Source: Alphaproteobacteria bacterium (lineage in GTDB: Bacteria > Pseudomonadota > Alphaproteobacteria > UBA828). From it: a DNA stretch of 64,000 nt. How positions within the stretch are numbered: position 1 is the stretch's first letter; each line of letters starts with the position of its first letter. Below the pieces are notes generated by a model. That model did no database searches, was not told the DNA's origin, and saw nothing but the letters and a program-made list of their open reading frames with translations. Positions 1 through 64,000 of this stretch are shown piece by piece. The DNA lies in the NCBI GenBank assembly GCA_965214705.1, contig CBDCCI010000001.1, positions 480,001 to 544,000 of the forward strand. Direction: 5' to 3'. Both the position numbers and the translations under genes were made by a program.

Positions 1-870
1 TCGCCGGCGTGTCTGGTACGTATGAGTGCACTAGCGGCACGACTTGCACGGTGACCACCGACGCCGACGGCGACTTGGTTATGGCGGAGAACTGGAGGTT
101 CACGCCCGACTCCAATTTGGCCACGATCAAGGACCCGGATGTCGCTTACGCGTACTTCGGCTGGTGGATGAACGAGCCGAAGGAGAGCGACGATCCGCAC
201 ACTGTCGAGGTCTTCGCGGCCGGCACGGACGGCCATGTGGCTGCTGTCGCCGACACCATTGAGGGCACCGCGACCTATTCGGGTCCGGCGGCCGGCATCT
301 ATCAGACGCAGACTTTCACCGCCGGTGCGCAGACGGAGGCCGCTGTTGGTGATTTCACGGCGACTGCCAGTCTCGTGGCGAAGTTCGGCGATGAAGCCGC
401 GACCGGAACCATCGACGGGACGATCACGGACTTCACGCTGGGCGATGGAACATCCGCTGCTTGGAAGGTGATGTTGGAAGATACCGGCATAAGGCTTATC
501 CCTCTGGCTCCGGTTCCCCAACATGTTGTACCGGCCACCTCGGCGGCGGTATCCGACACGGTCGCAGTTCCTTCCGTGTCTCAATGGGTTGCCCGTAAAG
601 TGCCCAGCGATCCGGCACCCCACATATGGAGAAGCCGGATGTAAGGGGATAAGCCTTACCGGCATAAACGGGGACGGCACCTTCAGCGGTACGAGTGAAG
701 TTGACTTCGGCGGCGGCCCCACCGAGTCGGATGTCGGGTCGTGGGGAGGCTCGTTCTACGATGCTGGCGCGGACCCCGCCGAGGATCAGCCAGGCACGGT
801 CGCGGGCATGTTCGATGCGGTAACGGACACTGCCAGCCTGATCGGCGCATTCGGTGCGACGAAGCAGTAG
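1..870 (+). pseudogene. C-terminal part of a TbpB/transferrin-binding-like beta-barrel surface lipoprotein (Slam cargo), frameshifted by a MITE
   Basis: Motifs YFGWW, ATYSGPAAG, FTATASLVAKF and GSWGGSFY...GMF...GAFGA at the C-terminus. Removing 492-656 plus one 10-bp duplication rejoins ...MLEDTGI-NGDGTFSGTSEV... in frame. The start lies before the window. Confidence 0.75.
492..656. mobile_element. 165-bp MITE
   Basis: Terminal inverted repeats AGGCTTATCCC...GGGATAAGCCT (imperfect to ~28 bp). 10-bp target duplication TACCGGCATA at 482-491 and 657-666. Confidence 0.85.
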
Positions 871-930
871 CCGGATTGGCGGGATCGGGGTCGCCTCGTA
901 AGACCCCGATCCTTTAGGTCCGGACTTCCG

Positions 931-970
931 GAAGAGGGTGGCGGGATGTGCCACCCTCTTCTTCTTTCTC
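931..970 (+). terminator. Rho-independent terminator
   Basis: GAAGAGGGTGGC/GCCACCCTCTTC stem followed by a pyrimidine/T-rich tail, downstream of the lipoprotein stop. Confidence 0.65.
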
Positions 971-984
971 ATTCTCTCTCTGTT

Positions 985-2486
985 GAGCCACTTGCAAAAC
1001 TCCCAGGCGCGGTCTGCTTTTCCCGAGAGCCCGGCGTGAGGACATTGACGGTCGGAACGTAACATGAACTTCGGGACGAGCGGACGTCGCTGGCTGCCGC
1101 CGGGGCGCCGATTCGCCGCAAACCGATGCCCATGCGGGCGCATTTTGGACCCGCCGTCGCGATGCGGACATGGCTTTTTGCGCCTCCGCGGAGGGAGGCG
1201 TGCCGGCGTGACAGCGACGGAGGCGCCGCTCAGGCCAGGAGGCGCATCAGCTGGTCGACCGTCAGCACCAGGATGCCGAACATCAGGTGGCAATGAACCT
1301 TGGCATGGCCGCGCACGCGGACATGGCGGCCCCCGCAGTTGTCCTTCAGCCCACCGTTGATGCGCTCGATGTTCGAGCGCTCGTTGTAGCGCTCGTCCGC
1401 CGGGTGGCGGTGACCGACGCCTCTCTGCGCCCTGGCCTCGCGCGCCAGCTCCTCCTTGTACTCCTTGTCGCGAGGGTTGACGTCGATGATCGGGACGTGG
1501 CCCAGCAGGTAGCTGTGCCAGCCGATCTCGGGCGCGTCATAGGCTGAGTCCATGAGGTCGTACAGATTGGTGACGCGGTCGGCGGTCATACTCGCCAGCG
1601 GGATCGCGGCCTGGCTGTCGTGCAGCGAGGCGGACGTCAGGATGCAACTGATCGGAATGCCGCCATCGGCGGCGTCGATGTGCAGCTTGTAACCGATCCA
1701 CGATGTGGTATGGCCCCTGGCGTTGCGCTTGGTGCCGACGTCGCAGGCTTTCGGCAGGTCGTCGAGCATCTGGGGCAAGCTCATCGTGAGCTGGCGTTTC
1801 ACGCGGCGCTCCTCCTTGGGCCGCTCCTCGCCCTTGCGCGGGCGGCCGCGCTTGCGCTTCGGCTTCTCCGCCTTGGGCTTGGGCTGAGGCTTCTCGCGCG
1901 CCTCGATCGCCGTCGAGTCGCGCGAGACGTGCCCGACCAGATGGTCTCCGAGGGTCTGCTTGATCAGCGCCTCATGCACGCGAGCGGGCAACGCACTCTC
2001 GGAGAACTCCGCAAACGCCCGCGAAAACGTCGCCTCGCTCGGGATCTCTGCGGCATAGGTCCAGCCGCAGAGACGGCGTAGCGTCTTGTCGTTCTCAAGG
2101 CGCTCGATCAGGGCGCGCGTCGTGGGTACGTCGAACACCGCCTTGGCGATGAAGGCGCGGGCCAAGGCCGCCCGATCCTCGACCGGCCGACCGGGCAGGC
2201 CATGGAAATGGGGAAGGAAGCTCTCGACCCGCGCAAGCTCAAGCACGGTGACGAAGCGCCGGTACCTCTCGCCGAGCGGCCCGAGCTCCTCCTCAAGCCA
2301 CGGGAAAAGATCCGCTTGAATGTGATGCCAGAATCCGGATAGTGTCTGTCCCAGCGACATGGGGCCGCCCTCTCCGTCGACGTTGTCCGAAACCCGACAG
2401 GAACAGAGAGCGGTCCCGATTTCCAGGACAATCTGACCGCCACGGCGGCAAAATCCCGCTCAAATGCGGAATTTTGCAAGTGGCTC
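985..2486 (-). mobile_element. IS1182/IS5-like insertion sequence, 1,502 bp
   Basis: IRs GAGCCACTTGCAAAA at 985 and its complement ending at 2486. 4-bp duplication TGTT (981-984, 2487-2490). Single DDE transposase. Confidence 0.85.
1230..2360 (-). CDS. DDE transposase (DUF772 + DDE_Tnp_1 type)
   Basis: 376 aa with SRDSTAI, GYKLH, MDSAYD and Y..RS.IER.NG.LK motifs. Confidence 0.88.
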   Translation of the reverse strand: MSLGQTLSGFWHHIQADLFPWLEEELGPLGERYRRFVTVLELARVESFLPHFHGLPGRPVEDRAALARAFIAKAVFDVPTTRALIERLENDKTLRRLCGWTYAAEIPSEATFSRAFAEFSESALPARVHEALIKQTLGDHLVGHVSRDSTAIEAREKPQPKPKAEKPKRKRGRPRKGEERPKEERRVKRQLTMSLPQMLDDLPKACDVGTKRNARGHTTSWIGYKLHIDAADGGIPISCILTSASLHDSQAAIPLASMTADRVTNLYDLMDSAYDAPEIGWHSYLLGHVPIIDVNPRDKEYKEELAREARAQRGVGHRHPADERYNERSNIERINGGLKDNCGGRHVRVRGHAKVHCHLMFGILVLTVDQLMRLLA

Positions 2487-2514
2487 TGTTGAGTTCCGTC
2501 CGAGGCCTGCTGCG

Positions 2515-3909
2515 ATGATGTTTGCCCCGCTTTGCCGTGCCCTCGCGTTTGCCGCTTGCCTGTTGCTCGCCCTCCCGGCCTGGGGCGCCACGGAGCAGGC
2601 GGCAGGTGAGTTCTCTGCACAGTCCGCCCCCGCGCTGCCGGGCTTGGCGTCGGCGCAAGCGCTGGTCGATGAAGGCCGCTTCGGGGAGGCGTTGACCATC
2701 CTGAATGCGCTGGCACAGGACTATCCCGACCATCCCCGGCGCACCGATGTCCTCTTCCTGCTGGGCCTGGCGGCGACCCAGGCATCGCTGAACCCCGATC
2801 TCCCGGAGGGGCGGCGGGAGCTTCTGCTGAGCCTCGCCATCGCGTCCTTCCGCGTCATCCTGATCGATCGGCCCGCGCTCGTGCGGGTGCGTCTGGAGCT
2901 GGCCCGCGCCTTCTTCCTCAAGGGCGAGGACAGCCTGTCGCAGCGCCACTTCGAGCGGGTGCTGGCCGGCGACCCGCCTGAGGCGGTGGTCGCCAACGTC
3001 CGACATTTCCTGAACCGGATCAGGGCACGGCGGCGCTGGAGCTTCAGCCTTGGCGCCGCCATCGCGCCCGATACCAATATCGGCGGCGGCTCGGACGAGC
3101 GCACCATCTATATCTTCGGTTTGCCGTTCGAGCGCGACATCGAGGAGCTGACCACGTCGGGCATAGGCCTCTCGGTGTGGGGCGGCGCCGAGTATCAGTA
3201 TCCGCTGAGCGAGCGGGTGCGGCTGCGCAGCGGCGCCAATCTCTCGCGGCGGGAGCACGAGGGATCGCGGTTCGACGAGGTTTTCGCGTCGGTCCATCTC
3301 GGGCCTCGCCTGCTGCTGGGCGAGCGCACGGAGGCGAGCGTGCTGGCCACCGCGAGCCAGCGCTGGGCCGGCACGGTGAAGGATCGACACGCCCTCGGCG
3401 GGCGCGTCGAGGTGGGGCACCGGGTCAACCGTGCGGTGACGGTGAACGGGCGGGTCGCCTGGGAGGACCGGCACCATCGAACGGGGACGAGCCGGGACGG
3501 GCCGGCTCTGGATGTGTCGCTGGGCGGCGCCTGGGTGATCGCGCCCACGGTTCGGGCGGATGTGTCTGCGGGGTATGGGCGTGAGCGCCCGGAGGTGATG
3601 CGCGATCGCCATGAGAGGTATCGCGTTGGCGCGGGCGTTTCGGTGCTCCTGCCGCTGGGCTTCACGGTGAGCGGCGGCGGGGACTATCGCTGGACGGACT
3701 TCGAGGCGGGGTGGCACCCGTACGTGCCGGACAACGGGGCGCGCGAGGACCGGACGTGGAGCGCGCGGGCGTCGGTGTACAACCGTGGGATCACCCTCTA
3801 CGGCTTCAGCCCGGCGGTGGGGGTGGTTCACGAGGTCCGCAAGACCAACGCACAGCTCTACGACTACGAGCGCACGCGGGGCGAGCTTCGCTTCGTGCGC
3901 CAGTTCTAG
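2515..3909 (+). CDS. Surface lipoprotein assembly modifier (Slam; TPR + DUF560 beta-barrel)
   Basis: Signal peptide, TPR segment RVRLELARAFF, APDTNI motif, terminal Phe. Lies next to a TbpB-like cargo gene. Confidence 0.85.
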   Translation: MMFAPLCRALAFAACLLLALPAWGATEQAAGEFSAQSAPALPGLASAQALVDEGRFGEALTILNALAQDYPDHPRRTDVLFLLGLAATQASLNPDLPEGRRELLLSLAIASFRVILIDRPALVRVRLELARAFFLKGEDSLSQRHFERVLAGDPPEAVVANVRHFLNRIRARRRWSFSLGAAIAPDTNIGGGSDERTIYIFGLPFERDIEELTTSGIGLSVWGGAEYQYPLSERVRLRSGANLSRREHEGSRFDEVFASVHLGPRLLLGERTEASVLATASQRWAGTVKDRHALGGRVEVGHRVNRAVTVNGRVAWEDRHHRTGTSRDGPALDVSLGGAWVIAPTVRADVSAGYGRERPEVMRDRHERYRVGAGVSVLLPLGFTVSGGGDYRWTDFEAGWHPYVPDNGAREDRTWSARASVYNRGITLYGFSPAVGVVHEVRKTNAQLYDYERTRGELRFVRQF

Positions 3910-3971
3910 TCACCGGGCGGCCCGAAGCGGCGGCGTTGGCGGGGCGGCGGCGCCATGAGCACACTGCATCG

Positions 3972-5078
3972 ATGGGCCTGACGGGTCTCGGGGCACGCCT
4001 TGGGTTGTCGGGCGGTTCCCCTGCGAGGCGGACACGAGGCCGGACCGGCCGGTGTCTCGGCTTGGCGTGCGCGCTGCTCCTCTGCGTATGCCTGCCGGGC
4101 GCGGCCGCCTCCGAAGAGGTGGGCTTTCGCAGCATGGCGACGCCGCTGCGCATGGTGAACCTGAACCCGTTTCACCTCGCGTACGGTGTGCCGGGGTCCC
4201 TCGGCGCCCGCGTGATGCCGGCGGGCTCGTCGGAGCTGATCGCATCGCTGGACATGGCGTCGCATCTGCGCGCGGCCAGTTCCGGAGCGGAGCGGGTGCT
4301 GATGGACGGGGAGACCTACCGGCGGGCGCTCACGCTGCGGCATGGTCTGGGAGACGGCTGGGAGTATCTGCTCGACGTCCCCGTCGTTGCGCACAGCGGC
4401 GGCGTTTTCGACGGCTTCATCGAGAGCTGGCATGACGCCTTCGGCCTGCCCCAGGGCGCGCGGGACCGTGCGCCGCGCGATCGGCTGGCGCTCTTCTACG
4501 CCGATGACGAGGGACCCCGTGTGGACATCGATCGCAGTGTCTTCTCCCTCGGGGATGTGAGCCTCGGGGTCGGCTACGCCTTGTCGCCCGCGCCGCTGTC
4601 GAATGACGGCATGGCGGTCCGGGCGGTTGTGAAGCTTCCGAGCGGCGACGAGGACGCATTGGCCGGTTCGGGAGGCTTTTCGGCCTCGGTCTGGGCCGAG
4701 ACCTCGGGAGCATTGTCGGGCTCGGCCGGCTCCCGCGCCTGGCTATATGCCGCGACGCTGGGGGCTCTCGTGGGCGAGGCCCCGGAGAACCTTTCGGACC
4801 TCGGCGGCCGCTTCATCGCCTTCGGGCGCTTCGGCGTGACCTGGCGGGCGCTCAGGGATCTGCGGCTGACGGTGCAGGTCGACGCCCATTCGTCGCCCTA
4901 CGGCGCCTCCGCCCTGTCTCCGCTCTCGGACGCGGCCGTCATGGTGGGGCTGGGAGGGACGCTGAGACTCAGCGAGCGCGTGGAGCTCGACATCGCCGTC
5001 ACGGAGGACGACGGCACTTGGCACGCCGCACCCGACATTGGCCTGCACGTCGCCATGCGGTGGCGGCTGCATGATTGA
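3972..5078 (+). CDS. DUF3187 family outer-membrane protein (start uncertain)
   Basis: NLNPF, DGET, GGVFDGFIESWHDAFGLPQG and GDVSL motifs. Confidence 0.75.
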   Translation: MGLTGLGARLGLSGGSPARRTRGRTGRCLGLACALLLCVCLPGAAASEEVGFRSMATPLRMVNLNPFHLAYGVPGSLGARVMPAGSSELIASLDMASHLRAASSGAERVLMDGETYRRALTLRHGLGDGWEYLLDVPVVAHSGGVFDGFIESWHDAFGLPQGARDRAPRDRLALFYADDEGPRVDIDRSVFSLGDVSLGVGYALSPAPLSNDGMAVRAVVKLPSGDEDALAGSGGFSASVWAETSGALSGSAGSRAWLYAATLGALVGEAPENLSDLGGRFIAFGRFGVTWRALRDLRLTVQVDAHSSPYGASALSPLSDAAVMVGLGGTLRLSERVELDIAVTEDDGTWHAAPDIGLHVAMRWRLHD

Positions 5079-5338
5079 ACCGGGAGGACCGTCATCGCGA
5101 GAGCGCACGCGCCATGCATGTTGCCCTCGCCCGGCTGCCCTTGCCCGCAGCACTCAGGCCGAACCCGCCGCGTTCACGCGGTCGGTTGCTGAATGTGGCC
5201 CCGATACCATCAAGGTGTGCTCGCTCCCGAGTGCGGCCCGTCGTTCCAGGCGCAGCCCCGCTTGGCGTCCTCCATATGCGTCTTCTTGTCGGATGGGGCG
5301 CCGCCTCTTTCACCATAGCAGCGGGAAGGAAATCCAGC

Positions 5339-5923
5339 ATGACCAGATGGATCTCTGCGCTTGCGGCGCTGTTGTGCGGCCTCGGTCTTGTCCCGGTCGC
5401 TCACGCAGAGGACCGCCACGCCGACCGCATCCATGTCGGGATCGGCTATCGGCACGTCTTCATCGACGGCGAGACAATGACTGCCGATGGCGACACTGTG
5501 ACCATACCGGACTTCGAGCACAGGGTGATCGTTCTGCGGGCCGGCTACGATCTCCGGCCCTTCTTCGCGATTGAGGCCGAGGTCATGACGAGTGTCGCGG
5601 AGACGGAGTTGGCAGCCGGCACGCCGGCCGGCGACATCCCGTTCAGCACGCGCATCCTTCATGGTCTCGGCGTCTTCGGGAAGGTCCGGCATGAGATAGC
5701 GGAAGGCGTTTCAATGCACGCGCGGGTTGGTGGGGCGGTCATGAAGACGGAAGCGTCGGCCTTCGGGGTCTCGACGTCAGACACAGGCGAGGGCCTGGCC
5801 TACGGGGCAGGCGGTGAGGTCCGTCTGAGCGAGTGGGCGAGCCTGCGGGTGGACTGGACTCAATACCGCGAGGACGGCGAGACGGCCGATGCAGTGTCGC
5901 TCGCCGCCGTCACCCGCTTCTGA
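5339..5923 (+). CDS. Small outer-membrane beta-barrel (OmpA-like transmembrane/porin family)
   Basis: Signal peptide ending AHA, amphipathic strands, YGAGGE motif, terminal Phe. Confidence 0.8.
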   Translation: MTRWISALAALLCGLGLVPVAHAEDRHADRIHVGIGYRHVFIDGETMTADGDTVTIPDFEHRVIVLRAGYDLRPFFAIEAEVMTSVAETELAAGTPAGDIPFSTRILHGLGVFGKVRHEIAEGVSMHARVGGAVMKTEASAFGVSTSDTGEGLAYGAGGEVRLSEWASLRVDWTQYREDGETADAVSLAAVTRF

Positions 5924-7025
5924 CGACCGATCCACCCTGCCCCTGTCAACGGGCCGTGGCACATTCGCGCGAAATACGCGAGGCTGACCGGACAAGACCA
6001 GCGTATGTCAATGTATTTCTCTCTGAGAGCTATGAATGAATTTCAGTGCGATAGTGGCGTATTTCAATGAGATTCTCTCGTTCCAACGCTCCTGTCATGA
6101 CACTTGTCATACCAGGGCGTACTGGAGCGTAGCTGTGACGGCGCATGTCATCGATTTGTCGGTCCTGCATCAACGATGCGTGGGGTGTGAGAGTAAAAAA
6201 CGCCTCAAGGCGTAGGACAGGGACTACAGGATGCGAGAAAATCCTTCAGGGCCAGCCCTTTAGATGGCACCATAAGGACACCGTAGCCATAATTCGGGAG
6301 CTATCGGGCTGCACCGCAAGAGAGGACATAGTTCCGATACAAGATCGCGGAATGTCACGTGTATACAGTGGCTTGCTCTCGCGCACTTCAATGAATGTCG
6401 CGCGAAATGAGGCGCAACCCAAACGTCATTCGTTCGAAACCGGCTGCAATTTCGCCAGAGGTGAGCTGAGCCGTATCTCGGAGCCGAAGAGGCCGGCGAC
6501 GATGGCGACACTGCAGGGAGAGATCGCCGTGTGTCGAGATTGTGTCCCGAGCGGAGTGGGCCGGATTGCGAGCACGAGGCGGTGCTCAGTGTCCGGGCAT
6601 CGGCGCAGTTGACCGATCGCATTCCGGGCCGGCACTGACGAGGGGCTGGAACACACTGAGGACACATGGAGGAACGGAGATGCCGGGACGATCGTCGGCG
6701 TTGCCGACGGCAAGCGCGGGGCACGCGATCATGGTCGGCGCAGTTGACGGATCGCTTCTGTCGATGGTCGTGCCGAGAGGAGCGACGGATGAAGGAATCG
6801 AAACCTCGGCATCGACGCTCGGGATGGTGGCCGGTCGTCGGCACGGGCGCGAGCTGCGCGCAGAGGCGGTCGCACTCGTGCTCGCGCCGGTGCGGCGCCT
6901 GGTGATGCTCATGCTGCAGGTGCGGGATTTCCGGACGACGCTCGTCGCCGGCACGGGTTGCGCGCGGGGTGCTCACGGGTGGAACCGCGGCTGCGCGGGG
7001 TAGAAGACGGCTCGCGTTCGCCGAG

Positions 7026-7530
7026 TGACGCCGAGGGTGCACGCGGGCCGTGCAGTCCGTAAGCCGAAGGTGAACTGCGGCACGATATCGGCGGCCGCAC
7101 TCGCTGGTGCACCATGACCATCTTCATCGCCATGGTCATCGTCATCGCTGCATGCGAGGGCGCGTGCAGCGATGGGGGTGCCGGCGTTGGGAACGACAAT
7201 GGAGGCGGGCGTGAGCCTGCGGCAACCGGGCGAGGGTCGCGGCCGAACGGCAAGCGGGAGGGGTTGCAGACGCTCGCGCTCGCGATCGGCGCAGCGAGCC
7301 GCTGGCCATGATCGTCACGAGTGCCGGGCTCGGTGACGTCGGGCCGTTCAGGCGCGACGGCATCGATGTCCGTCGAACCGCGGAGGCGCTCGTCGCCATC
7401 GGCGACGGCGCTGACGCCGAGGGTGCGCGCGTGACTTGCAGTTCGGCGGTCGAAGATGGTCTGCGGCACGATGCCGGCGGCCGCACTCGCTGGTGCACCA
7501 TGGCCATGTTCGTCGCCCTGATCGTCGTCA
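7026..7530. repeat. Degenerate ~120-bp direct repeat (7026-7144 / 7412-7530)
   Basis: Shared core CGGCGGCCGCACTCGCTGGTGCACCATG, copies 386 bp apart. Confidence 0.7.
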
Positions 7531-7758
7531 CCGGCACGAGCGGGAGCACGCGCAGTCCATGCGCGGGCCGCTGCAGCGACCGCGGACGGCGCCTGCGCGA
7601 AGCGCGGCGACGCCGGCGTTCGAGCGCGCACTCGGGTCGGCGGTGCGCGGTCCGACGGGCGAGCGCACAGGCCGACGCTGATGACGCCCGTCGTGAAACA
7701 CGACGAAAGCGGCCGATCCCGCATTGGGGATCGGCCGCTTCGTTGAGGCGCGCGCTGA

Positions 7759-8682
7759 TTACGCGGCCTGTATCTGCATGACCGGTATGCCCAGCGTGCG
7801 AGCTTTGTCGACGAGGTTGCCGGTGATGCCGGAGCCTGGGAAGGCGATGACGCCCTTGGGCAGCAGGTTGAGCAGCTCGTCGTTGCGGCGGAAGGGCGCG
7901 GCCTTGCCGTGCGCGCTCCAGTCGGGGCGGCAGACGACCTGGTTGACGCCTCTGGCTTCTGCCCAGCTCGCGGCGATCTTCTCGACGCCGGGACCGCCAC
8001 CATGCAGCAGCACCATGTCGCCGTACTTCGCGCGCGCCATGTCGAGCGTGCTCCAGACCGCGTCGGCATTGCTGACGGTCTTGCCGCCGGTGACGGCGAC
8101 CAGGGTGCCCTCGGGCAGGTGGGCGCGGGTCTCGCGGTCCTTGCGCGCTCTGCGGAAGTCGCGGGCATCGATGGCGGCGGAGGTGAGCTGTCCGGTCTGG
8201 CTCGTGTGCGAGCCGTGCCTCGGGCGCCATGTGTCGCCGGTCTCGACGCGGTAGGCGTCGGCGGCGAGGTCGCGGAGCTTCTCGAAGGCGTCGCGCCGAT
8301 CACCGAGGTTCTGGGCGCGGTCGGTCATGGTCTGCAGCTCCCACGCCTTCACCTCGGAGCCGTCCTGCGCCTTCTCGAGGTCGCGCATCTCGGGCGCGAT
8401 GCGGTCGACGGCGCGGTCGAGGCGTGTGACCTGGCTGTGCAGCATGTTGGTCAGGCCCCACATGAGCGGCTCGCGCTCGTCGGCCATCTGCGTGCCGTCT
8501 ACGGTGATGCCGTCGACGATGACGCGGATGGCTTCGTTCAGCGCGTCGATGGCATCGTCCTCGTCCCAGACGACCCTGCTGTCGAGCTCTCCGCGCTCGG
8601 GCGCTGCGCCGTAGAGGGCCATGCCCTCGCAAACGGTGGCAGTGGAAGAAGCTGATGCGGTAGTGCTGGTCGTGTCGATCAT
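7759..8682 (-). CDS. DUF2493 (SLOG/YspA-like) domain protein typical of alphaproteobacterial ICE/plasmids
   Basis: WRPRHGS, VAVTGG, LLHGG, AAPFRRN and AFPGSGITGNL motifs. RBS CAGGAG. Confidence 0.88.
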   Translation of the reverse strand: MIDTTSTTASASSTATVCEGMALYGAAPERGELDSRVVWDEDDAIDALNEAIRVIVDGITVDGTQMADEREPLMWGLTNMLHSQVTRLDRAVDRIAPEMRDLEKAQDGSEVKAWELQTMTDRAQNLGDRRDAFEKLRDLAADAYRVETGDTWRPRHGSHTSQTGQLTSAAIDARDFRRARKDRETRAHLPEGTLVAVTGGKTVSNADAVWSTLDMARAKYGDMVLLHGGGPGVEKIAASWAEARGVNQVVCRPDWSAHGKAAPFRRNDELLNLLPKGVIAFPGSGITGNLVDKARTLGIPVMQIQAA

Positions 8683-10929
8683 GACGATCTCCTGTTGGTT
8701 CAACCTCCGGGACCCTGTGCCCCGTGGTGATGTCCTTTGTGATTCACGCGCGCGCAGGGGCAGCACCTGGCCCTGGGAAGTCTTGGGCGGGAGTCGGTGC
8801 GGAAGTTCGGCGAGTTGGTGCGGAAGATGGCGCCGCCGTGCCGGTGGGAACGGTGTTCCGCAGCAAATCCATTCCAGTGGTCATTACGGCGCCGTGCCGG
8901 GCGGGCCCGCTTGGGCCTGCCCGGCGTCTAGGCGCCGCCTTGAATGGTTCCGCGAATGGATTTGAGGCGGTGCAGCGTGACGCGTCGGCCCCGCGCGAGG
9001 GGCCGGCGCGCTGCGAGACGCGGCAGTTGGCGATTACGCGCAAGCCATCTTCACGGTCGCCGAACTTCACGGCCCGCCTTAGACTTCCTTGGGTCAGGCC
9101 GCAGGGAGCGGAGCGACCGGAGGACCCGCAGGGTTGCTGTCGCGAGCACGTGTGAAATCCTCGGACATCACGACGGAGTGCGCTGTGAATACCAAGTAGG
9201 AGGAAAGCATGAAGTAAACCAAACACTTGGTAGTGCTGATGATCGACCGGTGGCTGAAACGCCACCCTGCCTGACGAGGGGTGTTGGGCGGAAGGGGATC
9301 GCTAAGCTCCGCCGGTTTCCGACGGTGGGGCGAAAGAGCTGCGATCTGAACTGTACCGGGTGCGGGCCGTCGCTCGCGGGCCGGGCTACCACAGGACCTA
9401 TGGCGAGGTTGAACGAAGCACGTGACGGAAGCCTCTTTATTTAGATGTCCAACCCTCAATGGCCCGACGGGGCGGAGGGAGCGCGGTGAGAGCCGGTTGG
9501 TCTTCCGTCTGCCGACTGGCGGGTGTGTTGAACGCACCCGGGTACGGGTCAACCCTTCTATCCCGAACCCCAGAGCTGCAAGGGGTATAGCGTGCCGCCT
9601 AAGGGTCTCAGGTTTGTCATCGGAACACAGGAACCCATGCTGTTCGCCCGGCACGGAACCGGGCTAGCCGCGGAGAACGGAGACGGGCCGCATGGGGGCG
9701 GAGCCCTCGTAGTAGTCGGAGTGCGGGAAAGCCGCATACATGGCGAAGGGGGGCAGAAGGTGGATCGGCTATCGACTGACGGAGGAACTATCCGTGGACT
9801 CGGATAATCAGGCCGACATGGCCTGGTGGCTCCTCAACGTGCAGCGGAAGTTGTATCGGTGGAGTAAGGAGACGCCTGAAGGCGCTTACGGCGATGTGTG
9901 GAACTGGGAGCCACTTGCAAAACTCCCACCGATCCGCGCAATCTTCGCTGTGCATGGCACTCGATTGCCCAGAACAAGGGCAGACGAACGCCGGGCGTCG
10001 ACGGGCTGACGGTGGCGAGCATTGCCGCTGGCGATGGAGGTGTACCGCTCTTTCTGGACGAGCTTCGGGAGGCGCTGCGCGATGGCAGCTACCGACCGTC
10101 GCCCGCCCGGCGGAAGTGGATTCCGAAGCCGGGCAAGCCGGGGAAGTTCCGACCCCTTGGTATCCCCACCGTTGCTGACCGCGTGGTGCAATGCGCGGTC
10201 AAGAACATCCTGGAGCCAATTTTCGAGGCGCGTTTCTGGCAGGTCTCCTACGGGTTCAGGCCCGGACGGGGCTGCCATGGCGCACTCGAACATATCCGGC
10301 TGACCACTCGGACTCACAAGTCGAGAACCGATGGGAAGCTTCGCGACCCTCCCTATCAATGGGTGATTGAAGGCGACATCGAGGGCTGCTTCGACAACAT
10401 CGGCCATCACTACCTGATGGAGCGCGTACGGAAATCCGTCGCGGACCGGAAGGTCAACAGGCTGATCGTGCGGTTCCTCAAAGCCGGGGTATTGGAGGAC
10501 GTCAACTACAATCCGACAACCACCGGCACGCCTCAAGGGGGTGTCCTGTCTCCCCTGCTGGCCAACATCGCGCTGAGCGCGATCGAGGAGCGGTACTGGT
10601 GGTGGGTGAGGCACCCGCATGATCCCAATATCCGGACTGACGGAAGGCGGATGGCCGCGACACGGCGATTTCGGGACAGGGAGGCCGGGCGAACGGTCTT
10701 GAACGAAGCCGCTACGCGGAGTTAGCGGCGTAGAGTTCATTCATTTCCGAGGCGTCGCGGGTGCCGTTTGTTCTGTGCGTTCGCTTCCCGGTTGCGTCAG
10801 TGGCGCTCCGCCCGTCGGGTGGCGGATCCCCAGCAGCCTCCCGATCACCAGTGGTTAGCATCGACCCCTGCGACGGACCGTCGCCGGATCGGTCCGGCGG
10901 CGCGCCGTCGCGATCCAGGGAGATCGATA

Positions 10930-11808
10930 ATGACCGGGACCGCGTGCGACACGAACACCGTCACCCCTCTTCGCCAGCGCATGGAGGAGCAGCTCCGCAT
11001 CGCCAATCTGGCCGCGAGCACGTCCAAGGCCTACATCTGCGAGATCAAGAACCTGGCCAGGTACTACGACGCCTCGCCGGACGAGCTCGACGCCGAGCAG
11101 GTGCGCCAGTGGTACCTGGGGCGGATCGACAAGGGGCTCAGTCCGGGCACGACCAACGTCTCCTTCGCCGCGCTGAACTTCCTCTACATCGACACACTCG
11201 GCTGGCCTGACCATGTCGCCGGCCTGCGCTCCCGCAAGAAGCCCGGCAAGCTGCCGCGCTACATGTCGGAGCAGGAGGTCGAGCACCTCATCCTTGCGAC
11301 ACCCGACCTCCGCCACCGTGCTGCCATTGTCACCGGCTATGGCGGCGGGCTCCGCATCTCCGAGACCTTGGCCATCAAGGTCGGCGACATCCTGTCGGAG
11401 AAGAAGCTGCTGCACATCCCCTCCGGCAAAGGCGGCACCGAGAGAATGGCACCGTTGCCGGACATCGTCATCCACTACTTGCGCGTCTACTACAGGAACA
11501 TCTGGCCGCGTCCGACGAGCTGGCTCTTCTACGGCGTCTCGCTCGACAGGCCCATCGCAACGGAGACCTTGCAGGCCGCCTTCAGGAGGGCGCGCGACAT
11601 TGCCGAGCTCGACCGCAGCTACACCTTCCATTGCCTGCGCCATTCGGCGGCGACCCATCTCCTCGAGCGCGGCGGCGATATCGAGGTGATCCGGGACATG
11701 CTCGGCCATCGAAGCGCGAACACGACCCGTCACTACGCCCGCGTCACCGGCAAGATGTTCGAGGGCCTCGACCACCCGATCTCAGGCTTCGCAGCGTTGC
11801 GCAACTGA
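10930..11808 (+). CDS. Tyrosine recombinase (XerD/integron-integrase-like) of element A
   Basis: GLRISE, GKGG, HCLRHS.ATH, LGH and TTRHY catalytic motifs. RBS AGGGAG before ATG 10930. Confidence 0.92.
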   Translation: MTGTACDTNTVTPLRQRMEEQLRIANLAASTSKAYICEIKNLARYYDASPDELDAEQVRQWYLGRIDKGLSPGTTNVSFAALNFLYIDTLGWPDHVAGLRSRKKPGKLPRYMSEQEVEHLILATPDLRHRAAIVTGYGGGLRISETLAIKVGDILSEKKLLHIPSGKGGTERMAPLPDIVIHYLRVYYRNIWPRPTSWLFYGVSLDRPIATETLQAAFRRARDIAELDRSYTFHCLRHSAATHLLERGGDIEVIRDMLGHRSANTTRHYARVTGKMFEGLDHPISGFAALRN

Positions 11809-11814
11809 CGGCGC

Positions 11815-13056
11815 GTGGAGGCCGAACGCGCGGGCGTGGCGGAGATCTTCCGCCGCGCCGGCGCCGCTTTCCGTGAGCGCCACAAAGGGCGCATCGACGC
11901 CGCCCGGCTCAAGGTCATGGGCGCCATCGAGGCGTGCCGCACCGCCGTGCTCGGCGGCCACATGTACGCCTGCGAGGGCTGCGGGCGCGAGCATCCGCTC
12001 TTCAACTCCTGCCGCAACCGCCACTGCCCCACCTGCCAGGGTCTCGCCGCCAACCTCTGGAGCGAGGAGCGCGCCGGGGACATCCTGCCGGTGCCCTACT
12101 TCCATGTGGTCTTCACCCTGCCCAAGGAGGTTGCCGCCATTGCCTTCTGCAACCGCAGGGTGGTGTTCGACATCCTCTTCCGGGCCGTCGCCGAGACCCT
12201 GCGCACCATCGCCGCCGATCCCCGCCACGGCGGCATGCGCATCGGCGGCACCGCGGTCCTCCATACCTGGGATCAGAAGCTCCGCTTCCACCCGCACCTG
12301 CACGTGGTCGTGCCCAACGCGGGCTTCGACGTAGACAGTGGCGAGTGGAAGACGGGGAGCACCACCTTCCTCGCCCCCGTCAAGGTCCTCGGCAGCCTGT
12401 TCCGCCGCCTCTTCCTCGAGGAGCTCGCCCGCGCCCACGGCCGGGGGGACCTGGAGTTCCACGGCACCCTCGCCCACCTCGCCAATCCCGGCGAGTTCCA
12501 CGCCACGCTTGCCGCCGCCCGGGCCAGGGACTGGGTGGTCTACGCCAAGCGGCCCTTCCGCGGGCCTGAGCAGGTCTTCCGGTACCTCTCGCACTACACG
12601 CACAGGATCGCCATCTCCGACAGCCGCATCGTCTCCTTCGACGGCGAGACGGTCTCCTTCCGCCACCGAAAGCCCAAGGCGCCGGGGCAGAGAAAGCCGC
12701 GCTACGGCATCGCCACCGTGAGCGCCGACGAGTTCATCCGCCGCTTCCTGAGGCACGTCCTGCCGGACGGCATGCACCGCATTCGCTACTTCGGCATCCT
12801 CGCCAACGGCTGCCGCGCCAGCACGCTGGAGAGAGCACGCCAGGCTCTCGGCGCCCTCGGCTGCGCCGCCCCCGAGGGAAGCGTGGACGGCGCTCGGGCC
12901 GAGCCCGACGAAGAGCCCGAGATCGGCACCGCGCCCGTGGCCTGCCCCCACTGCGGCGGCGTCATGCGCCTCGTCCGCGAAATCCGCCGCCGCCATGAGC
13001 CCCGCTCGACGCGCGGCCCGCCGGCGCTGCCGCCGACCCACAGGGGGAAACCGTGA
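11815..13056 (+). CDS. IS91-family HUH Y2 transposase with Zn-binding domain
   Basis: C..C...CRNRHCPTC, HVVFTLP, HTW, HUH motif HPHLH, Y2 motif YLSHY. Confidence 0.93.
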   Translation: MEAERAGVAEIFRRAGAAFRERHKGRIDAARLKVMGAIEACRTAVLGGHMYACEGCGREHPLFNSCRNRHCPTCQGLAANLWSEERAGDILPVPYFHVVFTLPKEVAAIAFCNRRVVFDILFRAVAETLRTIAADPRHGGMRIGGTAVLHTWDQKLRFHPHLHVVVPNAGFDVDSGEWKTGSTTFLAPVKVLGSLFRRLFLEELARAHGRGDLEFHGTLAHLANPGEFHATLAAARARDWVVYAKRPFRGPEQVFRYLSHYTHRIAISDSRIVSFDGETVSFRHRKPKAPGQRKPRYGIATVSADEFIRRFLRHVLPDGMHRIRYFGILANGCRASTLERARQALGALGCAAPEGSVDGARAEPDEEPEIGTAPVACPHCGGVMRLVREIRRRHEPRSTRGPPALPPTHRGKP

Positions 13057-14215
13057 GACGCCCGCTCGCTTCGGCCCCGCGCAACGGCGCCAAAGCGCCG
13101 ACGCACGACCGAACCTGTCTCCGCTTGAGCCGGGCTGACAGCCCTCGGCTCACACCCCGCTCAGTCCTCGCAGCGTGCGCCCGCATGCCTGCCGAAAGAC
13201 CGGCGCGAGCGTCGATTTTATGCGCAACTCTGCTGCCGGTGGATGCCGCCTGACGCTGACATCAGCGCACTTTCCACATAGCTCAACTTCGCCTCTCGTG
13301 GCCCGCGGCTTCGTTCAAAAGGGTTGGGCAGGCTCTCTCTCGAGAGCCTGCCCAACCCTTAACCTTCTACCCGGTCCGATATGCCGACGACTTCCTGATC
13401 TTCGTGGCGGGCGGTTACGACGATGCGGCTGCTGAGAAGCAGGCGCTCGCGGACTGGCTGCGCGAGGAGATGGGGCTGACGCTATCGGAGGAGAAGACGC
13501 GGATCACCAGACTGACGGAAGGATTCCGGTTCCTCGGATGCCGGGTTCGTCTCAAAGGGGACGACCATGACGGCTACATGTGCCGGGTCGAAATCCCGAA
13601 GGAGGCGATCAGTGACTTCTGCCGGCGGATCAAGCAAGTGCTGAATCAGCGGACGCGGACGCGCTCGCTGAGAAGCGTGCTCCAGGAAATCAATCCAATC
13701 CTCCGGGGGTGGGGCCACTACTACCGCCACTGCATCGGGGCCAAGCGCATCCTGTCCAGTCTGGACTGGTATGTGTGGCGACGGCTCTGGCTGTGGATGC
13801 GGGGTAAGCACGACGGCGCCTCCCCGCGACGGGTGTACGCTTCTTGGTCGAGGCCGAGCCGGCAGTATCCCGGCGCTCGGGTCTGGGCCGATGGCGACAC
13901 TGAGCTGTACCAAATGGGCCGGATTCCGGTCATGCAGTTCAAGCTCAATTGGATGAAAACTCCTGCCTTCACGAAAGCCTTTGGCGAGCCGGGTGCATAA
14001 CGAAAGGTGCACGCCCGGTTCTGAGAGAGGGCGCGAGAAACCTGTGGTGCGTGAGGATCACCAGGCGCTCGCGTCCTACTCTACCGGACCCCTGTTTTTG
14101 TTTCCTGCAAGCTTTCACCGGCGCGGCGCCGGCGCAGCGATGAAAGGCGCGGTGCTGGCCGCGGGCTGGGCAACGGGATCGAGGGCGAGCCGCTCCCGGT
14201 GGCGCTCGTCACCGC

Positions 14216-14443
14216 TCACAGCATCGGGTGGGTGTCGAGGAGGTGTCGGGCGACCTCGCGGACGCGATGGCGCTCGTGCACCCTGACGGGACCGCGGGGG
14301 TCCTCGGACAGGTGCACCACGTAGAATACCTCGCCGCGGTTGAGGATGTCGTCATGGCGATAGAGGTAGCCAACGTGGTCGCCGTCCTGATAGACGCGGG
14401 CTTCGTTCTCACCCACCCGCCGGAACCTGATGTCGCTGCTCAT
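14216..14443 (-). CDS. Small hypothetical protein (75 aa)
   Basis: RBS GGGGAG, protein-like composition, co-oriented with the backbone genes. Confidence 0.6.
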   Translation of the reverse strand: MSSDIRFRRVGENEARVYQDGDHVGYLYRHDDILNRGEVFYVVHLSEDPRGPVRVHERHRVREVARHLLDTHPML

Positions 14444-14519
14444 TGTGCTCTCCCCGTAGCGTGATGCCGGCGCGGAGAGGACTCTCTCTCCTCTCCATGC
14501 GGCTCGCCCGCCGCGCGCC

Positions 14520-15330
14520 TTACCCTGCCTCCCGACCTGCAAGCGCGGCCGCCGTCCAGGCGGCGAGCGCGGCGGGACCGAAGGTGAGCAATTCCTCGTT
14601 GAAGTCGGCGCCGCGGGGCACGATGACGGTGGCGGCGACGCCCGCCCGCGCGCAGCGCCGGGCGAGGCGCTCGACCGCACGCTCTCCCTCGGGGTCGTTG
14701 TCGCGCGCGATCACCAGCCGCGTGACGCCGGCAGGCGGCGCGAACGCGCCGAGGCTGCCGGCGGAGAGCGCGGCGGCGGCGGTGATCTCGGGTGAGGCGG
14801 TCACCAGTGACAGCACCGTCTCGATGCCCTCGCCGACGAGGAGCGAAGCTCCGTCGGCGGGGTCGCCGAAGCGAACGGCATGTCCGAAGATCCGTCCGAG
14901 GGCCTTGCGCGGCGATGAGAGATTTGCCTTCGCCGGACGCTGAGGGTCCAACCATGTGCGATGGATGCCGGTGATGACGTCGCCATCGTGGGCGGTGACG
15001 GCGGCGACCAGCGCCGGCAGGCGGCGAACGCCGCCGCCGTCTTTGTAGAGCAATGCGGGATGGAAGCGGAGTGCCGGGAAGCGGCAGCGCGCGAGACCCC
15101 TGGCGTGCAGGTAGGCTTCCGCATGGGTACCGTCGATGGCGCGGCAGCGGCGCCAGAGGCGCCGTGCCGCCTCGGTGGCGTCGTAGGCGTCGCCCGAGCC
15201 CGGAGCCGGCGCAGCCGGCCGGGCGAGGAAGGCGTGCGCTTCTTCGAGCGCCGCGCGAAGCGTCGGCGCGTTGATGCGGTGGCGGATGATGTCGAGCAGA
15301 TCGCCATGCTCGCCCGTGGCCGCATCCGTC
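14520..15330 (-). pseudogene. C-terminal part of the host Toprim (DUF7146 + Toprim) primase-like gene
   Basis: TDAATGEHGDLLD, LRFHP, GIHRTWL, VGEGIET and IARDND motifs. N-terminus lies at 36277-36468. Confidence 0.85.
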
Positions 15331-15563
15331 TTTTGAACGAAGCCGCTACGCGGAGTTAGCGGCGTAGAGTTCATTCATTTCCGAGGCGTCGCGGGTGCCG
15401 TTTGTTCTGTGCGTTCGCTTCCCGGTTGCGTCAGTGGCGCTCCGCCCGTCGGGTGGCGGATCCCCAGCAGCCTCCCGATCACCAGTGGTTAGTATCGACC
15501 CCTGCGACGGACCGTCGCCGGATCGGTCCGGCGGCGCGCCGTCGCGATCCAGGGAGATCGATA

Positions 15564-16442
15564 ATGACCGGGACCGCGTGCGACACGAACACCGTCACCC
15601 CTCTTCGCCAGCGCATGGAGGAGCAGCTCCGCATCGCCAATCTGGCCGCGAGCACGTCCAAGGCCTACATCTGCGAGATCAAGAACCTGGCCAGGTACTA
15701 CGACGCCTCGCCGGACGAGCTCGACGCCGAGCAGGTGCGCCAGTGGTACCTGGGGCGGATCGACAAGGGGCTCAGTCCGGGCACGACCAACGTCTCCTTC
15801 GCCGCGCTGAACTTCCTCTACATCGACACACTCGGCTGGCCTGACCATGTCGCCGGCCTGCGCTCCCGCAAGAAGCCCGGCAAGCTGCCGCGCTACATGT
15901 CGGAGCAGGAGGTCGAGCACCTCATCCTTGCGACACCCGACCTCCGCCACCGTGCTGCCATTGTCACCGGCTATGGCGGCGGGCTCCGCATCTCCGAGAC
16001 CTTGGCCATCAAGGTCGGCGACATCCTGTCGGAGAAGAAGCTGCTGCACATCCCCTCCGGCAAAGGCGGCACCGAGAGAATGGCACCGTTGCCGGACATC
16101 GTCATCCACTACTTGCGCGTCTACTACAGGAACATCTGGCCGCGTCCGACGAGCTGGCTCTTCTACGGCGTCTCGCTCGACAGGCCCATCGCAACGGAGA
16201 CCTTGCAGGCCGCCTTCAGGAGGGCGCGCGACATTGCCGAGCTCGACCGCAGCTACACCTTCCATTGCCTGCGCCATTCGGCGGCGACCCATCTCCTCGA
16301 GCGCGGCGGCGATATCGAGGTGATCCGGGACATGCTCGGCCATCGAAGCGCGAACACGACCCGTCACTACGCCCGCGTCACCGGCAAGATGTTCGAGGGC
16401 CTCGACCACCCGATCTCAGGCTTCGCAGCGTTGCGCAACTGA
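15564..16442 (+). CDS. Tyrosine recombinase of element A
   Basis: Identical to 10930-11808. Confidence 0.92.
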   Translation: MTGTACDTNTVTPLRQRMEEQLRIANLAASTSKAYICEIKNLARYYDASPDELDAEQVRQWYLGRIDKGLSPGTTNVSFAALNFLYIDTLGWPDHVAGLRSRKKPGKLPRYMSEQEVEHLILATPDLRHRAAIVTGYGGGLRISETLAIKVGDILSEKKLLHIPSGKGGTERMAPLPDIVIHYLRVYYRNIWPRPTSWLFYGVSLDRPIATETLQAAFRRARDIAELDRSYTFHCLRHSAATHLLERGGDIEVIRDMLGHRSANTTRHYARVTGKMFEGLDHPISGFAALRN

Positions 16443-16448
16443 CGGCGC

Positions 16449-17690
16449 GTGGAGGCCGAACGCGCGGGCGTGGCGGAGATCTTCCGCCGCGCCGGCGCCG
16501 CTTTCCGTGAGCGCCACAAAGGGCGCATCGACGCCGCCCGGCTCAAGGTCATGGGCGCCATCGAGGCGTGCCGCACCGCCGTGCTCGGCGGCCACATGTA
16601 CGCCTGCGAGGGCTGCGGGCGCGAGCATCCGCTCTTCAACTCCTGCCGCAACCGCCACTGCCCCACCTGCCAGGGTCTCGCCGCCAACCTCTGGAGCGAG
16701 GAGCGCGCCGGGGACATCCTGCCGGTGCCCTACTTCCATGTGGTCTTCACCCTGCCCAAGGAGGTTGCCGCCATTGCCTTCTGCAACCGCAGGGTGGTGT
16801 TCGACATCCTCTTCCGGGCCGTCGCCGAGACCCTGCGCACCATCGCCGCCGATCCCCGCCACGGCGGCATGCGCATCGGCGGCACCGCGGTCCTCCATAC
16901 CTGGGATCAGAAGCTCCGCTTCCACCCGCACCTGCACGTGGTCGTGCCCAACGCGGGCTTCGACGTAGACAGTGGCGAGTGGAAGACGGGGAGCACCACC
17001 TTCCTCGCCCCCGTCAAGGTCCTCGGCAGCCTGTTCCGCCGCCTCTTCCTCGAGGAGCTCGCCCGCGCCCACGGCCGGGGGGACCTGGAGTTCCACGGCA
17101 CCCTCGCCCACCTCGCCAATCCCGGCGAGTTCCACGCCACGCTTGCCGCCGCCCGGGCCAGGGACTGGGTGGTCTACGCCAAGCGGCCCTTCCGCGGGCC
17201 TGAGCAGGTCTTCCGGTACCTCTCGCACTACACGCACAGGATCGCCATCTCCGACAGCCGCATCGTCTCCTTCGACGGCGAGACGGTCTCCTTCCGCCAC
17301 CGAAAGCCCAAGGCGCCGGGGCAGAGAAAGCCGCGCTACGGCATCGCCACCGTGAGCGCCGACGAGTTCATCCGCCGCTTCCTGAGGCACGTCCTGCCGG
17401 ACGGCATGCACCGCATTCGCTACTTCGGCATCCTCGCCAACGGCTGCCGCGCCAGCACGCTGGAGAGAGCACGCCAGGCTCTCGGCGCCCTCGGCTGCGC
17501 CGCCCCCGAGGGAAGCGTGGACGGCGCTCGGGCCGAGCCCGACGAAGAGCCCGAGATCGGCACCGCGCCCGTGGCCTGCCCCCACTGCGGCGGCGTCATG
17601 CGCCTCGTCCGCGAAATCCGCCGCCGCCATGAGCCCCGCTCGACGCGCGGCCCGCCGGCGCTGCCGCCGACCCACAGGGGGAAACCGTGA
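16449..17690 (+). CDS. IS91-family Y2 transposase
   Basis: Identical to 11815-13056. Confidence 0.93.
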   Translation: MEAERAGVAEIFRRAGAAFRERHKGRIDAARLKVMGAIEACRTAVLGGHMYACEGCGREHPLFNSCRNRHCPTCQGLAANLWSEERAGDILPVPYFHVVFTLPKEVAAIAFCNRRVVFDILFRAVAETLRTIAADPRHGGMRIGGTAVLHTWDQKLRFHPHLHVVVPNAGFDVDSGEWKTGSTTFLAPVKVLGSLFRRLFLEELARAHGRGDLEFHGTLAHLANPGEFHATLAAARARDWVVYAKRPFRGPEQVFRYLSHYTHRIAISDSRIVSFDGETVSFRHRKPKAPGQRKPRYGIATVSADEFIRRFLRHVLPDGMHRIRYFGILANGCRASTLERARQALGALGCAAPEGSVDGARAEPDEEPEIGTAPVACPHCGGVMRLVREIRRRHEPRSTRGPPALPPTHRGKP

Positions 17691-18327
17691 GACGCCCGCT
17701 CGCTTCGGCCCCGCGCAACGGCGCCAAAGCGCCGACGCACGACCGAACCTGTCTCCGCTTGAGCCGGGCTGACAGCCCTCGGCTCACACCCCGCTCAGTC
17801 CTCGCAGCGTGCGCCCGCATGCCTGCCGAAAGACCGGCGCGAGCGTCGATTTTATGCGCAACTCTGCTGCCGGTGGATGCCGCCTGACGCTGACATCAGC
17901 GCACTTTCCACATAGCTCAACTTCGCCTCTCGTGGCCCGCGGCTTCGTTCAAAAGGGTTGGGCAGGCTCTCTCTCGAGAGCCTGCCCAACCCTTAACCAT
18001 GTTCAACTGCACATAATGAATTGGCCTGTATCGGTCGTGCGCAGCAGGACCGATACAGGCATTGAGCTGAGCCGCGCTGCACGGCCGTAGTGCCGGGCTA
18101 TGGGGAAAGTAACCGCTGGGTGGGAGCCGATTAGGCCGAAGCGGTGCAACCTGTTGGTGTCGCTGGCGGCGCCGGCACTCTGAATCTCCACTTATCAGGT
18201 TGCGACGCGGCTGTGCAGGGGCTCGCGACGATGTTTCGCCGCCGGGCAGCACGAAGCGGGCGCAGGAGCGGTCGCGGCGCGGCGGCCGGGGGGACTGTTG
18301 TCGGACCTTGTCGGTTCTGACGCATCG

Positions 18328-19548
18328 TCACGGCGGTCGGGTATTCGTCGCCCGCATGGCTGCTTGGGGCTGCGGCTCAAGAATGACGGTTTGCCGCAGC
18401 GTTGCCTCGCCGCACTGGCGGCACACGGTGATGTCGATCCCCGTCAGTCGCAGCATCATCTGCTGCGTCGTTTCCGGCTCCCGCGGTTCAGGGGCAGGCT
18501 GGCCGAGCAGGTCTCGGCAGCGGGCGAGCTTGCGAGCCCGGCAGCGATTGGCGAGCAAGCCGTAGTGGCGCAGGCGGGTGAAGCCGCGCGGGAGGACGTG
18601 CAGGAGGAAGCGGCGGATGAACTCGTCGACGTCGAGACGCATCACCTTGACCTTGTTGCCGTCAGCGTAGTCGCGCCAACGGAAGCGAACGTGCTCGCCG
18701 TCGAAGTCGACGAGGCGATGATTGGCGATGGCAGCCTTGTGGGTGTAGCGCCCGAGATAGGCCAGAACGTGCCCGGCGCCGGCGAACGGGGCCTTGGTGT
18801 AGACCACCCAGTCGTTCGACCGCAGCGCGGTCTTCAGACACTCGAACTCGCGGCTGTCGTCACCACCGCCGACGACCTTGAGCCGGAGTTCGCCGTCGCG
18901 GTGCGCGGCGCCGAGGAAGTCGAGATACTTGCCGCGGAAGACCTTCGAGAGCGCGACCGTGGGGAACAGGAAGCCCTTGCGCGCGGGAGTGAGCCAGCGC
19001 TCTCTGTCCGGGCTCAGACCGCCGTCGGTGACGATACAGTGGACATGGATGTGCTGTCCCAGATTCTGCCCCCAAGTGTGCAGCACCATGGTGATGCCGA
19101 GCTCGCCGCCGAGCCAGCGGGGATTGCGGCCGAACTCGAGCAGGGTCTGGGAGGCGGCCTTGAAGAGCAGCCTGTAGATGAGCGCGGCATTGCCCTGGGC
19201 CACGGGGTTGAGCTCGTGGGGCAGGGTGAACACGACATGCCAGTAGTCGATGTCGAGCAGATCGGCGCACTGACGCTCAACCCACCTGGTCTGCGAGAGG
19301 GTCTGGCACTTGGGGCAATGACGGTTCCGGCACGAGGCGTACTGGATCGTCACCGCCCCGCAGTGATCGCATTCTGCCTTGAACCCGCCGAGCACAGCGG
19401 TGCGGCAGTTCACCAGCGCGTCGACGACCCTCTGCTGCTGGGCCGAGAGCAGATGTGTCTCGCCATAGGCGTCGCCGCGCTCGCGCAGGATGTCCGCGAC
19501 CTCCAGCGCCGGCCGTGTGGCTGGCGCCGCGTGGCCGACATGAGCCAC
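18328..19548 (-). CDS. IS91-family HUH Y2 transposase
   Basis: CRNRHCPKCQ, HVVFTLP, HIHVH and YLGRY motifs. Confidence 0.92.
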   Translation of the reverse strand: MAHVGHAAPATRPALEVADILRERGDAYGETHLLSAQQQRVVDALVNCRTAVLGGFKAECDHCGAVTIQYASCRNRHCPKCQTLSQTRWVERQCADLLDIDYWHVVFTLPHELNPVAQGNAALIYRLLFKAASQTLLEFGRNPRWLGGELGITMVLHTWGQNLGQHIHVHCIVTDGGLSPDRERWLTPARKGFLFPTVALSKVFRGKYLDFLGAAHRDGELRLKVVGGGDDSREFECLKTALRSNDWVVYTKAPFAGAGHVLAYLGRYTHKAAIANHRLVDFDGEHVRFRWRDYADGNKVKVMRLDVDEFIRRFLLHVLPRGFTRLRHYGLLANRCRARKLARCRDLLGQPAPEPREPETTQQMMLRLTGIDITVCRQCGEATLRQTVILEPQPQAAMRATNTRPP

Positions 19549-19551
19549 CGG

Positions 19552-20406
19552 TCAGGCCTGGGCAGGACGCGGAAACTCCAGCAGGTCCAGGGGCGACGGC
19601 GTGGCGGACGTCTTGTCGTGAGCAAGGTGAAGGTAGCGCATGGTCGAGCGGATTGAGGTGTGCCCGAGGCGGCGTTGGATGACATGCAGCTCGACGCCGG
19701 CCTCGAGGAGCCCGGTGGCGTAGCAATGGCGCAGCGTGTGGATCCCGCCGGGCTTGGCGATCCCGGCTTTGTCCTTGGCTCGATCGTAAACGTGTGCTGG
19801 CCCATGGCGCGTCATCGGCCGGCCGGGAATCCGACCGGGGAACAGCCAGTGCTCGGGCCGTACCCGCTGCCAGTACTCGCGCAGCTCGTCGAGCAGCCGG
19901 GGCGAGAGCGGGACGTAGCGGTCCTTGTTGCCCTTGCCCTGATCGACGCGCAGGCACATCCGCTGTGAGTCGATATCGCTGATCTGCAACCGGCCGAGCT
20001 CGCTCGCCCGAAGCCCCGCTGCATAGGCCGTCATCAGCAAGGCGCGGTGCTTGCGGTTGATGGTGACGCTGAACAGCCGCACCAGTTCGTCTTGGTTGAG
20101 CAGTACGGGCAGGGTGGAAGGCGTCTTGGCGAAGGGCAGATAGAAGTGCGGCTCGGGCAAGCCCAGCGTGATGCGATAGAGGAAGCGGATCCCTTGGCGA
20201 GCGCTGTTGCAGCTCTGCCAAGCCAGCCCCCGCTCTTCGTGAAGAAAGATGAGGTACTCCTGGACTTCCTCCGCTGAGATGTGCTCGGGGCTGCGACCGT
20301 AGTGAACCGCGAGCCCGGAGACCGAGTTGAGGTAGGACTTCCTGGTGTTCTCGGCGAAGCCGCGAACCGTCATGTCGTTGATCATGCGCTGGCGAAGTGC
20401 CGTCAT
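19552..20406 (-). CDS. Tyrosine recombinase of element B
   Basis: GLRASE, GKGNKDR, HTLRH, LGH and TMRY motifs. Confidence 0.92.
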   Translation of the reverse strand: MTALRQRMINDMTVRGFAENTRKSYLNSVSGLAVHYGRSPEHISAEEVQEYLIFLHEERGLAWQSCNSARQGIRFLYRITLGLPEPHFYLPFAKTPSTLPVLLNQDELVRLFSVTINRKHRALLMTAYAAGLRASELGRLQISDIDSQRMCLRVDQGKGNKDRYVPLSPRLLDELREYWQRVRPEHWLFPGRIPGRPMTRHGPAHVYDRAKDKAGIAKPGGIHTLRHCYATGLLEAGVELHVIQRRLGHTSIRSTMRYLHLAHDKTSATPSPLDLLEFPRPAQA

Positions 20407-20630
20407 GGGGCGTCTCCCTCTGGGTTTGGTCTGTCACGAAGACACGCCCATGCTCTTGCTCGCCGGCTTGGCGGTCGACGACCATCGATCAACGAGGGAG
20501 AAACAGGATTCGACCCTGCGCCCAGACGCTGGAGCGAACGGCCACACTCAACTTACGCGCGGCAAGGAGATCACTCTGGGCACCCGGCGGCCGAGGCGCC
20601 CCGCCGCGGAACGCGGCTCAGTTCAGGACG

Positions 20631-21585
20631 GATTATGTTGCGCCGGTGGTTATGTTGCGGCCCGGCGCTGGGCGGCGCAGCTGCACGCGCTTTGCGGTTT
20701 CTCGGCAACATAACCTCAGTCCCGCGGGGAGGGTCGCGTGATGCCGCGCGACGCTTCCGAGCTGGCACGGCGCCTCGCGCGCGACGCCGAGGCGGTCTGC
20801 CGCCACTATCTGTCGAAGGGTCGGCGTCAGGGCCGCTACTGGATGGTGGGCGACGTGCGCAACACGCCCGGCCGGTCGATGTACGTGCGGCTGAGCGGGC
20901 CGGAGGCCGGCCCTGGGGCCGCCGGGCGCTGGAGCGATGCGGCCTCGGCCGAGCACGGCGACCTGCTCGACGTGATCCGCGAGAGCTGCGGGCTCACGGA
21001 GTTCCGCGAGGTCGCCGAGGAGGCGCGGCGCTTCCTGTCGCTGCCCCGGGCCGAACCGCCGGTCGCGTCAAGAGCGCCCGCCCCGAGGGGCTCGGCCGAA
21101 GCTGCGCGCAGGCTCTGGGCGATCGCCAGACCGATCGCCGGCACGCTGGCCGAGGCGTACCTGCGCAACCGCGGGATCGTACATCTGACGAGCTGCGAAG
21201 CGCTCCGCTTCCATCCGCGCTGCTGGTATCGCCCGGATGGGCATGCGCCGACCGAGACCTGGCCGGCGATGATCGCCGCCGTCACCGACCTCTCGGGCGC
21301 GATCACCGGCGTGCATCGCACCTGGATCGCCCCGGACGGGTTGGGCAAGGCGCCGATCGATACGCCGCGACGCGCGATGGGCGACCTTCTCGGCCATGCC
21401 GTCCGGTTCGGTGCGGCCGGCAACGTCCTCGCCGCCGGCGAAGGCATCGAGACGATGCTGTCGCTGCGATGCGCGCTGCCCGCCATGCCCATGGCGGCGG
21501 CGCTCTCGGCGAACCACCTCGCCGCCCTCGAACTGGCTGCCGGTCTGCGACGGCTCTACATCGCGCGAGACAACGATCCCGCAGG
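20631..21585. repeat. Left arm of the 955-bp inverted repeat (partner 27895-28788 + 36219-36279)
   Basis: Toprim translations are identical up to ARDNDPAG; the right arm is split by element A copy 4. Confidence 0.9.
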
Positions 21586-21766
21586 ACGGCGTGCGGCGGG
21601 AACCCTGGCCGATCGCGCGCGGGGCGCTGGCGTCGAGGCGCTGACGCTCGTGCCCGCGCTGGACGACTTCAACGGCGACCTGCGCCGGCTCGGCGTCGAG
21701 GTGCTGAGTGGCCGCCTGCATACCCAACTCGCGCTGACCGATAGGCCCCTCGTGGGATCAACATAG
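20738..21766 (+). CDS. Toprim domain (DUF7146 + Toprim) primase-like protein, RIT-borne copy 1
   Basis: AEAVCRHYL, EHGDLLD, GVHRTW, GEGIET, IARDND and DDFNGDL motifs. Confidence 0.88.
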   Translation: MMPRDASELARRLARDAEAVCRHYLSKGRRQGRYWMVGDVRNTPGRSMYVRLSGPEAGPGAAGRWSDAASAEHGDLLDVIRESCGLTEFREVAEEARRFLSLPRAEPPVASRAPAPRGSAEAARRLWAIARPIAGTLAEAYLRNRGIVHLTSCEALRFHPRCWYRPDGHAPTETWPAMIAAVTDLSGAITGVHRTWIAPDGLGKAPIDTPRRAMGDLLGHAVRFGAAGNVLAAGEGIETMLSLRCALPAMPMAAALSANHLAALELAAGLRRLYIARDNDPAGRRAAGTLADRARGAGVEALTLVPALDDFNGDLRRLGVEVLSGRLHTQLALTDRPLVGST

Positions 21767-21822
21767 CTTCCATCACCCTGCATCGTCGGGAAACTCGCGC
21801 CTCCAACCACAAGGAGGCCAAC

Positions 21823-23070
21823 ATGTTCGATGACATCTTCTTCCCCTACACCGCCGACAAGTATCGAGAGGCGCCGCTGGTGGAGCAGCGGGAGCGATAC
21901 CTCGCTCATCTCAAGGCGACCGGCGCGAGACGGTCGACCTTGCGCAAGTGCGCCAACGATCAGCTGAGTCTGGTGCGTCTTCTCAACCTCGAAGATGGCG
22001 AACCGGTGGACCGGTCGCGGATCGAGGCAGCCGCGACGATATGGGCGCGGCCCGGAGGTCGTCGGTGCGACCGAGCCGCAACACCGAAGACGCGCGACCG
22101 CTTCGTCAGCCACGGTGTTCGCTGGCTCGCTTTCCTGGGCTGGCTCGACGAGGTCGATGACGACCGCCATCCGCATCACGCCGAGGTCCAGGCCTTCGCA
22201 CGATGGTCGCGCGAGGAACACGGGCTCTCCGATGCGACCGTGCAGAGCTATTGCAAAGCGGCCGACCACTTCTTCCTGCACCTGGCTGCCAAGGGCGTGC
22301 AGTTGAGCGCGGTCGGCATGACCGACATCGACGATGCCATGGCGGCGGAGCATGAGCGGGGTGCCTGGAGCCGCCGGACGCGGCATGATTATGCGCAGCG
22401 GCTGAGAGCGTTCTTCCTGTTCGCCGAGATGCGCGGCTGGTGCCGAGAGGGCCTTGCCGCGGGCATCGTGGCGCCCCGCTTCATGGCCGACGAGGCCGTG
22501 CCCAAGGGGCTGCCGCGCGAGGATGTCGTGCGCTTGCTGGCGTCGGTTACGGGCGACCGGGCCATCGACAAGCGCGATCGGGCGATCCTGATGCTGTTCA
22601 TCGCATACGGGCTTCGGACGGCAGAGGTCGGCGGGCTGCAGCTCGATGACCTGGACTGGGAGAACGCGATGCTCCGGGTCCGCTGTCCGAAACCGGGACG
22701 CACTCATCTGTGGCCGCTGTCGCAGGGCGTGGGCCACGCCATCCTGTGCTACATCAGGGAGGCGCGGCCGTCCGGCTTCGGGCGCAGTCTCTTCTTGACA
22801 ACACGCGCGCCGATCCGACCGCTCGACCGGAAGGCCTTGGGCAAGATCGTCCGCGATCGGCTGGCTGGCATCGGCGTCGTCACCGGGCGACGCGGGGCTC
22901 ACGCCCTGCGGCATGCCGCAGCCCAGCATCTGCTGGATCGGGGCACGTCGATGAAGGTGATCGGCGACTTCCTCGGGCACCGAGATCCGACCTCCACCAC
23001 CATCTACGCCAAGGTCGACCTCGCTGCGCTTCGCGAAGTAGCGGCTCTCGACATGGAGGGCCTGGTATGA
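21823..23070 (+). CDS. RitA-type tyrosine recombinase
   Basis: RDRAIL, YGLR..E, HALRH, LGH and TTIYAKVD motifs. RBS AAGGAGG. Confidence 0.9.
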   Translation: MFDDIFFPYTADKYREAPLVEQRERYLAHLKATGARRSTLRKCANDQLSLVRLLNLEDGEPVDRSRIEAAATIWARPGGRRCDRAATPKTRDRFVSHGVRWLAFLGWLDEVDDDRHPHHAEVQAFARWSREEHGLSDATVQSYCKAADHFFLHLAAKGVQLSAVGMTDIDDAMAAEHERGAWSRRTRHDYAQRLRAFFLFAEMRGWCREGLAAGIVAPRFMADEAVPKGLPREDVVRLLASVTGDRAIDKRDRAILMLFIAYGLRTAEVGGLQLDDLDWENAMLRVRCPKPGRTHLWPLSQGVGHAILCYIREARPSGFGRSLFLTTRAPIRPLDRKALGKIVRDRLAGIGVVTGRRGAHALRHAAAQHLLDRGTSMKVIGDFLGHRDPTSTTIYAKVDLAALREVAALDMEGLV

Positions 23071-23714
23071 ACCTGCGAGAAGCGATCGAACGCTACGTGC
23101 TCTGGCGACAGGCTCACGGCGCGAAGTTCACGAGCGGCGCGAGCTTGTTGCGCGGCTTCCTTCACCATGCCGATGGCGAAGCCGCCTGCGACGCGATCAA
23201 CGCCGGGCAGGTACGGGCGTATCTCGCGGGCGAAGGCGTGTCGAGGCGCCACTGCGAGAACAGATACTATGCGCTTGCCGGCTTCTGGCGCCATGCGATC
23301 AGCCGCGGCCATGCGTCCCGCTCACCGATGCCGGCCGACGCACCGAGATCGCCCGTCCGAGCGCCGCCCTACATCTACTCGCGCGACGAACTTGCGCGCC
23401 TGTTCGACCCCGCGACCGTGGAAGCGAGCCGGCGCCGCGCAGTCCAGCTGGACGCGGTGACGTTCCGGACGCTGCTTCTGCTCTTGAACGAAGCCGCTAC
23501 GCGGAGTTAGCGGCGTAGAGTTCATTCATTTCCGAGGCGTCGCGGGTGCCGTTTGTTCTGTGCGTTCGCTTCCCGGTTGCGTCAGTGGCGCTCCGCCCGT
23601 CGGGTGGCGGATCCCCAGCAGCCTCCCGATCACCAGTGGTTAGCATCGACCCCTGCGACGGACCGTCGCCGGATCGGTCCGGCGGCGCGCCGTCGCGATC
23701 CAGGGAGATCGATA

Positions 23715-24593
23715 ATGACCGGGACCGCGTGCGACACGAACACCGTCACCCCTCTTCGCCAGCGCATGGAGGAGCAGCTCCGCATCGCCAATCTGGCCGC
23801 GAGCACGTCCAAGGCCTACATCTGCGAGATCAAGAACCTGGCCAGGTACTACGACGCCTCGCCGGACGAGCTCGACGCCGAGCAGGTGCGCCAGTGGTAC
23901 CTGGGGCGGATCGACAAGGGGCTCAGTCCGGGCACGACCAACGTCTCCTTCGCCGCGCTGAACTTCCTCTACATCGACACACTCGGCTGGCCTGACCATG
24001 TCGCCGGCCTGCGCTCCCGCAAGAAGCCCGGCAAGCTGCCGCGCTACATGTCGGAGCAGGAGGTCGAGCACCTCATCCTTGCGACACCCGACCTCCGCCA
24101 CCGTGCTGCCATTGTCACCGGCTATGGCGGCGGGCTCCGCATCTCCGAGACCTTGGCCATCAAGGTCGGCGACATCCTGTCGGAGAAGAAGCTGCTGCAC
24201 ATCCCCTCCGGCAAAGGCGGCACCGAGAGAATGGCACCGTTGCCGGACATCGTCATCCACTACTTGCGCGTCTACTACAGGAACATCTGGCCGCGTCCGA
24301 CGAGCTGGCTCTTCTACGGCGTCTCGCTCGACAGGCCCATCGCAACGGAGACCTTGCAGGCCGCCTTCAGGAGGGCGCGCGACATTGCCGAGCTCGACCG
24401 CAGCTACACCTTCCATTGCCTGCGCCATTCGGCGGCGACCCATCTCCTCGAGCGCGGCGGCGATATCGAGGTGATCCGGGACATGCTCGGCCATCGAAGC
24501 GCGAACACGACCCGTCACTACGCCCGCGTCACCGGCAAGATGTTCGAGGGCCTCGACCACCCGATCTCAGGCTTCGCAGCGTTGCGCAACTGA
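23715..24593 (+). CDS. Tyrosine recombinase of element A
   Basis: Identical to copy 1. Confidence 0.92.
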   Translation: MTGTACDTNTVTPLRQRMEEQLRIANLAASTSKAYICEIKNLARYYDASPDELDAEQVRQWYLGRIDKGLSPGTTNVSFAALNFLYIDTLGWPDHVAGLRSRKKPGKLPRYMSEQEVEHLILATPDLRHRAAIVTGYGGGLRISETLAIKVGDILSEKKLLHIPSGKGGTERMAPLPDIVIHYLRVYYRNIWPRPTSWLFYGVSLDRPIATETLQAAFRRARDIAELDRSYTFHCLRHSAATHLLERGGDIEVIRDMLGHRSANTTRHYARVTGKMFEGLDHPISGFAALRN

Positions 24594-24599
24594 CGGCGC

Positions 24600-25841
24600 G
24601 TGGAGGCCGAACGCGCGGGCGTGGCGGAGATCTTCCGCCGCGCCGGCGCCGCTTTCCGTGAGCGCCACAAAGGGCGCATCGACGCCGCCCGGCTCAAGGT
24701 CATGGGCGCCATCGAGGCGTGCCGCACCGCCGTGCTCGGCGGCCACATGTACGCCTGCGAGGGCTGCGGGCGCGAGCATCCGCTCTTCAACTCCTGCCGC
24801 AACCGCCACTGCCCCACCTGCCAGGGTCTCGCCGCCAACCTCTGGAGCGAGGAGCGCGCCGGGGACATCCTGCCGGTGCCCTACTTCCATGTGGTCTTCA
24901 CCCTGCCCAAGGAGGTTGCCGCCATTGCCTTCTGCAACCGCAGGGTGGTGTTCGACATCCTCTTCCGGGCCGTCGCCGAGACCCTGCGCACCATCGCCGC
25001 CGATCCCCGCCACGGCGGCATGCGCATCGGCGGCACCGCGGTCCTCCATACCTGGGATCAGAAGCTCCGCTTCCACCCGCACCTGCACGTGGTCGTGCCC
25101 AACGCGGGCTTCGACGTAGACAGTGGCGAGTGGAAGACGGGGAGCACCACCTTCCTCGCCCCCGTCAAGGTCCTCGGCAGCCTGTTCCGCCGCCTCTTCC
25201 TCGAGGAGCTCGCCCGCGCCCACGGCCGGGGGGACCTGGAGTTCCACGGCACCCTCGCCCACCTCGCCAATCCCGGCGAGTTCCACGCCACGCTTGCCGC
25301 CGCCCGGGCCAGGGACTGGGTGGTCTACGCCAAGCGGCCCTTCCGCGGGCCTGAGCAGGTCTTCCGGTACCTCTCGCACTACACGCACAGGATCGCCATC
25401 TCCGACAGCCGCATCGTCTCCTTCGACGGCGAGACGGTCTCCTTCCGCCACCGAAAGCCCAAGGCGCCGGGGCAGAGAAAGCCGCGCTACGGCATCGCCA
25501 CCGTGAGCGCCGACGAGTTCATCCGCCGCTTCCTGAGGCACGTCCTGCCGGACGGCATGCACCGCATTCGCTACTTCGGCATCCTCGCCAACGGCTGCCG
25601 CGCCAGCACGCTGGAGAGAGCACGCCAGGCTCTCGGCGCCCTCGGCTGCGCCGCCCCCGAGGGAAGCGTGGACGGCGCTCGGGCCGAGCCCGACGAAGAG
25701 CCCGAGATCGGCACCGCGCCCGTGGCCTGCCCCCACTGCGGCGGCGTCATGCGCCTCGTCCGCGAAATCCGCCGCCGCCATGAGCCCCGCTCGACGCGCG
25801 GCCCGCCGGCGCTGCCGCCGACCCACAGGGGGAAACCGTGA
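24600..25841 (+). CDS. IS91-family Y2 transposase
   Basis: Identical to copy 1. Confidence 0.93.
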   Translation: MEAERAGVAEIFRRAGAAFRERHKGRIDAARLKVMGAIEACRTAVLGGHMYACEGCGREHPLFNSCRNRHCPTCQGLAANLWSEERAGDILPVPYFHVVFTLPKEVAAIAFCNRRVVFDILFRAVAETLRTIAADPRHGGMRIGGTAVLHTWDQKLRFHPHLHVVVPNAGFDVDSGEWKTGSTTFLAPVKVLGSLFRRLFLEELARAHGRGDLEFHGTLAHLANPGEFHATLAAARARDWVVYAKRPFRGPEQVFRYLSHYTHRIAISDSRIVSFDGETVSFRHRKPKAPGQRKPRYGIATVSADEFIRRFLRHVLPDGMHRIRYFGILANGCRASTLERARQALGALGCAAPEGSVDGARAEPDEEPEIGTAPVACPHCGGVMRLVREIRRRHEPRSTRGPPALPPTHRGKP

Positions 25842-26675
25842 GACGCCCGCTCGCTTCGGCCCCGCGCAACGGCGCCAAAGCGCCGACGCACGACCGAACC
25901 TGTCTCCGCTTGAGCCGGGCTGACAGCCCTCGGCTCACACCCCGCTCAGTCCTCGCAGCGTGCGCCCGCATGCCTGCCGAAAGACCGGCGCGAGCGTCGA
26001 TTTTATGCGCAACTCTGCTGCCGGTGGATGCCGCCTGACGCTGACATCAGCGCACTTTCCACATAGCTCAACTTCGCCTCTCGTGGCCCGCGGCTTCGTT
26101 CAAAAGGGTTGGGCAGGCTCTCGAGAGAGAGCCTGCCCAACCCTTAACCTTGTACGGCGCGGGCCTACGATTCGGGGAGGCGACTCGCCTCTCCCTTGCC
26201 GACGTCGATCTGGCGAACGCCGTCCTGACCATCCGGGCCACCAAGTTCTACAAGAGCCGGCTGGTCCCGGTCGGCCCTCAGCTTGCAGCGCTTCTGGGAA
26301 GCCACGTGACCCTGCGCCAGCGCGCCGGACTGGTGGAAGGCCGGGACGCGTTGCTCCTGGCGAACCGGGACGGGACGCGGCTCGCCAGTAGCACGGTGCT
26401 GGCCGCGTTCGACACGCTGAGGCGCCTCGCCGGGGTCCACCGTCCCGCGGCGGGGCGGACGATCCCGCGGCTGCACGATCTGCGGCACAGCTTCGCCGTC
26501 CACCGCCTGACGAGCTGGTATCGGCAAGGCGCTGATGTGCAACGGCTGCTGCCGGTGCTCTCCACCTATCTCGGTCACGCCGATCTGGAGGGCACGAAGA
26601 TCTATCTGTCGATGACGCCGGAGCTCCTGGAAGAGGCGTCGCTACGGTTCGCCCGCTATGCGGCGGGAGGTCGGC

Positions 26676-27671
26676 ATGCCTGAGCCCGCAACCCTCGGCC
26701 CGTGGCTCCGCCGGTTCTTCACCGAGCACATCGTCACCGAACGCAATCTGGCCAGGAACACCCGCAAGAGCTACCGCGACACCTTCCGCCTGTTGTTGCC
26801 CTTCGTCAGCCGAAAGGTGCGCAAGCCCGTAGACCGGCTCGCGGTATGGGACATCACATCCGGATGCGTGCGGGAGTTCCTCGCCCATGTCGAGACGGAT
26901 CGAGGTTGCTCCGTCCGGACTCGCAATCAGCGACTGGCTGCGATCCAGGCCTTCGCGCGCTTCGTCGGCAGCCGCGACCCGGTCCATGTCGAATGGTGCG
27001 GTCATATCCGGGCGATCGCGTCGAAGAGATCGGTGCCGCCGCCGGTCGGATGGCTGACCCGGGCGGAGATGGAGGCGATGCTGGCGCCGCCCGACCGCAA
27101 GACCCGGCGGGGCCGGAGCGAGTACGCGCTTATGCTCTTCCTGTACAACACCGGCGCAAGAGTGTCCGAGGCCATCCAGCTGAGGGTATGCGATCTGCAG
27201 ATCGGAACGCGGAAAGGCGGGCACGATCTCGCCACCTTGCACGGCAAGGGCGGCAAGACGCGCCAGTGCCCGCTATGGCCGGAAACCGAGCGCGTACTCG
27301 CGGAGGAGATCAGCGATCGCGCAGGCGATGACGCGGTGTTCGTCAGCCGGCTCGGGACACCGTTCACCCGCTTCGGCGTCTATCGGCTGATCGAGCGGTG
27401 TGCGGCCCAGGTCCCGGAACTGGCCGATCGGACGGTGACGCCGCACGTGATCCGGCACACCACGGCCTGCCACCTGGCCCTCGCCGATGTGGACATCAAC
27501 ACCATCCGTGCCTGGCTCGGACACGTCTCGATCAGCACGACCAACATCTATACCGAGATCGACCTGACGCTGAAGGCCAACGCCGTCGCGATGTGCGAGG
27601 TGGGCCAGCCGCGACCCGCTCGGTCATGGAAGGAGGACAAGGACCTCATGGCCTTCCTGAAGGCGTTGTAA
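26676..27671 (+). CDS. RitC-type tyrosine recombinase
   Basis: SYRDTF, RTRNQRLAAI, TGARVSE, GKGGK, PHVIRH, WLGH and TTNIY motifs. Confidence 0.9.
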   Translation: MPEPATLGPWLRRFFTEHIVTERNLARNTRKSYRDTFRLLLPFVSRKVRKPVDRLAVWDITSGCVREFLAHVETDRGCSVRTRNQRLAAIQAFARFVGSRDPVHVEWCGHIRAIASKRSVPPPVGWLTRAEMEAMLAPPDRKTRRGRSEYALMLFLYNTGARVSEAIQLRVCDLQIGTRKGGHDLATLHGKGGKTRQCPLWPETERVLAEEISDRAGDDAVFVSRLGTPFTRFGVYRLIERCAAQVPELADRTVTPHVIRHTTACHLALADVDINTIRAWLGHVSISTTNIYTEIDLTLKANAVAMCEVGQPRPARSWKEDKDLMAFLKAL

Positions 27672-27695
27672 GCGGCGACGGGGCACCGGCCTCGG

Positions 27696-28742
27696 TCACC
27701 CCGTCCCAACTGTCCGCCGGCGCATGAAGCGAACCGCGTCCTCGGGGGCGAGTTGGATGCGCACAAATGCGCGGACGGCGCCCAAGTCGAACGCTTGCAG
27801 ATCCTCGTTGAGGTCGCCGAGGCGCGGAGCGAGGGCTAGCGCTTCGATGCCGGCCGCTTCGGCTCGTTCGGTGAGCACCGCGACCGCCGTATCGCCTGCG
27901 GGATCGTTGTCTCGCGCGATGTAGAGCCGTCGCAGACCGGCAGCCAGTTCGAGGGCGGCGAGGTGGTTCGCCGAGAGCGCCGCCGCCATGGGCATGGCGG
28001 GCAGCGCGCATCGCAGCGACAGCATCGTCTCGATGCCTTCGCCGGCGGCGAGGACGTTGCCGGCCGCACCGAACCGGACGGCATGGCCGAGAAGGTCGCC
28101 CATCGCGCGTCGCGGCGTATCGATCGGCGCCTTGCCCAACCCGTCCGGGGCGATCCAGGTGCGATGCACGCCGGTGATCGCGCCCGAGAGGTCGGTGACG
28201 GCGGCGATCATCGCCGGCCAGGTCTCGGTCGGCGCATGCCCATCCGGGCGATACCAGCAGCGCGGATGGAAGCGGAGCGCTTCGCAGCTCGTCAGATGTA
28301 CGATCCCGCGGTTGCGCAGGTACGCCTCGGCCAGCGTGCCGGCGATCGGTCTGGCGATCGCCCAGAGCCTGCGCGCAGCTTCGGCCGAGCCCCTCGGGGC
28401 GGGCGCTCTTGACGCGACCGGCGGTTCGGCCCGGGGCAGCGACAGGAAGCGCCGCGCCTCCTCGGCGACCTCGCGGAACTCCGTGAGCCCGCAGCTCTCG
28501 CGGATCACGTCGAGCAGGTCGCCGTGCTCGGCCGAGGCCGCATCGCTCCAGCGCCCGGCGGCCCCAGGGCCGGCCTCCGGCCCGCTCAGCCGCACGTACA
28601 TCGACCGGCCGGGCGTGTTGCGCACGTCGCCCACCATCCAGTAGCGGCCCTGACGCCGACCCTTCGACAGATAGTGGCGGCAGACCGCCTCGGCGTCGCG
28701 CGCGAGGCGCCGTGCCAGCTCGGAAGCGTCGCGCGGCATCAC
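27696..28742 (-). CDS. Toprim domain primase-like protein, RIT-borne copy 2
   Basis: Identical to 20738-21766 for ~282 aa, then a different but homologous C-terminus (GDLNEDL). Confidence 0.88.
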   Translation of the reverse strand: MMPRDASELARRLARDAEAVCRHYLSKGRRQGRYWMVGDVRNTPGRSMYVRLSGPEAGPGAAGRWSDAASAEHGDLLDVIRESCGLTEFREVAEEARRFLSLPRAEPPVASRAPAPRGSAEAARRLWAIARPIAGTLAEAYLRNRGIVHLTSCEALRFHPRCWYRPDGHAPTETWPAMIAAVTDLSGAITGVHRTWIAPDGLGKAPIDTPRRAMGDLLGHAVRFGAAGNVLAAGEGIETMLSLRCALPAMPMAAALSANHLAALELAAGLRRLYIARDNDPAGDTAVAVLTERAEAAGIEALALAPRLGDLNEDLQAFDLGAVRAFVRIQLAPEDAVRFMRRRTVGTG

Positions 28743-29096
28743 GCGACCCTCCCCGCGGGACTGAGGTTATGTTGCCGAGAAACCGCAAGGTTAAGGGTTG
28801 GGCAGGCTCTCTCTCGAGAGCCTGCCCAACCCTTTTGAACGAAGCCGCGGGCCACGAGAGGCGAAGTTGAGCTATGTGGAAAGTGCGCTGATGTCAGCGT
28901 CAGGCGGCATCCACCGGCAGCAGAGTTGCGCATAAAATCGACGCTCGCGCCGGTCTTTCGGCAGGCATGCGGGCGCACGCTGCGAGGACTGAGCGGGGTG
29001 TGAGCCGAGGGCTGTCAGCCCGGCTCAAGCGGAGACAGGTTCGGTCGTGCGTCGGCGCTTTGGCGCCGTTGCGCGGGGCCGAAGCGAGCGGGCGTC

Positions 29097-30338
29097 TCAC
29101 GGTTTCCCCCTGTGGGTCGGCGGCAGCGCCGGCGGGCCGCGCGTCGAGCGGGGCTCATGGCGGCGGCGGATTTCGCGGACGAGGCGCATGACGCCGCCGC
29201 AGTGGGGGCAGGCCACGGGCGCGGTGCCGATCTCGGGCTCTTCGTCGGGCTCGGCCTGAGCGCCGTCCACGCTTCCCTCGGGGGCGGCGCAGCCGAGGGC
29301 GCCGAGAGCCTGGCGTGCTCTCTCCAGCGTGCTGGCGCGGCAGCCGTTGGCGAGGATGCCGAAGTAGCGAATGCGGTGCATGCCGTCCGGCAGGACGTGC
29401 CTCAGGAAGCGGCGGATGAACTCGTCGGCGCTCACGGTGGCGATGCCGTAGCGCGGCTTTCTCTGCCCCGGCGCCTTGGGCTTTCGGTGGCGGAAGGAGA
29501 CCGTCTCGCCGTCGAAGGAGACGATGCGGCTGTCGGAGATGGCGATCCTGTGCGTGTAGTGCGACAGGTACCGGAAGACCTGCTCAGGCCCGCGGAAGGG
29601 CCGCTTGGCGTAGACCACCCAGTCCCTGGCCCGGGCGGCGGCAAGCGTGGCGTGGAACTCGCCGGGATTGGCGAGGTGGGCGAGGGTGCCGTGGAACTCC
29701 AGGTCCCCCCGGCCGTGGGCGCGGGCGAGCTCCTCGAGGAAGAGGCGGCGGAACAGGCTGCCGAGGACCTTGACGGGGGCGAGGAAGGTGGTGCTCCCCG
29801 TCTTCCACTCGCCACTGTCTACGTCGAAGCCCGCGTTGGGCACGACCACGTGCAGGTGCGGGTGGAAGCGGAGCTTCTGATCCCAGGTATGGAGGACCGC
29901 GGTGCCGCCGATGCGCATGCCGCCGTGGCGGGGATCGGCGGCGATGGTGCGCAGGGTCTCGGCGACGGCCCGGAAGAGGATGTCGAACACCACCCTGCGG
30001 TTGCAGAAGGCAATGGCGGCAACCTCCTTGGGCAGGGTGAAGACCACATGGAAGTAGGGCACCGGCAGGATGTCCCCGGCGCGCTCCTCGCTCCAGAGGT
30101 TGGCGGCGAGACCCTGGCAGGTGGGGCAGTGGCGGTTGCGGCAGGAGTTGAAGAGCGGATGCTCGCGCCCGCAGCCCTCGCAGGCGTACATGTGGCCGCC
30201 GAGCACGGCGGTGCGGCACGCCTCGATGGCGCCCATGACCTTGAGCCGGGCGGCGTCGATGCGCCCTTTGTGGCGCTCACGGAAAGCGGCGCCGGCGCGG
30301 CGGAAGATCTCCGCCACGCCCGCGCGTTCGGCCTCCAC
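29097..30338 (-). CDS. IS91-family Y2 transposase (copy 4)
   Basis: One amino-acid difference from copy 1. Confidence 0.93.
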   Translation of the reverse strand: MEAERAGVAEIFRRAGAAFRERHKGRIDAARLKVMGAIEACRTAVLGGHMYACEGCGREHPLFNSCRNRHCPTCQGLAANLWSEERAGDILPVPYFHVVFTLPKEVAAIAFCNRRVVFDILFRAVAETLRTIAADPRHGGMRIGGTAVLHTWDQKLRFHPHLHVVVPNAGFDVDSGEWKTGSTTFLAPVKVLGSLFRRLFLEELARAHGRGDLEFHGTLAHLANPGEFHATLAAARARDWVVYAKRPFRGPEQVFRYLSHYTHRIAISDSRIVSFDGETVSFRHRKPKAPGQRKPRYGIATVSADEFIRRFLRHVLPDGMHRIRYFGILANGCRASTLERARQALGALGCAAPEGSVDGAQAEPDEEPEIGTAPVACPHCGGVMRLVREIRRRHEPRSTRGPPALPPTHRGKP

Positions 30339-31125
30339 GCGCCGTCAGTTGCGCAACGCTGCGAAGCCTGAGATCGGGTGGTCGAGGCCCTCGAACATCT
30401 TGCCGGTGACGCGGGCGTAGTGACGGGTCGTGTTCGCGCTTCGATGGCCGAGCATGTCCCGGATCACCTCGATATCGCCGCCGCGCTCGAGGAGATGGGT
30501 CGCCGCCGAATGGCGCAGGCAATGGAAGGTGTAGCTGCGGTCGAGCTCGGCAATGTCGCGCGCCCTCCTGAAGGCGGCCTGCAAGGTCTCCGTTGCGATG
30601 GGCCTGTCGAGCGAGACGCCGTAGAAGAGCCAGTTCGTCGGACGCGGCCAGATGTTCCTGTAGTAGACGCGCAAGTAGTGGATGACGATGTCCGGCAACG
30701 GTGCCATTCTCTCGGTGCCGCCTTTGCCGGAGGGGATGTGCAGCAGCTTCTTCTCCGACAGGATGTCGCCGACCTTGATGGCCAAGGTCTCGGAGATGCG
30801 GAGCCCGCCGCCATAGCCGGTGACAATGGCAGCACGGTGGCGGAGGTCGGGTGTCGCAAGGATGAGGTGCTCGACCTCCTGCTCCGACATGTAGCGCGGC
30901 AGCTTGCCGGGCTTCTTGCGGGAGCGCAGGCCGGCGACATGGTCAGGCCAGCCGAGTGTGTCGATGTAGAGGAAGTTCAGCGCGGCGAAGGAGACGTTGG
31001 TCGTGCCCGGACTGAGCCCCTTGTCGATCCGCCCCAGGTACCACTGGCGCACCTGCTCGGCGTCGAGCTCGTCCGGCGAGGCGTCGTAGTACCTGGCCAG
31101 GTTCTTGATCTCGCAGATGGTTAAG

Positions 31126-33217
31126 CCGAACTTCCAGTGTGGGATAGTCAAAGAACCGTTGTGCGGCAGGGGTTTCGGCGAGTTTCGAAGCGACGATTAC
31201 TGGACAGGTTTGGCGGTGGTCATCCCCTTTTCGGTGAGCGCGGGCGCAGGATGGGGCCGCAGCCCGAGCAATGCGAACGCCCTTTCCTGCAGTTCGGTCG
31301 GCTTGGTCAGGGCGGGCACGGCGAAGTCGGTTCCGGTGGCGATCTCAGTGGCAGCAAGCGTGCCGAGATGGCCGAGGAGATCGCGGAAGTCGCACACCGC
31401 AAGTCCATCATCCGTCTTTCGGCGCTTGTCCTTGCGCCGGGCCTTTTCCGAGCGTTCCGGCGGCGCCACCGGGTTCGCGGACAGCGGCGCTCCGTCCTCC
31501 TCGGCGAACAGCAGCGGCGCCAGCCTGCGGCGCATGTGCCACTCGACATACCAAGCCAGCATGCAGATCAGAAGATGCGCCCGTACTCGGTCGTCGCGCC
31601 AGTGGAAGATCGGGCGGATCCGCAACGACACCGTCTTGAGCGAGCGGAAGGCGCGCTCGACGCGTGACAGGCTCTTGTAGACGCGGACCGCCTCGACGTC
31701 CTCGATCTCGTCCTCGTCCACGTTGGTGCGTATGACGTAGAGACCGTCGAGGGCGGCCTCGGCGTCGATCGACGCCCGGTCGCGTTCGCAACTGAAGGTG
31801 CCGCTGCCCTCGTCGAATTCGAAGCGGAAGTGCTTGGCCATCTTGCGGCGGCGCAAGGTTCCCAGCCGACGGTTCAACTCGTCGCGGTCGATGTCGCCGG
31901 CGGCGTGGCGCGCGGCGAAATCGCGCGCGTCCGTCTCGGTCGCATTGAGCAGCCCGTCGCGGTTGCGCTTGCGCTCGGCCGCCAGAACCGGGTTGTAGCA
32001 GACGATCAGCCTCTCGCCGGGATAGTCCGGCGTGGTCACCCGCGCGAGGCCCCAGGTGTCGAACAGGCCGGGCGTGACATGCCCCCGGTCGACGAGCTTG
32101 CGGATCGAGGATGCGCGCAGCGCCGTGATCCAGTCGATGCCGTTGGGCGCGAGGTCGCGGTCGATGCGGGTCTGCGCGATCATGCCGCGGTCCCCCACCA
32201 ACACCACCCGCCGGATGCCGAAGCTGTCGCGGACCTTGCGCACCTGGCTGGCCAGAGTCATCGGGTCGCCGGTGTTGCCGGCGAAGGCCTCGATCGAGAC
32301 CGGACAGCCATCGCGGGTGCAGAGGAGGCCGTAGACGATCTGCGGGCGGTCGCCCCGGCGATCCCTCGAATAGCCGCGCTTCGCCATGGGGCAGGCGTTG
32401 CCCTCCATGTAGCTCGAGGACACGTCGTAGAGGACGAGATCGTCCTCTCCGAGATGGCGCCGGGCGAGCTTGCGCTCGATCGCGCCCTGTCGCGCGCCCA
32501 GCCAGTCCATGGCGGCGTAGAGTTCGTCGACGCTGACGCCTTCGACGCCGAGCAGGGCGGCGAGGGTGGTTGTGCCGGCCGCTCCCAGTTCGCGCTCGAC
32601 GCGCAGCTTGGCGCCGGGCCGGATCAGGCGGGCGACGATCATGGCGATGACGAGGGCCCTGCGGCGATCGGGCCGGTGGAAGATGACGCGGTCGAGGCCG
32701 ATGTCGCGAAGGGTGCCGAGAACGGCGCTGACGGCGCCGTGCGCCCGGCTGGCGCGCAGTTCGACGTCGGCGCTGTCGGGATTGAGGGCGGGTCCGCGCT
32801 TGAGGGCGCGTTTGAGGGCTTCGATGGCGTGTTCCGGGAGGGCGGAGAGGTTGCACAGGGTGCGCTTCTTGGGTTTTCCGTCCTGCCAGTAGGACTGTCT
32901 GAGGAGGTGGCAGCGGGAGTTTCCGGACCGGGTGGTTTCGATGTGCATATCGATCTGCCTAGCGAATCGCGGCAATCATATCGGAAAGGCTTGGGAATGC
33001 GGAGCAATTATCGTAACGAGAAAACTATCTACTGACTAGTATTCAGGTTTTGGTGGATGCGCCGGGACGGCGTGATCCAGCGCTGGAGCGCCGAATCGCG
33101 GCGGTTTCGGCGATCATTTCGGGAATTTCGCGCCAAACCGGGCGCTAAACTGCGCAGAAAGGGCGGAAACAGGCAAAATCCGGCCAGATCGGCAATCAGA
33201 TGCTAACGGAAGTTCGG
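31126..33217 (-). mobile_element. IS1634-family IS, 2,092 bp
   Basis: IRs CCGAACTTCC/GGAAGTTCGG. 6-bp TSD GTTAAG (31120-31125, 33218-33223). Confidence 0.9.
31197..32948 (-). CDS. IS1634-family DDE transposase
   Basis: LYDVSSSY, GYSRD, FAGNTGD, VGDRGM, DGLYVIRTN and YKSL..VERAFR..K motifs. Confidence 0.9.
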   Translation of the reverse strand: MHIETTRSGNSRCHLLRQSYWQDGKPKKRTLCNLSALPEHAIEALKRALKRGPALNPDSADVELRASRAHGAVSAVLGTLRDIGLDRVIFHRPDRRRALVIAMIVARLIRPGAKLRVERELGAAGTTTLAALLGVEGVSVDELYAAMDWLGARQGAIERKLARRHLGEDDLVLYDVSSSYMEGNACPMAKRGYSRDRRGDRPQIVYGLLCTRDGCPVSIEAFAGNTGDPMTLASQVRKVRDSFGIRRVVLVGDRGMIAQTRIDRDLAPNGIDWITALRASSIRKLVDRGHVTPGLFDTWGLARVTTPDYPGERLIVCYNPVLAAERKRNRDGLLNATETDARDFAARHAAGDIDRDELNRRLGTLRRRKMAKHFRFEFDEGSGTFSCERDRASIDAEAALDGLYVIRTNVDEDEIEDVEAVRVYKSLSRVERAFRSLKTVSLRIRPIFHWRDDRVRAHLLICMLAWYVEWHMRRRLAPLLFAEEDGAPLSANPVAPPERSEKARRKDKRRKTDDGLAVCDFRDLLGHLGTLAATEIATGTDFAVPALTKPTELQERAFALLGLRPHPAPALTEKGMTTAKPVQ

Positions 33218-33524
33218 GTTAAGGGTTGGGCAGGCTCTCTCTCGAGAGCCTGCCCAACCCTTTTGAACGAAGCCGCGGGCCACGAGAGGCGAAGTTGAGC
33301 TATGTGGAAAGTGCGCTGATGTCAGCGTCAGGCGGCATCCACCGGCAGCAGAGTTGCGCATAAAATCGACGCTCGCGCCGGTCTTTCGGCAGGCATGCGG
33401 GCGCACGCTGCGAGGACTGAGCGGGGTGTGAGCCGAGGGCTGTCAGCCCGGCTCAAGCGGAGACAGGTTCGGTCGTGCGTCGGCGCTTTGGCGCCGTTGC
33501 GCGGGGCCGAAGCGAGCGGGCGTC

Positions 33525-34766
33525 TCACGGTTTCCCCCTGTGGGTCGGCGGCAGCGCCGGCGGGCCGCGCGTCGAGCGGGGCTCATGGCGGCGGCGGATT
33601 TCGCGGACGAGGCGCATGACGCCGCCACAGTGGGGGCAGGCCACGGGCGCGGTGCCGATCTCGGGCTCTTCGTCGGGCTCGGCCCGAGCGCCGTCCACGC
33701 TTCCCTCGGGGGCGGCGCAGCCGAGGGCGCCGAGAGCCTGGCGTGCTCTCTCCAGCGTGCTGGCGCGGCAGCCGTTGGCGAGGATGCCGAAGTAGCGAAT
33801 GCGGTGCATGCCGTCCGGCAGGACGTGCCTCAGGAAGCGGCGGATGAACTCGTCGGCGCTCACGGTGGCGATGCCGTAGCGCGGCTTTCTCTGCCCCGGC
33901 GCCTTGGGCTTTCGGTGGCGGAAGGAGACCGTCTCGCCGTCGAAGGAGACGATGCGGCTGTCGGAGATGGCGATCCTGTGCGTGTAGTGCGAGAGGTACC
34001 GGAAGACCTGCTCAGGCCCGCGGAAGGGCCGCTTGGCGTAGACCACCCAGTCCCTGGCCCGGGCGGCGGCAAGCGTGGCGTGGAACTCGCCGGGATTGGC
34101 GAGGTGGGCGACGGTGCCGTGGAACTCCAGGTCCCCCCGGCCGTGGGCGCGGGCGAGCTCCTCGAGGAAGAGGCGGCGGAACAGGCTGCCGAGGACCTTG
34201 ACGGGGGCGAGGAAGGTGGTGCTCCCCGTCTTCCACTCGCCACTGTCTACGTCGAAGCCCGCGTTGGGCACGACCACGTGCAGGTGCGGGTGGAAGCGGA
34301 GCTTCTGATCCCAGGTATGGAGGACCGCGGTGCCGCCGATGCGCATGCCGCCGTGGCGGGGATCGGCGGCGATGGTGCGCAGGGTCTCGGCGACGGCCCG
34401 GAAGAGGATGTCGAACACCACCCTGCGGTTGCAGAAGGCAATGGCGGCAACCTCCTTGGGCAGGGTGAAGACCACATGGAAGTAGGGCACCGGCAGGATG
34501 TCCCCGGCGCGCTCCTCGCTCCAGAGGTTGGCGGCGAGACCCTGGCAGGTGGGGCAGTGGCGGTTGCGGCAGGAGTTGAAGAGCGGATGCTCGCGCCCGC
34601 AGCCCTCGCAGGCGTACATGTGGCCGCCGAGCACGGCGGTGCGGCACGCCTCGATGGCGCCCATGACCTTGAGCCGGGCGGCGTCGATGCGCCCTTTGTG
34701 GCGCTCACGGAAAGCGGCGCCGGCGCGGCGGAAGATCTCCGCCACGCCCGCGCGTTCGGCCTCCAC
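33525..34766 (-). CDS. IS91-family Y2 transposase (copy 5)
   Basis: One amino-acid difference from copy 1. Confidence 0.93.
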   Translation of the reverse strand: MEAERAGVAEIFRRAGAAFRERHKGRIDAARLKVMGAIEACRTAVLGGHMYACEGCGREHPLFNSCRNRHCPTCQGLAANLWSEERAGDILPVPYFHVVFTLPKEVAAIAFCNRRVVFDILFRAVAETLRTIAADPRHGGMRIGGTAVLHTWDQKLRFHPHLHVVVPNAGFDVDSGEWKTGSTTFLAPVKVLGSLFRRLFLEELARAHGRGDLEFHGTVAHLANPGEFHATLAAARARDWVVYAKRPFRGPEQVFRYLSHYTHRIAISDSRIVSFDGETVSFRHRKPKAPGQRKPRYGIATVSADEFIRRFLRHVLPDGMHRIRYFGILANGCRASTLERARQALGALGCAAPEGSVDGARAEPDEEPEIGTAPVACPHCGGVMRLVREIRRRHEPRSTRGPPALPPTHRGKP

Positions 34767-34772
34767 GCGCCG

Positions 34773-35651
34773 TCAGTTGCGCAACGCTGCGAAGCCTGAG
34801 ATCGGGTGGTCGAGGCCCTCGAACATCTTGCCGGTGACGCGGGCGTAGTGACGGGTCGTGTTCGCGCTTCGATGGCCGAGCATGTCCCGGATCACCTCGA
34901 TATCGCCGCCGCGCTCGAGGAGATGGGTCGCCGCCGAATGGCGCAGGCAATGGAAGGTGTAGCTGCGGTCGAGCTCGGCAATGTCGCGCGCCCTCCTGAA
35001 GGCGGCCTGCAAGGTCTCCGTTGCGATGGGCCTGTCGAGCGAGACGCCGTAGAAGAGCCAGCTCGTCGGACGCGGCCAGATGTTCCTGTAGTAGACGCGC
35101 AAGTAGTGGATGACGATGTCCGGCAACGGTGCCATTCTCTCGGTGCCGCCTTTGCCGGAGGGGATGTGCAGCAGCTTCTTCTCCGACAGGATGTCGCCGA
35201 CCTTGATGGCCAAGGTCTCGGAGATGCGGAGCCCGCCGCCATAGCCGGTGACAATGGCAGCACGGTGGCGGAGGTCGGGTGTCGCAAGGATGAGGTGCTC
35301 GACCTCCTGCTCCGACATGTAGCGCGGCAGCTTGCCGGGCTTCTTGCGGGAGCGCAGGCCGGCGACATGGTCAGGCCAGCCGAGTGTGTCGATGTAGAGG
35401 AAGTTCAGCGCGGCGAAGGAGACGTTGGTCGTGCCCGGACTGAGCCCCTTGTCGATCCGCCCCAGGTACCACTGGCGCACCTGCTCGGCGTCGAGCTCGT
35501 CCGGCGAGGCGTCGTAGTACCTGGCCAGGTTCTTGATCTCGCAGATGTAGGCCTTGGACGTGCTCGCGGCCAGATTGGCGATGCGGAGCTGCTCCTCCAT
35601 GCGCTGGCGAAGAGGGGTGACGGTGTTCGTGTCGCACGCGGTCCCGGTCAT
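34773..35651 (-). CDS. Tyrosine recombinase of element A (copy 5)
   Basis: Identical to copy 1. Confidence 0.92.
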   Translation of the reverse strand: MTGTACDTNTVTPLRQRMEEQLRIANLAASTSKAYICEIKNLARYYDASPDELDAEQVRQWYLGRIDKGLSPGTTNVSFAALNFLYIDTLGWPDHVAGLRSRKKPGKLPRYMSEQEVEHLILATPDLRHRAAIVTGYGGGLRISETLAIKVGDILSEKKLLHIPSGKGGTERMAPLPDIVIHYLRVYYRNIWPRPTSWLFYGVSLDRPIATETLQAAFRRARDIAELDRSYTFHCLRHSAATHLLERGGDIEVIRDMLGHRSANTTRHYARVTGKMFEGLDHPISGFAALRN

Positions 35652-36276
35652 TATCGATCTCCCTGGATCGCGACGGCGCGCCGCCGGACCGATCCGGCGA
35701 CGGTCCGTCGCAGGGGTCGATACTAACCACTGGTGATCGGGAGGCTGCTGGGGATCCGCCACCCGACGGGCGGAGCGCCACTGACGCAACCGGGAAGCGA
35801 ACGCACAGAACAAACGGCACCCGCGACGCCTCGGAAATGAATGAACTCTACGCCGCTAACTCCGCGTAGCGGCTTCGTTCAAGTAGGCCTTGGACGTGCT
35901 CGCGGCCAGATTGGCGATGCGGAGCTGCTCCTCCATGCGCTGGCGAAGAGGGGTGACGGTGTTCGTGTCGCACGCGGTCCCGGTCATTATCGATCTCCCT
36001 GGATCGCGACGGCGCGCCGCCGGACCGATCCGGCGACGGTCCGTCGCAGGGGTCGATACTAACCACTGGTGATCGGGAGGCTGCTGGGGATCCGCCACCC
36101 GACGGGCGGAGCGCCACTGACGCAACCGGGAAGCGAACGCACAGAACAAACGGCACCCGCGACGCCTCGGAAATGAATGAACTCTACGCCGCTAACTCCG
36201 CGTAGCGGCTTCGTTCAAAGCGCGTGCAGCTGCGCCGCCCAGCGCCGGGCCGCAACATAACCACCGGCGCAACATA

Positions 36277-36468
36277 ATCGGTGAACTTCCCCGGCGCACC
36301 CGGAGGCGCGAGGCGGACGTAGAGGGATCGGCCGCGCCCGCCGTCGAGGTCGCCCGCAACCCAGTACCGGCCCCGGCGGCGTCCGTAGGGCAGGTATCGG
36401 CGGCACACCTCCTCGGCGCGCTCGGCGAGCGCGGCGGCGACGCGAGCGGCGGCGCTCACGATGCGCAC
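36277..36468 (-). pseudogene. N-terminal part of the host Toprim gene cut by the RIT
   Basis: AEEVCRRYL..GRYWVAGD..GRSLYVRL..PGKFTD, followed directly by the RIT end TATGTTG. Confidence 0.85.
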
Positions 36469-36667
36469 CTCGGGCCGGAAAAGGGACCGGCGGAGCCGGA
36501 CCTGTGAGCGGGGATGGGGCGCATGAGAGACCTCGCTGGACGCAGCATGGGACGCGCCCCCGTCCCGGCCTCACTCTTTCTCGTGGAGGAGCCGGGATGG
36601 CGGGCGGCGCGCGAAGCGCGAGCCCCGCCGTCCGGCCCTTGAGGGACTCGGATCGGGCTGCACGAAA

Positions 36668-36706
36668 ATGGCCGGACCCGCGCGGGAGGGACGCGGGTCC
36701 GGCCAT
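36668..36706. other. 15-bp perfect hairpin downstream of ssb
   Basis: ATGGCCGGACCCGCG-N9-CGCGGGTCCGGCCAT. Confidence 0.6.
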
Positions 36707-36746
36707 GGGGCGAGCGGGCTAGGGAAACCCGCTGCGGGGAGGGTCG

Positions 36747-37193
36747 CTAGAATGTGATGCCGTCGGCACCTGTCGAAGCGGCATCGCCGGCCGACGTAGC
36801 CTCAGCGTCGGGCGCCTGCGCACCGTTGCCGTTGGCCCCGGCGGGCTTGTCCAAGAACTGGACGCGCGAACCGGGCACCAGCAGGATCTCGGTGGAGAAC
36901 CGGTCCGAGTCCTCGCCATCCTTGCGCCACTTCCTGGTCTGCATCTTGCCCGCGACGTACACCAGCCGGCCCTTCTTCGCGTGCTTCTCCAGCATGTCGA
37001 TCAGCCCGCTCTGGAAGCTGACCACCCTGTGCCACTCTGTCCGATCCACCCGCTGGCCCGATTGGCGATCCAGATACCCCTCGTCGGTCGCCACGCTCAT
37101 ATTGGCGACGCGCCCGCCGGAGGCGAGGTTGCTGATGGTGACATCCGCACCTAGGCGGCCAATGACTTCTGCCCTGTTCAGTCCGAAACTCAT
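36747..37193 (-). CDS. ssb: Single-stranded DNA-binding protein
   Basis: LNRAEVIGRLGAD, TEWHRVV, KGRLVYVAGKMQTRKW and acidic DGITF tail. Confidence 0.93.
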   Translation of the reverse strand: MSFGLNRAEVIGRLGADVTISNLASGGRVANMSVATDEGYLDRQSGQRVDRTEWHRVVSFQSGLIDMLEKHAKKGRLVYVAGKMQTRKWRKDGEDSDRFSTEILLVPGSRVQFLDKPAGANGNGAQAPDAEATSAGDAASTGADGITF

Positions 37194-37919
37194 CTTCGTG
37201 CTCCTTCACGTGCGAGTTCTGACGATGGTTGACGAACGGATCGATCACTCTCTTGACCTCCTCCGTTCACCCTCCTTCAAGCTCTCCCTTCCCTCTCGCC
37301 TGCGGCCCGGTCCGGCGGTGGCCGGCTTCCCGAGGGCCCCGCGGAACGCTCGGCCGGTGACCGCCGTGGTGCCGACGCCGATCCTGGATCGGGAAGTTGC
37401 CGAACGACCTGGCCCACTGCCTGTCTGCGGCAAGGCCGCGTTCATGCCGGCGGCAGCGCCATCAGCGGCACGTTGGAGAGGAACTCGACCTGGTCGGGCC
37501 GCAGCTTGGCGAAGGCGATGCAGGCGGCCGCCTCGGCCTCGGTCTCGAAGGTCCCCAGCTCCCGCGAGGTCTGCAACTCGATCACGGTGATCTGCGGCGG
37601 CCAGAGCACCGCCAGGTGGCGCTCGGGCGCACGGGAGTTGGACCGATACGCGCAGCGCTCACAGCGGGCTGCGCCACCCGAATGCGCCTTGAACGAAGCC
37701 GCTACGCGGAGTTAGCGGCGTAGAGTTCATTCATTTCCGAGGCGTCGCGGGTGCCGTTTGTTCTGTGCGTTCGCTTCCCGGTTGCGTCAGTGGCGCTCCG
37801 CCCGTCGGGTGGCGGATCCCCAGCAGCCTCCCGATCACCAGTGGTTAGCATCGACCCCTGCGACGGACCGTCGCCGGATCGGTCCGGCGGCGCGCCGTCG
37901 CGATCCAGGGAGATCGATA

Positions 37920-38798
37920 ATGACCGGGACCGCGTGCGACACGAACACCGTCACCCCTCTTCGCCAGCGCATGGAGGAGCAGCTCCGCATCGCCAATCTG
38001 GCCGCGAGCACGTCCAAGGCCTACATCTGCGAGATCAAGAACCTGGCCAGGTACTACGACGCCTCGCCGGACGAGCTCGACGCCGAGCAGGTGCGCCAGT
38101 GGTACCTGGGGCGGATCGACAAGGGGCTCAGTCCGGGCACGACCAACGTCTCCTTCGCCGCGCTGAACTTCCTCTACATCGACACACTCGGCTGGCCTGA
38201 CCATGTCGCCGGCCTGCGCTCCCGCAAGAAGCCCGGCAAGCTGCCGCGCTACATGTCGGAGCAGGAGGTCGAGCACCTCATCCTTGCGACACCCGACCTC
38301 CGCCACCGTGCTGCCATTGTCACCGGCTATGGCGGCGGGCTCCGCATCTCCGAGACCTTGGCCATCAAGGTCGGCGACATCCTGTCGGAGAAGAAGCTGC
38401 TGCACATCCCCTCCGGCAAAGGCGGCACCGAGAGAATGGCACCGTTGCCGGACATCGTCATCCACTACTTGCGCGTCTACTACAGGAACATCTGGCCGCG
38501 TCCGACGAACTGGCTCTTCTACGGCGTCTCGCTCGACAGGCCCATCGCAACGGAGACCTTGCAGGCCGCCTTCAGGAGGGCGCGCGACATTGCCGAGCTC
38601 GACCGCAGCTACACCTTCCATTGCCTGCGCCATTCGGCGGCGACCCATCTCCTCGAGCGCGGCGGCGATATCGAGGTGATCCGGGACATGCTCGGCCATC
38701 GAAGCGCGAACACGACCCGTCACTACGCCCGCGTCACCGGCAAGATGTTCGAGGGCCTCGACCACCCGATCTCAGGCTTCGCAGCGTTGCGCAACTGA
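37920..38798 (+). CDS. Tyrosine recombinase of element A (copy 6)
   Basis: One amino-acid difference from copy 1. Confidence 0.92.
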   Translation: MTGTACDTNTVTPLRQRMEEQLRIANLAASTSKAYICEIKNLARYYDASPDELDAEQVRQWYLGRIDKGLSPGTTNVSFAALNFLYIDTLGWPDHVAGLRSRKKPGKLPRYMSEQEVEHLILATPDLRHRAAIVTGYGGGLRISETLAIKVGDILSEKKLLHIPSGKGGTERMAPLPDIVIHYLRVYYRNIWPRPTNWLFYGVSLDRPIATETLQAAFRRARDIAELDRSYTFHCLRHSAATHLLERGGDIEVIRDMLGHRSANTTRHYARVTGKMFEGLDHPISGFAALRN

Positions 38799-40175
38799 CG
38801 GCGCGTGGAGGCCGAACGCGCGGGCGTGGCGGAGATCTTCCGCCGCGCCGGCGCCGCTTTCCGTGAGCGCCACAAAGGGCGCATCGACGCCGCCCGGCTC
38901 AAGGTCATGGGCGCCATCGAGGCGTGCCGCACCGCCGTGCTCGGCGGCCACATGTACGCCTGCGAGGGCTGCGGGCGCGAGCATCCGCTCTTCAGATACC
39001 ATGAGCACGGTGGCACCGAATCGATTCTGGCGGTTAGACAAGCTCGGAGAGAAGGCCAGCACCTTCTCTCCGAGCGGAATCGTCAACAACGGAGTGGACG
39101 GATGTCGGATGGTCCAGACACGACCGCGCTGACAGGCGCAAGTAGTAGCACGATTTATGTCGCGGTGGAGATCAGCCTCAAATCGTGGATCGTTGGCGTG
39201 CATTGCCCGGATGCCTCGGGTGGCAGCATCAGCATCCACACACTGGCTGCTGCCGACACGGCGGGACTGTTGGATCTCGTCGGGTCGGTGCGGGAACGGG
39301 TGGCGAGGGAGCTCGGCGCCCGTCCTCGGGTGATGCTGACCTACGAGGCGGGCTACGAGGGGTTCTGGCTTGCCCGCGATATCGAGCGCCGTGACGCGGA
39401 GATCGATATCTTCATGAACGATCCGGCGAGCCTGCGGGTGAACCGGCGCGCCAAGAAGAAAAAGACCGACCGTATCGACGCGAGGAGGATGGTTCGGGCT
39501 CTGAAGGCATGGGACCAAGGCGATTCGGAGGCCATGTCCTGGGTGCGCGTGCCCGATGTGGACCAGGAGGATGCCAAGCGCCTGCTGCGCGAGAGGGACA
39601 CGCTGATCAGCGAGCGTACCCGCGTCAACAACCGGATCAAAGGGCTCTTGCAGTTGCACGGCATCTTCGATCTGGCGCCGCGCAAGCCGGACTTCCTCGA
39701 ACGCCTCGCGACCGCGCGGACGGGCTATGGGGCGCCGTTGCCGCCGCGTGCGCGGGCAGAGATTGAGAGGGCGGTGGGGATGCTTCGCCTGGTTGAGGAG
39801 CATATCGAGATGATCGAGGCCGAGAAGAGGGCCCTGCTGAAGGCTGGCCGGAAAGCCCAGGACGCGACCAATCGTGACGGGACGGCGATGATCGCGGCGC
39901 TTACGCGCATCCATGGCATCGGCCTCAATGACGCCACACTGCTGGCTGGCGAGGTGTTCTATCGGGACTTCCGCAATCGCCGGGAGTTGGGCAGCTGGGC
40001 CGGGTTGACGTCGGTGCCGTGGGCGAGCGGAGATGTCGACCACGATCTTGGCATCAGCAAGGCCGGCCCCTCGCATGTCAGGAAGCACATGATCCGTAAG
40101 CGGTACGCAGACCCCATACCGGAATCTGGCTTGACTACGACGGGGATTTCTTGAGGAGCGCCGTGAGCGCGCGAG

Positions 40176-41891
40176 TCATTTTGCCTCGGGCTGGAAGTTC
40201 CACGGCAGAAGCTCCTGGATGCCCGACTGCGGGTGGCCCTTGGCGATCTTCTCGAGCGTGCTCCGCATCCAGGCGTAGGGCTCGACGCCGTTCATCTTGC
40301 AGGTCTCGATCAGCGAGGCGATGCGGGCCCAGGCTTGCGCACCCTCGTCGTTGCCGGCGAAGAGCGCGTTCTTGGCGGTGAGCTTCAGCGGCCGGATTCG
40401 GTTTTCCACCAGGTTCGAGTCGATCTCGACACGACCGTCGTGCAGGAACTCCAGCAGCCCGTCCCACTGGTTGGCGATATAGGTCAGCTTCTCGCCGAGA
40501 CGCGAGCGCGGTGAGACGCGCGAGCGCTGCTCGTCGAGCCAGACACCGAAGGTGTTCACGATCGGCGCCGACTCCTCCCAACGGATCGCGCGGCGCTCCG
40601 CCGGCGGCTTGCCCCGGATCTTCTTCTCGATCGCATAGAGCTTCGCGATCCGATTCAGACCGGCCAGCGCGATCGGCGATGCGCTCGAGTCGTATACCTC
40701 TTTCAGCTTCCGTCTTACATGCGCCCAACAGAGGGCCCGCGTCACAGGGCCTTCCGCCCGGTCCGGCCGCGCCAGGATGTTGTGGCCCGAGTAGCCGTCG
40801 AGCTGCACCGTCCCCGAAAAGCCCTCCATAAGCTCGGCGCCATACTTGCCGCCGCGGCCGGGCGCATAGCGATAGACGACGCCCGGCGGGTCCGTGCCGC
40901 TCCAGTGGCGCTCGTCACGCACAAGGGTCCACATGTAGCCCGTCTTCGTCTTGCCCCGGCCCGGGTCGAGAACGCGGATCGTGGTCTCGTCCAGACCCAG
41001 GTGATCCGACTTCTTCAGCTCATCCTCCAGGCAAGCGACCACGGGGCGCAGGTGAAACGACGCCTGGCCCACCCACGTCGCCAGCGTCGCACGGTGAACC
41101 TCGATCCCCGAGCGCTCGTAGATCTGCGACTGGCGATAGAGCGGGCAATGATCGCCGTACTTCGCGATCAGCACCTGCGCCAGAAGAGCCTCGGTGGGAA
41201 GGCCGCCCTCGACCAGAGCGGCCGGCGCCGGCGACTGCACCACCCCGCCCCCCTTGCACTTGTTGCAGGCGTAGCGGGGGCGCACGGTCTCGATGACGGT
41301 GAACTTCGCCGGCTCATAGTCCAGCCGCTCGCTGCGGTCCTCGCCGATCTTCGTCATCTCGCCGCAGCCGCAGGGGCACATGATCGTGTCCGGCTCGATC
41401 ACCTCCTCGCGCCGGTCGACCTGGGGCCCGAAGCGCACCCCGCTGCGCGACCCCCGGGAAGAGCGCCGCCGGCGCTTGCCGCCAGCCCCCTCGTCCTGCT
41501 CCTGGTCATCTGCCTCGGGCCGACCGCCGGCTTCAGCGATCGCCGCCCAAAACTCCTCGAACGTAAGCTGGCGCTCGTCCTCGCCGAGCTTCTCGGAGCG
41601 CGGACCGAACAGCGCCTTCCTGAGCTCCTTGTTGAGATGCTCAAGCCGGCTGATCTGCTCCGCGCTCTGCGCGTTCTCGGCCTCCAGCCGTGCCGCCCGC
41701 GCTTCCGCCGTCTGCCTCGCCGCCTCCGCCGCGCCGCGTGCCTGCTCCGCTTCGCATAGGGCTGCTTCCGTCGCCCGGCGCGCCGCGCGCTCGTCGTCAA
41801 GCTCCGCATGCAGGGCCGCCAGCGCCGCCGAAACCACCGCAGGCGACGGCGAACCGGCGCTGCTGAGGGGTGAGGGCGTGACCTTCGGCAT
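40176..41891 (-). CDS. tnpC: IS66 transposase TnpC
   Basis: FGPRSEK, Zn finger, DET, DGY, CWAHVRR and DSNLVENRIRP motifs. Confidence 0.92.
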   Translation of the reverse strand: MPKVTPSPLSSAGSPSPAVVSAALAALHAELDDERAARRATEAALCEAEQARGAAEAARQTAEARAARLEAENAQSAEQISRLEHLNKELRKALFGPRSEKLGEDERQLTFEEFWAAIAEAGGRPEADDQEQDEGAGGKRRRRSSRGSRSGVRFGPQVDRREEVIEPDTIMCPCGCGEMTKIGEDRSERLDYEPAKFTVIETVRPRYACNKCKGGGVVQSPAPAALVEGGLPTEALLAQVLIAKYGDHCPLYRQSQIYERSGIEVHRATLATWVGQASFHLRPVVACLEDELKKSDHLGLDETTIRVLDPGRGKTKTGYMWTLVRDERHWSGTDPPGVVYRYAPGRGGKYGAELMEGFSGTVQLDGYSGHNILARPDRAEGPVTRALCWAHVRRKLKEVYDSSASPIALAGLNRIAKLYAIEKKIRGKPPAERRAIRWEESAPIVNTFGVWLDEQRSRVSPRSRLGEKLTYIANQWDGLLEFLHDGRVEIDSNLVENRIRPLKLTAKNALFAGNDEGAQAWARIASLIETCKMNGVEPYAWMRSTLEKIAKGHPQSGIQELLPWNFQPEAK

Positions 41892-41984
41892 GGGCCACCC
41901 CTTAATCCGATTCGCCAATGCATGACCAGGGAAAAGTGCAGGCGGGACCGCGACCGAAATCTGCGGCCCCGCCTGCGTGCCGCC

Positions 41985-42335
41985 TCACTCCGCCGCCAGC
42001 GGGCGGCGAACCGGGCGGGCCTTCACCCGGCGCCAGTCCAGACCCTCGAAGAGGGCCTCGAACTGGCCCTTCGTAAGGCGCATCACACCATCCTCGATCC
42101 GAGGCCAGGCGAAGCGGCCCTGCTCCAGACGCTTGTAGGTCATCACCAGACCGCTGCCGTCCCACGCAAGGAGCTTGAGCCTGTCGCCGCGGCGCGAGCG
42201 GAAGATCACGATCACCCCGGAATAGATATCGAGGTCCAGCTCCCCCGCCGCCGTCGCCGCAAGCGCGTCGTGGCCGCGACGAAAATCAACCGGCCGCGTC
42301 GCCAACACGATGCGAAGCGAGGGGGCCGCGATCAT
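41985..42335 (-). CDS. tnpB: IS66 accessory protein TnpB
   Basis: PVDFRRG, DRLKLL.WD.SG and KRLEQGRF.WP motifs. Confidence 0.92.
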   Translation of the reverse strand: MIAAPSLRIVLATRPVDFRRGHDALAATAAGELDLDIYSGVIVIFRSRRGDRLKLLAWDGSGLVMTYKRLEQGRFAWPRIEDGVMRLTKGQFEALFEGLDWRRVKARPVRRPLAAE

Positions 42336-42757
42336 GACGACGCCCGGCCCAGGCCCGAGGCCACCGCAACAATCCGATCGACCGCGCTCTCCACCGGAAG
42401 GCGAACGACCACGCCTAGCGCCTCGATCGCCACCGTCCGCTCGGACGTCACGCTATCAACCACCACGGGAACAAATGGCGGTGCAGAGCCACCAATCCGA
42501 GCGCCCGGAAGAGTTCCCTCCCGCGCGCGCCGCCGCCACTTGGTCAGGGTCGTATCGCTGACGCCATGGCGGCGCGCGACCGCCGCAACCGAAGAGCCCG
42601 GCTCAAAGCTCTCCGAGACAATCCGCGCCTTCTCATCGTCCGGCCAGCGTCGCATGGGGGCCGGCTCAGACGGAGCCGGGGCGGCTCCCTCAGAAGCTGG
42701 GATCTCAACCGAAGCAACAGCGACACCGTCGCCAGATGCCAAAATCGAATCTGTCAT
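42332..42757 (-). CDS. tnpA: IS66 accessory protein TnpA (HTH)
   Basis: RRWPDDEKARIV..S..PG.SVAAVARRHG..WRR motif. Confidence 0.88.
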   Translation of the reverse strand: MTDSILASGDGVAVASVEIPASEGAAPAPSEPAPMRRWPDDEKARIVSESFEPGSSVAAVARRHGVSDTTLTKWRRRAREGTLPGARIGGSAPPFVPVVVDSVTSERTVAIEALGVVVRLPVESAVDRIVAVASGLGRASS

Positions 42758-43058
42758 CGCGATCTCTCCTGTGTGGCTCGTGGTCAAGGCGGAGAGTCAG
42801 CCCCGAAATCAGATCCGCTGGAAGTATGGGGGCCCGATACCGCTTACCATGATCCAGATGGCTTGGCGCTGGCTGAAGCTGCAACCGGAAAGCGCGATCA
42901 CGAAGTGGTTCCACGCCTACGTCGCCAGGGATGCCGGTGGCGGGAGGGACCGGCGAGCGAGGAAGCGGGCGATCGTGGGGGTCGCGCGCAAGCTGCTGAT
43001 CGCGCTGTGGCGCTATGCCACCCAAGGACTGGTGCCTGAGGGCGCCATCGTCTCCTGA

Positions 43059-43403
43059 GGGCACCGGCCGAACGAACGGGAAAATACAGGAGGTTCCGAC
43101 GTGGTCGGACGCGGCCGCGGAGGATGCCGGGCAAGGCGTGTGACCGGGCAAGAGTTGGGTCGCCGCTTGGCACCGTTCTACAGATGGGTCCCGCCTCCCG
43201 GAACGTCACCACCGCTTGGATGCGGTATTGGGGTCACGGAGCCGGCAAGCGCCGGAGTTCCGAACCGGATAAGAGCTGAGCAGCGTGGCGGATCGCTGCG
43301 TGGAAACGACGTTCTGCCTGGACATCGGCCGCGGATTCGAGTGGAGAGATTGCGAATGCCATTGACGTAGATGAAGCCGGGCCTTGCGGAGAGAGCTCAT
43401 AAG
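43059..43403 (+). ncRNA. Putative bridge/seek RNA region of the IS1111 element
   Basis: Position downstream of the recombinase as in the IS1111 group; contains short matches to both strands of the target and of the donor circle junction. Confidence 0.7.
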
Positions 43404-45939
43404 AACTCCTGCCGCAACCGCCACTGCCCCACCTGCCAGGGTCTCGCCGCCAACCTCTGGAGCGAGGAGCGCGCCGGGGACATCCTGCCGGTGCCCTACT
43501 TCCATGTGGTCTTCACCCTGCCCAAGGAGGTTGCCGCCATTGCCTTCTGCAACCGCAGGGTGGTGTTCGACATCCTCTTCCGGGCCGTCGCCGAGACCCT
43601 GCGCACCATCGCCGCCGATCCCCGCCACGGCGGCATGCGCATCGGCGGCACCGCGGTCCTCCATACCTGGGATCAGAAGCTCCGCTTCCACCCGCACCTG
43701 CACGTGGTCGTGCCCAACGCGGGCTTCGACGTAGACAGTGGCGAGTGGAAGACGGGGAGCACCACCTTCCTCGCCCCCGTCAAGGTCCTCGGCAGCCTGT
43801 TCCGCCGCCTCTTCCTCGAGGAGCTCGCCCGCGCCCACGGCCGGGGGGACCTGGAGTTCCACGGCACCCTCGCCCACCTCGCCAATCCCGGCGAGTTCCA
43901 CGCCACGCTTGCCGCCGCCCGGGCCAGGGACTGGGTGGTCTACGCCAAGCGGCCCTTCCGCGGGCCTGAGCAGGTCTTCCGGTACCTCTCGCACTACACG
44001 CACAGGATCGCCATCTCCGACAGCCGCATCGTCTCCTTCGACGGCGAGACGGTCTCCTTCCGCCACCGAAAGCCCAAGGCGCCGGGGCAGAGAAAGCCGC
44101 GCTACGGCATCGCCACCGTGAGCGCCGACGAGTTCATCCGCCGCTTCCTGAGGCACGTCCTGCCGGACGGCATGCACCGCATTCGCTACTTCGGCATCCT
44201 CGCCAACGGCTGCCGCGCCAGCACGCTGGAGAGAGCACGCCAGGCTCTCGGCGCCCTCGGCTGCGCCGCCCCCGAGGGAAGCGTGGACGGCGCTCGGGCC
44301 GAGCCCGACGAAGAGCCCGAGATCGGCACCGCGCCCGTGGCCTGCCCCCACTGTGGCGGCGTCATGCGCCTCGTCCGCGAAATCCGCCGCCGCCATGAGC
44401 CCCGCTCGACGCGCGGCCCGCCGGCGCTGCCGCCGACCCACAGGGGGAAACCGTGAGACGCCCGCTCGCTTCGGCCCCGCGCAACGGCGCCAAAGCGCCG
44501 ACGCACGACCGAACCTGTCTCCGCTTGAGCCGGGCTGACAGCCCTCGGCTCACACCCCGCTCAGTCCTCGCAGCGTGCGCCCGCATGCCTGCCGAAAGAC
44601 CGGCGCGAGCGTCGATTTTATGCGCAACTCTGCTGCCGGTGGATGCCGCCTGACGCTGACATCAGCGCACTTTCCACATAGCTCAACTTCGCCTCTCGTG
44701 GCCCGCGGCTTCGTTCAAAAGGGTTGGGCAGGCTCTCGAGAGAGAGCCTGCCCAACCCTTAACCTTGCAGTCTACGCAGATGCCCTGCGCGCGCCTCGCG
44801 ACATAGCGGCTCTTCCCGGCGGCGCTCTTTTGCTCGGCAGAGATACGCTCCTTCTCCAGCGCGAGGCACCGGCCGCAGCGCGACAGGCCTCCGACCGTGG
44901 GCTGGTTGCAGCGTACGCAGCGGCCGGCGGCCTTTCGCGCAGCATAGCGCCGACGGTCGATTGCGCGCCTGGCCTCGCGGCATGGCTCGCAGACGGAGCG
45001 GTTGTCTTCCGGCCGGCGGCGGCCGCAGGATGTACACAGCCCTGCCTCCCTCCAGGCTCTCCTGCGCCGCCTGTCGGCGGCGCGGTCGGCGCGGCGGCAC
45101 TGTTTCGGATCGCGGCCATAATGGTTGCCCTCGGCGCGGGCCTTCGCCCGGCGGGCGCGCTCGGCGGCGCGGCGCTTCTCTCCGCAGCGCCGGCACAACT
45201 TGAGGCCGGGCTCCGGTGGCAACTGGCCGCACCGGGTGCATTTCCCGCTGGCGAGGCGCGCGGCGTGCTGCCGGCGCTGACGCTCGCGCGCCCGCGCGTC
45301 GCTGCTGGACATGACAACCTCGAAGTCGTGGGTGTAGCAATGTGTCGGGAGAGCGGCCGGTGGCGCCTGCGGCGACACTCCCGGCCAGGCCGCCGGTCAG
45401 CAGCGCCACTTGCCGCGCAGTACGATGCCGGCGGCCGTAGACCCGAAGAGCTGGATGCCGGCGTCCCGGTTGACACTGGTGGCAATGATGATCTCATCTC
45501 GGGCCGGGCGGAGATTGCGCACGGTCCGGAGGGACAGGATGCGGCGCTTTTGACCGCGTCCGCCGTTCGCCTTGCCGTCGTCGACGGGCCTGATCTCTCC
45601 GTCGTATGCACTGCGGAACCTCTCGACCACGAACTCGCGGTCGCCCCCGTCGAGGCCGCCCCCGAACAGGTGTGTGAGATAGGTGTCGGCGCGTCGCCAG
45701 CTGGGCCTTGCCGCTGTTTGCATCGCCCGGCCTCCTCCGGTCTGTTGACAGGATCGGCGGCCGCGCGGCCCTCGCCGGAACGCCCGTCCGCCGCCCCGGT
45801 CCAGGCCGACCTCTGCCTCTTCGTGTCGTGGAGGCATGTGCATGGCGCTGCGGCGGGAACGGGCCCTGCAGGACGATCGGGATTTGACCCCTGCCCCGGC
45901 CGGCCCGGCGTGATCGCGCACCACGGAGGGCGGTTGGCC

Positions 45940-46230
45940 ATGGCGATCGTGAAGCGCGGCCGTCTGGCGCAGGCGGCACGCAAGGCGGCGGGACTGACGC
46001 GCCGCGCGGTGCGGGATCTGGCGGGCTCGCTGTTCGAGGCGATGGTGGCGCGCCTCGTAGCCGGCGAGAGGGTGAAGATCTACGGCTTCGACAGCTTCCT
46101 GATGCGCGACATGGCGGCGCGGCCCGGCCGCAATCCCTGCACCCTGGAGGCGGAGCCGATTGCGGCGCGCCTCGTGGTCGTGTTCAAGTCGTCCGGGCCG
46201 CTGAAGAAGCGGGCCGCCAAAGGCCTGCCT
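45940..46230 (+). CDS. Divergent IHF/HU-like DNA-binding protein (stop appears lost; frame runs to 46494)
   Basis: L..GERVKIYGF.SF..R..AARPGRNP.T...I.AR.VVVFK.S..LK motif. RBS GGAGGG. Confidence 0.7.
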
Positions 46231-46307
46231 GGCGGCGGGAACTGCTGCAGGGATCAAGGGCGGGCACTGTCATCGCGCGCTCGCCCGCGTTCCCGCCGGC
46301 GACGGTC

Positions 46308-47258
46308 TCACGGCTCGTCCCAGCCGCCCGCCCGATGCTTCGAGGCCCCGGCAAAGAAGGCCAGGCACGCCCGTGCTTCCGGTTTCTCCTGCCCCTTCGC
46401 CGTGAGCACGGCATGGAAGAGCCTGCCGGTCTCGACGAAGCCGCCGCCCTGCATGACCAGCGTACCGGCCTCCACGTGCCGTCCGATCAGATGACGACAG
46501 CCGAGCACGAGGCCGCAGCCGGCAGCGCCCTGTTCCAGCGCATGGGCGTGGCTGCCCACGACTTCGTACCGGGGCGCGAAGAGCGGACTGCCTGCGGCCT
46601 CGAACCAGCGTTCCCACGACGCCCGGCCCTCGTCGTTATCTGCTAGGGCGAGAAACGTCAGCCCACCCCAGCCCGCGACGGGCCCGCTCAGAACCTCGGC
46701 ATGAGCGGCGGCGTAGTCCGGCGAGCAAAAGGCGCCGACCGCCTCTGCGGCAATCACGGCACGATGCCGGGGCGCGGCACCCTCCGCATCCCAACTCAGG
46801 AGTACGTCGGCGGCAGGTTCGGAAGGCAAGGACGCGTGAGCGCCGGCACGGACCAGGATGCGGACCCGGACCTCCTCCCCGAGCGCTGCCCTGAGCGCGT
46901 CGTACCGCTGCATCGCGAAGAGGTGGGACAGCTCGTCCGGGCAGGCGAGCGTCACCTCCGGCGGTCCGGTACCCGAGAGGGCCGCGACCCGGTCGGCACC
47001 GTCCCGGAGAGCCCCGAGCCCGATGAGCACGGCCTCGCGATAGCAGCGCCCCGCTTCGGTCAGGCTCACCCCCCAGCGGCTACGCTCAAAGAGCTGTGTC
47101 GAGAGGTGCTTCTCCAGCCTCGCGATCTGACGGCTGACCGCGGGCTGCGAGGTGCGCAACTCCTCCGCAGCCCGGGAGATGCTGCCGTGCCGGGCAGCGC
47201 TCTCGAAGGCGATCAGGGCGCTGGCGGGCGGAATCGGGTAGGGGCTGCGATCGATCAT
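46308..47258 (-). CDS. LysR-family transcriptional regulator (GcvA-like)
   Basis: AFESAARHGSISRAAEEL..SQPAVSRQI..LE...LFER HTH. Confidence 0.9.
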   Translation of the reverse strand: MIDRSPYPIPPASALIAFESAARHGSISRAAEELRTSQPAVSRQIARLEKHLSTQLFERSRWGVSLTEAGRCYREAVLIGLGALRDGADRVAALSGTGPPEVTLACPDELSHLFAMQRYDALRAALGEEVRVRILVRAGAHASLPSEPAADVLLSWDAEGAAPRHRAVIAAEAVGAFCSPDYAAAHAEVLSGPVAGWGGLTFLALADNDEGRASWERWFEAAGSPLFAPRYEVVGSHAHALEQGAAGCGLVLGCRHLIGRHVEAGTLVMQGGGFVETGRLFHAVLTAKGQEKPEARACLAFFAGASKHRAGGWDEP

Positions 47259-47423
47259 GGTCCCTGCGCCGCGTTTACGTCCCATGAACCCGCTCCGGCG
47301 ACGCATCGGGCAGCGACGCCCATCCGATGGCCGTGCGACCCTCTCCGACGGGCGTTGGCGCCCGCCCGCCCGGCCCCCGTCGGATGCCGGACGGTCCGCA
47401 CGCCGCCATCGCCCCTCCAGGCC

Positions 47424-47870
47424 TCACTCCGCCGGCCTCCGCGTCGCGTGCGTTGTCAGCGTCACCACGTTGCGGCCGTCCTCCCGCCGGTACGCCACCG
47501 TGTCCATCGTCCTGCGAACGAGAAAGATGCCAAGGCCGCCCCTGGCGCGCTTCTCGGCCGGAGCGGACATGTCCGGCTCCGGCGCCTGCAGCGGATCGAA
47601 CGCCTTGCCGTCGTCCGCGATCTCCACGGTGAGGGTGTCGCCCTCGAGGCGGAGGGCGATATCGATCCGGTGCTCCCCGTCGTCGTCGTAGCCGTAGCCG
47701 ATCGCGTTGGTCACCAGCTCGTCGACCGCGAGCGTGACGTCGAAGGAGATCCCGCTCGCCAGTTCGTGCGCCGTGCAAAACGCATCGATCCTGGCGGCAG
47801 CGCTGCTGATGCCACGCAGATCGTTGGTAACCGAAATCTCCAGGGTGCCGCCGCTCACCGGCTCGCTCAT
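47424..47870 (-). CDS. RsbW-like anti-sigma factor / ATP-binding protein
   Basis: DELVTNAI.YGY, DDGKAFDP and GGLGIFLV motifs. Confidence 0.88.
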   Translation of the reverse strand: MSEPVSGGTLEISVTNDLRGISSAAARIDAFCTAHELASGISFDVTLAVDELVTNAIGYGYDDDGEHRIDIALRLEGDTLTVEIADDGKAFDPLQAPEPDMSAPAEKRARGGLGIFLVRRTMDTVAYRREDGRNVVTLTTHATRRPAE

Positions 47871-47938
47871 GCCATGACCGCGCCGCCGGCGGCCGCAGGC
47901 GGAGCACGCGGCAGCCGGCGATCCGACCCGCGCGTCCA

Positions 47939-48217
47939 CTACGGCTTGGCCAGCTCGACGATGATCCGGCCTCGTCCGCGCCGGATCAGGTAGCCGCCGC
48001 GCGGGAGCGAGAGCGTGCCCTGCTGCACCAGCGGCCAGAGGGTATCCACGATCAGGGTGGCGTTCCGGTCCGGCGCGGCCCCCGCCGCCCGCTGCGACGC
48101 CAGCCACTCGACGAAGGTCCGGTCCGCGATCTCGTCGCCCAGCGATTTCCTGAGTGCCCGGAGCTTCCTCAACTGCCCTTTGGCCAAGGCGGCTTCGTCG
48201 ATCTCGATCGCGGCCAT
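47939..48217 (-). CDS. Hypothetical protein (92 aa)
   Basis: RBS AAGGA; protein-like sequence (QLRKLRALRKSLG..., GY.IRRGRGRIIV). Confidence 0.65.
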   Translation of the reverse strand: MAAIEIDEAALAKGQLRKLRALRKSLGDEIADRTFVEWLASQRAAGAAPDRNATLIVDTLWPLVQQGTLSLPRGGYLIRRGRGRIIVELAKP

Positions 48218-48520
48218 CGGACGGTCCTTTCGACGGTTGAAGGTTCCGCACGACCTATACCACCATCCGTTGCGCGGCGCTGCCGCAACGGCCATCGGGG
48301 CGGCACGTTCGGTGCGGCTTCAGATCATCGGCAATCGCGGGCGAGGGCCGGCTGCGCACGGGCGAGGGCCGGCTGCGCACGGGCGATCGCCGGCCTTGCC
48401 GTCGACACGCTGAGCGCCGTGCCCGGCTACCTTGGAACAGGACGACGCCCCTGGCCAGGCCCGGCGCGGGTTTGCACGCTGCCTGGACGCCCTGGCGGGC
48501 CGGGCCGCGGCGCCGGTGTC

Positions 48521-49822
<1,302 letters not shown>

Positions 49823-50052
49823 TCAGGCGTGGCGAAGACCGGCGGAGAGAGCAGCATCGCGATATGGGAGGGTGTGCCGGCGGTACGTACCTGGGGGCGA
49901 TGTTCGGCCGGGAGCCTCGAGACCACGGGCGGCGGCCCGGGACATCGGCATCAGCGCCGTCACCGCTGGCGGGTGGCGCTTCGCGCGGTGGACGCCCGGC
50001 CGGTGCTACCGCCCGCCGTCATGGGTCCGCTGCCGGAGCAATCGCTTGACGG

Positions 50053-50388
50053 CTATACGAGCTTGATGAGCGCGACGATAAGGGCCACCGCGCCCACCAT
50101 CATCGCACCCAGACGAATGGTCATGCGCTGCTCGAGCTCGCGCATCTCGCCCCGCAGTGCTGTCTCGGTCTTCTCCAGGTCGGCCCTGAGCGACGCCTCG
50201 GTCTTCTCAAGGTCGGCCCTGAGCGACGCCTCGGTCTTCTCAAGGTCGGCCTTGGTGGCCAGGGTCTCGCCCATGCCTTCGGCGAAGGTATCGACGAGAA
50301 TCGCGGCCTGCTTCTCGTCGAAGCCGCCTTCGTCGCGCAGCTTGCGCGCCGCCCTGAGCGTGTCGAACGCCACCATCATGACGCTCAT
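50053..50388 (-). CDS. DUF1640/CCDC90-like coiled-coil protein with 33-bp tandem repeats
   Basis: FDTL..ARKL..GF..KQA, LATKADL, three ADLEKTE repeats, C-terminal TM helix. Confidence 0.8.
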   Translation of the reverse strand: MSVMMVAFDTLRAARKLRDEGGFDEKQAAILVDTFAEGMGETLATKADLEKTEASLRADLEKTEASLRADLEKTETALRGEMRELEQRMTIRLGAMMVGAVALIVALIKLV

Positions 50389-50841
50389 CCTATCGCCGTC
50401 GCCGGCGGACGCAACCGCACGCACGCCACCATGCGCGCAGCGCACGTCGTCGCTCCGGCGCCGGTGTCTTGATTCCGGTTTCGGGGGCGCCGCCGGCGCG
50501 CTCGCGCAGCGCTTCGGCCCGAGTCGCTACGGGTCGCGTAATGGTTCGGTAATGCCGTGGAGGGGCCGGGTTCAGCGATTGAGGGCCCGTTTCCAGTCTT
50601 TTCGCAGCGGCCTGAGCCAGATGTCCTTCCTGGGCTTGTCGTAGAGCTTGTGCCGGTCGTAGCGCCCACGCCCCTGGGTGTTTCCGACGCGGATCCAGCC
50701 GGATGCCTTGTAGACGGCGCCGGTGTAGCGCGGGGTCTGGACGAAGGTCTCGATGAGGCGGCGTCGGGCTCGCCGCCGCCGCGCTGAGCGCCCCCGCGCG
50801 GGGGCTGGTAACGGTTTTTCGGATGCGATATCGTCGAGCGC

Positions 50842-53079
50842 ATGGCGATTCGCGACGAGGATTTCAGCGCGGACCTGGCGCTGGTCGAGGGCGACGATGG
50901 AAACTGGTCGCCGCCCGCCGCAACCCCGTCGAGCGCGCCGCGCAACTGGAAATCTCTGTACGAGCGGGAGCTGAAGCGCGCGAAGGCGGCCGAGGCACGA
51001 GTGCAGGAGCTGCTCGACGATGTTCGTCGGCTGCGTCGTGCGCTGGGGAGACCGGAGGCTGGCACTGGCAGGCCCAAGTCGCCTCCGCCGGCTGGCCAGG
51101 CTGGCGCTGGCGGGCCAAAGTCCGCGTCACCGGCTCGCGGCAGGCGTCACCACGCTCCGGCCTCAGCGAAGAGCCAGCAGGCGATCGAGTCTCTGCGCGC
51201 GGAGCGTGGTGAGCTGCGCAAAGAGGTTACTGGGCTGCGCAGAGAGGTCAGCCGTCTGACCCGGAAGCTGGACCAGGAGAGGCAGCGCACGGAGGACCTC
51301 AAGGCGACCGGTAGAAAGCTGTCCGGCGAGGTCATTGAGCTTCACGCGGAGCTGAGGCACCGGCGCGATCAGGCGGACAGAGTTATCTCGCTGACCGACG
51401 AGGTCTTCTGGTTGCGCCATTCGGTGAAGGGTGCCGACGCGAGGGAAGAGACGTTGAAGGCCCGGGTGGCCAGGGTCTTGCGGATATCGAAAGCCCACAG
51501 GGAAGCTTTGTCCGGCGCCGACGCCGATCTGCGCAAGGCCCTGCGGAGATCGAGGCGCCAGAAGGCCACGATCAAGTCGTTGACCCGGAAGAACGTCCGG
51601 CTGCGCAAGGCCGCGAAGACGTCGCAGGCCCGGATCGCGGCGCTGGAGGCGCGGGTTTCCAAGCTTCGCGCGACCGGAGCGGCGCTATCCAGGACGCTGT
51701 TTGGCAGGAAGAGCGAGAAGCAGAAGAAGCCGTCCACTGGGCGCACGCGCGGCCAGCAGCGCGGCGCACCCGGCCATGGCCGCACCCAGCGGCCCGGGCT
51801 CGAGGAGCGGAAAGAAGAGAAGACCCCGCCGGAGGACGCGCTCATCTGTTCCTGTTGCGGCAAGCCCTACGCGCCGAACGGCACGGAAGAGAGCGCCATC
51901 TTCGAGATCGAGGTCAAGGCCCACAAGCGCAGGATCGTCCGTCCCCGCTGGCGCCGGGCCTGCGAGTGCGCGTCCTCGCCCCAGGAGGTGATCGCGCCTC
52001 CGGTGCCGCGCCTGTTCGACAGGACGCCCTACGGGATCAGCGTCTGGTCGCAGTATCTATACGAGCGCTACGCCTGCTTCCGCCCGCTCAAGCGGGTCGC
52101 GGCATGGATGTCCGATATGGGCCTTTCGATCTCGCCGGGGACGCTGGGCAGCAGCGTCAAGCCCTTCGTGCCGCTGTTCAAGCCGGTGGCGGAAGCGATC
52201 CTCGATCACCAGAACAAGGCGGCGGTGCGCCACGGCGACGAGACCGGCTGGCGCATCCGTTCGCTACGCGAGACGGGCGGCTCCGCCCGCTCCTGGCTGT
52301 GGACCTCGGTGACCGAAGACGCGGCCTTCTTCCATAGCGATCCCTCGCGTTCCGCAGAGGTCGCGATGAAGTTGTTCGGCGACACCGCCGGCAGCACGAT
52401 CCTGGTGTGCGACCGCCTGTCCGCCTACAAGAAGTTGGCACGCGATCTCGCCGGCAAGATGATCCTGCAGTGGTGTTGGGCGCATCAACGCCGGACATTC
52501 ATCGACTGCGCGGCCGGCCAGGTGCGGCTGACGGAGTGGTGCCAGGGATGGATCGAGCGGATCGCGGAGATCTACCGCTTGAACGATGAGCGGCTGAAGC
52601 ACTACGACCCCGGCTGCGCGCGCCGGACGCCGGAGTTCGACGCCGCACAGGGCGCGCTGAAGGAGGGGCTCGACGCCTTGTTCTCCGAGGCTGAACGGCA
52701 GCTGTCCGACCTGCCGGCCGGGGCACGCGAGGGCAAGGCGCTGCGCTCGCTGCTGAACCACCGCAAGGGATTGCGCGTCTTCGTCGACCACCCACCGGTC
52801 CCGATGGACAACAATTTTGCCGAGCGCGTGCTGAGGGCGCCGGTGATCGGAAGACGCCTCAGCTTCGGCTCCGACAGCGAGCGCGGTGCCGAGTTCACGG
52901 CGATGATGTACACGGTCGTGTGCACCCTCAAGATGAACGACATCGACATCCTGCGCTGGCTTCGGGCATGGCTGGAGGCGTGCGCGGAGAATGGCGGCCA
53001 ACCGCCGGAAGACCTCAAGCCGTGGCTGCCGTGGTCGATGAGCGAGAAGCGCAGGCGCGAGTTCCTGGTGCCGGGGTGA
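50842..53079 (+). CDS. IS66-family transposase with long N-terminal coiled coil
   Basis: LFGRKSEK, GAPGHGR, HGDETGW, CDRLSAY, CWAHQRR and DNNFAER motifs. Confidence 0.9.
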   Translation: MAIRDEDFSADLALVEGDDGNWSPPAATPSSAPRNWKSLYERELKRAKAAEARVQELLDDVRRLRRALGRPEAGTGRPKSPPPAGQAGAGGPKSASPARGRRHHAPASAKSQQAIESLRAERGELRKEVTGLRREVSRLTRKLDQERQRTEDLKATGRKLSGEVIELHAELRHRRDQADRVISLTDEVFWLRHSVKGADAREETLKARVARVLRISKAHREALSGADADLRKALRRSRRQKATIKSLTRKNVRLRKAAKTSQARIAALEARVSKLRATGAALSRTLFGRKSEKQKKPSTGRTRGQQRGAPGHGRTQRPGLEERKEEKTPPEDALICSCCGKPYAPNGTEESAIFEIEVKAHKRRIVRPRWRRACECASSPQEVIAPPVPRLFDRTPYGISVWSQYLYERYACFRPLKRVAAWMSDMGLSISPGTLGSSVKPFVPLFKPVAEAILDHQNKAAVRHGDETGWRIRSLRETGGSARSWLWTSVTEDAAFFHSDPSRSAEVAMKLFGDTAGSTILVCDRLSAYKKLARDLAGKMILQWCWAHQRRTFIDCAAGQVRLTEWCQGWIERIAEIYRLNDERLKHYDPGCARRTPEFDAAQGALKEGLDALFSEAERQLSDLPAGAREGKALRSLLNHRKGLRVFVDHPPVPMDNNFAERVLRAPVIGRRLSFGSDSERGAEFTAMMYTVVCTLKMNDIDILRWLRAWLEACAENGGQPPEDLKPWLPWSMSEKRRREFLVPG

Positions 53080-53957
53080 GCGGCACCGTGGAGTGCCGCT
53101 ATTACGGGCGAGACTTCAGCGCTGAAGAGATGGCGCTGCTGCGCGCGCTGATCGCCGGACCCCCGCCGCTCAGCCGCCATGCGTTGTCCAGGGAGTTCTG
53201 CCGGCGCATCGGCTGGCTCAAGCCCGACGGAGGCCTGAAGGACATGATGGCCCGCGTCACCATGCTGGCCATGCACAAGGATGGTCTGATCACCCTGCCG
53301 CCGCCGAGGTGGCAACCGGGTCCGCCAAAGCCGATCGTCTTCGGGCCCGACACCGAGCCGCCGCTCTTCCCCGCCCCGACGGCGCTGGACGAGGTCCGCC
53401 CGCTCAACATGCGCACCGTCGTGCGCGGAACCCGAGAGGGCAAGCTCTGGAACGAGTTCGTCGCCCGCTACCACTACCTCGGTTACAAGACCCTGGTCGG
53501 CGCCCAGATGCGCTACGCCGTCCACGACCGGAACGGCTGGCCGCTCGCCATGCTCGGCTTCTCAACCGCCGCCTGGAAGCTGGCGCCGCGCGATGCCTTC
53601 GTCGGCTGGACCCCTGAGATGCGCGAGAAGAACCTGCCGCTGGTGGTCGACAATCCCAGGTTCCTGATCCTGCCCTGGATCAAGATCCCCAACCTGGGCT
53701 CGCACATCCTCGCCATCGTCCGCCGCCGTCTGCCCATCGACTGGGCCGAGCGCTACAACACCGCGCCCGTACTCATCGAGACCTTCGTCCAGACCCCGCG
53801 CTACACCGGCGCCGTCTACAAGGCATCCGGCTGGATCCGCGTCGGAAACACCCAGGGGCGTGGGCGCTACGACCGGCACAAGCTCTACGACAAGCCCAGG
53901 AAGGACATCTGGCTCAGGCCGCTGCGAAAAGACTGGAAACGGGCCCTCAATCGCTGA
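53076..53957 (+). CDS. DUF4338 (DruA-like) protein
   Basis: RYYGR.F, YHYLGY, WKLAPRD, RFLILPW, ETFV and YKASGW...GRG motifs. GTGA overlap with the transposase. Confidence 0.85.
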   Translation: MSGTVECRYYGRDFSAEEMALLRALIAGPPPLSRHALSREFCRRIGWLKPDGGLKDMMARVTMLAMHKDGLITLPPPRWQPGPPKPIVFGPDTEPPLFPAPTALDEVRPLNMRTVVRGTREGKLWNEFVARYHYLGYKTLVGAQMRYAVHDRNGWPLAMLGFSTAAWKLAPRDAFVGWTPEMREKNLPLVVDNPRFLILPWIKIPNLGSHILAIVRRRLPIDWAERYNTAPVLIETFVQTPRYTGAVYKASGWIRVGNTQGRGRYDRHKLYDKPRKDIWLRPLRKDWKRALNR

Positions 53958-55126
53958 ACCCGGCCCCTCCACGGCATTACCGAACCATTACCGGGTCGCT
54001 ACGCGGAGCTACGCTGGAGTTGGAATTCACTCGCTTCCGCAGTGATTACGGCGGGCGGTTCCGGGGGCTGTCAGAGAGGGCTGATTCGGGAGCTAAGCTG
54101 TTGTATCGATTGAGAGAACCGAGAGTGTAGCTTTTGTCCTGCGCCCAGGCTCTCCTCTGCTTGAAGAGGCCTCAGCCCGAGGCCTCGCTGGTTCAACTTA
54201 ATCCGGCCATCAACGTACCCGACGACTCGGGTCGTGTCCATAGCTTATGAACCTCATCACACCGGCGCCCGCTTGTCCACATTGGAGTTGCGGCCAGACA
54301 GGCCACCGCCGCGACGAACCATGGAACGATCCCTAACCATCCCGGGGCCTTCGCCCCCTCTGCGCTGCAGCCTCCCTGCACATCCCTGCAGCATCCTCCG
54401 TGCCGCACGACGTGCTAGGGCCGAATTCTCGCCACATTTCGGCGGCCATTGCAAGCCCGAAATTCAACCGGCCGGACAAGAGCTTGGACATTCCGCCGCC
54501 CGCGTCCTCCGCCGCTGCCGGCGCCTCACCCAGGACACGTCGCCGCCGGCGCACCGGGTCCCTGGCGGCCGTGCCCGCAGCCGGAGCCGCGGCCGCCCGT
54601 CGTCATCGCACGCTGCGGGGCGCCAACGCATGGATGGGACGCAGGCACACAAAGGAGTCGGGGATCGGCCGCGAGCGGCGAAGCGCCGCTCATCTCTTAA
54701 TGGTCGGAGGCGTGTGCCGCGTCCCGATCGAACGCTCTGATTCGGGATTGAGCGGGTCCGGCGAAAGCCGGTTCGATCAGGCGGAATTGTGGGCCGGAGG
54801 GCCACATTTCCGTCCTCCTGCTTCCGCCTTGATGTCGGTAATTCCGGCGATTCCGGGGCCGCGACGGAGAAAACCGCTATGAGCCCGCACCACGGCGCGG
54901 CGCAATTGAAAAGGCCGAAGTACGCCAAACAGCGTGCCCTGAGGTTCGTCGTGGCTGCGCACCGGCCACCGCGCTGACACGGGATCGCTGCGGGCAGCAA
55001 TACGCGCTCTCATTCCTCACCACGCCTCTCCGCAAGACGGCCTTCTGGCATGCCGTCGGTCCCTCCACTACCATCGGCGCCGACGGTTGCAGCATGAGCA
55101 CGCGGCCGCCCGAAGAGGATGCGGCC

Positions 55127-56206
55127 ATGCGTCACGACGAGATCTACAAGTCCATCTTCTCTCGAAGGATCTCCGTCGAGCACCTGCTCCGCTTCGTCGC
55201 CGGCATGATCGACGACGGCCCCGAGTGGCTCGCGGCCTTCGACCCGCAGACCCTGGAGCCGGTGCCGACCGAGCGCATCGACGACATCCTGCACCGCCAC
55301 CTGAGCGATCTGGTCTGGCGCGTGCGCCTGCGGGACGGCGGCGAAGAGGACTGGGCCTATCTGTTCGTGCTGATCGAGTTCCAGTCTGCGGTGGACCACC
55401 TGATGGCGCTGCGGGTCAACACCTACGTCAATCTTCTGTACCGGGGCCTCTGGGCGGGTCGCCGCTTCGGCGCCTCGGACCGTCTGCCGCCTGTGCTGCC
55501 GGTGGTTCTGTACAACGGCGCCTCACCGTGGACGGCGGCGGCGAGTGTCGAGGCGCTGGTTGCGCCGGAGGGCCGGCCCCCCGGCGCCATTGCCCCCGTG
55601 CCTGTCTATGCCGGCTCCGGCTACGTGACGCTTGACGTGGGCCGGGTCGGGGGCGGAGACTTTCCGCCGGACGATGTCGTTTCCCTGGTGATCGGCATCG
55701 AGCGGATGTCGTCGCTTGAGGAAGGTTACGCGACGCTGCTTGAGGCGTTTTCGGCACTTCGGGGTTCCGAGCATCGGGACTTGCGGCGTATATTCCACGA
55801 GTGGTTCAGCCTGCTTGTCGGGCAGGGTGCCGGGGGCGCCGTGATCGAGGGGTTCGAGGAGATGGAGCGACTGGAGGAAGCGGGCGAGCTGCGGACGCCG
55901 GTCCAGGACCGGGTCCGCGCATGGCGGGAGGCCGAACGCGAGCAGGGCCGTGAGCAGGGCCGTGCCGAGGGCGTCGAGCAGGGCCGTGCCGAGGGCGTCG
56001 AGCAGGGCCGTGCCGAGGGCGTCGAGCAGGAACGAGCGCTGCTGCTGCGCCAGACCGAGCGGAAGTTCGGCGCGGACGCCGCCGGCCGTGCGGTACCCCT
56101 GCTGGCCGGGATCGGGGAGCCCGAGCGGCTGGCGGACGTCGGCGACTGGATCATCGACTGCGCGACGGGCGACGAGCTGATCGCGCGGCTGGCGGACGCG
56201 GCTTAG
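55127..56206 (+). CDS. Rpn/YhgA-like PD-(D/E)XK recombination-promoting nuclease
   Basis: HDEIYK, SDLVW, LIEFQS.VD, LPPVLPVVLYNG...W motifs; tandem EQGRAEGV repeats near the C-terminus. Confidence 0.85.
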   Translation: MRHDEIYKSIFSRRISVEHLLRFVAGMIDDGPEWLAAFDPQTLEPVPTERIDDILHRHLSDLVWRVRLRDGGEEDWAYLFVLIEFQSAVDHLMALRVNTYVNLLYRGLWAGRRFGASDRLPPVLPVVLYNGASPWTAAASVEALVAPEGRPPGAIAPVPVYAGSGYVTLDVGRVGGGDFPPDDVVSLVIGIERMSSLEEGYATLLEAFSALRGSEHRDLRRIFHEWFSLLVGQGAGGAVIEGFEEMERLEEAGELRTPVQDRVRAWREAEREQGREQGRAEGVEQGRAEGVEQGRAEGVEQERALLLRQTERKFGADAAGRAVPLLAGIGEPERLADVGDWIIDCATGDELIARLADAA

Positions 56207-56377
56207 CGCGCGCCGCCGCTGCCTCGGGTCAAGAGAGAGCCAGCGGAGCCCGCCACGATCGGCAGTCTGCGCGGCCACGGGCGAAGCCGCCGCATATGCG
56301 GTTTGATCGTCGGTCACGAGTTCAGGGACGGGCAGTCGGAGCGCCTGTCGGCGCAGAACGACGGCACTGGCCGCCGC

Positions 56378-58225
56378 TCAGTTCGTGCCCATGCCGAAGC
56401 CGAGGTCGCGAACGGCCTTGCGGAACGCCGCCTCTGCCCTCGTCTGCACCACCAGATGCTTCTTCCCCGCGCGCAGGCAGAGCTTCGCCGCGCGCTCGTC
56501 GCCGGCAATCCTGGCGGCGACGTCCTCGTCGGCGCATTCGATCAACAGCGCCGTACCGCGCGCCTTGAGCGCGCCGGCGGCGCGCTCGACGTTGCGCAGG
56601 AAGCCCTCGACCCTCTCGGGCAGAGGCTGATCGTCCCGTGCCGCAAGGAATGCGCGCAAGCCGTCGGCATCGTGTCCGCCCTCGAAGGCCGCCAGGGTCC
56701 GCTCGCGCGCCAGGCGCCACACGCCCTCCGCCTCGACCTCCGCAAACGTCTCCAGCATGAGCCTCTCGTCCGCCGACAACGCCTCGCCGGCGCACACCCG
56801 AAGGTCGGGGAAGACGGTCAGCGAGGTGCGCGCCGCCGCCGTGCCCGGCTCGTACGTATCGGCGAGCCCCAGGCAGTAGGCGCCGAGCGCATTCAGCCTG
56901 AAGTATTGCAGCCCGTCGTAGCGGCTGAGCCAGGCCAGCTCGCCGCTCCCCGACAGGTGCGTGAAATCCAGCCGTGCCTCCTCGGGGTGGATGTAGGCGA
57001 CATCGATCAGACCCAGCGTCGCGGCATACTCGAACAGCACGCACAGAAGGTAGCGGCCCTGCAGGATGTTCCAGCCGTGAAAGCCGGCATAGCCCAGGCT
57101 GTCGTGGTGCAGATCGAACAGGTAGAGCTTCCACGGATCGCGCGTGATGCCGAACTCGAACGACGACGCCTGCATGAAGCGCGAGAACTCGTCGAAGCGC
57201 ACCCAGCGGTCCAATGGACAGTGCTTCAGCGCCTCGGCGATCACCGGGCGGCGCGTCGACGCCGCGATCATCGCGCGCCGGCCCTTGCCGCGGTTCTGGC
57301 CCTTGATGGCCTCGATGCGGCTGAACTCGTCGAGCAGGTCGTTCTTGATCCAGCGTTGCCAAAGATTGCGCAGCGTCTCCGCTGCGGGCGCCCCCTGGGC
57401 GGCGTGGCCCTTCTTCGTCAGCGCCAGCTTCGAGCCCCTGAGCTCGGCCAGCTTGCCCGCCTGCACCAGCAACGGCCAGGCAAACCCCCTGACGGGGCCG
57501 ACCGCTTGTTCCCCGCGTCCCCGCTTCTCCGCGAGGTCGAAGAAGTCGCCCCCGTCCAGTTCCCCGGCAATGGCCGCCGCCGAAGCCGCCGAGGCCCGCC
57601 GCGTCTTCGCGCTCACCGCGACCTGCCCGAGATCGATCTGGCGCAGCACCGAGACCAGGTCTCTCTGTGCCGCACGCTCCAAGTCGCGCCGAACCAGCTC
57701 GACCCGCTCCAACCCCGGCGCCTCCCCCTCGGGCACGTGGCCGCGCCGCCGCCGGTCGGCCGCCTCCGGCAGCGCCTCCTCGGCGGCGAGCGCCGCCTCG
57801 GGCGGCGCGGGCACGAACCCGCGCAGACGCTCCGCCAGATCCGGCGGGACGAACGGCGTAGCGTCCGCGTAGCTGCCGCGGGAATGGAGGAAGAGGCGCA
57901 GGGGCAATGCGTCGGGAGAACCGCGCCGGCCGAAGCCCAGGGGCAGCGCGCCGTACTTGGCCTCGAACCGCGCGGCCTTGAAGCCCTCCGCGTCGTGCAG
58001 CGCCTCTGCCACCGCCAGTCGTTGAAGCTCGTCGAGATCGTCCCACAGACGGCGGAGCGAGGCCCCGCTGAGACGGCTCTCGATGGCCGCCACCATGTCG
58101 GCCTTGCGCGTGGGCTGCGGCTTCGCCGCCGAGAGCCAGTTCACCATGGTCGTGAGGTCGCTGTTGCTCAGCGCGGCAAGCGCCTTCGCCAGGGTAGGGA
58201 GCCAGTCATCGGCGATACGCACCAT
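56378..58225 (-). CDS. Helicase-associated (XPB N-terminal/Helicase_C_3-like) domain protein
   Basis: 615 aa; EYAATLGLIDVAY, LSRYDGL.YFRLN.LG.Y.LG motifs. RBS GAGGAG. Confidence 0.7.
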   Translation of the reverse strand: MVRIADDWLPTLAKALAALSNSDLTTMVNWLSAAKPQPTRKADMVAAIESRLSGASLRRLWDDLDELQRLAVAEALHDAEGFKAARFEAKYGALPLGFGRRGSPDALPLRLFLHSRGSYADATPFVPPDLAERLRGFVPAPPEAALAAEEALPEAADRRRRGHVPEGEAPGLERVELVRRDLERAAQRDLVSVLRQIDLGQVAVSAKTRRASAASAAAIAGELDGGDFFDLAEKRGRGEQAVGPVRGFAWPLLVQAGKLAELRGSKLALTKKGHAAQGAPAAETLRNLWQRWIKNDLLDEFSRIEAIKGQNRGKGRRAMIAASTRRPVIAEALKHCPLDRWVRFDEFSRFMQASSFEFGITRDPWKLYLFDLHHDSLGYAGFHGWNILQGRYLLCVLFEYAATLGLIDVAYIHPEEARLDFTHLSGSGELAWLSRYDGLQYFRLNALGAYCLGLADTYEPGTAAARTSLTVFPDLRVCAGEALSADERLMLETFAEVEAEGVWRLARERTLAAFEGGHDADGLRAFLAARDDQPLPERVEGFLRNVERAAGALKARGTALLIECADEDVAARIAGDERAAKLCLRAGKKHLVVQTRAEAAFRKAVRDLGFGMGTN

Positions 58226-58278
58226 CGGTCGCTCCTCTCGTCGATAACGATGCCGTCCCGATGCCCGGCGCGCACCCC

Positions 58279-59448
58279 TCACGGCGAGATGTCCTTTCCG
58301 ATGCTGGCCGCCACCAGGGCCGCCGCTTCCTTCACCGAGTCCCGCGCCAAGTGCGCGTAGCGGGCGGTGGTCTGGATCTTCTTGTGGCCGAGAAGCTTGC
58401 CGATCATCGTGAGGTCTTCGCCCAGCGCCAGCGCCCGCGAGGCAAAGCTGTGACGCAGGTCGTGAAGCCGGACGTCGTCGAGCCCGGCGCGCTCCCTCAC
58501 CGGGTACCAGTAGTAGGCGAGGTGCGTCAGCCGCTCGCCCGGCTCGCGGCCCGCGATCACCCAGGGGTTGCCGGCAAGCCGGGGAATGGCGGCAAGAACC
58601 CGCGCCGCAGCAGGCGACAGCGGAACCACACGGGGGCCGGTCTTGCTCTCGCGAAGCCGGACCTCGTTCCTCTCCAGCGCAACGTCCTCCCACCGAAGCC
58701 CAAGTACCTCGCCCGAGCGGCACCCGGTCAGCATCAGAAGCCGGATCGCCGCTGCCACGTGAACCGGAAGCCAGCCCTCGGCCTCAAGCTCGTCCAGAGC
58801 CTGACCCAGGCGCCCGAACTCCTCCTCGGTCAGGAAGCGTTCCGGGCGCCGCGTCCGGTAGCGCGTCACGAAGCGGCAGGGGTTGCTTCCCGCCGGAACC
58901 AGTCCCCACGCTTCCGCGCGGTTCAGCATCCGCGACAGTGCGCCCACCGCCTCGTTCGCGGCCACCGGCGTCTTGCGCAACCTGTAGTGAAGCTCGGCCA
59001 CGTGCTCGCGGCCCAGCGCCGACAGCGGCACCTTGCCTAGCGGCGGCAGGACGTGCCTGCCGATCACCAGGCGGTAACCCGCGATCGTGCTCGCCCTGCA
59101 GCGAACCTCCACGTGCTCGCGCATGTATCTTTCGGCAAGATCGGCCACCGTCGGGCCGGCATCGCCGCCGCTCGAGGCCCTGGGCTCCTCGCCCGCCTTG
59201 ATCCGGGCCAGCAGCCCGGTCCCCCGGCGCCGCGCCTCGTCCGCCGAGATCGTGCCGTGCCGGCCAACCGTGATCCGCTTCGACCCTCTGGGGCCGCGGC
59301 CCTGCACCAGATACGTCTTCGCCCCGTTGGGATAGACCCGTACACCGAAGCCCCGCAGGTCCCGGTCCCAATAGATGACGTCCTTGTCCCCGGCGCGCAG
59401 GCCGTCGACCACCCGGTTCGACAGGGACTTCCGTTCAAGTTTCGCCAT
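58279..59448 (-). CDS. Tyrosine integrase with arm-DNA-binding (DUF4102) domain
   Basis: WD..LRGFGVRV, TGCR..E, SKTG, HDLRHSFAS, LLGH and TARYAH motifs. Confidence 0.92.
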   Translation of the reverse strand: MAKLERKSLSNRVVDGLRAGDKDVIYWDRDLRGFGVRVYPNGAKTYLVQGRGPRGSKRITVGRHGTISADEARRRGTGLLARIKAGEEPRASSGGDAGPTVADLAERYMREHVEVRCRASTIAGYRLVIGRHVLPPLGKVPLSALGREHVAELHYRLRKTPVAANEAVGALSRMLNRAEAWGLVPAGSNPCRFVTRYRTRRPERFLTEEEFGRLGQALDELEAEGWLPVHVAAAIRLLMLTGCRSGEVLGLRWEDVALERNEVRLRESKTGPRVVPLSPAAARVLAAIPRLAGNPWVIAGREPGERLTHLAYYWYPVRERAGLDDVRLHDLRHSFASRALALGEDLTMIGKLLGHKKIQTTARYAHLARDSVKEAAALVAASIGKDISP

Positions 59449-59468
59449 ATCGCGGTTCCCCCCGACCC

Positions 59469-60689
59469 TTACGCCATCTGTGCTGGCGGCAATCCAGGCG
59501 CTCCGTTGAGGACAGCGGCCCCGGTGCGGACGACGTCGTCCTCGATGCTGCCCCCCACCCGCGCCGCCGCGATCTTCTCCGCGTCCCGCGAGAGGTGCGC
59601 GTAGCGCGCCGTGCTGCCGATGTCCGTGTGGCCGAGAAGGCGCCCGATCATCGGTAGAGCCAGACCGAGGGCCAAGGCTCGCGACGCAAAGCTGTGACGC
59701 AGGTCGTGGATCCGCACGTCCTCTACTTCGGCACGCTCCCGCGCCCGGTGCCAGGGGTTGGTCAGCTCCGACAAGTGGCGATCCGGCCTGCGTGCCGGAA
59801 ATACCCATGGGCTCCGACGGACCCGCTTGATCCCCGCCAGCACCTGTGACGCCTCCGGCGTCAGAGGCACCATGCGCGCCCCCGTCTTCGCATCGCGCAG
59901 GCGAAGCTCCCCGGACCTGCGGTCGACGTCGCTCCAGCGAAGCGTCAGCACCTCCCCGAGACGGCATCCGGTCAGCATGATCAGCCGCAGCGCCGCCGCA
60001 GCCCGCGCCTGCACCGGGCCCTCGGCCTCCAGCTCGCGCAGCGCGAGGCCCAGCCGGCGATACTCGTCCTCGGTTAGGAAGCGCTCTCTCCGCCCCTCCT
60101 TGTAGCGCAGAACGAACCGGCACGGGTTGCCGCCGGGCGGCGCCATTCCCCACGCCTCCGACAACGAGAACATCTTGGACAAAACCATCAGCGCCCGGTT
60201 CGCGGCACGGGGCGTCTCACGCATCCCGTAGTGCAGAGCCGCCACCTCCGCCCGGCCCACGGAGGCCACGGGCTTCGCACCCAATGCCGGCAGGATGTGG
60301 TTCCTCAGCGAGCCGGCGTAGATCCTCTGCGTGTGCGCGTTGCAGTGCACCTTGACATGACCCTCCATATAGCGCTCGGCCAGGTCGGCGACGGTGAGCG
60401 TGCGCTCGAGCGGCCTCGCCACGGGATCCTCGCCCTGCTTGATGCGGGCGATGGCGGCTGCGGCCTTCTTGCGCGCTTCCTCTGCGGTGGTCTTGCCGTG
60501 CCGGCCGAGGGAGACCCGCCTGATGCCGGCAGGCCCCCGGCTCTGGGCCAGGTATATCTTGGTGCCCGAGGGGTAGACGCGCACCCCGAAACCGGGGAGT
60601 TCCCGGTCCCAGAAGACGGCCTCCTTGCCCTCGACGGAGAGCCCGTCGACGGTGCGCTTGGAGAGCGTGAGTTCGCCCCTCTTCGGCAT
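59469..60689 (-). CDS. Second, tandem tyrosine integrase with arm-DNA-binding domain
   Basis: Same motif set; paralog of 58279-59448. Confidence 0.92.
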   Translation of the reverse strand: MPKRGELTLSKRTVDGLSVEGKEAVFWDRELPGFGVRVYPSGTKIYLAQSRGPAGIRRVSLGRHGKTTAEEARKKAAAAIARIKQGEDPVARPLERTLTVADLAERYMEGHVKVHCNAHTQRIYAGSLRNHILPALGAKPVASVGRAEVAALHYGMRETPRAANRALMVLSKMFSLSEAWGMAPPGGNPCRFVLRYKEGRRERFLTEDEYRRLGLALRELEAEGPVQARAAAALRLIMLTGCRLGEVLTLRWSDVDRRSGELRLRDAKTGARMVPLTPEASQVLAGIKRVRRSPWVFPARRPDRHLSELTNPWHRARERAEVEDVRIHDLRHSFASRALALGLALPMIGRLLGHTDIGSTARYAHLSRDAEKIAAARVGGSIEDDVVRTGAAVLNGAPGLPPAQMA

Positions 60690-60730
60690 CGAGGTAAGCC
60701 TTCGGTTGTCTGGTGATGGGTGCGATGGAT

Positions 60731-61612
60731 TCAACGATTGAGCGTTCGTCTCCAGTCACGTCTGAGGGGCCTGAGCCAGATGTCCTTCCTGGGCTTGGCC
60801 CGCTCCATATGTGTGTCGTAGCGCCCGCGCCCCTGGGTGATGCCGACATGGATCCAGCCCGAGGCCTTGTAGACGGCGCCGGTGTAGCGCGGGGTCTCGA
60901 CGAAGGTCTCGATCAGCACGGGCGTGGTGTTGTAGCGCTCGGTCCAATCCTCAGGCAGGCGGCGGCGGACGATGGCAAGGATGTGCGAGCCGAGGTTGGG
61001 GACTTCGATCCAGGGCAGGATGAGGAAGCGCGGGTTGTCGACCACCAGGGGGAGGTTCTTCTCGCGCAACTCGGGCGTCCATCCGATGAATGTGTCGCGC
61101 GGGGCGAGCTTCCACGCGGCGGTGGAGAAGCCGAGCATGGCGAGCGGCCAGCCGTTTCGGTCGTGGACGGCGTAGCGCATCTGGGCGCCGACCAGGGTCT
61201 TGTAGCCGAGGTAGTGGTAGCGGGCGACGAACTCGTTCCAGAGCCTGCCCTCGCGGGTATTGCGCACGACGATGCGGAAGTCGAGCGGTCGGACCTCGTC
61301 CAGGCTCGTCGGGGCCGGGAACAGCGGCGGCTCGGTGTCCGGTCCGAAGACGATGGGCTTCGGCCCGCCGGTGCGCCGCTTCGGCGGCGGCAGGACGATC
61401 ACGCCGTCGCGGTGCATGGCGAGCATGGCGACCTTCGCCATCATGTCCTTGAGCCCGCCGTCGGGCTTGTACCAGCCGATGCGCCGGCAGAACTCGCGTG
61501 CCAGGGCGGCACGGGACGTCTGTGGATCGGCGGCGATCAGGGCGCGCAGCAGCGCCATCTCTTCAACGGTGAAGTCGCGGCCGTAGTAGCGGCACTCGAT
61601 CCGGCCGGTCAT
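60731..61612 (-). CDS. DUF4338 (DruA-like) protein
   Basis: Close paralog of 53076-53957, same length. ATGA overlap with the transposase. Confidence 0.85.
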   Translation of the reverse strand: MTGRIECRYYGRDFTVEEMALLRALIAADPQTSRAALAREFCRRIGWYKPDGGLKDMMAKVAMLAMHRDGVIVLPPPKRRTGGPKPIVFGPDTEPPLFPAPTSLDEVRPLDFRIVVRNTREGRLWNEFVARYHYLGYKTLVGAQMRYAVHDRNGWPLAMLGFSTAAWKLAPRDTFIGWTPELREKNLPLVVDNPRFLILPWIEVPNLGSHILAIVRRRLPEDWTERYNTTPVLIETFVETPRYTGAVYKASGWIHVGITQGRGRYDTHMERAKPRKDIWLRPLRRDWRRTLNR

Positions 61613-64000
61613 CCCGGTGCCGTGAACTTGCGCTTGCGTGCCTCGCTCATCGACCACGGCAGCCAGGGCGACAGGTCGTCCGGCGGCTTGCCGCCGTTCT
61701 TTGCGCAGGCGTCCAGCCATGCCTTCAGCCAGCGCAGCACGTCGATGCCGTTCATCGAGAGCGTGCCCACGACCGAGTACATGATCGCAATGAACGTCGC
61801 GCCGTCCTCGCTGTTGGAACCGAAGCTCAACTTCCTGCCGATGGACGGCCCGCGGAGCACGCGCTCGGCCGTGTTGTTGTCCATGGGGACCAGGGGGTGG
61901 TCGACGAAGACGCACAACCCCTCGCGATGCCTGAGCAGCGAGCGCAGGGCCTTGGCCTTGCGCCCCTTCTTCGGCAGGCCGGCCAACTCCGCCCCGGCGT
62001 CCGCGAACAGACCCTCGACCGCCTTCCTCAACGCGTCCTGCGCCGCGTCGAACGCCGGTGTCCGGCGTTCGAGGGAGGCGTCGTAATGCTTCAGCCTCTC
62101 GTCGTTCAGGTTGTAGATCTCCCCGATCCGCTCGATCCATCTCTCGCACCAGCGGGTGAGCCGCACATGGCCGGCGGCGCAGTCGATAAAGGTCCGCCTC
62201 TGGTGCGCCCAACAGAAGCAGAGGATCACCTTGCCGTCGAGTTCGCGCGCGAGCTTCCTGTAGGCGCTGAACCGGTCGCAGACCACGAGCACGGTGCAGG
62301 CGGTATCGCCGAACAGGGTTTTGGCCACCTCGGCGCTGCGCGAGGGGTCGATAAGGAAGTAGACCGTGTCCCGGCTGACCGAAGTCCACAGCCAGGCGCG
62401 GCTCGAGCGGCCGTTCCGGCGGAACTCCTGCACGCGCCAGCCGGTCTCGTCGGCATGGCGCAGCGCCGCCTTGTTCTGGTGCGCGAGGATCGCCTCGTGG
62501 ATCGGCTCGAACAGCGGCACGAAGCGCTTCTGGCTGTCGGCCAGCGTGCCCGGCGAGACCGGCAGGCCCTGGTCGGCATACCACGCCGCGACCCGGCTCA
62601 GCGGGCGGAAGCACGCACAGTGCTCGAACAGGAACCGTGCCCAGAAGCTGGTCCCGTAGAGCGTTCCCGGGAACAGCCGCGCCGCCGGCGGCGCGATCGC
62701 CTCCAGCGGCGACGACGGGCACTCGCAGCCCCGGCGCCAGCGCGGGCGGACGATCCTGCGGATATGGGCCTTGACCTCGATCTCGATGACGTTCGTCGAG
62801 TGCTCGCCGTTGGCGACGTAGGGCTTGCCGCAACAGGAGCAGACGCGCGCATCCTTCGGCGGGTTGCGCCGCTCCTCCTTCTCCCGCAGACCGGCTCGCT
62901 GGGTGCGGCCGTGGCCGGGCGCGCCGGGCTGCTGGCCGCGCGTGCGCCCCGTGCCCGCCTTCTTCTGCTTCTCGCTCCTGCTGCCGAACAGCGCCTTCGA
63001 CAGAACGGAGCGGGTCGAGCGGAGCTTCTCGACCCGGGATTCCAGCGTCTCGACGCGGGAGGTCAGCGTCGCCGTCTCGGCCTCCAGCGCCGCCCCCTTG
63101 GCCCTCAACTCCCGCACCTCGGTGCGCAGCCGGGCGTTGCGTTGGCGCAGCGATTCGACAAGGCCCTTCGCCCGCGCGGTCGCTGCACGGAGCTGAGCGA
63201 TCCGCCTGCGCAGCGGGGCCAGCATGGCCCGCCGTTCCCGCGAAGCCTCCACGCAGAACGCGTTCCGCCGGTCGATCTCCCGGTTCAGCCCGTCGACCTC
63301 GTCGCGATGCCAGGCATCGAGCCGAAGCTCGCGCTCGTGGGAGTTGCACAGCGCCGAGTGAAGACCGGCGTTCTCGCCGGCCAGCCGCTTGCACCGTCTC
63401 TCCGAGGCCCTCGCCGCCTTCTGCAACGCGACATTCTCCGCGCGCAGCGCCTTGTTCGTATCGGTCAGGCTCGCCGACGCCGACGCCTGCTCGCTCAGAG
63501 CCGCGACCTCGCCCTTCAGCCGTGCCACCTCCTTGTTCAGCCGCACCGCTTCCTTGTTCAGCCGCACCGCTTCCTTGCGCGAGCCGCGCAGTTCCGCACG
63601 CAGTGCCTCGTTCGTGTCTTTCTGCCCCTGCGCCTGCTCCTGCGAGCGCTCCAGCGCCCTGTGCAGCCCCCGAATCTCCTGGGATCGACGGCCGGATGTG
63701 TCGTTCCGGGCTTTCGATGCCGGGGCCTGGTGCGCTCCACGGGTATTCCTCGGCACCGGACCGCTCGCGCCCTTGCCAGCCTCTGCCTTGCGCAGAGAAG
63801 TACGGAGCCGGCGAACATCGTTGAGCAGCTCCTGCACGCGCGCTTCGGCCGCGTCCGCCCGCGCCCGCTCCGTCTCCGCGCAGGCTCGCGCCTGCTCGTA
63901 CAGAGATTGCCCGTCGCGCGGCTCCGACACCACGGCCGCCGTCGAGGGCAGCCAGACCCCGTCGTCGCCTTCGATCGACGCCAGCGCCGCCCCGGAATCC
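61609..64000 (-). CDS. IS66-family transposase with long coiled coil (start just beyond the window)
   Basis: HADETGW, CWAHQRR and DNNTAER motifs. The N-terminal EGDDG.W motif at the window edge matches the paralog. Confidence 0.88.
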   Translation of the reverse strand, partial: DSGAALASIEGDDGVWLPSTAAVVSEPRDGQSLYEQARACAETERARADAAEARVQELLNDVRRLRTSLRKAEAGKGASGPVPRNTRGAHQAPASKARNDTSGRRSQEIRGLHRALERSQEQAQGQKDTNEALRAELRGSRKEAVRLNKEAVRLNKEVARLKGEVAALSEQASASASLTDTNKALRAENVALQKAARASERRCKRLAGENAGLHSALCNSHERELRLDAWHRDEVDGLNREIDRRNAFCVEASRERRAMLAPLRRRIAQLRAATARAKGLVESLRQRNARLRTEVRELRAKGAALEAETATLTSRVETLESRVEKLRSTRSVLSKALFGSRSEKQKKAGTGRTRGQQPGAPGHGRTQRAGLREKEERRNPPKDARVCSCCGKPYVANGEHSTNVIEIEVKAHIRRIVRPRWRRGCECPSSPLEAIAPPAARLFPGTLYGTSFWARFLFEHCACFRPLSRVAAWYADQGLPVSPGTLADSQKRFVPLFEPIHEAILAHQNKAALRHADETGWRVQEFRRNGRSSRAWLWTSVSRDTVYFLIDPSRSAEVAKTLFGDTACTVLVVCDRFSAYRKLARELDGKVILCFCWAHQRRTFIDCAAGHVRLTRWCERWIERIGEIYNLNDERLKHYDASLERRTPAFDAAQDALRKAVEGLFADAGAELAGLPKKGRKAKALRSLLRHREGLCVFVDHPLVPMDNNTAERVLRGPSIGRKLSFGSNSEDGATFIAIMYSVVGTLSMNGIDVLRWLKAWLDACAKNGGKPPDDLSPWLPWSMSEARKRKFTAPG

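Follow-up and report, generated by a model that had tools for sequence, protein, structure and literature searches.

End and target recognition by IS91-family elements and Helitrons is poorly understood. The locus considered here, a stretch of 64,000 nt from an alphaproteobacterial genome (hereafter the window), contains two mobile elements, A and B, in which a tyrosine recombinase gene stands next to an HUH Y2 transposase gene and the left tip recurs, inverted, inside the right end. What kind of elements are these, and what might such an internal copy of the tip do? A sequence-only reading of the window had taken them for a distinct integrase-Y2 class of rolling-circle elements, with ends of the Helitron2 type and terminal sequences that differ between A and B.

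Judging by their genes, A and B are IS91-family insertion sequences, belonging to the subgroup that carries an Xer/IntI-like tyrosine recombinase gene. In both, this gene lies directly upstream of the Y2 transposase gene on the same strand (Table 1). The transposases, of 413 and 406 aa and 41% identical to each other, contain the domains Zn_Tnp_IS91 (Pfam, E 4.3e-30 and 3.7e-28) and Y2_Tnp (E 2.7e-54 and 6.3e-59) only. They score 382.5 and 432.1 bits with NF033538, the IS91-family model of NCBIfam, against a cut-off of 125. The recombinases obtain their top scores with Xer and integron-integrase models, below the respective cut-offs (TIGR02249 130-158 bits, cut-off 265). The subgroup is known already, and A and B are its new members: ISfinder lists IS91 members with an upstream phage-integrase gene, such as ISWz1, ISSod25 and ISShvi3, whose two-gene organisation is that of A and B. 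Tyrosine recombinases in IS91 elements are also already in print (bioRxiv 10.1101/542381). Given this record, the passing of the IS91-family model and ends that follow terIS/oriIS logic, the proposed distinct class is not upheld.

Element A is abundant, with about 90 copies in the 7.9-Mb genome, 66 of them full-length; counted by its ends, it occurs 93 times on the left and 91 times on the right. For B the corresponding counts are 8 full-length copies, 11 for the left end and 10 for the right. In the window, one A copy is split by a nested A, and another is interrupted by an IS110-family element, which is itself interrupted.

Table 1. Features of elements A and B in the window (position 1 is the first nucleotide of the window).
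Feature	Position	Strand	Remarks
Element A, copy 1	10699..13364	+	2666 bp; interrupts an RT ORF of a group II intron
A tyrosine recombinase gene	10930..11808	+	Xer/IntI-like; Phage_integrase and Phage_int_SAM_4
A IS91-family HUH Y2 transposase gene	11815..13056	+	Zn_Tnp_IS91 and Y2_Tnp; HPHLH and YLSHY in translation
A left terminal repeat	10699..10712	+	TTGAACGAAGCCGC; ter-like tip
A small 5' hairpin	10708-10714 / 10723-10729	+	GCCGCTA/TAGCGGC; overlaps terminal repeat; z -0.78
A subterminal inverted copy of left repeat	13305..13318	-	perfect reverse complement
A 3' hairpin	13319..13360	+	19-bp perfect stem, 4-nt loop
A 3' tail	13361..13364	+	AACC; target next, usually TTGnnCG
Element A, copy 2	15333..17998	+	
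Element A, copy 3	23484..26149	+	hairpin loop in mirror form
Element A, split copy, its positions 336-2666	28789..31119	-	cut by nested A and IS X
Element A, same split copy, its positions 1-336	35883-36218		
Element A, full, nested inside split copy	33217..35882	-	
Element A, cut at position 1306	37689..44764	+	A parts 37689-38994 and 43404-44764
Element B	18020..20624	-	about 2605 bp; right end maybe to 18017, left end 20626
B tyrosine recombinase gene	19552..20406	-	
B IS91-family Y2 transposase gene	18328..19548	-	
B left terminal repeat	20610..20624	-	CTGAACTGAGCCGCG; with small hairpin GCCGCG/CGCGGC (z -2.33)
B subterminal inverted copy	18062..18076	+	TTGAGCTGAGCCGCG; 13/15 positions as in left tip
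B 3' hairpin	18024..18060	-	z -4.35

The ends were defined from the multiple copies genome-wide and from empty sites. The two elements share one layout: on the left, a (T/C)TGAAC..GCCGC motif overlaps a small GC hairpin, and on the right an inverted copy of the motif, 46 nt from the end, immediately precedes a strong hairpin, after which comes a short tail. The terminal 14-mer of A matches the window 12 times with at most one mismatch, compared with 0.04 matches expected from shuffles, and the 12 matches are two sites in each of six A copies. Its perfect inverted copy before the 3' hairpin was rightly recognised in the earlier reading. Both hairpins of A postulated there are present as well; the 3' hairpin is strong (-28.1 kcal/mol, z -9.1, with 0/200 shuffles folding equally well), but the energy of the 5' one is unexceptional. 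In B, the repeat, its inverted copy and the hairpin are likewise found, although the inverted copy is imperfect. As for the terminal sequences of A and B, they turn out to be variants of one motif, TGAAC..AGCCGC, and it is the hairpins that are wholly different.

The 3' hairpin of A carries compensatory changes in A1 and A2, variants of 80% identity, and that of B carries one, from G-C to T-A, in the 90%-identical variant B'. The loop of the A hairpin occurs in two mirror forms: among 91 right ends, 82 have GAGA, 7 have TCTC and 2 have another loop. We considered whether the hairpin flips at every transposition, and rejected this; the TCTC copies are those nearly identical to window copy 1, so that a single inherited inversion suffices. 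Read-through at the right end of A was rejected too, as the recurrent flank CGAACTTCC.. belongs to a separate insertion sequence of the DDE type, whose target is CTTAAC in the tail of A.

For A copy 1 the empty site is available in four identical intact copies of the intron elsewhere, which read ..ACGGTC|TTCTACCC.. Comparison of empty and filled sites reveals no target duplication, the position of TT being ambiguous by 2 nt. Of the 16 empty sites that are informative, 6 have a target dinucleotide other than TT; after insertion this dinucleotide lies to the right of the element in three cases, to the left in one and on neither side in two. A 2-bp duplication of TT was rejected, for non-TT targets gain TT one-sidedly in 4/6 of these sites, and one fixed cleavage position fails to account for them. 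The clear preference of A concerns its right flank (81 unique flanks: T+1 67, T+2 78, G+3 45, C+6 60, G+7 49), where TTGnnCG resembles the element's own left tip, TTGAACG; the left flank shows a weak pyrimidine bias only. Among the 93 left ends of A, no shared left-flank read-through products were found. Head-to-tail tandems are present.

How do these ends compare with those of classical relatives? According to PMC13181058, the ter/ori logic of IS91 comprises a GAAC-type left tip with a small GC palindrome, a right palindrome with a short tail, and no TSD; the target in this family resembles the ter cleavage sequence, and only four members are said to have been shown to transpose. A and B agree with the family in the left tip beside a GC palindrome, the right palindrome or palindromes with a short tail, and the ter-like target. 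With IS91, IS801, IS1294 and IS1294b they share an HUH Y2 transposase, a zinc-binding N-terminus, functionally different ends and the lack of a TSD. Relative to the classical family, A, B and their relatives add the recombinase gene and the inverted left-tip copy; in most relatives the left flank carries some or all of the target information, and the transposases are only 23-28% identical to classical ones. The inverted copy is absent from the three classical members examined, IS91, IS1294 and an IS801-like element (sequences taken from plasmid records), where inverted matches to the left 30 nt reach scores of 6-8 at best, versus 14 in A and 11 in B.

The likeness to Helitron2, also pointed out in the sequence-only reading, holds for the asymmetric layout without TSD that A and B have in common. 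In the description by Bao and Jurka (2013, PMC3627910), the 5' repeat of Helitron2 lies at the tip and forms a hairpin with downstream bases, while the 3' repeat is subterminal and directly upstream of a hairpin. Helitron2/Helentron elements and A and B thus have asymmetric terminal repeats, a 5' repeat within a hairpin, a 3' repeat before a hairpin and no TSD. Such a point-by-point match with the published description (PMC3627910) might tempt one to derive both layouts from a common ancestor. Helitron2/Helentron elements, however, are eukaryotic, encode RepHel (an HUH Rep with a Pif1-like helicase) and have no recombinase. We found no evidence of homology between the ends of A and B and those of Helitron2, and no helicase domain either, the proteins being ordinary IS91-family transposases. 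Moreover, the design of the left end is one that A and B share by homology with IS91, IS801 and IS1294, all of which are without the repeat, and a short repeat beside a hairpin may arise convergently in single-strand transposons, IS608 having both a guide and a hairpin. Common descent therefore seems to us extremely unlikely, and the likeness is one of architecture only.

The end grammar proposed for integrase-Y2 elements recurs widely. A recombinase gene lies directly upstream of the transposase gene, on the same strand, in 74/80 related loci. The remaining six were considered as possible natural members of the clade without a recombinase, which was rejected because each of them is either truncated at a contig end or disrupted; being incomplete, they do not separate the roles of the two genes. 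Among 69 analysable integrase-Y2 loci from other genomes, all of them bacterial records, a 12-nt 5' core motif derived from these same loci is present in 61/69, and its inverted 3' copy (at most 2 mismatches) in 54/69. In the other 15/69 the motif used here recognises no 3' copy. Outside the elements the core occurs 5 times in 474 kb. An equivalent of the 5' hairpin, xCGC..GCGx, is found in 59/61 relatives. A generic repeat-plus-hairpin detector recovers the layout in 35/69 loci, compared with 5/69 and 5/69 in reversed-sequence controls. A hairpin with a stem score of at least 8 starts 2-13 nt past the 3' core in 46/51 loci, with 36 distinct stem sequences among these hairpins. The elements can be numerous elsewhere too: one further genome gave 33 transposase matches and another 54.

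The two copies of the core vary together. In permutations that treat loci as independent and ignore their relatedness, agreement between copies is expected in means of 20.4 and 18.8 pairs at core positions 2 and 8, respectively, and is observed in 52/53 and 53/53. Core position 4 differs in 27/53 pairs, systematically (5' GGAC, 3' GGAG), so that a duplex between tip and copy would be interrupted there. Such covariation is equally predicted by base pairing and by one protein that reads two identical sites, and it therefore fits just as well the possibility that both copies are binding sites for a single protein of the element, be it the recombinase or the transposase through its zinc-binding N-terminal domain, with no DNA-DNA pairing. 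The ends would then function much as ordinary TIRs do, with right-end cleavage pushed outward by the hairpin. The systematic mismatch at core positions 4-5 is easier to accommodate in a protein site than in a duplex, and the Zn_Tnp_IS91 domain is present in both transposases.

What such a protein site explains poorly is the relation between the 3' copy and the target. In seven relatives present in multiple copies, the mirroring goes beyond the tip, with the 3' copy reflecting the left junction in full. Within these families the identity of copies extends no further out than the first G of the core: the two nucleotides preceding this G are variable, and ahead of them stand 3 nt that form a family-specific flank motif. 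Its reverse complement is the trinucleotide found where the 3' hairpin has its 5' foot. In 6/7 families the modal flank trinucleotide equals this guide: TCA in 8/9 copies of G003, CCC or GCC in 4/4 of G002, CCG in 6/12 of G006f1, YCA in 3/3 of G006f2, CGT in 8/9 of G007 and GAC in 2/2 of L006/L007; in L072/L079, 2 of 3 nt agree. Across single loci, guide and flank trinucleotide coincide in 28/51, compared with 4.8 on average and never more than 13 over 5000 permutations, again with loci treated as independent. The 3 nt at the hairpin foot thus appear to predict, in these relatives, the target trinucleotide located 2 nt upstream of the insertion point. G006f1 and G006f2, whose recombinases are 94% identical, differ in target trinucleotide, each following its own guide.

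A trinucleotide outside the element that tracks the hairpin foot while the 12-nt core stays the same, even between families whose recombinases are 94% or whose transposases are 80% identical, is difficult to square with a protein that reads two identical sites; a target read by protein would require that the protein co-vary. We consider this explanation rather unlikely. Two further regularities were looked for and rejected: the 3' tail does not co-vary with the guide, being TTCACA-like whichever trinucleotide is present, and mimicry of the left tip by the right flank is unseen outside A, in G005 or G003. In A and B themselves the hairpin adjoins the repeat directly, leaving no free guide trinucleotide, and G005, an A-like family of 6 copies, shows no left-flank motif.

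Another possibility is that the ends serve the recombinase. The right copy, hairpin, tail and left tip might fold together into a bipartite, attC-like hairpin, which an IntI-like recombinase would integrate at TT sites in the manner of integron cassettes, the Y2 transposase only making the circle. The model scores of the recombinases, best with Xer and integron integrases though below cut-offs, point in this direction. Integron core sites follow TTRRRY / RYYYAA (inverse core RYYYAAC, core G|TTRRRY), with the crossover at G|TT; TTGAAC and GTTCAA fit this consensus, and the 2-nt ambiguity of the junction, with the target dinucleotide landing on either side, is compatible with it. However, G precedes TT in just 3/89 unique left flanks of A, and the base before TT in the circle junction is C (AACC|TT). 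The 94%-identical recombinases that go with different target trinucleotides are a further difficulty. According to bioRxiv 10.1101/542381, the recombinases of IS91 elements do fall in an integron-like subgroup; on the other hand, classical IS91, which has no recombinase, shows the same ter-like target choice and no TSD (PMC13181058). Overall, integration of an attC-like hairpin by the recombinase strikes us as distinctly improbable.

The best explanation, to which we lend slightly less than even confidence, is that A, B and their relatives are integrase-carrying IS91 insertion sequences that move by a rolling-circle mechanism and use the inverted tip copy as a guide or splint. Transposition of A and B would proceed through single-stranded rolling-circle intermediates, and no target duplication accompanies their insertion. 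The left end is of ter type (GAAC-type tip and small GC hairpin) and the right end of ori type (long hairpin and 4-7-nt tail), the labels being assigned by homology with IS91. What sets the clade apart is that the left tip recurs in inverted form just 5' of the right-end hairpin. In the single strand being transferred, the 3' copy is predicted to base-pair with the left tip and, in most relatives, also with 3 nt of target located 2 nt beyond the tip; by pairing with both, it would serve as a built-in guide or splint that joins the two ends of the element and selects and aligns the target strand, similarly to the hairpin-foot guides of IS608. A and B would choose a TT dinucleotide and, in the case of A, also the right-flank TTGnnCG that resembles the left tip. 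The more specific claim that integrase-carrying IS91 elements choose their sites by DNA-DNA pairing, with the subterminal repeat as a guide that pairs both with the left tip and with the 3-nt target word, we put forward tentatively, with doubt outweighing confidence. The guide reading gives no account of the 2-nt spacer.

The hairpin-foot trinucleotide resembles, in its arrangement, the guide sequences of IS608, in which 4 nt lying 5' to the hairpin foot recognise the cleavage and target sites by base pairing (PMC3201880 and PMC5934647). In both systems, hairpin-foot bases match a left-flank target outside the element, and the chemistry is that of HUH enzymes on single strands. IS608 differs in having a dimeric Y1 transposase, a 4-nt guide and no long repeat, while the relatives of A and B have a Y2 transposase and a 3-nt guide that is continuous with a 12-nt tip copy and separated by a 2-nt spacer, the case for them being built from sequence statistics. 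None of the papers searched describes how the ends of IS91 elements with an integrase gene are built. What appears to be new here is that the 3' copy mirrors the left junction and that, in the seven multi-copy relatives, 3 nt at the hairpin foot foretell the target trinucleotide.

A conserved, co-varying repeat beside a hairpin suggests a specific way in which transposition could terminate and the circle close, and this idea can be tested by mutation. For annotation, it means that the ends of these abundant elements could be called from one copy, and by the three-base rule the target word would be predictable from the element's own sequence. The same guide logic may account for the asymmetric repeats of Helitron2. 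If the proposal is true, guide-directed single-strand transposition would extend from the Y1 elements of the IS200/IS605 type to Y2 rolling-circle elements, and the target choice of a Y2 rolling-circle transposon would be reprogrammable through three bases.

Elements A and B, two integrase-carrying insertion sequences in the window, share one gene pair: a tyrosine recombinase gene (in A with Phage_integrase and Phage_int_SAM_4 domains) followed, in A after 7 bases, by a transposase gene (Zn_Tnp_IS91 and Y2_Tnp domains). The two transposases, 41% identical, pass the NCBI IS91-family model with 382.5 and 432.1 bits, respectively, at a cut-off of 125. The top-scoring models for the recombinases were Xer and integron-integrase, with scores under the cut-offs of those models. 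Thus, the distinct integrase-Y2 class proposed in the sequence-only reading has to be given up, and A and B join an already known IS91 subgroup as new members.

Features in and around elements A and B (window coordinates unless a contig is named)
Feature	Position	Strand	Remarks
Split intron RT/maturase ORF	9898-10698 and 13365-14000		RVT_1, GIIM
Diverged copy of this intron	C2:689572		A inserted at the identical position
Element A, copy 1	10699-13364	plus	2666 bp; two genes
Inverted copy of A left 14 nt	13305-13318		perfect reverse complement
A hairpins used for loop comparison	13319-13360 vs 26104-26145 and 44719-44760		
Element B	about 18020-20624	minus	same gene pair as A
B flanks with short palindromes	17999-18019 and 20625-20660		TTATGTTCAACTGCACATAA / CTATGTTGAGCTCAACATAG
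Nested insertions	28789-36218		full A plus DDE element within another A, at its position 336
DDE element (DDE_Tnp_1)	31120-33216		2.1 kb; ends CGAACTTCC../..GGAAGTTCG
IS110-family copy	38995-43403		split in turn by a further insert
IS110-family intact copy (locus L144)	G000:C1:39433-41081		1649 bp; DEDD_Tnp_IS110, Transposase_20

The terminal repeat of A was confirmed by its sequence and by a shuffle test: the window holds 12 such 14-nt sites against 0.04 expected, corresponding to two sites in each of six copies. The inverted copy runs directly into a hairpin with a perfect 19-bp stem (z -9.1), after which comes the tail AACC. In B, an inverted copy matching at 13 of 15 positions precedes a 13-bp hairpin (z -4.35), and the distance from the end of the 3' copy to the right terminus is 46 nt in both elements. 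Overall, the layout described as common to A and B stands as regards the repeat, the inverted copy and the 3' hairpin, with the copy in B being imperfect. The small 5' hairpins are energetically weak (z -0.78 in A, z -2.33 in B). The 4-nt loop of the A hairpin exists in mirror forms among 91 right ends (GAGA 82, TCTC 7, other 2); copies with TCTC are those near-identical to window copy 1, so that a single inversion of the hairpin loop is likely.

According to the accessible part of one account of the IS91 family (PMC13181058), terIS precedes tnpA and has a single subterminal palindrome beside the cleavage sequence 5'-GTTC (CTCG in IS91), oriIS carries one or two palindromes and is adjoined by the target tetranucleotide, no target site duplication (TSD) arises, and the active intermediate is a single-stranded circle of the bottom strand. 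We took the ends of IS91, IS1294 and an IS801-like element from plasmid records, with limits set by database-wide alignment or nested insertion. The left tip reads GAAC followed by GGCAGCC..GGCTGC in the latter two, and CGAG with the same palindrome in IS91; all three end on the right in ..AATTCCTAT(A)C(G/A)T, and the next bases are GAAC or CAAG. A and B resemble them at the left end, with a GAAC-type tip and a small GC palindrome, and at the right, where a hairpin is followed by a tail; they likewise insert without a TSD at a ter-like target. In contrast, the inverted left-tip copy is missing from all three: when the left 30 nt were compared with the last 220 nt, the best inverted match scored 6-8 and did not lie at the tip, against 14 in A and 11 in B. 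The ends thus follow the ordinary ori/ter design of IS91, except for the inverted copy, which has no counterpart in these three members. Common descent of the layout with Helitron2, to which the sequence-only reading had likened these ends, seems unlikely.

We used the alignment of the A and B transposases to scan one genome per species and obtained 80 loci (47-78% identical to A), 74 of which carry a recombinase gene directly upstream on the same strand. We analysed 69, leaving out six devoid of the upstream gene and five truncated where a contig ends. When inverted repeats shared by 5' leader and 3' trailer, with a directly adjoining hairpin, were sought generically, 35 of 69 loci gave one, against 5 and 5 when either side was reversed. 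In 61/69 loci, a 12-nt core, G[AGC]AC[GT]AA[ACG][CT][CT]GC, precedes the recombinase gene by 60-320 nt. An inverted copy (at most 2 mismatches) is located downstream of the transposase gene in 54/69, and the core has five occurrences in 474 kb outside the elements; these counts are descriptive, because the motif was derived from the same loci. After the 5' motif, 59 of 61 loci show a small xCGC..GCGx hairpin, and 46 of 51 have a hairpin with a stem score of at least 8 beginning 2-13 nt past the 3' core (36 different stem sequences, median z -2.3).

The two core copies also covary. Position 2 is the same in both for 52/53 pairs (permutation mean 20.4, maximum 33) and position 8 for 53/53 (mean 18.8, maximum 30), kinship being ignored in both tests; position 4 disagrees systematically, with agreement in only 26/53. 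The repeat is kept in variants of A that share 80% identity and in one of B that shares 90%, and the hairpins persist there through compensatory changes. The predicted conservation of the layout in integrase-Y2 loci is thereby borne out. That one protein simply reads two identical sites is a conceivable, though doubtful, explanation of the repeat. Two other genomes hold 33 and 54 transposase matches to such elements (loci L095-L103, L104-L115, L116-L133), and about 22 places in one family, G007f2, match no further than residue 326 of the transposase, which suggests a proliferating interrupted or deleted derivative.

In the genome of A and B (3 contigs, 7.9 Mb), we found 66 full-length copies, 93 left ends and 91 right ends of A, and 8, 11 and 10 of B, respectively. 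The window copy of A splits a group II intron reverse-transcriptase ORF, whose empty site is known from four identical intact intron copies: ..ACGGTC / TTCTACCC.. (slash at the insertion point). Empty sites reveal no target duplication for A, only a 2-nt ambiguity, because TT begins the element and usually also follows it. The left/right dinucleotides of the 66 full copies are TT/TT (45), TT/AT (5), TT/CT (3), TT/GA (3), CT/TT (2), AT/AT (1) and TT/CG (7, all with another insertion sequence in the tail). TT stood at the insertion point in 10 of 16 informative empty sites; in the other six, the target dinucleotide lies right of the element (3), left (1) or on neither side (2), a distribution that one fixed cleavage position does not explain. 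Such junction behaviour favours a circle junction acting as an attC-like folded site for an IntI-like recombinase, as does the placement of IS91 recombinases in an integron-like subgroup in the accessible part of 10.1101/542381; even so, we consider this reading less probable than the pairing proposed below.

Among 81 unique right flanks of A, in a genome of 67% G+C, the preferred bases are T+1 (67), T+2 (78), G+3 (45), C+6 (60) and G+7 (49). The consensus TTGnnCG is similar to A's own tip, TTGAACG, in agreement with the head-to-tail arrays often formed by A, which then directly adjoins the left end of a further A or B copy. On the left, the bias is confined to pyrimidines at -1 (G in 3/89) and A at -7 and -8. 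The palindromes adjoining B copies could represent a repeated extragenic palindrome, or else the termini of a small element. A is itself a target: the DDE element has 16 copies, 8 of them within CTTAAC of A's 3' tail in both orientations, which explains the recurrent non-TT right flanks. In about 20 genome places, the IS110-family element occupies one fixed site at A position 1306, within the A transposase gene (..CTCTTCA / AACTCCTGCC..), and it looks specialised on another insertion sequence.

In most relatives, a probable target word is found on the left. We sampled multi-copy families from six other genomes, plus two copy pairs from the 80-locus scan. In copies 99-100% identical, the shared sequence begins precisely with the first G of the core; the two preceding bases vary within a family, and the 3-6 bases ahead of those form a degenerate, family-specific motif, as expected for a target. 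In each family, the guide, i.e., the reverse complement of the 3 nt between the 3' core (plus 2 bases) and the hairpin foot, corresponds to this flank word.

Flank words and guides in multi-copy families and copy pairs
Family or pair	Flank word	Copies	Guide
G003	GGG(T/C)CA	8/9 fetched (11 found)	TCA
G002	(C/G)CC	4/4	CCC
G006f1	CCG	6/12 fetched (about 29 found)	CCG
G006f2	(C/T)CA	3/3	CCA
G007	CGT	8/9 informative (18 fetched)	CGT
L006/L007	GAC	2/2	GAC
L072/L079	GCA	2/2	TCA (only 2 of 3 nt agree)

Two G003 copies, the ninth and one in tandem, are preceded by ..CACA tails belonging to other copies, and the remaining G006f1 flanks are CCA (twice), TCG, TCA, TCT and CCT. Flank trinucleotide and guide are identical in 28/51 single loci and share two or more of their 3 nt in 43/51; 5000 permutations of guides among loci, kinship ignored, gave 4.8 identical on average and 13 at most. 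The two spacer bases agree in only 11/51. Loci with the common core GAACGAACCCGC have flanks CCA, CCG, TCA and TGG, each paired with its matching guide. Target words differ between G006f1 and G006f2 (recombinases 94%, transposases 70% identical) and between G006f1 and G007 (transposases 80% identical). No left-flank word was seen in A, B and the A-like family G005 (6 copies), where the hairpin begins immediately after the repeat. The rule recalls IS608: as described in the accessible part of PMC3201880, its subterminal hairpins each have, on the 5' side of the foot, four bases that pair with the cleavage sites, and the left cleavage site is the target, outside the element. The literature searched, which did not extend to ISfinder, TnPedia or supplementary files, held no paper tying IS91 elements to an IS608-like guide rule and no account of a subgroup-wide end layout or guide-target rule.

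By homology with IS91, the left end would be ter and the right end ori. Because the pairing scheme is symmetric, the moving strand is not readable from the sequence, and a top-strand, Helitron-like polarity would fit the left-flank target word equally well. Judging from the sequence features, we propose that, within the displaced single strand, the left tip base-pairs with the subterminal copy, so that both ends would meet beside the hairpin for circle closure. Where three bases are free at the hairpin foot, the copy could pair with the target strand too, and guide pairing with the target would place the joint to be made on a continuous template.

What the first reader, a model, noticed from the sequence alone, without database searches (positions are those of the whole stretch)
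13319..13360. Flip/flop terminal hairpin in the integrase-IS91 element A
Seen: every copy ends in a perfect 19-bp stem (AAGGGTTGGGCAGGCTCTC/GAGAGCCTGCCCAACCCTT) located 4 nt from the terminus. On the element strand the 4-nt loop reads TCTC in copies 1 and 2 (13338-41, 17972-75). It reads as the exact reverse complement GAGA in copies 3-6 (26123-26, 28812-15, 33240-43, 44738-41). Loop state is unlinked to the upstream C/T SNP (all four combinations occur), which suggests repeated inversion. Established: flip/flop termini are the signature of HUH-driven rolling-hairpin terminal resolution in parvoviruses/AAV, and hairpin-telomere resolvases are tyrosine-recombinase relatives. Inference: this bacterial HUH + tyrosine-recombinase transposon may go through a hairpin-ended or strand-switching intermediate, or the recombinase may invert or resolve the palindrome. 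That would give the co-encoded recombinase a role.
Basis: partly seen in the sequence, partly recalled or inferred. Interest (0 to 1): 0.9.

Follow-up and report, generated by a model that had tools for sequence, protein, structure and literature searches.

The report
Flipped loop in IS91 end hairpin
The hairpin at one end of a very abundant jumping gene exists in two mirror-image loop versions, but the rare version looks like an occasional DNA-copying slip in a perfect palindrome rather than a virus-like flip/flop replication mechanism.

Summary
All six window copies of a 2,666-bp IS91-family element (tyrosine recombinase plus Y2 HUH transposase) end in a perfect 19-bp stem, a 4-nt loop and AACC. 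The element-strand loop is TCTC in copies 1-2 and GAGA in copies 3-6. Genome-wide I found 94 such hairpins: 84 GAGA, 9 TCTC, 1 not orientable.

The parvovirus-like reading is not supported:
- The ratio is far from 1:1 (binomial p about 2e-16).
- All four combinations with a SNP also occur for 18 of 28 ordinary SNP pairs, so this is not evidence of repeated inversion.
- 23 related hairpins with imperfect stems all keep one orientation.

The hairpin is the ordinary subterminal oriIS palindrome. It abuts a CTTG-like target, shows no target duplication and covaries across relatives.

One tandem junction carries a 4-nt GGTT insertion templated by AACC across the palindrome axis. That is a footprint of polymerase template switching, a process known to invert hairpin loops.

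Best reading: one or a few rare template-switch loop inversions, then inherited by transposition. Read data could not confirm per-locus states.

The parts
10699..13364 (+). Element A copy 1 (2,666 bp), loop state TCTC
   Evidence: Repeat map and ends. It is inserted in a group II intron.
10699..10712 (+). Left (terIS-like) end, TTGAACGAAGCCGC. It is a 14-bp inverted repeat of the sequence just inside the hairpin. A weak 7-bp-stem palindrome follows.
10768..11808 (+). Tyrosine recombinase ORF, 346 aa
   Evidence: Pfam PF00589 (E 6.7e-33) and PF13495. Best NCBIfam matches are XerA, XerC and integron integrase, all below their cut-offs. Best solved structures are Xer and IntI4.
11815..13056 (+). 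IS91-family Y2 HUH transposase ORF, 413 aa
   Evidence: Pfam Y2_Tnp (E 2.7e-54) and Zn_Tnp_IS91. NCBIfam NF033538 scores 382.5 bits against a cut-off of 125.
13305..13318 (+). Inner repeat GCGGCTTCGTTCAA next to the hairpin
   Evidence: It is conserved in relatives.
13319..13360 (+). oriIS subterminal hairpin of copy 1: 19-bp perfect stem, loop TCTC at 13338-13341
   Evidence: Folds at -28 kcal/mol, z -6 to -8, on either strand.
13361..13364 (+). Terminal AACC. The flank begins TTC here; genome-wide it begins TTG in 41 of 90.
15333..17998 (+). Element A copy 2. Hairpin 17953-17994, loop TCTC at 17972-17975.
23484..26149 (+). Element A copy 3. Hairpin 26104-26145, loop GAGA at 26123-26126.
28789..31119 (-). 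Element A copy 4, lacking the first 335 nt. Hairpin 28793-28834. The + strand reads TCTC, so the element strand is GAGA.
33217..35882 (-). Element A copy 5. Hairpin 33221-33262, element-strand loop GAGA.
37689..38994 (+). Element A copy 6, 5' part (element positions 1-1306). It is separated from its 3' part by a 4.4-kb insert.
43404..44764 (+). Element A copy 6, 3' part. Hairpin 44719-44760, loop GAGA at 44738-44741.

Best explanation
The 42-nt palindrome is the subterminal oriIS hairpin of an IS91-family insertion sequence. The element carries a Y2 HUH transposase and an upstream Xer/IntI-like tyrosine recombinase, and has expanded to about 94 copies in this genome.

The loop occurs in two reverse-complementary states because the sequence between two perfect 19-bp inverted arms was turned round on one or a few rare occasions by polymerase template switching. 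In that process the nascent strand leaves its template inside one arm, copies the loop from the complementary strand, and returns inside the other arm.

Each state is then passed on when the copy transposes. The loop orientation does not seem to matter for transposition.

Relatives of the element all have the pyrimidine loop (TCNN or TAAC) on the top strand. TCTC is therefore probably the older state, and GAGA is the state of the copy that gave rise to the burst.

Shown: the dimorphism, its skew, the family context, and a template-switch footprint at this palindrome.
Inferred: that template switching made the flips, how many flips there were, and whether they happened during ordinary replication or during the repair synthesis that follows the transposase nick.
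For: 1. Identity of the element and its end.
- Pfam and NCBIfam name an IS91 transposase above cut-off.
- 60 of 66 full copies have no flank duplication of 2 nt or more.
- The flank after AACC is TTG in 41 of 90 and TTN in 68 of 90, so C|TTG resembles the IS91 target 5'-CTTG next to oriIS (PMC13181058 passages).
- Across 12 family members, 6 of 19 stem pairs change on both sides, and 0 of 500 shuffles reach the covariation score.

2. Flipping is rare and largely heritable.
- The tally is 84 GAGA to 9 TCTC.
- Among young full-length copies it is 7 of 62, binomial p 2e-10 against 0.5.
- The 7 young TCTC copies sit at 7 different loci on only 4 haplotypes, with a weak association with 161T (p 0.039, uncorrected).

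3. Template switching acts at this palindrome.
- At G000 C2:646584 a tandem A-A junction reads inner repeat + GGTT + hairpin(TCTC) + AACC + left end of the next copy.
- The unmodified junction type is inner repeat + hairpin(GAGA) + AACC + left end, seen at the A-B junction C1:1988909.
- The extra GGTT is the reverse complement of AACC across the axis. Starting from a GAGA parent, one interstrand switch gives both the GGTT and the flipped loop.

4. Arm perfection.
- Element A has 19 of 19 perfect pairs.
- Relatives keep a mismatch at pair 26-39 in 7 of the 10 sequences with letters there, and none of 23 related hairpins is flipped.

5. Published precedent.
- Template switching inverts loops of perfectly paired hairpins. 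69 cases were reported, mostly with 4-nt loops (PMC8794818, passages).
- It causes 'homogenization of IR arms and IR spacer inversion' (PMC8604942, abstract start in the listing).
Against: - No read-level confirmation exists that the TCTC loci are real. Logan contigs collapse the repeat.
- The GGTT junction can also arise by fold-back from a parent that was already TCTC. It proves template switching at this site, not that switching made the flips.
- The absence of flips in relatives (0 of 23 against 9 of 93) is not significant (p 0.20). Some of the 23 are the same locus sampled twice.
- TCTC occurs on 4 haplotypes. The tree needs at least 2 flips, or recombination between copies. The number and timing of events is therefore open.
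- A second repeated palindrome in the genome (14-bp stems, 6-nt loop) shows 0 of 19 flips. This neither supports nor contradicts the reading (p 0.35).
- Why GAGA dominates 9:1 is unexplained. A founder effect is assumed.
Confidence: 0.6

Rival explanations
1. Transposition-coupled flipping. The transposase nicks the bottom strand 4 nt from the hairpin. Repair synthesis from that nick then copies the hairpin while the displaced old strand lies single-stranded beside it, which invites a switch onto the displaced strand. Alternatively the transposase or the IntI-like recombinase acts on the folded hairpin. In either case flips would be a by-product of the mobility chemistry, a loose bacterial analogue of flip/flop.
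For: - The predicted nick site (CAA^GGTT on the bottom strand) lies 4 nt from the stem.
- IS91 uses a bottom-strand single-stranded intermediate (PMC13181058 passages).
- Recombinases found in IS91 elements fall in the integron-like subgroup, whose type member acts on folded single strands (bioRxiv 10.1101/542381, one passage).
- Flipped loops are over-represented where the hairpin is followed by a TTGAAC left-end-like flank. This is 3 of 6 against 5 of 86 (p 0.008), or 2 of 5 (p 0.046) without the solo hairpin. The test is post hoc with tiny numbers.
Against: - No relative shows a flip (0 of 23), although they share the same enzymes and end architecture.
- The ratio is 84:9.
- Nothing in the sequence separates this from replication-fork switching.
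- No evidence bears on the recombinase at all.
Confidence: 0.17
2. Parvovirus-like rolling-hairpin or hairpin-ended intermediate. Every round of mobilisation resolves a terminal hairpin and inverts it, as in AAV.
For: The two states are exact reverse complements, and an HUH nuclease is encoded.
Against: - The tally is 84:9 instead of about 1:1 (p about 2e-16).
- The state tends to go with the haplotype.
- The palindrome is at one end only.
- The other end is a distinct ter-like end.
- Integrated copies show IS91-type target choice without duplication.
- The recombinase has no telomere-resolvase signature.
Confidence: 0.03
3. Assembly or polishing artefact at a palindrome. The minority TCTC calls are errors.
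For: - Locus-specific states could not be read from the available contigs.
- The high-depth collapsed contigs carry GAGA (X1 record 7 and X2 record 31 with 4 other letters; X15 loose end).
Against: - On the + strand the loop follows element orientation in 84 of 90 copies, so there is no strand-specific calling bias.
- TCTC is also the state of two diverged copies with their own stem substitutions, one of them compensated on both arms.
- TCTC is the family-typical state in other genomes and metagenomes.
- The control palindrome is uniform, 19 of 19.
- The GGTT junction is a 4-nt gain, not a miscall.
Confidence: 0.07
4. Two-step dinucleotide slippage. The centre reads (CT)n C (GA)m G, so loss of two CT units and gain of two GA units would mimic an inversion.
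For: The centre is a CT/GA dinucleotide run: (CT)4C(GA)2G against (CT)2C(GA)4G.
Against: Two compensating slips of exactly two units would be needed each time.
Confidence: 0.04

Closest known systems
IS91 family insertion sequences (IS91, IS801, IS1294): oriIS end with subterminal palindrome next to a CTTG/GTTC target
   Same: - Y2 HUH transposase with a zinc-binding N-terminus.
- Two different ends.
- A palindrome just inside the end downstream of the transposase gene.
- No target duplication.
- A CTTG-like flank.
The published description was read as passages in PMC13181058.
   Different: - The palindrome here is perfect and long (19 bp). The paper describes the IS91, IS801 and IS1294 palindromes as imperfect.
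- A tyrosine recombinase gene lies upstream of the transposase gene.
- The loop is dimorphic among copies.
IS91-family members that carry a tyrosine recombinase (integron-like subgroup of simple tyrosine recombinases)
   Same: The gene order is recombinase then Y2 transposase. The recombinase is most like Xer and IntI. That such recombinases occur in IS91 elements and group with IntI is stated in bioRxiv 10.1101/542381 (one passage). I recall ISfinder examples such as ISAzo26, which no call here checked.
   Different: No function is known for the recombinase, here or in that paper's passage. I did not place this protein in their tree.
Template-switch mutations in hairpins and quasi-palindromes (loop or spacer inversion, arm homogenisation)
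   Same: - The change is the exact reverse complement of the loop, with length kept, inside perfect arms.
- A templated 4-nt gain extends the palindrome at one junction.
- Arms are perfect where relatives have a mismatch.
Sources: PMC8794818 (passages) and PMC8604942 (abstract start). The E. coli quasi-palindrome assays of Ripley and Lovett are recalled, not read here.
   Different: The site here is the functional end of a multicopy transposon. A flip is therefore copied to new loci, and both states can be counted within one genome.
Parvovirus/AAV terminal hairpins with flip and flop
   Same: An HUH nuclease is encoded, a hairpin lies next to its nick site, and there are two reverse-complementary states. 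The AAV biology is recalled, not read here.
   Different: - The element is integrated, not a linear genome.
- It has a hairpin at one end only.
- Only the 4-nt loop differs between states.
- The states stand at 84:9, not about 1:1.
Small inversions in chloroplast and other hairpin loops
   Same: These are short inversions bounded by inverted repeats that recur in phylogenies. I saw titles and abstract starts only, in the listing. Kelchner and Wendel is recalled.
   Different: They occur in an organelle or nuclear non-coding context, not at a transposon end.

Membership tests
IS91 family (rolling-circle, Y2 HUH) insertion sequence | Y2 HUH transposase with an IS91-type zinc-binding domain | tested here: met
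   PF04986 at E 2.7e-54 and PF14319 at E 4.3e-30. NF033538 scores 382.5 bits against a cut-off of 125.
IS91 family (rolling-circle, Y2 HUH) insertion sequence | No target-site duplication | tested here: met
   60 of 66 full-length copies have no flank repeat of 2 nt or more. The other 6 have 2-3 nt, as chance allows. One empty-site contig in run X15 joins the two flanks of copy 1 directly.
IS91 family (rolling-circle, Y2 HUH) insertion sequence | Specific tetranucleotide (CTTG/GTTC type) adjacent to the oriIS end | tested here: met
   The end AACC is followed by TTG in 41 of 90, TTT in 15 and TTC in 11, so C|TTG reads CTTG in 46%. The comparison with IS91 rests on PMC13181058 passages.
IS91 family (rolling-circle, Y2 HUH) insertion sequence | Functionally distinct ends with subterminal palindromes (oriIS downstream of tnpA, terIS upstream) | tested here: met
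   The downstream end has a strong hairpin (-28 kcal/mol, z -6 to -8; covariation). The upstream end has only a weak 7-bp palindrome (z -0.8 to -1.8). The function of the ends was not tested.
IS91 family (rolling-circle, Y2 HUH) insertion sequence | Transposition through a bottom-strand single-stranded circle | not testable with these tools
   There is only an indirect hint. In several relatives and in one old copy, the conserved stem mismatch is C.A on the top strand but G.T on the bottom strand.
Parvovirus-type rolling-hairpin flip/flop | Flip and flop present in about equal amounts | tested here: not met
   84 GAGA to 9 TCTC, binomial p about 2e-16.
Parvovirus-type rolling-hairpin flip/flop | Linear molecule with hairpins at the termini that prime replication | tested here: not met
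   All copies are integrated. The palindrome is at one end only, and the other end is different. Free intermediates cannot be examined here.
Hairpin-telomere resolvase (protelomerase) system | Recombinase of the telomere-resolvase type | tested here: not met
   Only Phage_integrase and its SAM-like N-domain are found at E 0.001 or better in Pfam. The nearest NCBIfam and PDB matches are Xer and IntI.
Template-switch (quasi-palindrome) mutation | The new sequence is the reverse complement of the stretch between inverted arms, with length unchanged | tested here: met
   GAGA against TCTC between identical 19-bp arms in all 92 exact-stem copies. No other loop was found.
Template-switch (quasi-palindrome) mutation | Templated changes that extend or perfect the palindrome | tested here: met
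   A GGTT gain mirrors AACC at C2:646584 and at the solo hairpin C1:3505992. Pair 26-39 is perfect in element A but mismatched in 7 of 10 family sequences.
Template-switch (quasi-palindrome) mutation | Dependence on replication and host factors (exonucleases, polymerase), independence from the element's enzymes | not testable with these tools
   This needs genetics. See the next steps.

The most novel reading that the evidence does not exclude
The flips are made by the element's own mobility chemistry. One route is a switch of the repair polymerase onto the strand that the HUH transposase has just displaced at the nick, 4 nt from the hairpin. The other is action of the IntI-like recombinase on the folded single-stranded hairpin. 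The oriIS hairpin would then be a bacterial counterpart of viral flip/flop termini, and the co-encoded recombinase would gain a role.
Probability: 0.12. Interest if true: 0.7.

Novelty: new member of a known kind. Interest (0 to 1): 0.3.

Why it matters
- It removes a tempting but unsupported link between a bacterial HUH transposon and parvovirus-style rolling-hairpin replication.
- About 94 copies act as a natural experiment. They suggest that the orientation of the 4-nt loop in an IS91-family oriIS hairpin is not critical for transposition, because the burst was made by the state that differs from all relatives.
- A multicopy transposon end turns out to be a convenient in-genome reporter of template-switch mutation. 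It shows loop inversion, palindrome extension and arm perfection.
- The role of the recombinase in IS91-type elements stays open. The single-state donor assay proposed below would address it directly.

Tried and rejected
Searches outside this genome
- Exact-stem hairpin in the GTDB species genomes: 0 hits.
- Exact-stem hairpin in JGI metagenomes: 0 hits. This exact hairpin was found only in the window's genome.
Only 6 sites in 5 loci had a hairpin after the motif; the rest look like chance matches.

Reads
- Only Logan contigs were available. They collapse the element and show the majority GAGA form, so locus-specific states were not resolved.
- A contig in X1 that seemed to show an empty site for copy 2 with an inverted 12-mer most likely comes from a paralogous site at C1:1986289. 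I dropped it.

Ideas tested and dropped
- I proposed that the solo hairpin upstream of an element B copy marks a switch of B to a new origin. That B copy keeps its own right end and hairpin, so I rejected the idea.
- I first took C1:1439372 for a normal A-A tandem. Its flank only shares TTGAACGA. This is corrected in note 3.
- Loop state against replication direction (GC skew): TCTC 4:2, GAGA 32:52, no signal.
- Adjacent TCTC copies 1 and 2: by a rough hand estimate (no call) about 0.5 adjacent TCTC pairs are expected by chance, so this is not evidence of local hopping.
- Control palindrome, 0 of 19 flipped, against 9 of 93: p 0.35.

Literature
- No paper in the held library describes loop inversion at an IS91/ISCR end. 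Subscription journals are not covered, and supplements were closed and not consulted.

Tools
- The first tree script timed out in MAFFT. I re-ran it with faster settings.
Full report
WHAT IS THERE

The six palindromes named in the finding are in the window exactly as described. Each has a 19-nt stem, 4 free bases and the complementary 19 nt. They start at 13319, 17953, 26104, 28793, 33221 and 44719, and the pattern matched none of 100 shuffles.

They lie at the right end of a 2,666-bp repeat. Read left to right, the repeat consists of:
- a left end TTGAACGAAGCCGC;
- a 346-aa tyrosine recombinase (Pfam Phage_integrase plus the SAM-like N-domain);
- a 413-aa IS91-family Y2 transposase (Y2_Tnp plus Zn_Tnp_IS91; NCBIfam NF033538 at 382.5 bits against a cut-off of 125);
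- the inverted copy of the left end (GCGGCTTCGTTCAA);
- the hairpin;
- AACC.

Copies 1, 2, 3 and 6 are on the + strand and copies 4 and 5 on the - strand. On the element strand the loop is therefore TCTC in copies 1-2 and GAGA in copies 3-6.

THE WHOLE GENOME

The window is C2:480001-544000 of a 7.92-Mb, three-contig genome.
- The genome holds 92 palindromes with exactly these stems, and every one has a 4-nt loop that is either GAGA or TCTC.
- My flank rule orients 90 of them: 84 GAGA and 6 TCTC.
- Two more hairpins have substituted stems, and both are TCTC. One changed on both arms and stays perfect. The other has one mismatch, which is G.T on the bottom strand.
- One of the two unoriented hairpins sits between a full copy and the next copy. 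It is TCTC with respect to the copy it ends.
- The other is a solo hairpin and stays ambiguous.
- The final tally is 84 GAGA, 9 TCTC and 1 ambiguous.

BLAST found 66 uninterrupted full-length copies. It also found split copies; the same insert, marked by its own palindrome, occurs 19 times in the genome.

WHAT KIND OF END THIS IS

- 60 of 66 full copies show no flank duplication.
- A contig from run X15 joins the two flanks of copy 1 directly.
- After AACC the flank is TTG in 41 of 90 and TTN in 68 of 90, so the junction reads C|TTG.
- PMC13181058 (passages read) describes IS91-family elements as having two different ends, no target duplication, a 5'-CTTG or 5'-GTTC tetranucleotide next to oriIS, and subterminal palindromes at both ends. 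For IS91 it shows a bottom-strand single-stranded circle as the functional intermediate.
- Element A fits this description.
- The hairpin folds strongly on either strand and in either state (-28 to -30 kcal/mol, z -6 to -8).
- Across 12 family members, 6 of 19 pairs change on both sides, and 0 of 500 shuffles reach the covariation score.

The hairpin is therefore the ordinary oriIS palindrome of an IS91-family element, under selection to pair.

RELATIVES

Elements about 80% identical occur in the same genome and in five genomes of the same genus. They also occur in one other MAG and on eight metagenome contigs.
- Their hairpins have imperfect stems, so their orientation can be read independently of the loop.
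- All 23 instances have the same orientation. Some are the same locus sampled twice.
- All have a T-initial, mostly pyrimidine loop on the top strand: TCTC, TCCC, TCAT, TCGC, TAAC or TCAC.
- The majority GAGA of element A is thus the unusual state, and TCTC is the family-typical one.
- Relatives keep a mismatch at pair 26-39 (7 of the 10 sequences with letters there). Element A is perfect at that pair.

IS THE LOOP FLIPPING REPEATEDLY?

- Those combinations do occur.
- Among 55 near-identical copies of exactly 2,666 nt, however, 18 of 28 pairs of ordinary SNPs also show all four combinations. The loop does so with only 2 of 8 SNPs. Copies evidently exchange sequence, and the argument has no force.
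- The 7 TCTC copies among 62 young full-length copies lie at 7 different loci on 4 haplotypes, with a weak excess of 161T (p 0.039, uncorrected).
- On a tree rooted with the 80% relatives, a young clade (55 GAGA, 7 TCTC) is sister to an old clade in which one TCTC copy branches before three GAGA copies. Without recombination this needs at least two flips.
- I conclude that there were one to a few flips, not a flip at every transposition.

AGAINST THE PARVOVIRUS-LIKE READING

- 84:9 is far from 1:1 (p about 2e-16).
- The palindrome is at one end only.
- The other end is a different, weakly structured ter-like end.
- Relatives with the same enzymes never show the flipped form.
- The recombinase is Xer/IntI-like, with no telomere-resolvase match.
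- A preprint places IS91-borne recombinases in the integron-like subgroup (10.1101/542381, one passage). This makes a role at folded single strands conceivable, but nothing here tests it.

FOR TEMPLATE SWITCHING

At C2:646584 two copies of A stand head to tail. The junction reads inner repeat, GGTT, hairpin with TCTC, AACC, then the left end of the next copy. The unmodified junction type lacks GGTT and has GAGA, as seen where A abuts the left end of a related element B at C1:1988909.

In such a junction the inner repeat of one copy and the left end of the next are 14-bp inverted repeats around the hairpin. Suppose a nascent strand leaves its template in the inner repeat, pairs with the left end on the complementary strand, copies back through AACC and the hairpin, and returns within the stem. 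It would then produce exactly the observed sequence, with the GGTT gain and the flipped loop in one event. Fold-back from a parent that was already TCTC would give the GGTT alone. Either way the GGTT is templated across the palindrome axis, which is the hallmark of this mutational process.

The literature supports this. PMC8794818 (passages) reports 69 loop inversions at perfectly paired hairpins, mostly with 4-nt loops, and attributes them to interstrand switching. PMC8604942 (abstract start) states that switching between short inverted repeats homogenises arms and inverts spacers. The perfect 19-bp arms of A, against the mismatched arms of all relatives, fit the same process.

Dinucleotide slippage is unlikely, because no intermediate loop was found in 94 hairpins.

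ARTEFACT?

I could not read the per-locus state from reads. The runs found are kept as Logan contigs, which collapse the element and carry GAGA. Several points argue against an artefact:
- The + strand reading follows element orientation in 84 of 90 copies.
- TCTC occurs in diverged copies with their own stem changes.
- TCTC is the norm in other assemblies.
- Another repeated palindrome is uniform, 19 of 19.

I leave 7% for this rival.

VERDICT

The hairpin is a known feature, the oriIS palindrome of an IS91-family element with an accessory tyrosine recombinase. The dimorphism is best explained by rare template-switch inversion of the loop in an unusually perfect palindrome, followed by inheritance through transposition (confidence 0.6).

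A link to the element's own chemistry is not excluded (about 0.12-0.17). The routes would be a switch onto the strand displaced at the transposase nick, or action of the recombinase. A single-state donor assay would test it.

Interest is modest. The finding corrects an attractive over-reading. It suggests that loop orientation is neutral for this family's origin, and it offers a natural reporter of template switching.

Noticed in passing
G000 C2:646570-646650 (outside the window): This is the only head-to-tail A-A junction in the genome. The hairpin is flanked by GGTT and AACC and then by the 14-bp inverted repeats of the two copies, giving a near-perfect palindrome of about 78 bp with loop TCTC.
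   Followed up: yes
G000 C1:3505988-3506037 (outside the window): A solo 50-bp unit (GGTT, hairpin, AACC) has no element A body. It lies between unrelated DNA ending in CTCAA and the left end of a related IS91-like element B, which keeps its own right end. Its origin is unexplained. I considered read-through transposition, deletion plus a templated gain, and a mobile hairpin-only unit, and settled none of them.
   Followed up: partly
window 38995-43403; also e.g. G000 C1:39433-41081: Many copies of A are split at the same element position (1306, inside the transposase gene), typically by a ~1.65-kb insert (4.4 kb in the window copy). The insert's own 14-bp-stem palindrome (6-nt loop) occurs 19 times in the genome, always in the same orientation. 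Either the composite is mobilised in trans or the insert targets this site. The insert was not characterised.
   Followed up: partly
window 13365-14084: Copy 1 of A sits inside a group II intron. Rfam RF00029 matches at 13984-14084, and an ORF at 13404-14000 encodes a YADD-type reverse-transcriptase motif as read by eye. A contig of run X15 shows this site without the insertion.
   Followed up: partly
whole genome, 55 full-length copies of A: Haplotypes are reticulate: 18 of 28 pairs of common SNPs show all four combinations. This points to frequent recombination or gene conversion among IS copies, or to chimeric copies formed during transposition.
   Followed up: partly
G000 contig C1: Relative to GC skew, the top strand of A lies on the inferred lagging strand in 31 copies and on the leading strand in 13. 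There is no such bias on C3 (12 against 16). Origin and terminus were inferred from skew only.
   Followed up: no
alignment A1, pair of columns 26 and 39: Relatives keep a mismatch five pairs from the loop, in 7 of 10 sequences. In several of them, and in one old copy of A, it is C.A on the top strand but G.T on the bottom strand. This fits folding of the bottom strand, and the mismatch may be a recognition feature that element A has lost.
   Followed up: partly
G000, e.g. C1:1526488-1529101; window 18011-18060 (end of a B-like copy on the - strand): Element B is a 2,614-bp IS91-like element found at about 10 sites. It has its own oriIS hairpin (13-bp stems, 11-nt loop, same orientation in 9 of 9 orientable copies). 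Element A is inserted immediately upstream of B's left end at two loci, once with GAGA and once with TCTC.
   Followed up: partly
window 35883-36218 and 28789-31119: An extra copy of the first 336 nt of A lies next to copy 5, and copy 4 lacks exactly the first 335 nt. Together these suggest a rearrangement or an internal ter-like stop at about element position 336.
   Followed up: no

Follow-up and report, generated by a model that had tools for sequence, protein, structure and literature searches.

The 64,000-nt stretch of DNA analysed here (the window) harbors a RIT element whose two inverted arms each hold a whole gene of the Toprim family, into which the element itself is inserted. We consider it reasonably likely, with a probability of roughly 0.6, that the element belongs to a distinct clade of RITs that has a fixed Toprim target and whose arm genes keep up the Toprim function of the carrier.

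RIT (recombinase in trio) elements have reportedly been described by Van Houdt et al. and, in 2013, by Ricker et al. To our knowledge they are widespread and their movement has been reproduced by nobody. That the window contains such an element, as an earlier sequence-only reading had claimed, is borne out by the gene order ritA-ritB-ritC, the overlaps between the genes, the Phage_integrase domain present in each of their products and the terminal repeats. All on the plus strand, ritA (21823-23070) is followed by ritB, which is broken into a 5' part (23067-23482) and a 3' part (26150-26683), and by ritC (26658-27671). The ritB start overlaps the ritA stop in an ATGA, as judged by identity with an intact copy of the element, and ritB also overlaps ritC (26658 versus 26683). 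The tyrosine recombinases RitA, RitB and RitC comprise 415, 316 and 337 aa, with R..HxxR..Y contexts visible in the translations, and the order of their genes is kept in 80 related loci. For RitA, the longest of the three, the relevant passage of PMC8138268 describes two core-binding domains. The tip module of the window element (20633-20740), in which TTATGTTGCG occurs twice in direct and once in inverted orientation, is also that of seven ordinary RITs with inverted repeats of 41-105 bp, and a core of the TTATGT-N8-ACATAA type occurs at one end of the window element and of all seven.

Two matches, 20692-21585 with 27895-28788 (894 nt) and 20631-20694 with 36216-36279 (64 nt), both at 100%, combine into a single 955-bp inverted repeat without a mismatch. 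The ritA-side arm (20633-21585, plus strand) consists of the tip module followed by the first 848 nt of an intact inner Toprim gene of 342 aa (20738-21766, plus). On the ritC side, the arm lies on the minus strand in two portions, the inner 894 bp at 27895-28788 and the outermost 62 bp at 36216-36277, which end in ACATAA on the plus strand; its intact inner gene encodes 348 aa (27696-28742, minus) and is the one that faces the host promoter in the window. Both inner genes score far above the curated Pfam cut-offs of 27 bits for DUF7146 (E 4e-42, 143 bits) and 27.2 bits for Toprim_3 (E 3e-21 and 8e-21, 75-76 bits). The arm matches and these domains thus confirm the claimed 955-bp arms, each with an inward-facing intact Toprim gene. 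Identity of the two genes over 848 nt and their divergence thereafter likewise support the proposal that both are genuine genes with homogenised 5' portions.

The window copy has been crippled by later insertions of the IS91 family, which broke ritB and one arm, with two more lying between the other tip and the C-terminal part of the host gene. A 2,666-bp repeat and a diverged IS91-like element, IS#2, each encode a Phage_integrase and a Zn_Tnp_IS91/Y2_Tnp protein (Y2_Tnp E 2.7e-54 and Zn_Tnp_IS91 E 4.3e-30 for the repeat; 6.3e-59 and 3.7e-28 for IS#2, searched on a 99.9% identical copy in locus L001). ritB is broken by copy C (23483-26149, plus). A 7.4-kb nest of insertion sequences (28789-36215, minus) splits the ritC-side arm at 28788/36216, 64 bp from its tip; it is made of copy D (28786-31119 and 35883-36218) containing a DDE_Tnp_1 element (31120-33216) and copy E (33217-35883). 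Copy B (15333-17998, plus) entered the core, its tyrosine recombinase gene lying at 15402-16442 and its Y2/IS91 transposase gene at 16449-17690. IS#2 (18017-20626, minus) carries genes for a Y2 transposase (18328-19548) and a tyrosine recombinase (19552-20406) and lies exactly between a 6-bp spacer and a core arm; both IS#2 and a Mesorhizobium relative sit precisely at the spacer/arm border of RIT core sites.

The interrupted host gene is of the same DUF7146-Toprim type. Its N-terminal 63-64 codons (36280-36468, minus) end in ...GKFTD, and its C-terminal part (14520-15329, minus; DUF7146 3.5e-34, Toprim_3 3.2e-22) begins with TDAATGEH at 15329. An ssb gene (36747-37193, minus) lies upstream and a YAcAr/DUF2493-like gene downstream in the host cluster; on plasmids, the target gene stands in a cluster strawberry-notch - toprim - DUF2493. 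The same point reads GK(F/W)TDA... in 15/15 uninterrupted Toprim copies of the genome, and four tips adjoin four different Toprim paralogs of this genome at the identical nucleotide position. The site is therefore fixed, as had been proposed, although the proposed clean break between TD and AA does not hold, since T-D stands on both sides of the element (ACC GAT on the N side, ACG GAT on the C side). This places the cut within a 6-bp spacer, (G/C/T)AC(C/G)GA, at the T-D codons. Nor does the C-terminal part directly adjoin the RIT tip, as had been assumed: between them lie a 20-bp core, IS#2 and copy B. A core TTATGT-N8-ACATAA occupies this position in every related element seen; in the window its last 2 bp lie together with the C-side spacer at 15325-15332 (minus) and the remainder at 17999-18016, with N8 at 18003-18010. 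Clean two-sided insertions in four related loci (L005, L087, L089 and L090) have the order host N-part, tip, tip, core, 6-mer, host C-part. L089 also carries unrelated cargo.

The two 6-mers that flank an element can differ. In the window, the N-side spacer (36278-36283, minus) is CACCGA on the coding strand and of the host type; the C-side spacer is GACGGA on the coding strand, carried by the element, and GACGGA recurs on the plus strand at the ritA-side tip (20627-20632). A further copy in this genome (C3) has GATCGA and GACGGA, its empty site being GATCGA; in all, three copies here have GACGGA at their C-side junction. L090 has CACCGA and TACGGA, and a near-identical element in L087 has TACGGA on both sides. 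These comparisons show that the C-side 6 bp stem from the site that the element occupied before, as in Tn554 and the strand-biased circularizing elements.

Five copies of the element are present in this genome, namely that in the window, one at C1:1589018-1594569 that is intact (5,552 bp) and three others. The fifth occupies a look-alike site outside Toprim DNA that resembles the 18-bp target. Two genomes of the same genus hold the empty form of this site, ...GTGGATCGA|GGCCGC..., which here has a RIT tip on one side and the core with GACGGA on the other. As far as sequence can tell, this orthologous empty site is proof of insertion. Among 20 other genomes of the genus, the element was found at 97% identity in only one.

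Elsewhere, the layout recurs at 8 loci among the 80 best for RitB and is absent from the remaining 72. Ordinary RITs have an inverted tip of about 100 bp directly beside ritA and ritC; in the Toprim-arm clade, a full-length inward-facing DUF7146-Toprim gene stands between each tip and the recombinase genes. Five plasmid records, four of them read in detail, contain the three recombinases and two toprim genes over at least 95% of the query; a sixth (H6) is covered to 76% and lists one toprim gene. In locus L007, the Toprim gene of one arm has been lost. RITs of this layout do recur and are inserted at the fixed Toprim site, with the exception of the one copy in non-Toprim DNA, and the five copies here, the 8/80 related loci and the five plasmid records bear out that the arms belong to a mobile unit rather than to a one-off event.

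An artefact of assembly or a one-off inverted duplication, for which only the extreme repetitiveness of the region speaks, is ruled out by eight arm copies at five loci on three contigs, by a separate 956-nt arm contig in the DNA run of another organism (depth 39.8 versus 14.9-17.9 for the core, about 2x) and by the same architecture in 8 other genomes and the plasmid records.

Insertion in both orientations, which the sequence-only reading had envisaged, does occur: 8 insertions have the ritC-side arm towards the host promoter and 5 the ritA-side arm. In every one of eight lineages (8/8), the tip does not interrupt the host frame, which is closed by a TGA overlapping the start codon of the inner gene. 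An open frame alone would be weak evidence, as two of the three tip frames are open anyway; the tip length up to the ATG is 108, 108, 108, 108, 105 and 102 nt, thus differing by multiples of three only, a rule to which only two lineages of differing length contribute. A consensus scan from the host N-part to the inner gene detected no terminator-like site. Since the two tips mirror each other, an intact Toprim gene follows the truncated host gene at a distance of 105 nt in either orientation. The broken target gene is thus probably replaced by an inner copy whichever way the element inserts, and as judged from its anatomy this gene rescue appears well supported.

In the sequence of events that we propose, the three recombinases would join a circular form of the element, through its core ACATAA-6 bp-TTATGT, to the Toprim site. 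A host frame that ends at the inner start suggests that the host promoter would then drive the inner Toprim gene, and the carrier plasmid or island would retain its Toprim function. At least 13 intact Toprim paralogs are left in this genome, so that any benefit of rescue would act on the carrier element and not on the cell. We count against rescue the loss of an arm gene in L007, the one copy outside any Toprim gene and the target 6-mer retained by the inner genes of relatives, which are thus unprotected from insertion. In the window itself, the coupling between host gene and inner gene has been destroyed by the 7.4-kb insertion nest.

A bolder version, which we offer tentatively as the less probable course, sees the clade as specialised gene-replacement parasites of conjugative plasmids and islands, which would disrupt the Toprim gene they find there and put an allele of their own behind its promoter. 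The ends of the element would be regenerated at each move, one arm being copied from the other via a snap-back or hairpin, and the three recombinases would act on three core-like sites that adjoin one another. What is shown is that the arms are 100% identical from the tip up to a sharp, lineage-specific boundary at about 400, 600, 955 or 1100 bp, an identity upheld by copying that begins at the tips. Snap-back copying would explain both this tip-anchored identity and the perfectly palindromic junction ACATAA-6-TTATGT-N8-ACATAA-6-TTATGT.

Such a replicative or snap-back step, at which tip-started copying hints, could also mean that the Toprim genes have a function for the element, such as priming on or nicking a single-stranded or hairpin intermediate, the Toprim target being incidental or a matter of homing. 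Both copies are indeed intact under purifying selection, and one element persists outside a Toprim gene. We nevertheless regard this as unlikely. The 72 of the 80 closest RIT loci that have no Toprim gene, together with the seven ordinary RITs that have the same tip and core, argue that RIT movement as such needs no Toprim; moreover, one gene would be enough, and the frame-preserving host junction would be left without a place.

It is similarly doubtful that the arms are a by-product, that is, a target gene captured beside one tip, copied to the other end by tip-anchored conversion and now a passenger without a role. Conversion inward from the tips is real and varies in extent among lineages, and it could spread a captured gene; the lost copy in L007 and the unrelated cargo of L089 would fit as well. 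Against this, complete inner genes are open in 9/9 cases (342-351 aa) in elements that share only 61-88% RitB identity with the query, their dN/dS between lineages (0.18-0.40) is well under 1, and the stop/start overlap is conserved. The catalytic motifs are also kept: 89 invariant columns are common to 8 inner and 13 host proteins and include GEG.ET.LS and D.D..G, the conserved acidic motifs of the Toprim fold being one Glu and then DxD. A sequence search found no solved relative. In a tree, 18 inner genes form one group (support 82/84).

Very improbable, finally, is the suggestion that the arms guide the element to its target by homology or act as an inversion switch exchanging Toprim C-termini behind one promoter. 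Arms of 955 bp at 100% identity would permit inversion by homologous recombination, and identical copies occur here in both orientations (4 versus 1). Yet L005, with an overall arm identity of only 86%, is likewise found in both orientations. Homology guidance, for its part, is not borne out: every junction lies at the extreme tip and none within the homologous gene, the targets in this genome share only 44-50% protein identity with the inner genes, and one insertion lies outside Toprim DNA, in a sequence with no more than a resemblance to the 18-bp site. Inversion may swap the C-termini but is not separable from insertion in the opposite orientation. Contigs from the available sequencing runs break at the arm borders.

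For the clade with a fixed Toprim target and putatively rescuing arm genes, new features are the TTATGT-N8-ACATAA core on the C-part side, a 6-bp spacer that appears to travel with the element as in Tn554, 100% arm identity up to a lineage-specific boundary, and the host-frame TGA over the inner start codon. The clade offers an analysable RIT system with a defined target gene, two clean junctions and an orthologous empty site, and natural variants are at hand in a cargo carrier, an arm-gene loss and an off-target copy. The 6-bp footprint links RITs to Tn554-like transposition, and the sharp, lineage-specific borders of arm identity point to a copying step in the transposition cycle. A complete spare target gene in both ends would be an unusual way for a transposon to spare its carrier and, if confirmed, a clear example of how a transposon has adapted to life within conjugative elements.

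The invaders of the window copy, which we take to be IS91-family insertion sequences with an accessory tyrosine recombinase (ISfinder/TnPedia), resemble that family in combining a tyrosine recombinase with a Y2 transposase; they are secondary and not part of the RIT. The element itself shares with published RITs its three adjacent, shortly overlapping tyrosine recombinase genes, its identical copies within one genome, the repeated short motifs in its inverted tips, the palindrome at one of its ends, and the kind of target, a conserved gene of another mobile element. Published targets, in the accounts given in PMC3414803 and PMC2864759, are radC of Tn4371-like ICEs and transposase genes. Published RITs measure about 3.5 kb, with inverted repeats of 28-34 bp or palindromic ends of 47-51 bp, whereas the window-type element is 5.55 kb long and each of its arms, at about 1 kb, holds a whole gene of the target family. 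Table 1 of a 2023 review (PMC10214605) lists target specificity and movement of RITs as not tested. The same review, where it deals with Tn554 and strand-biased circularizing elements, describes six donor-site bp carried to one side of the insertion. Those elements share with ours several tyrosine recombinases, site-specific insertion and the 6-bp carry-over from the donor. The likeness is one of behaviour only, known here from sequence comparison, and the window element is not a member of the Tn554 family: Tn554-type elements encode the TnpA/B or IntA/B subfamilies, RitA/B/C belonging to others, and are without long inverted arms or a copy of the target gene. Integrating phages and islands rebuild tRNA genes, icd or prfC on insertion, and as in our element the sequence they supply keeps the target gene working. 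For this they carry only a short duplicate of one target end, used at a single attachment site and in a single orientation, whereas the window element brings at both of its ends a divergent but complete paralogue that has a start codon of its own.

The element in the window ends in a perfect 955-bp inverted repeat, in which 20631-21585 pairs with 27895-28788 plus 36216-36279 on self-comparison. Between these arms lie ritA (21823-23070), ritB and ritC (26658-27671), each encoding a Phage_integrase domain. An inward-facing gene for a DUF7146 plus Toprim_3 protein starts within each arm (20738-21766, plus strand, 342 aa; 27696-28742, minus strand, 348 aa). The first 848 nt of the two inner genes are identical, the remainder diverges, and arm identity stops sharply. 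The sequence-only reading was right that both genes are real and that their 5′ parts were homogenised. This RIT copy has been damaged by later IS91-like insertions. One copy of a 2,666-bp repeat, consisting of tyrosine recombinase and IS91-type Y2 transposase genes, breaks ritB at 23483-26149, and the right arm is broken, 64 bp short of its tip, by a 7.4-kb nest of further copies and a DDE element (28789-36215).

The interrupted host gene lies on the minus strand. Its N-part starts at 36468 and reads ...APGKFTD before meeting the right tip, and its C-part resumes with TDAATGEH... at 15329. Of the genome's other Toprim copies, the 15 with no interruption here all read GK(F/W)T-D-A.... The C-part does not directly adjoin the left tip: between them stand copy B of the IS91-like repeat (15333-17998), its diverged relative IS#2 (18017-20626; about a dozen genome copies), and a 20-bp core, TTATGT-N8-ACATAA, that belongs to neither. 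The target in the source genome has ssb upstream and, beyond the insertions, a YAcAr/DUF2493-like gene downstream. Between the C-part and the next IS91-like copy we also noted a fragment bearing a group II intron maturase domain (13404-14000; GIIM, E 1e-17).

The source genome (7.92 Mb in three contigs, no N) has, besides the window's copy, an intact one of 5,552 bp (C1:1589018-1594569) and three others; the arms number eight altogether. Four tips each adjoin the N-part of a separate Toprim paralog, all at the identical nucleotide, ...AC(C) GA|TTATGTTGCG, bearing out the proposal of insertion at one fixed Toprim site. A fifth copy, on contig C3, is flanked on both sides by non-Toprim DNA, with the left junction reading ...GTGGATCGA|TTATGT and the right one the core followed by GACGGA|GGCCGCTCC. 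Its orthologous empty site, ...GTGGATC-GA/AA-GGCCGCTCC..., was found uninterrupted in two genomes of the same genus. This locus (C3:1749817-1790946) is intergenic with a target-like site, and its ritC stands in two pieces, with about 29.5 kb of other DNA between them and an overlap of 12 bp where the gene is broken. That the arms might serve as homology guides was the other proposal for their role. The off-target C3 site argues against it, since this site only resembles the Toprim target, at 13 of 18 positions by manual count; targeting therefore goes by sequence and does not rely on homology with the genes in the arms. Nor is the layout a one-off duplication or an assembly artefact, given the multiple copies, the orthologous empty site and, in a DNA run from another organism, a separate 956-nt arm contig at 39.8-fold depth versus 14.9-17.9 for the core contigs. 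The RIT element is mobile. Of 20 further genomes in the genus, one carries it at 97% identity and six have only distant matches (64-76%).

The layout recurs in relatives. When RitB was scanned in one genome per species, 8 of the best 80 loci had Toprim genes that face inward, at one end or at both (L004, L005, L006, L007, L009, L010, L020 and L028; RitB 61-88% identical), and the other 72 had none. In a plasmid collection, five records (H1-H5) combined three recombinases with two toprim genes at no less than 95% query coverage; a sixth, H6, covered 76% of the query, with one toprim gene listed. A Toprim homologue was present in 399 records of the collection, 259 of them typed conjugative. Three plasmids read closely shared the order strawberry-notch gene, Toprim N-part, RIT, Toprim C-part, DUF2493 gene. 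The inverted repeats of seven ordinary RITs from the same RitB scan measure just 41-105 bp and share homology with the first ~107 bp of the Toprim-clade arms, with two direct WWATGTKGC motifs. Thus, the clade amounts to an ordinary RIT with a Toprim gene added just inside each tip. One clade member, on plasmid pAA02 (L089), carries potassium-channel and SLC13 permease genes as cargo between one arm and ritC (4626-7292). L007 has Toprim N-parts and 3.4-kb inverted host flanks of 82% identity on both sides of its RIT (1786-5181 and 10530-13924), and the Toprim gene is gone from its ritA-side arm; this arrangement probably arose by recombination between two insertions.

Clean two-sided insertions (L005, L087, L089 and L090) share one junction anatomy. 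On the target coding strand, the N side reads ...K-(W/F)-[6-mer] TTATGTTGCG and then the element, and the C side CGCAACATAA-[6-mer']-TTATGT-N8-ACATAA-[6-mer]-host C-part. All seven ordinary RITs examined have the same core on one side, a position that agrees with the palindrome at one end mentioned in passages of the RIT papers. A circular form would carry ACATAA-6 bp-TTATGT, shaped like a tyrosine-recombinase core site, and its recombination with the target 6-mer would yield exactly the observed junctions. In both the window and the C1 copy, the N side has CACCGA and the C side GACGGA. The off-target C3 copy has GATCGA and GACGGA, its empty site having GATCGA, and L090 has CACCGA and TACGGA, while the near-identical element of L087 sits in a TACGGA site. 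The C-side 6-mer can thus be foreign to the target, so the element carries along 6 bp of a former site. Two further regularities were considered and rejected. The orientation of the N8 spacer did not correlate with that of the element among nine junctions read. A rule that the tip-side 6-mer is the reverse complement of the carried one fits the window, L005, L087, L089 and L090, and fails in L088, L004, L009 and the ordinary RIT L012; arm conversion may reset the tip-side 6-mer.

Four independent elements have arms with 100% identity that begins at the tip and ends at a sharp border, about 955 bp (window), 600 bp (L005), 1100 bp (L087) and 400 bp (L088) inward; past it, identity falls to about 55-66%. 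Arm homogenisation is thus polar, tip-anchored and still active. A snap-back intermediate, suggested for other RITs in a portion of PMC5737581, would fit as its cause.

The best-supported reading, to which we assign a probability of about 0.6 judged purely on anatomy, is that an intact inner Toprim gene would replace the broken host gene in either insertion orientation. Both orientations occur: the arm that faces the host promoter is the ritC-side one in 8 insertions and the ritA-side one in 5. In all eight lineages the host reading frame, taken from the phase of the target codons, runs through the tip without a stop until a TGA that overlaps the inner ATG (GTGATG/ATGATG), with a GGGAGG-like motif upstream. 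The tip-to-ATG distances (108, 108, 108, 108, 105 and 102 nt) differ by whole codons only. All nine complete inner genes are open, their pairwise dN/dS between lineages is 0.18-0.40, and the Toprim acidic motifs are invariant in 8 inner and 13 host proteins. The stretch from the host N-part to the inner gene showed no terminator-like site in a simple scan, whose sole hit lay upstream of the host gene; a consensus scan, uninformative for this kind of organism, returned no promoter-like sites. In a maximum-likelihood tree, 18 distinct inner sequences form one group (support 82/84) apart from the source genome's targets, and the arms of each element pair together. No solved structure matched the inner protein in a sequence search.

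Several observations count against rescue of the target gene. Two of three tip frames are open anyway, L007 lacks one arm gene, the insertion nest in the window cuts the coupling of host and inner genes, the C3 copy lies outside any Toprim gene, and the inner genes of relatives retain the target 6-mer. Self-immunity of the inner genes was suggested by AGC GAT in place of ACC GAT at the target position in the window's inner genes and was rejected, as the L005 inner genes keep TGG ACC GAT and the other five relatives W-T-D at the protein level. Among the contigs of four sequencing runs, one from an RNA library (X20, 410 nt, 22 differences) joins host N-part, tip and inner start; because it comes from a relative and may derive from DNA, it was left out of the evidence. 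The RNA libraries left parts of the element uncovered, from which we drew no inference.

The insertions themselves follow a pattern. IS#2 sits exactly between the 6-mer and the TTATGT arm in the window (18017-20626) and likewise in the C1 copy (L001 8563-11177), there on the opposite strand, and a different IS91-plus-recombinase element occupies the same border on a Mesorhizobium plasmid (L088, about 2370-4995). This looks like site-specific invasion of RIT recombination sites by such elements, in two genera and on either strand. Other genome copies of IS#2 are followed by similar 16-bp palindromes (AYGTTGAGCTCAACRT). One point in ritB (CTGCTC|TTG; window 23482/23483) was struck repeatedly: it holds an IS91-like copy in the window and in the RIT copy at C3:2310570, and IS#2 in the one at C1:9387. 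The 2,666-bp repeat gave 216 blastn pieces, roughly a hundred near-identical genome copies among the matches listed, and occurs in the window at 10698-13364, 15333-17998, 23483-26149, 28786-31119, 33217-35883 and, split, 37688-44766. Its palindrome near the 3′ end exists in two loop-inverted forms, CTCTCTCGAGAG and CTCGAGAGAGAG. Within the nest at 28786-36218, copy D breaks off after its base 336, and the gap holds a DDE_Tnp_1 element and a complete second IS91-like copy, head to tail. IS66-family elements lie within an IS91-like copy (38995-43403) and within the RIT core of the C1 copy (L001 11190-14100; 8-bp duplication GTTGAACA). Two unusually long IS66-type transposases with coiled-coil N-terminal parts (745 and 774 aa) occur at 50842-53957 and 61609-63933 in repeats of 80% identity, and a DruA-like gene (Pfam DruA, E 2.8e-38) comes after one of the two.

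The window element shows every RIT feature tested. According to the RIT literature consulted, published RITs are about 3.5 kb long with short repeats and are listed with target specificity and movement not tested, whereas the intact Toprim-clade element has 5,552 bp and 955-bp arms. No link of RITs to Toprim, Toprim arms or DUF7146 was found in the literature searched, to which Ricker et al. 2013 may add an account of the end structures or of this clade. The structural claims on the clade are secure; the kind of element is known, and Toprim genes in its ends are new relative to the RITs of the literature consulted. Carriage of 6 bp from a former site is described, in part of PMC10214605, for Tn554 and strand-biased circularizing elements, and the junctions of the RIT clade appear to display it likewise.
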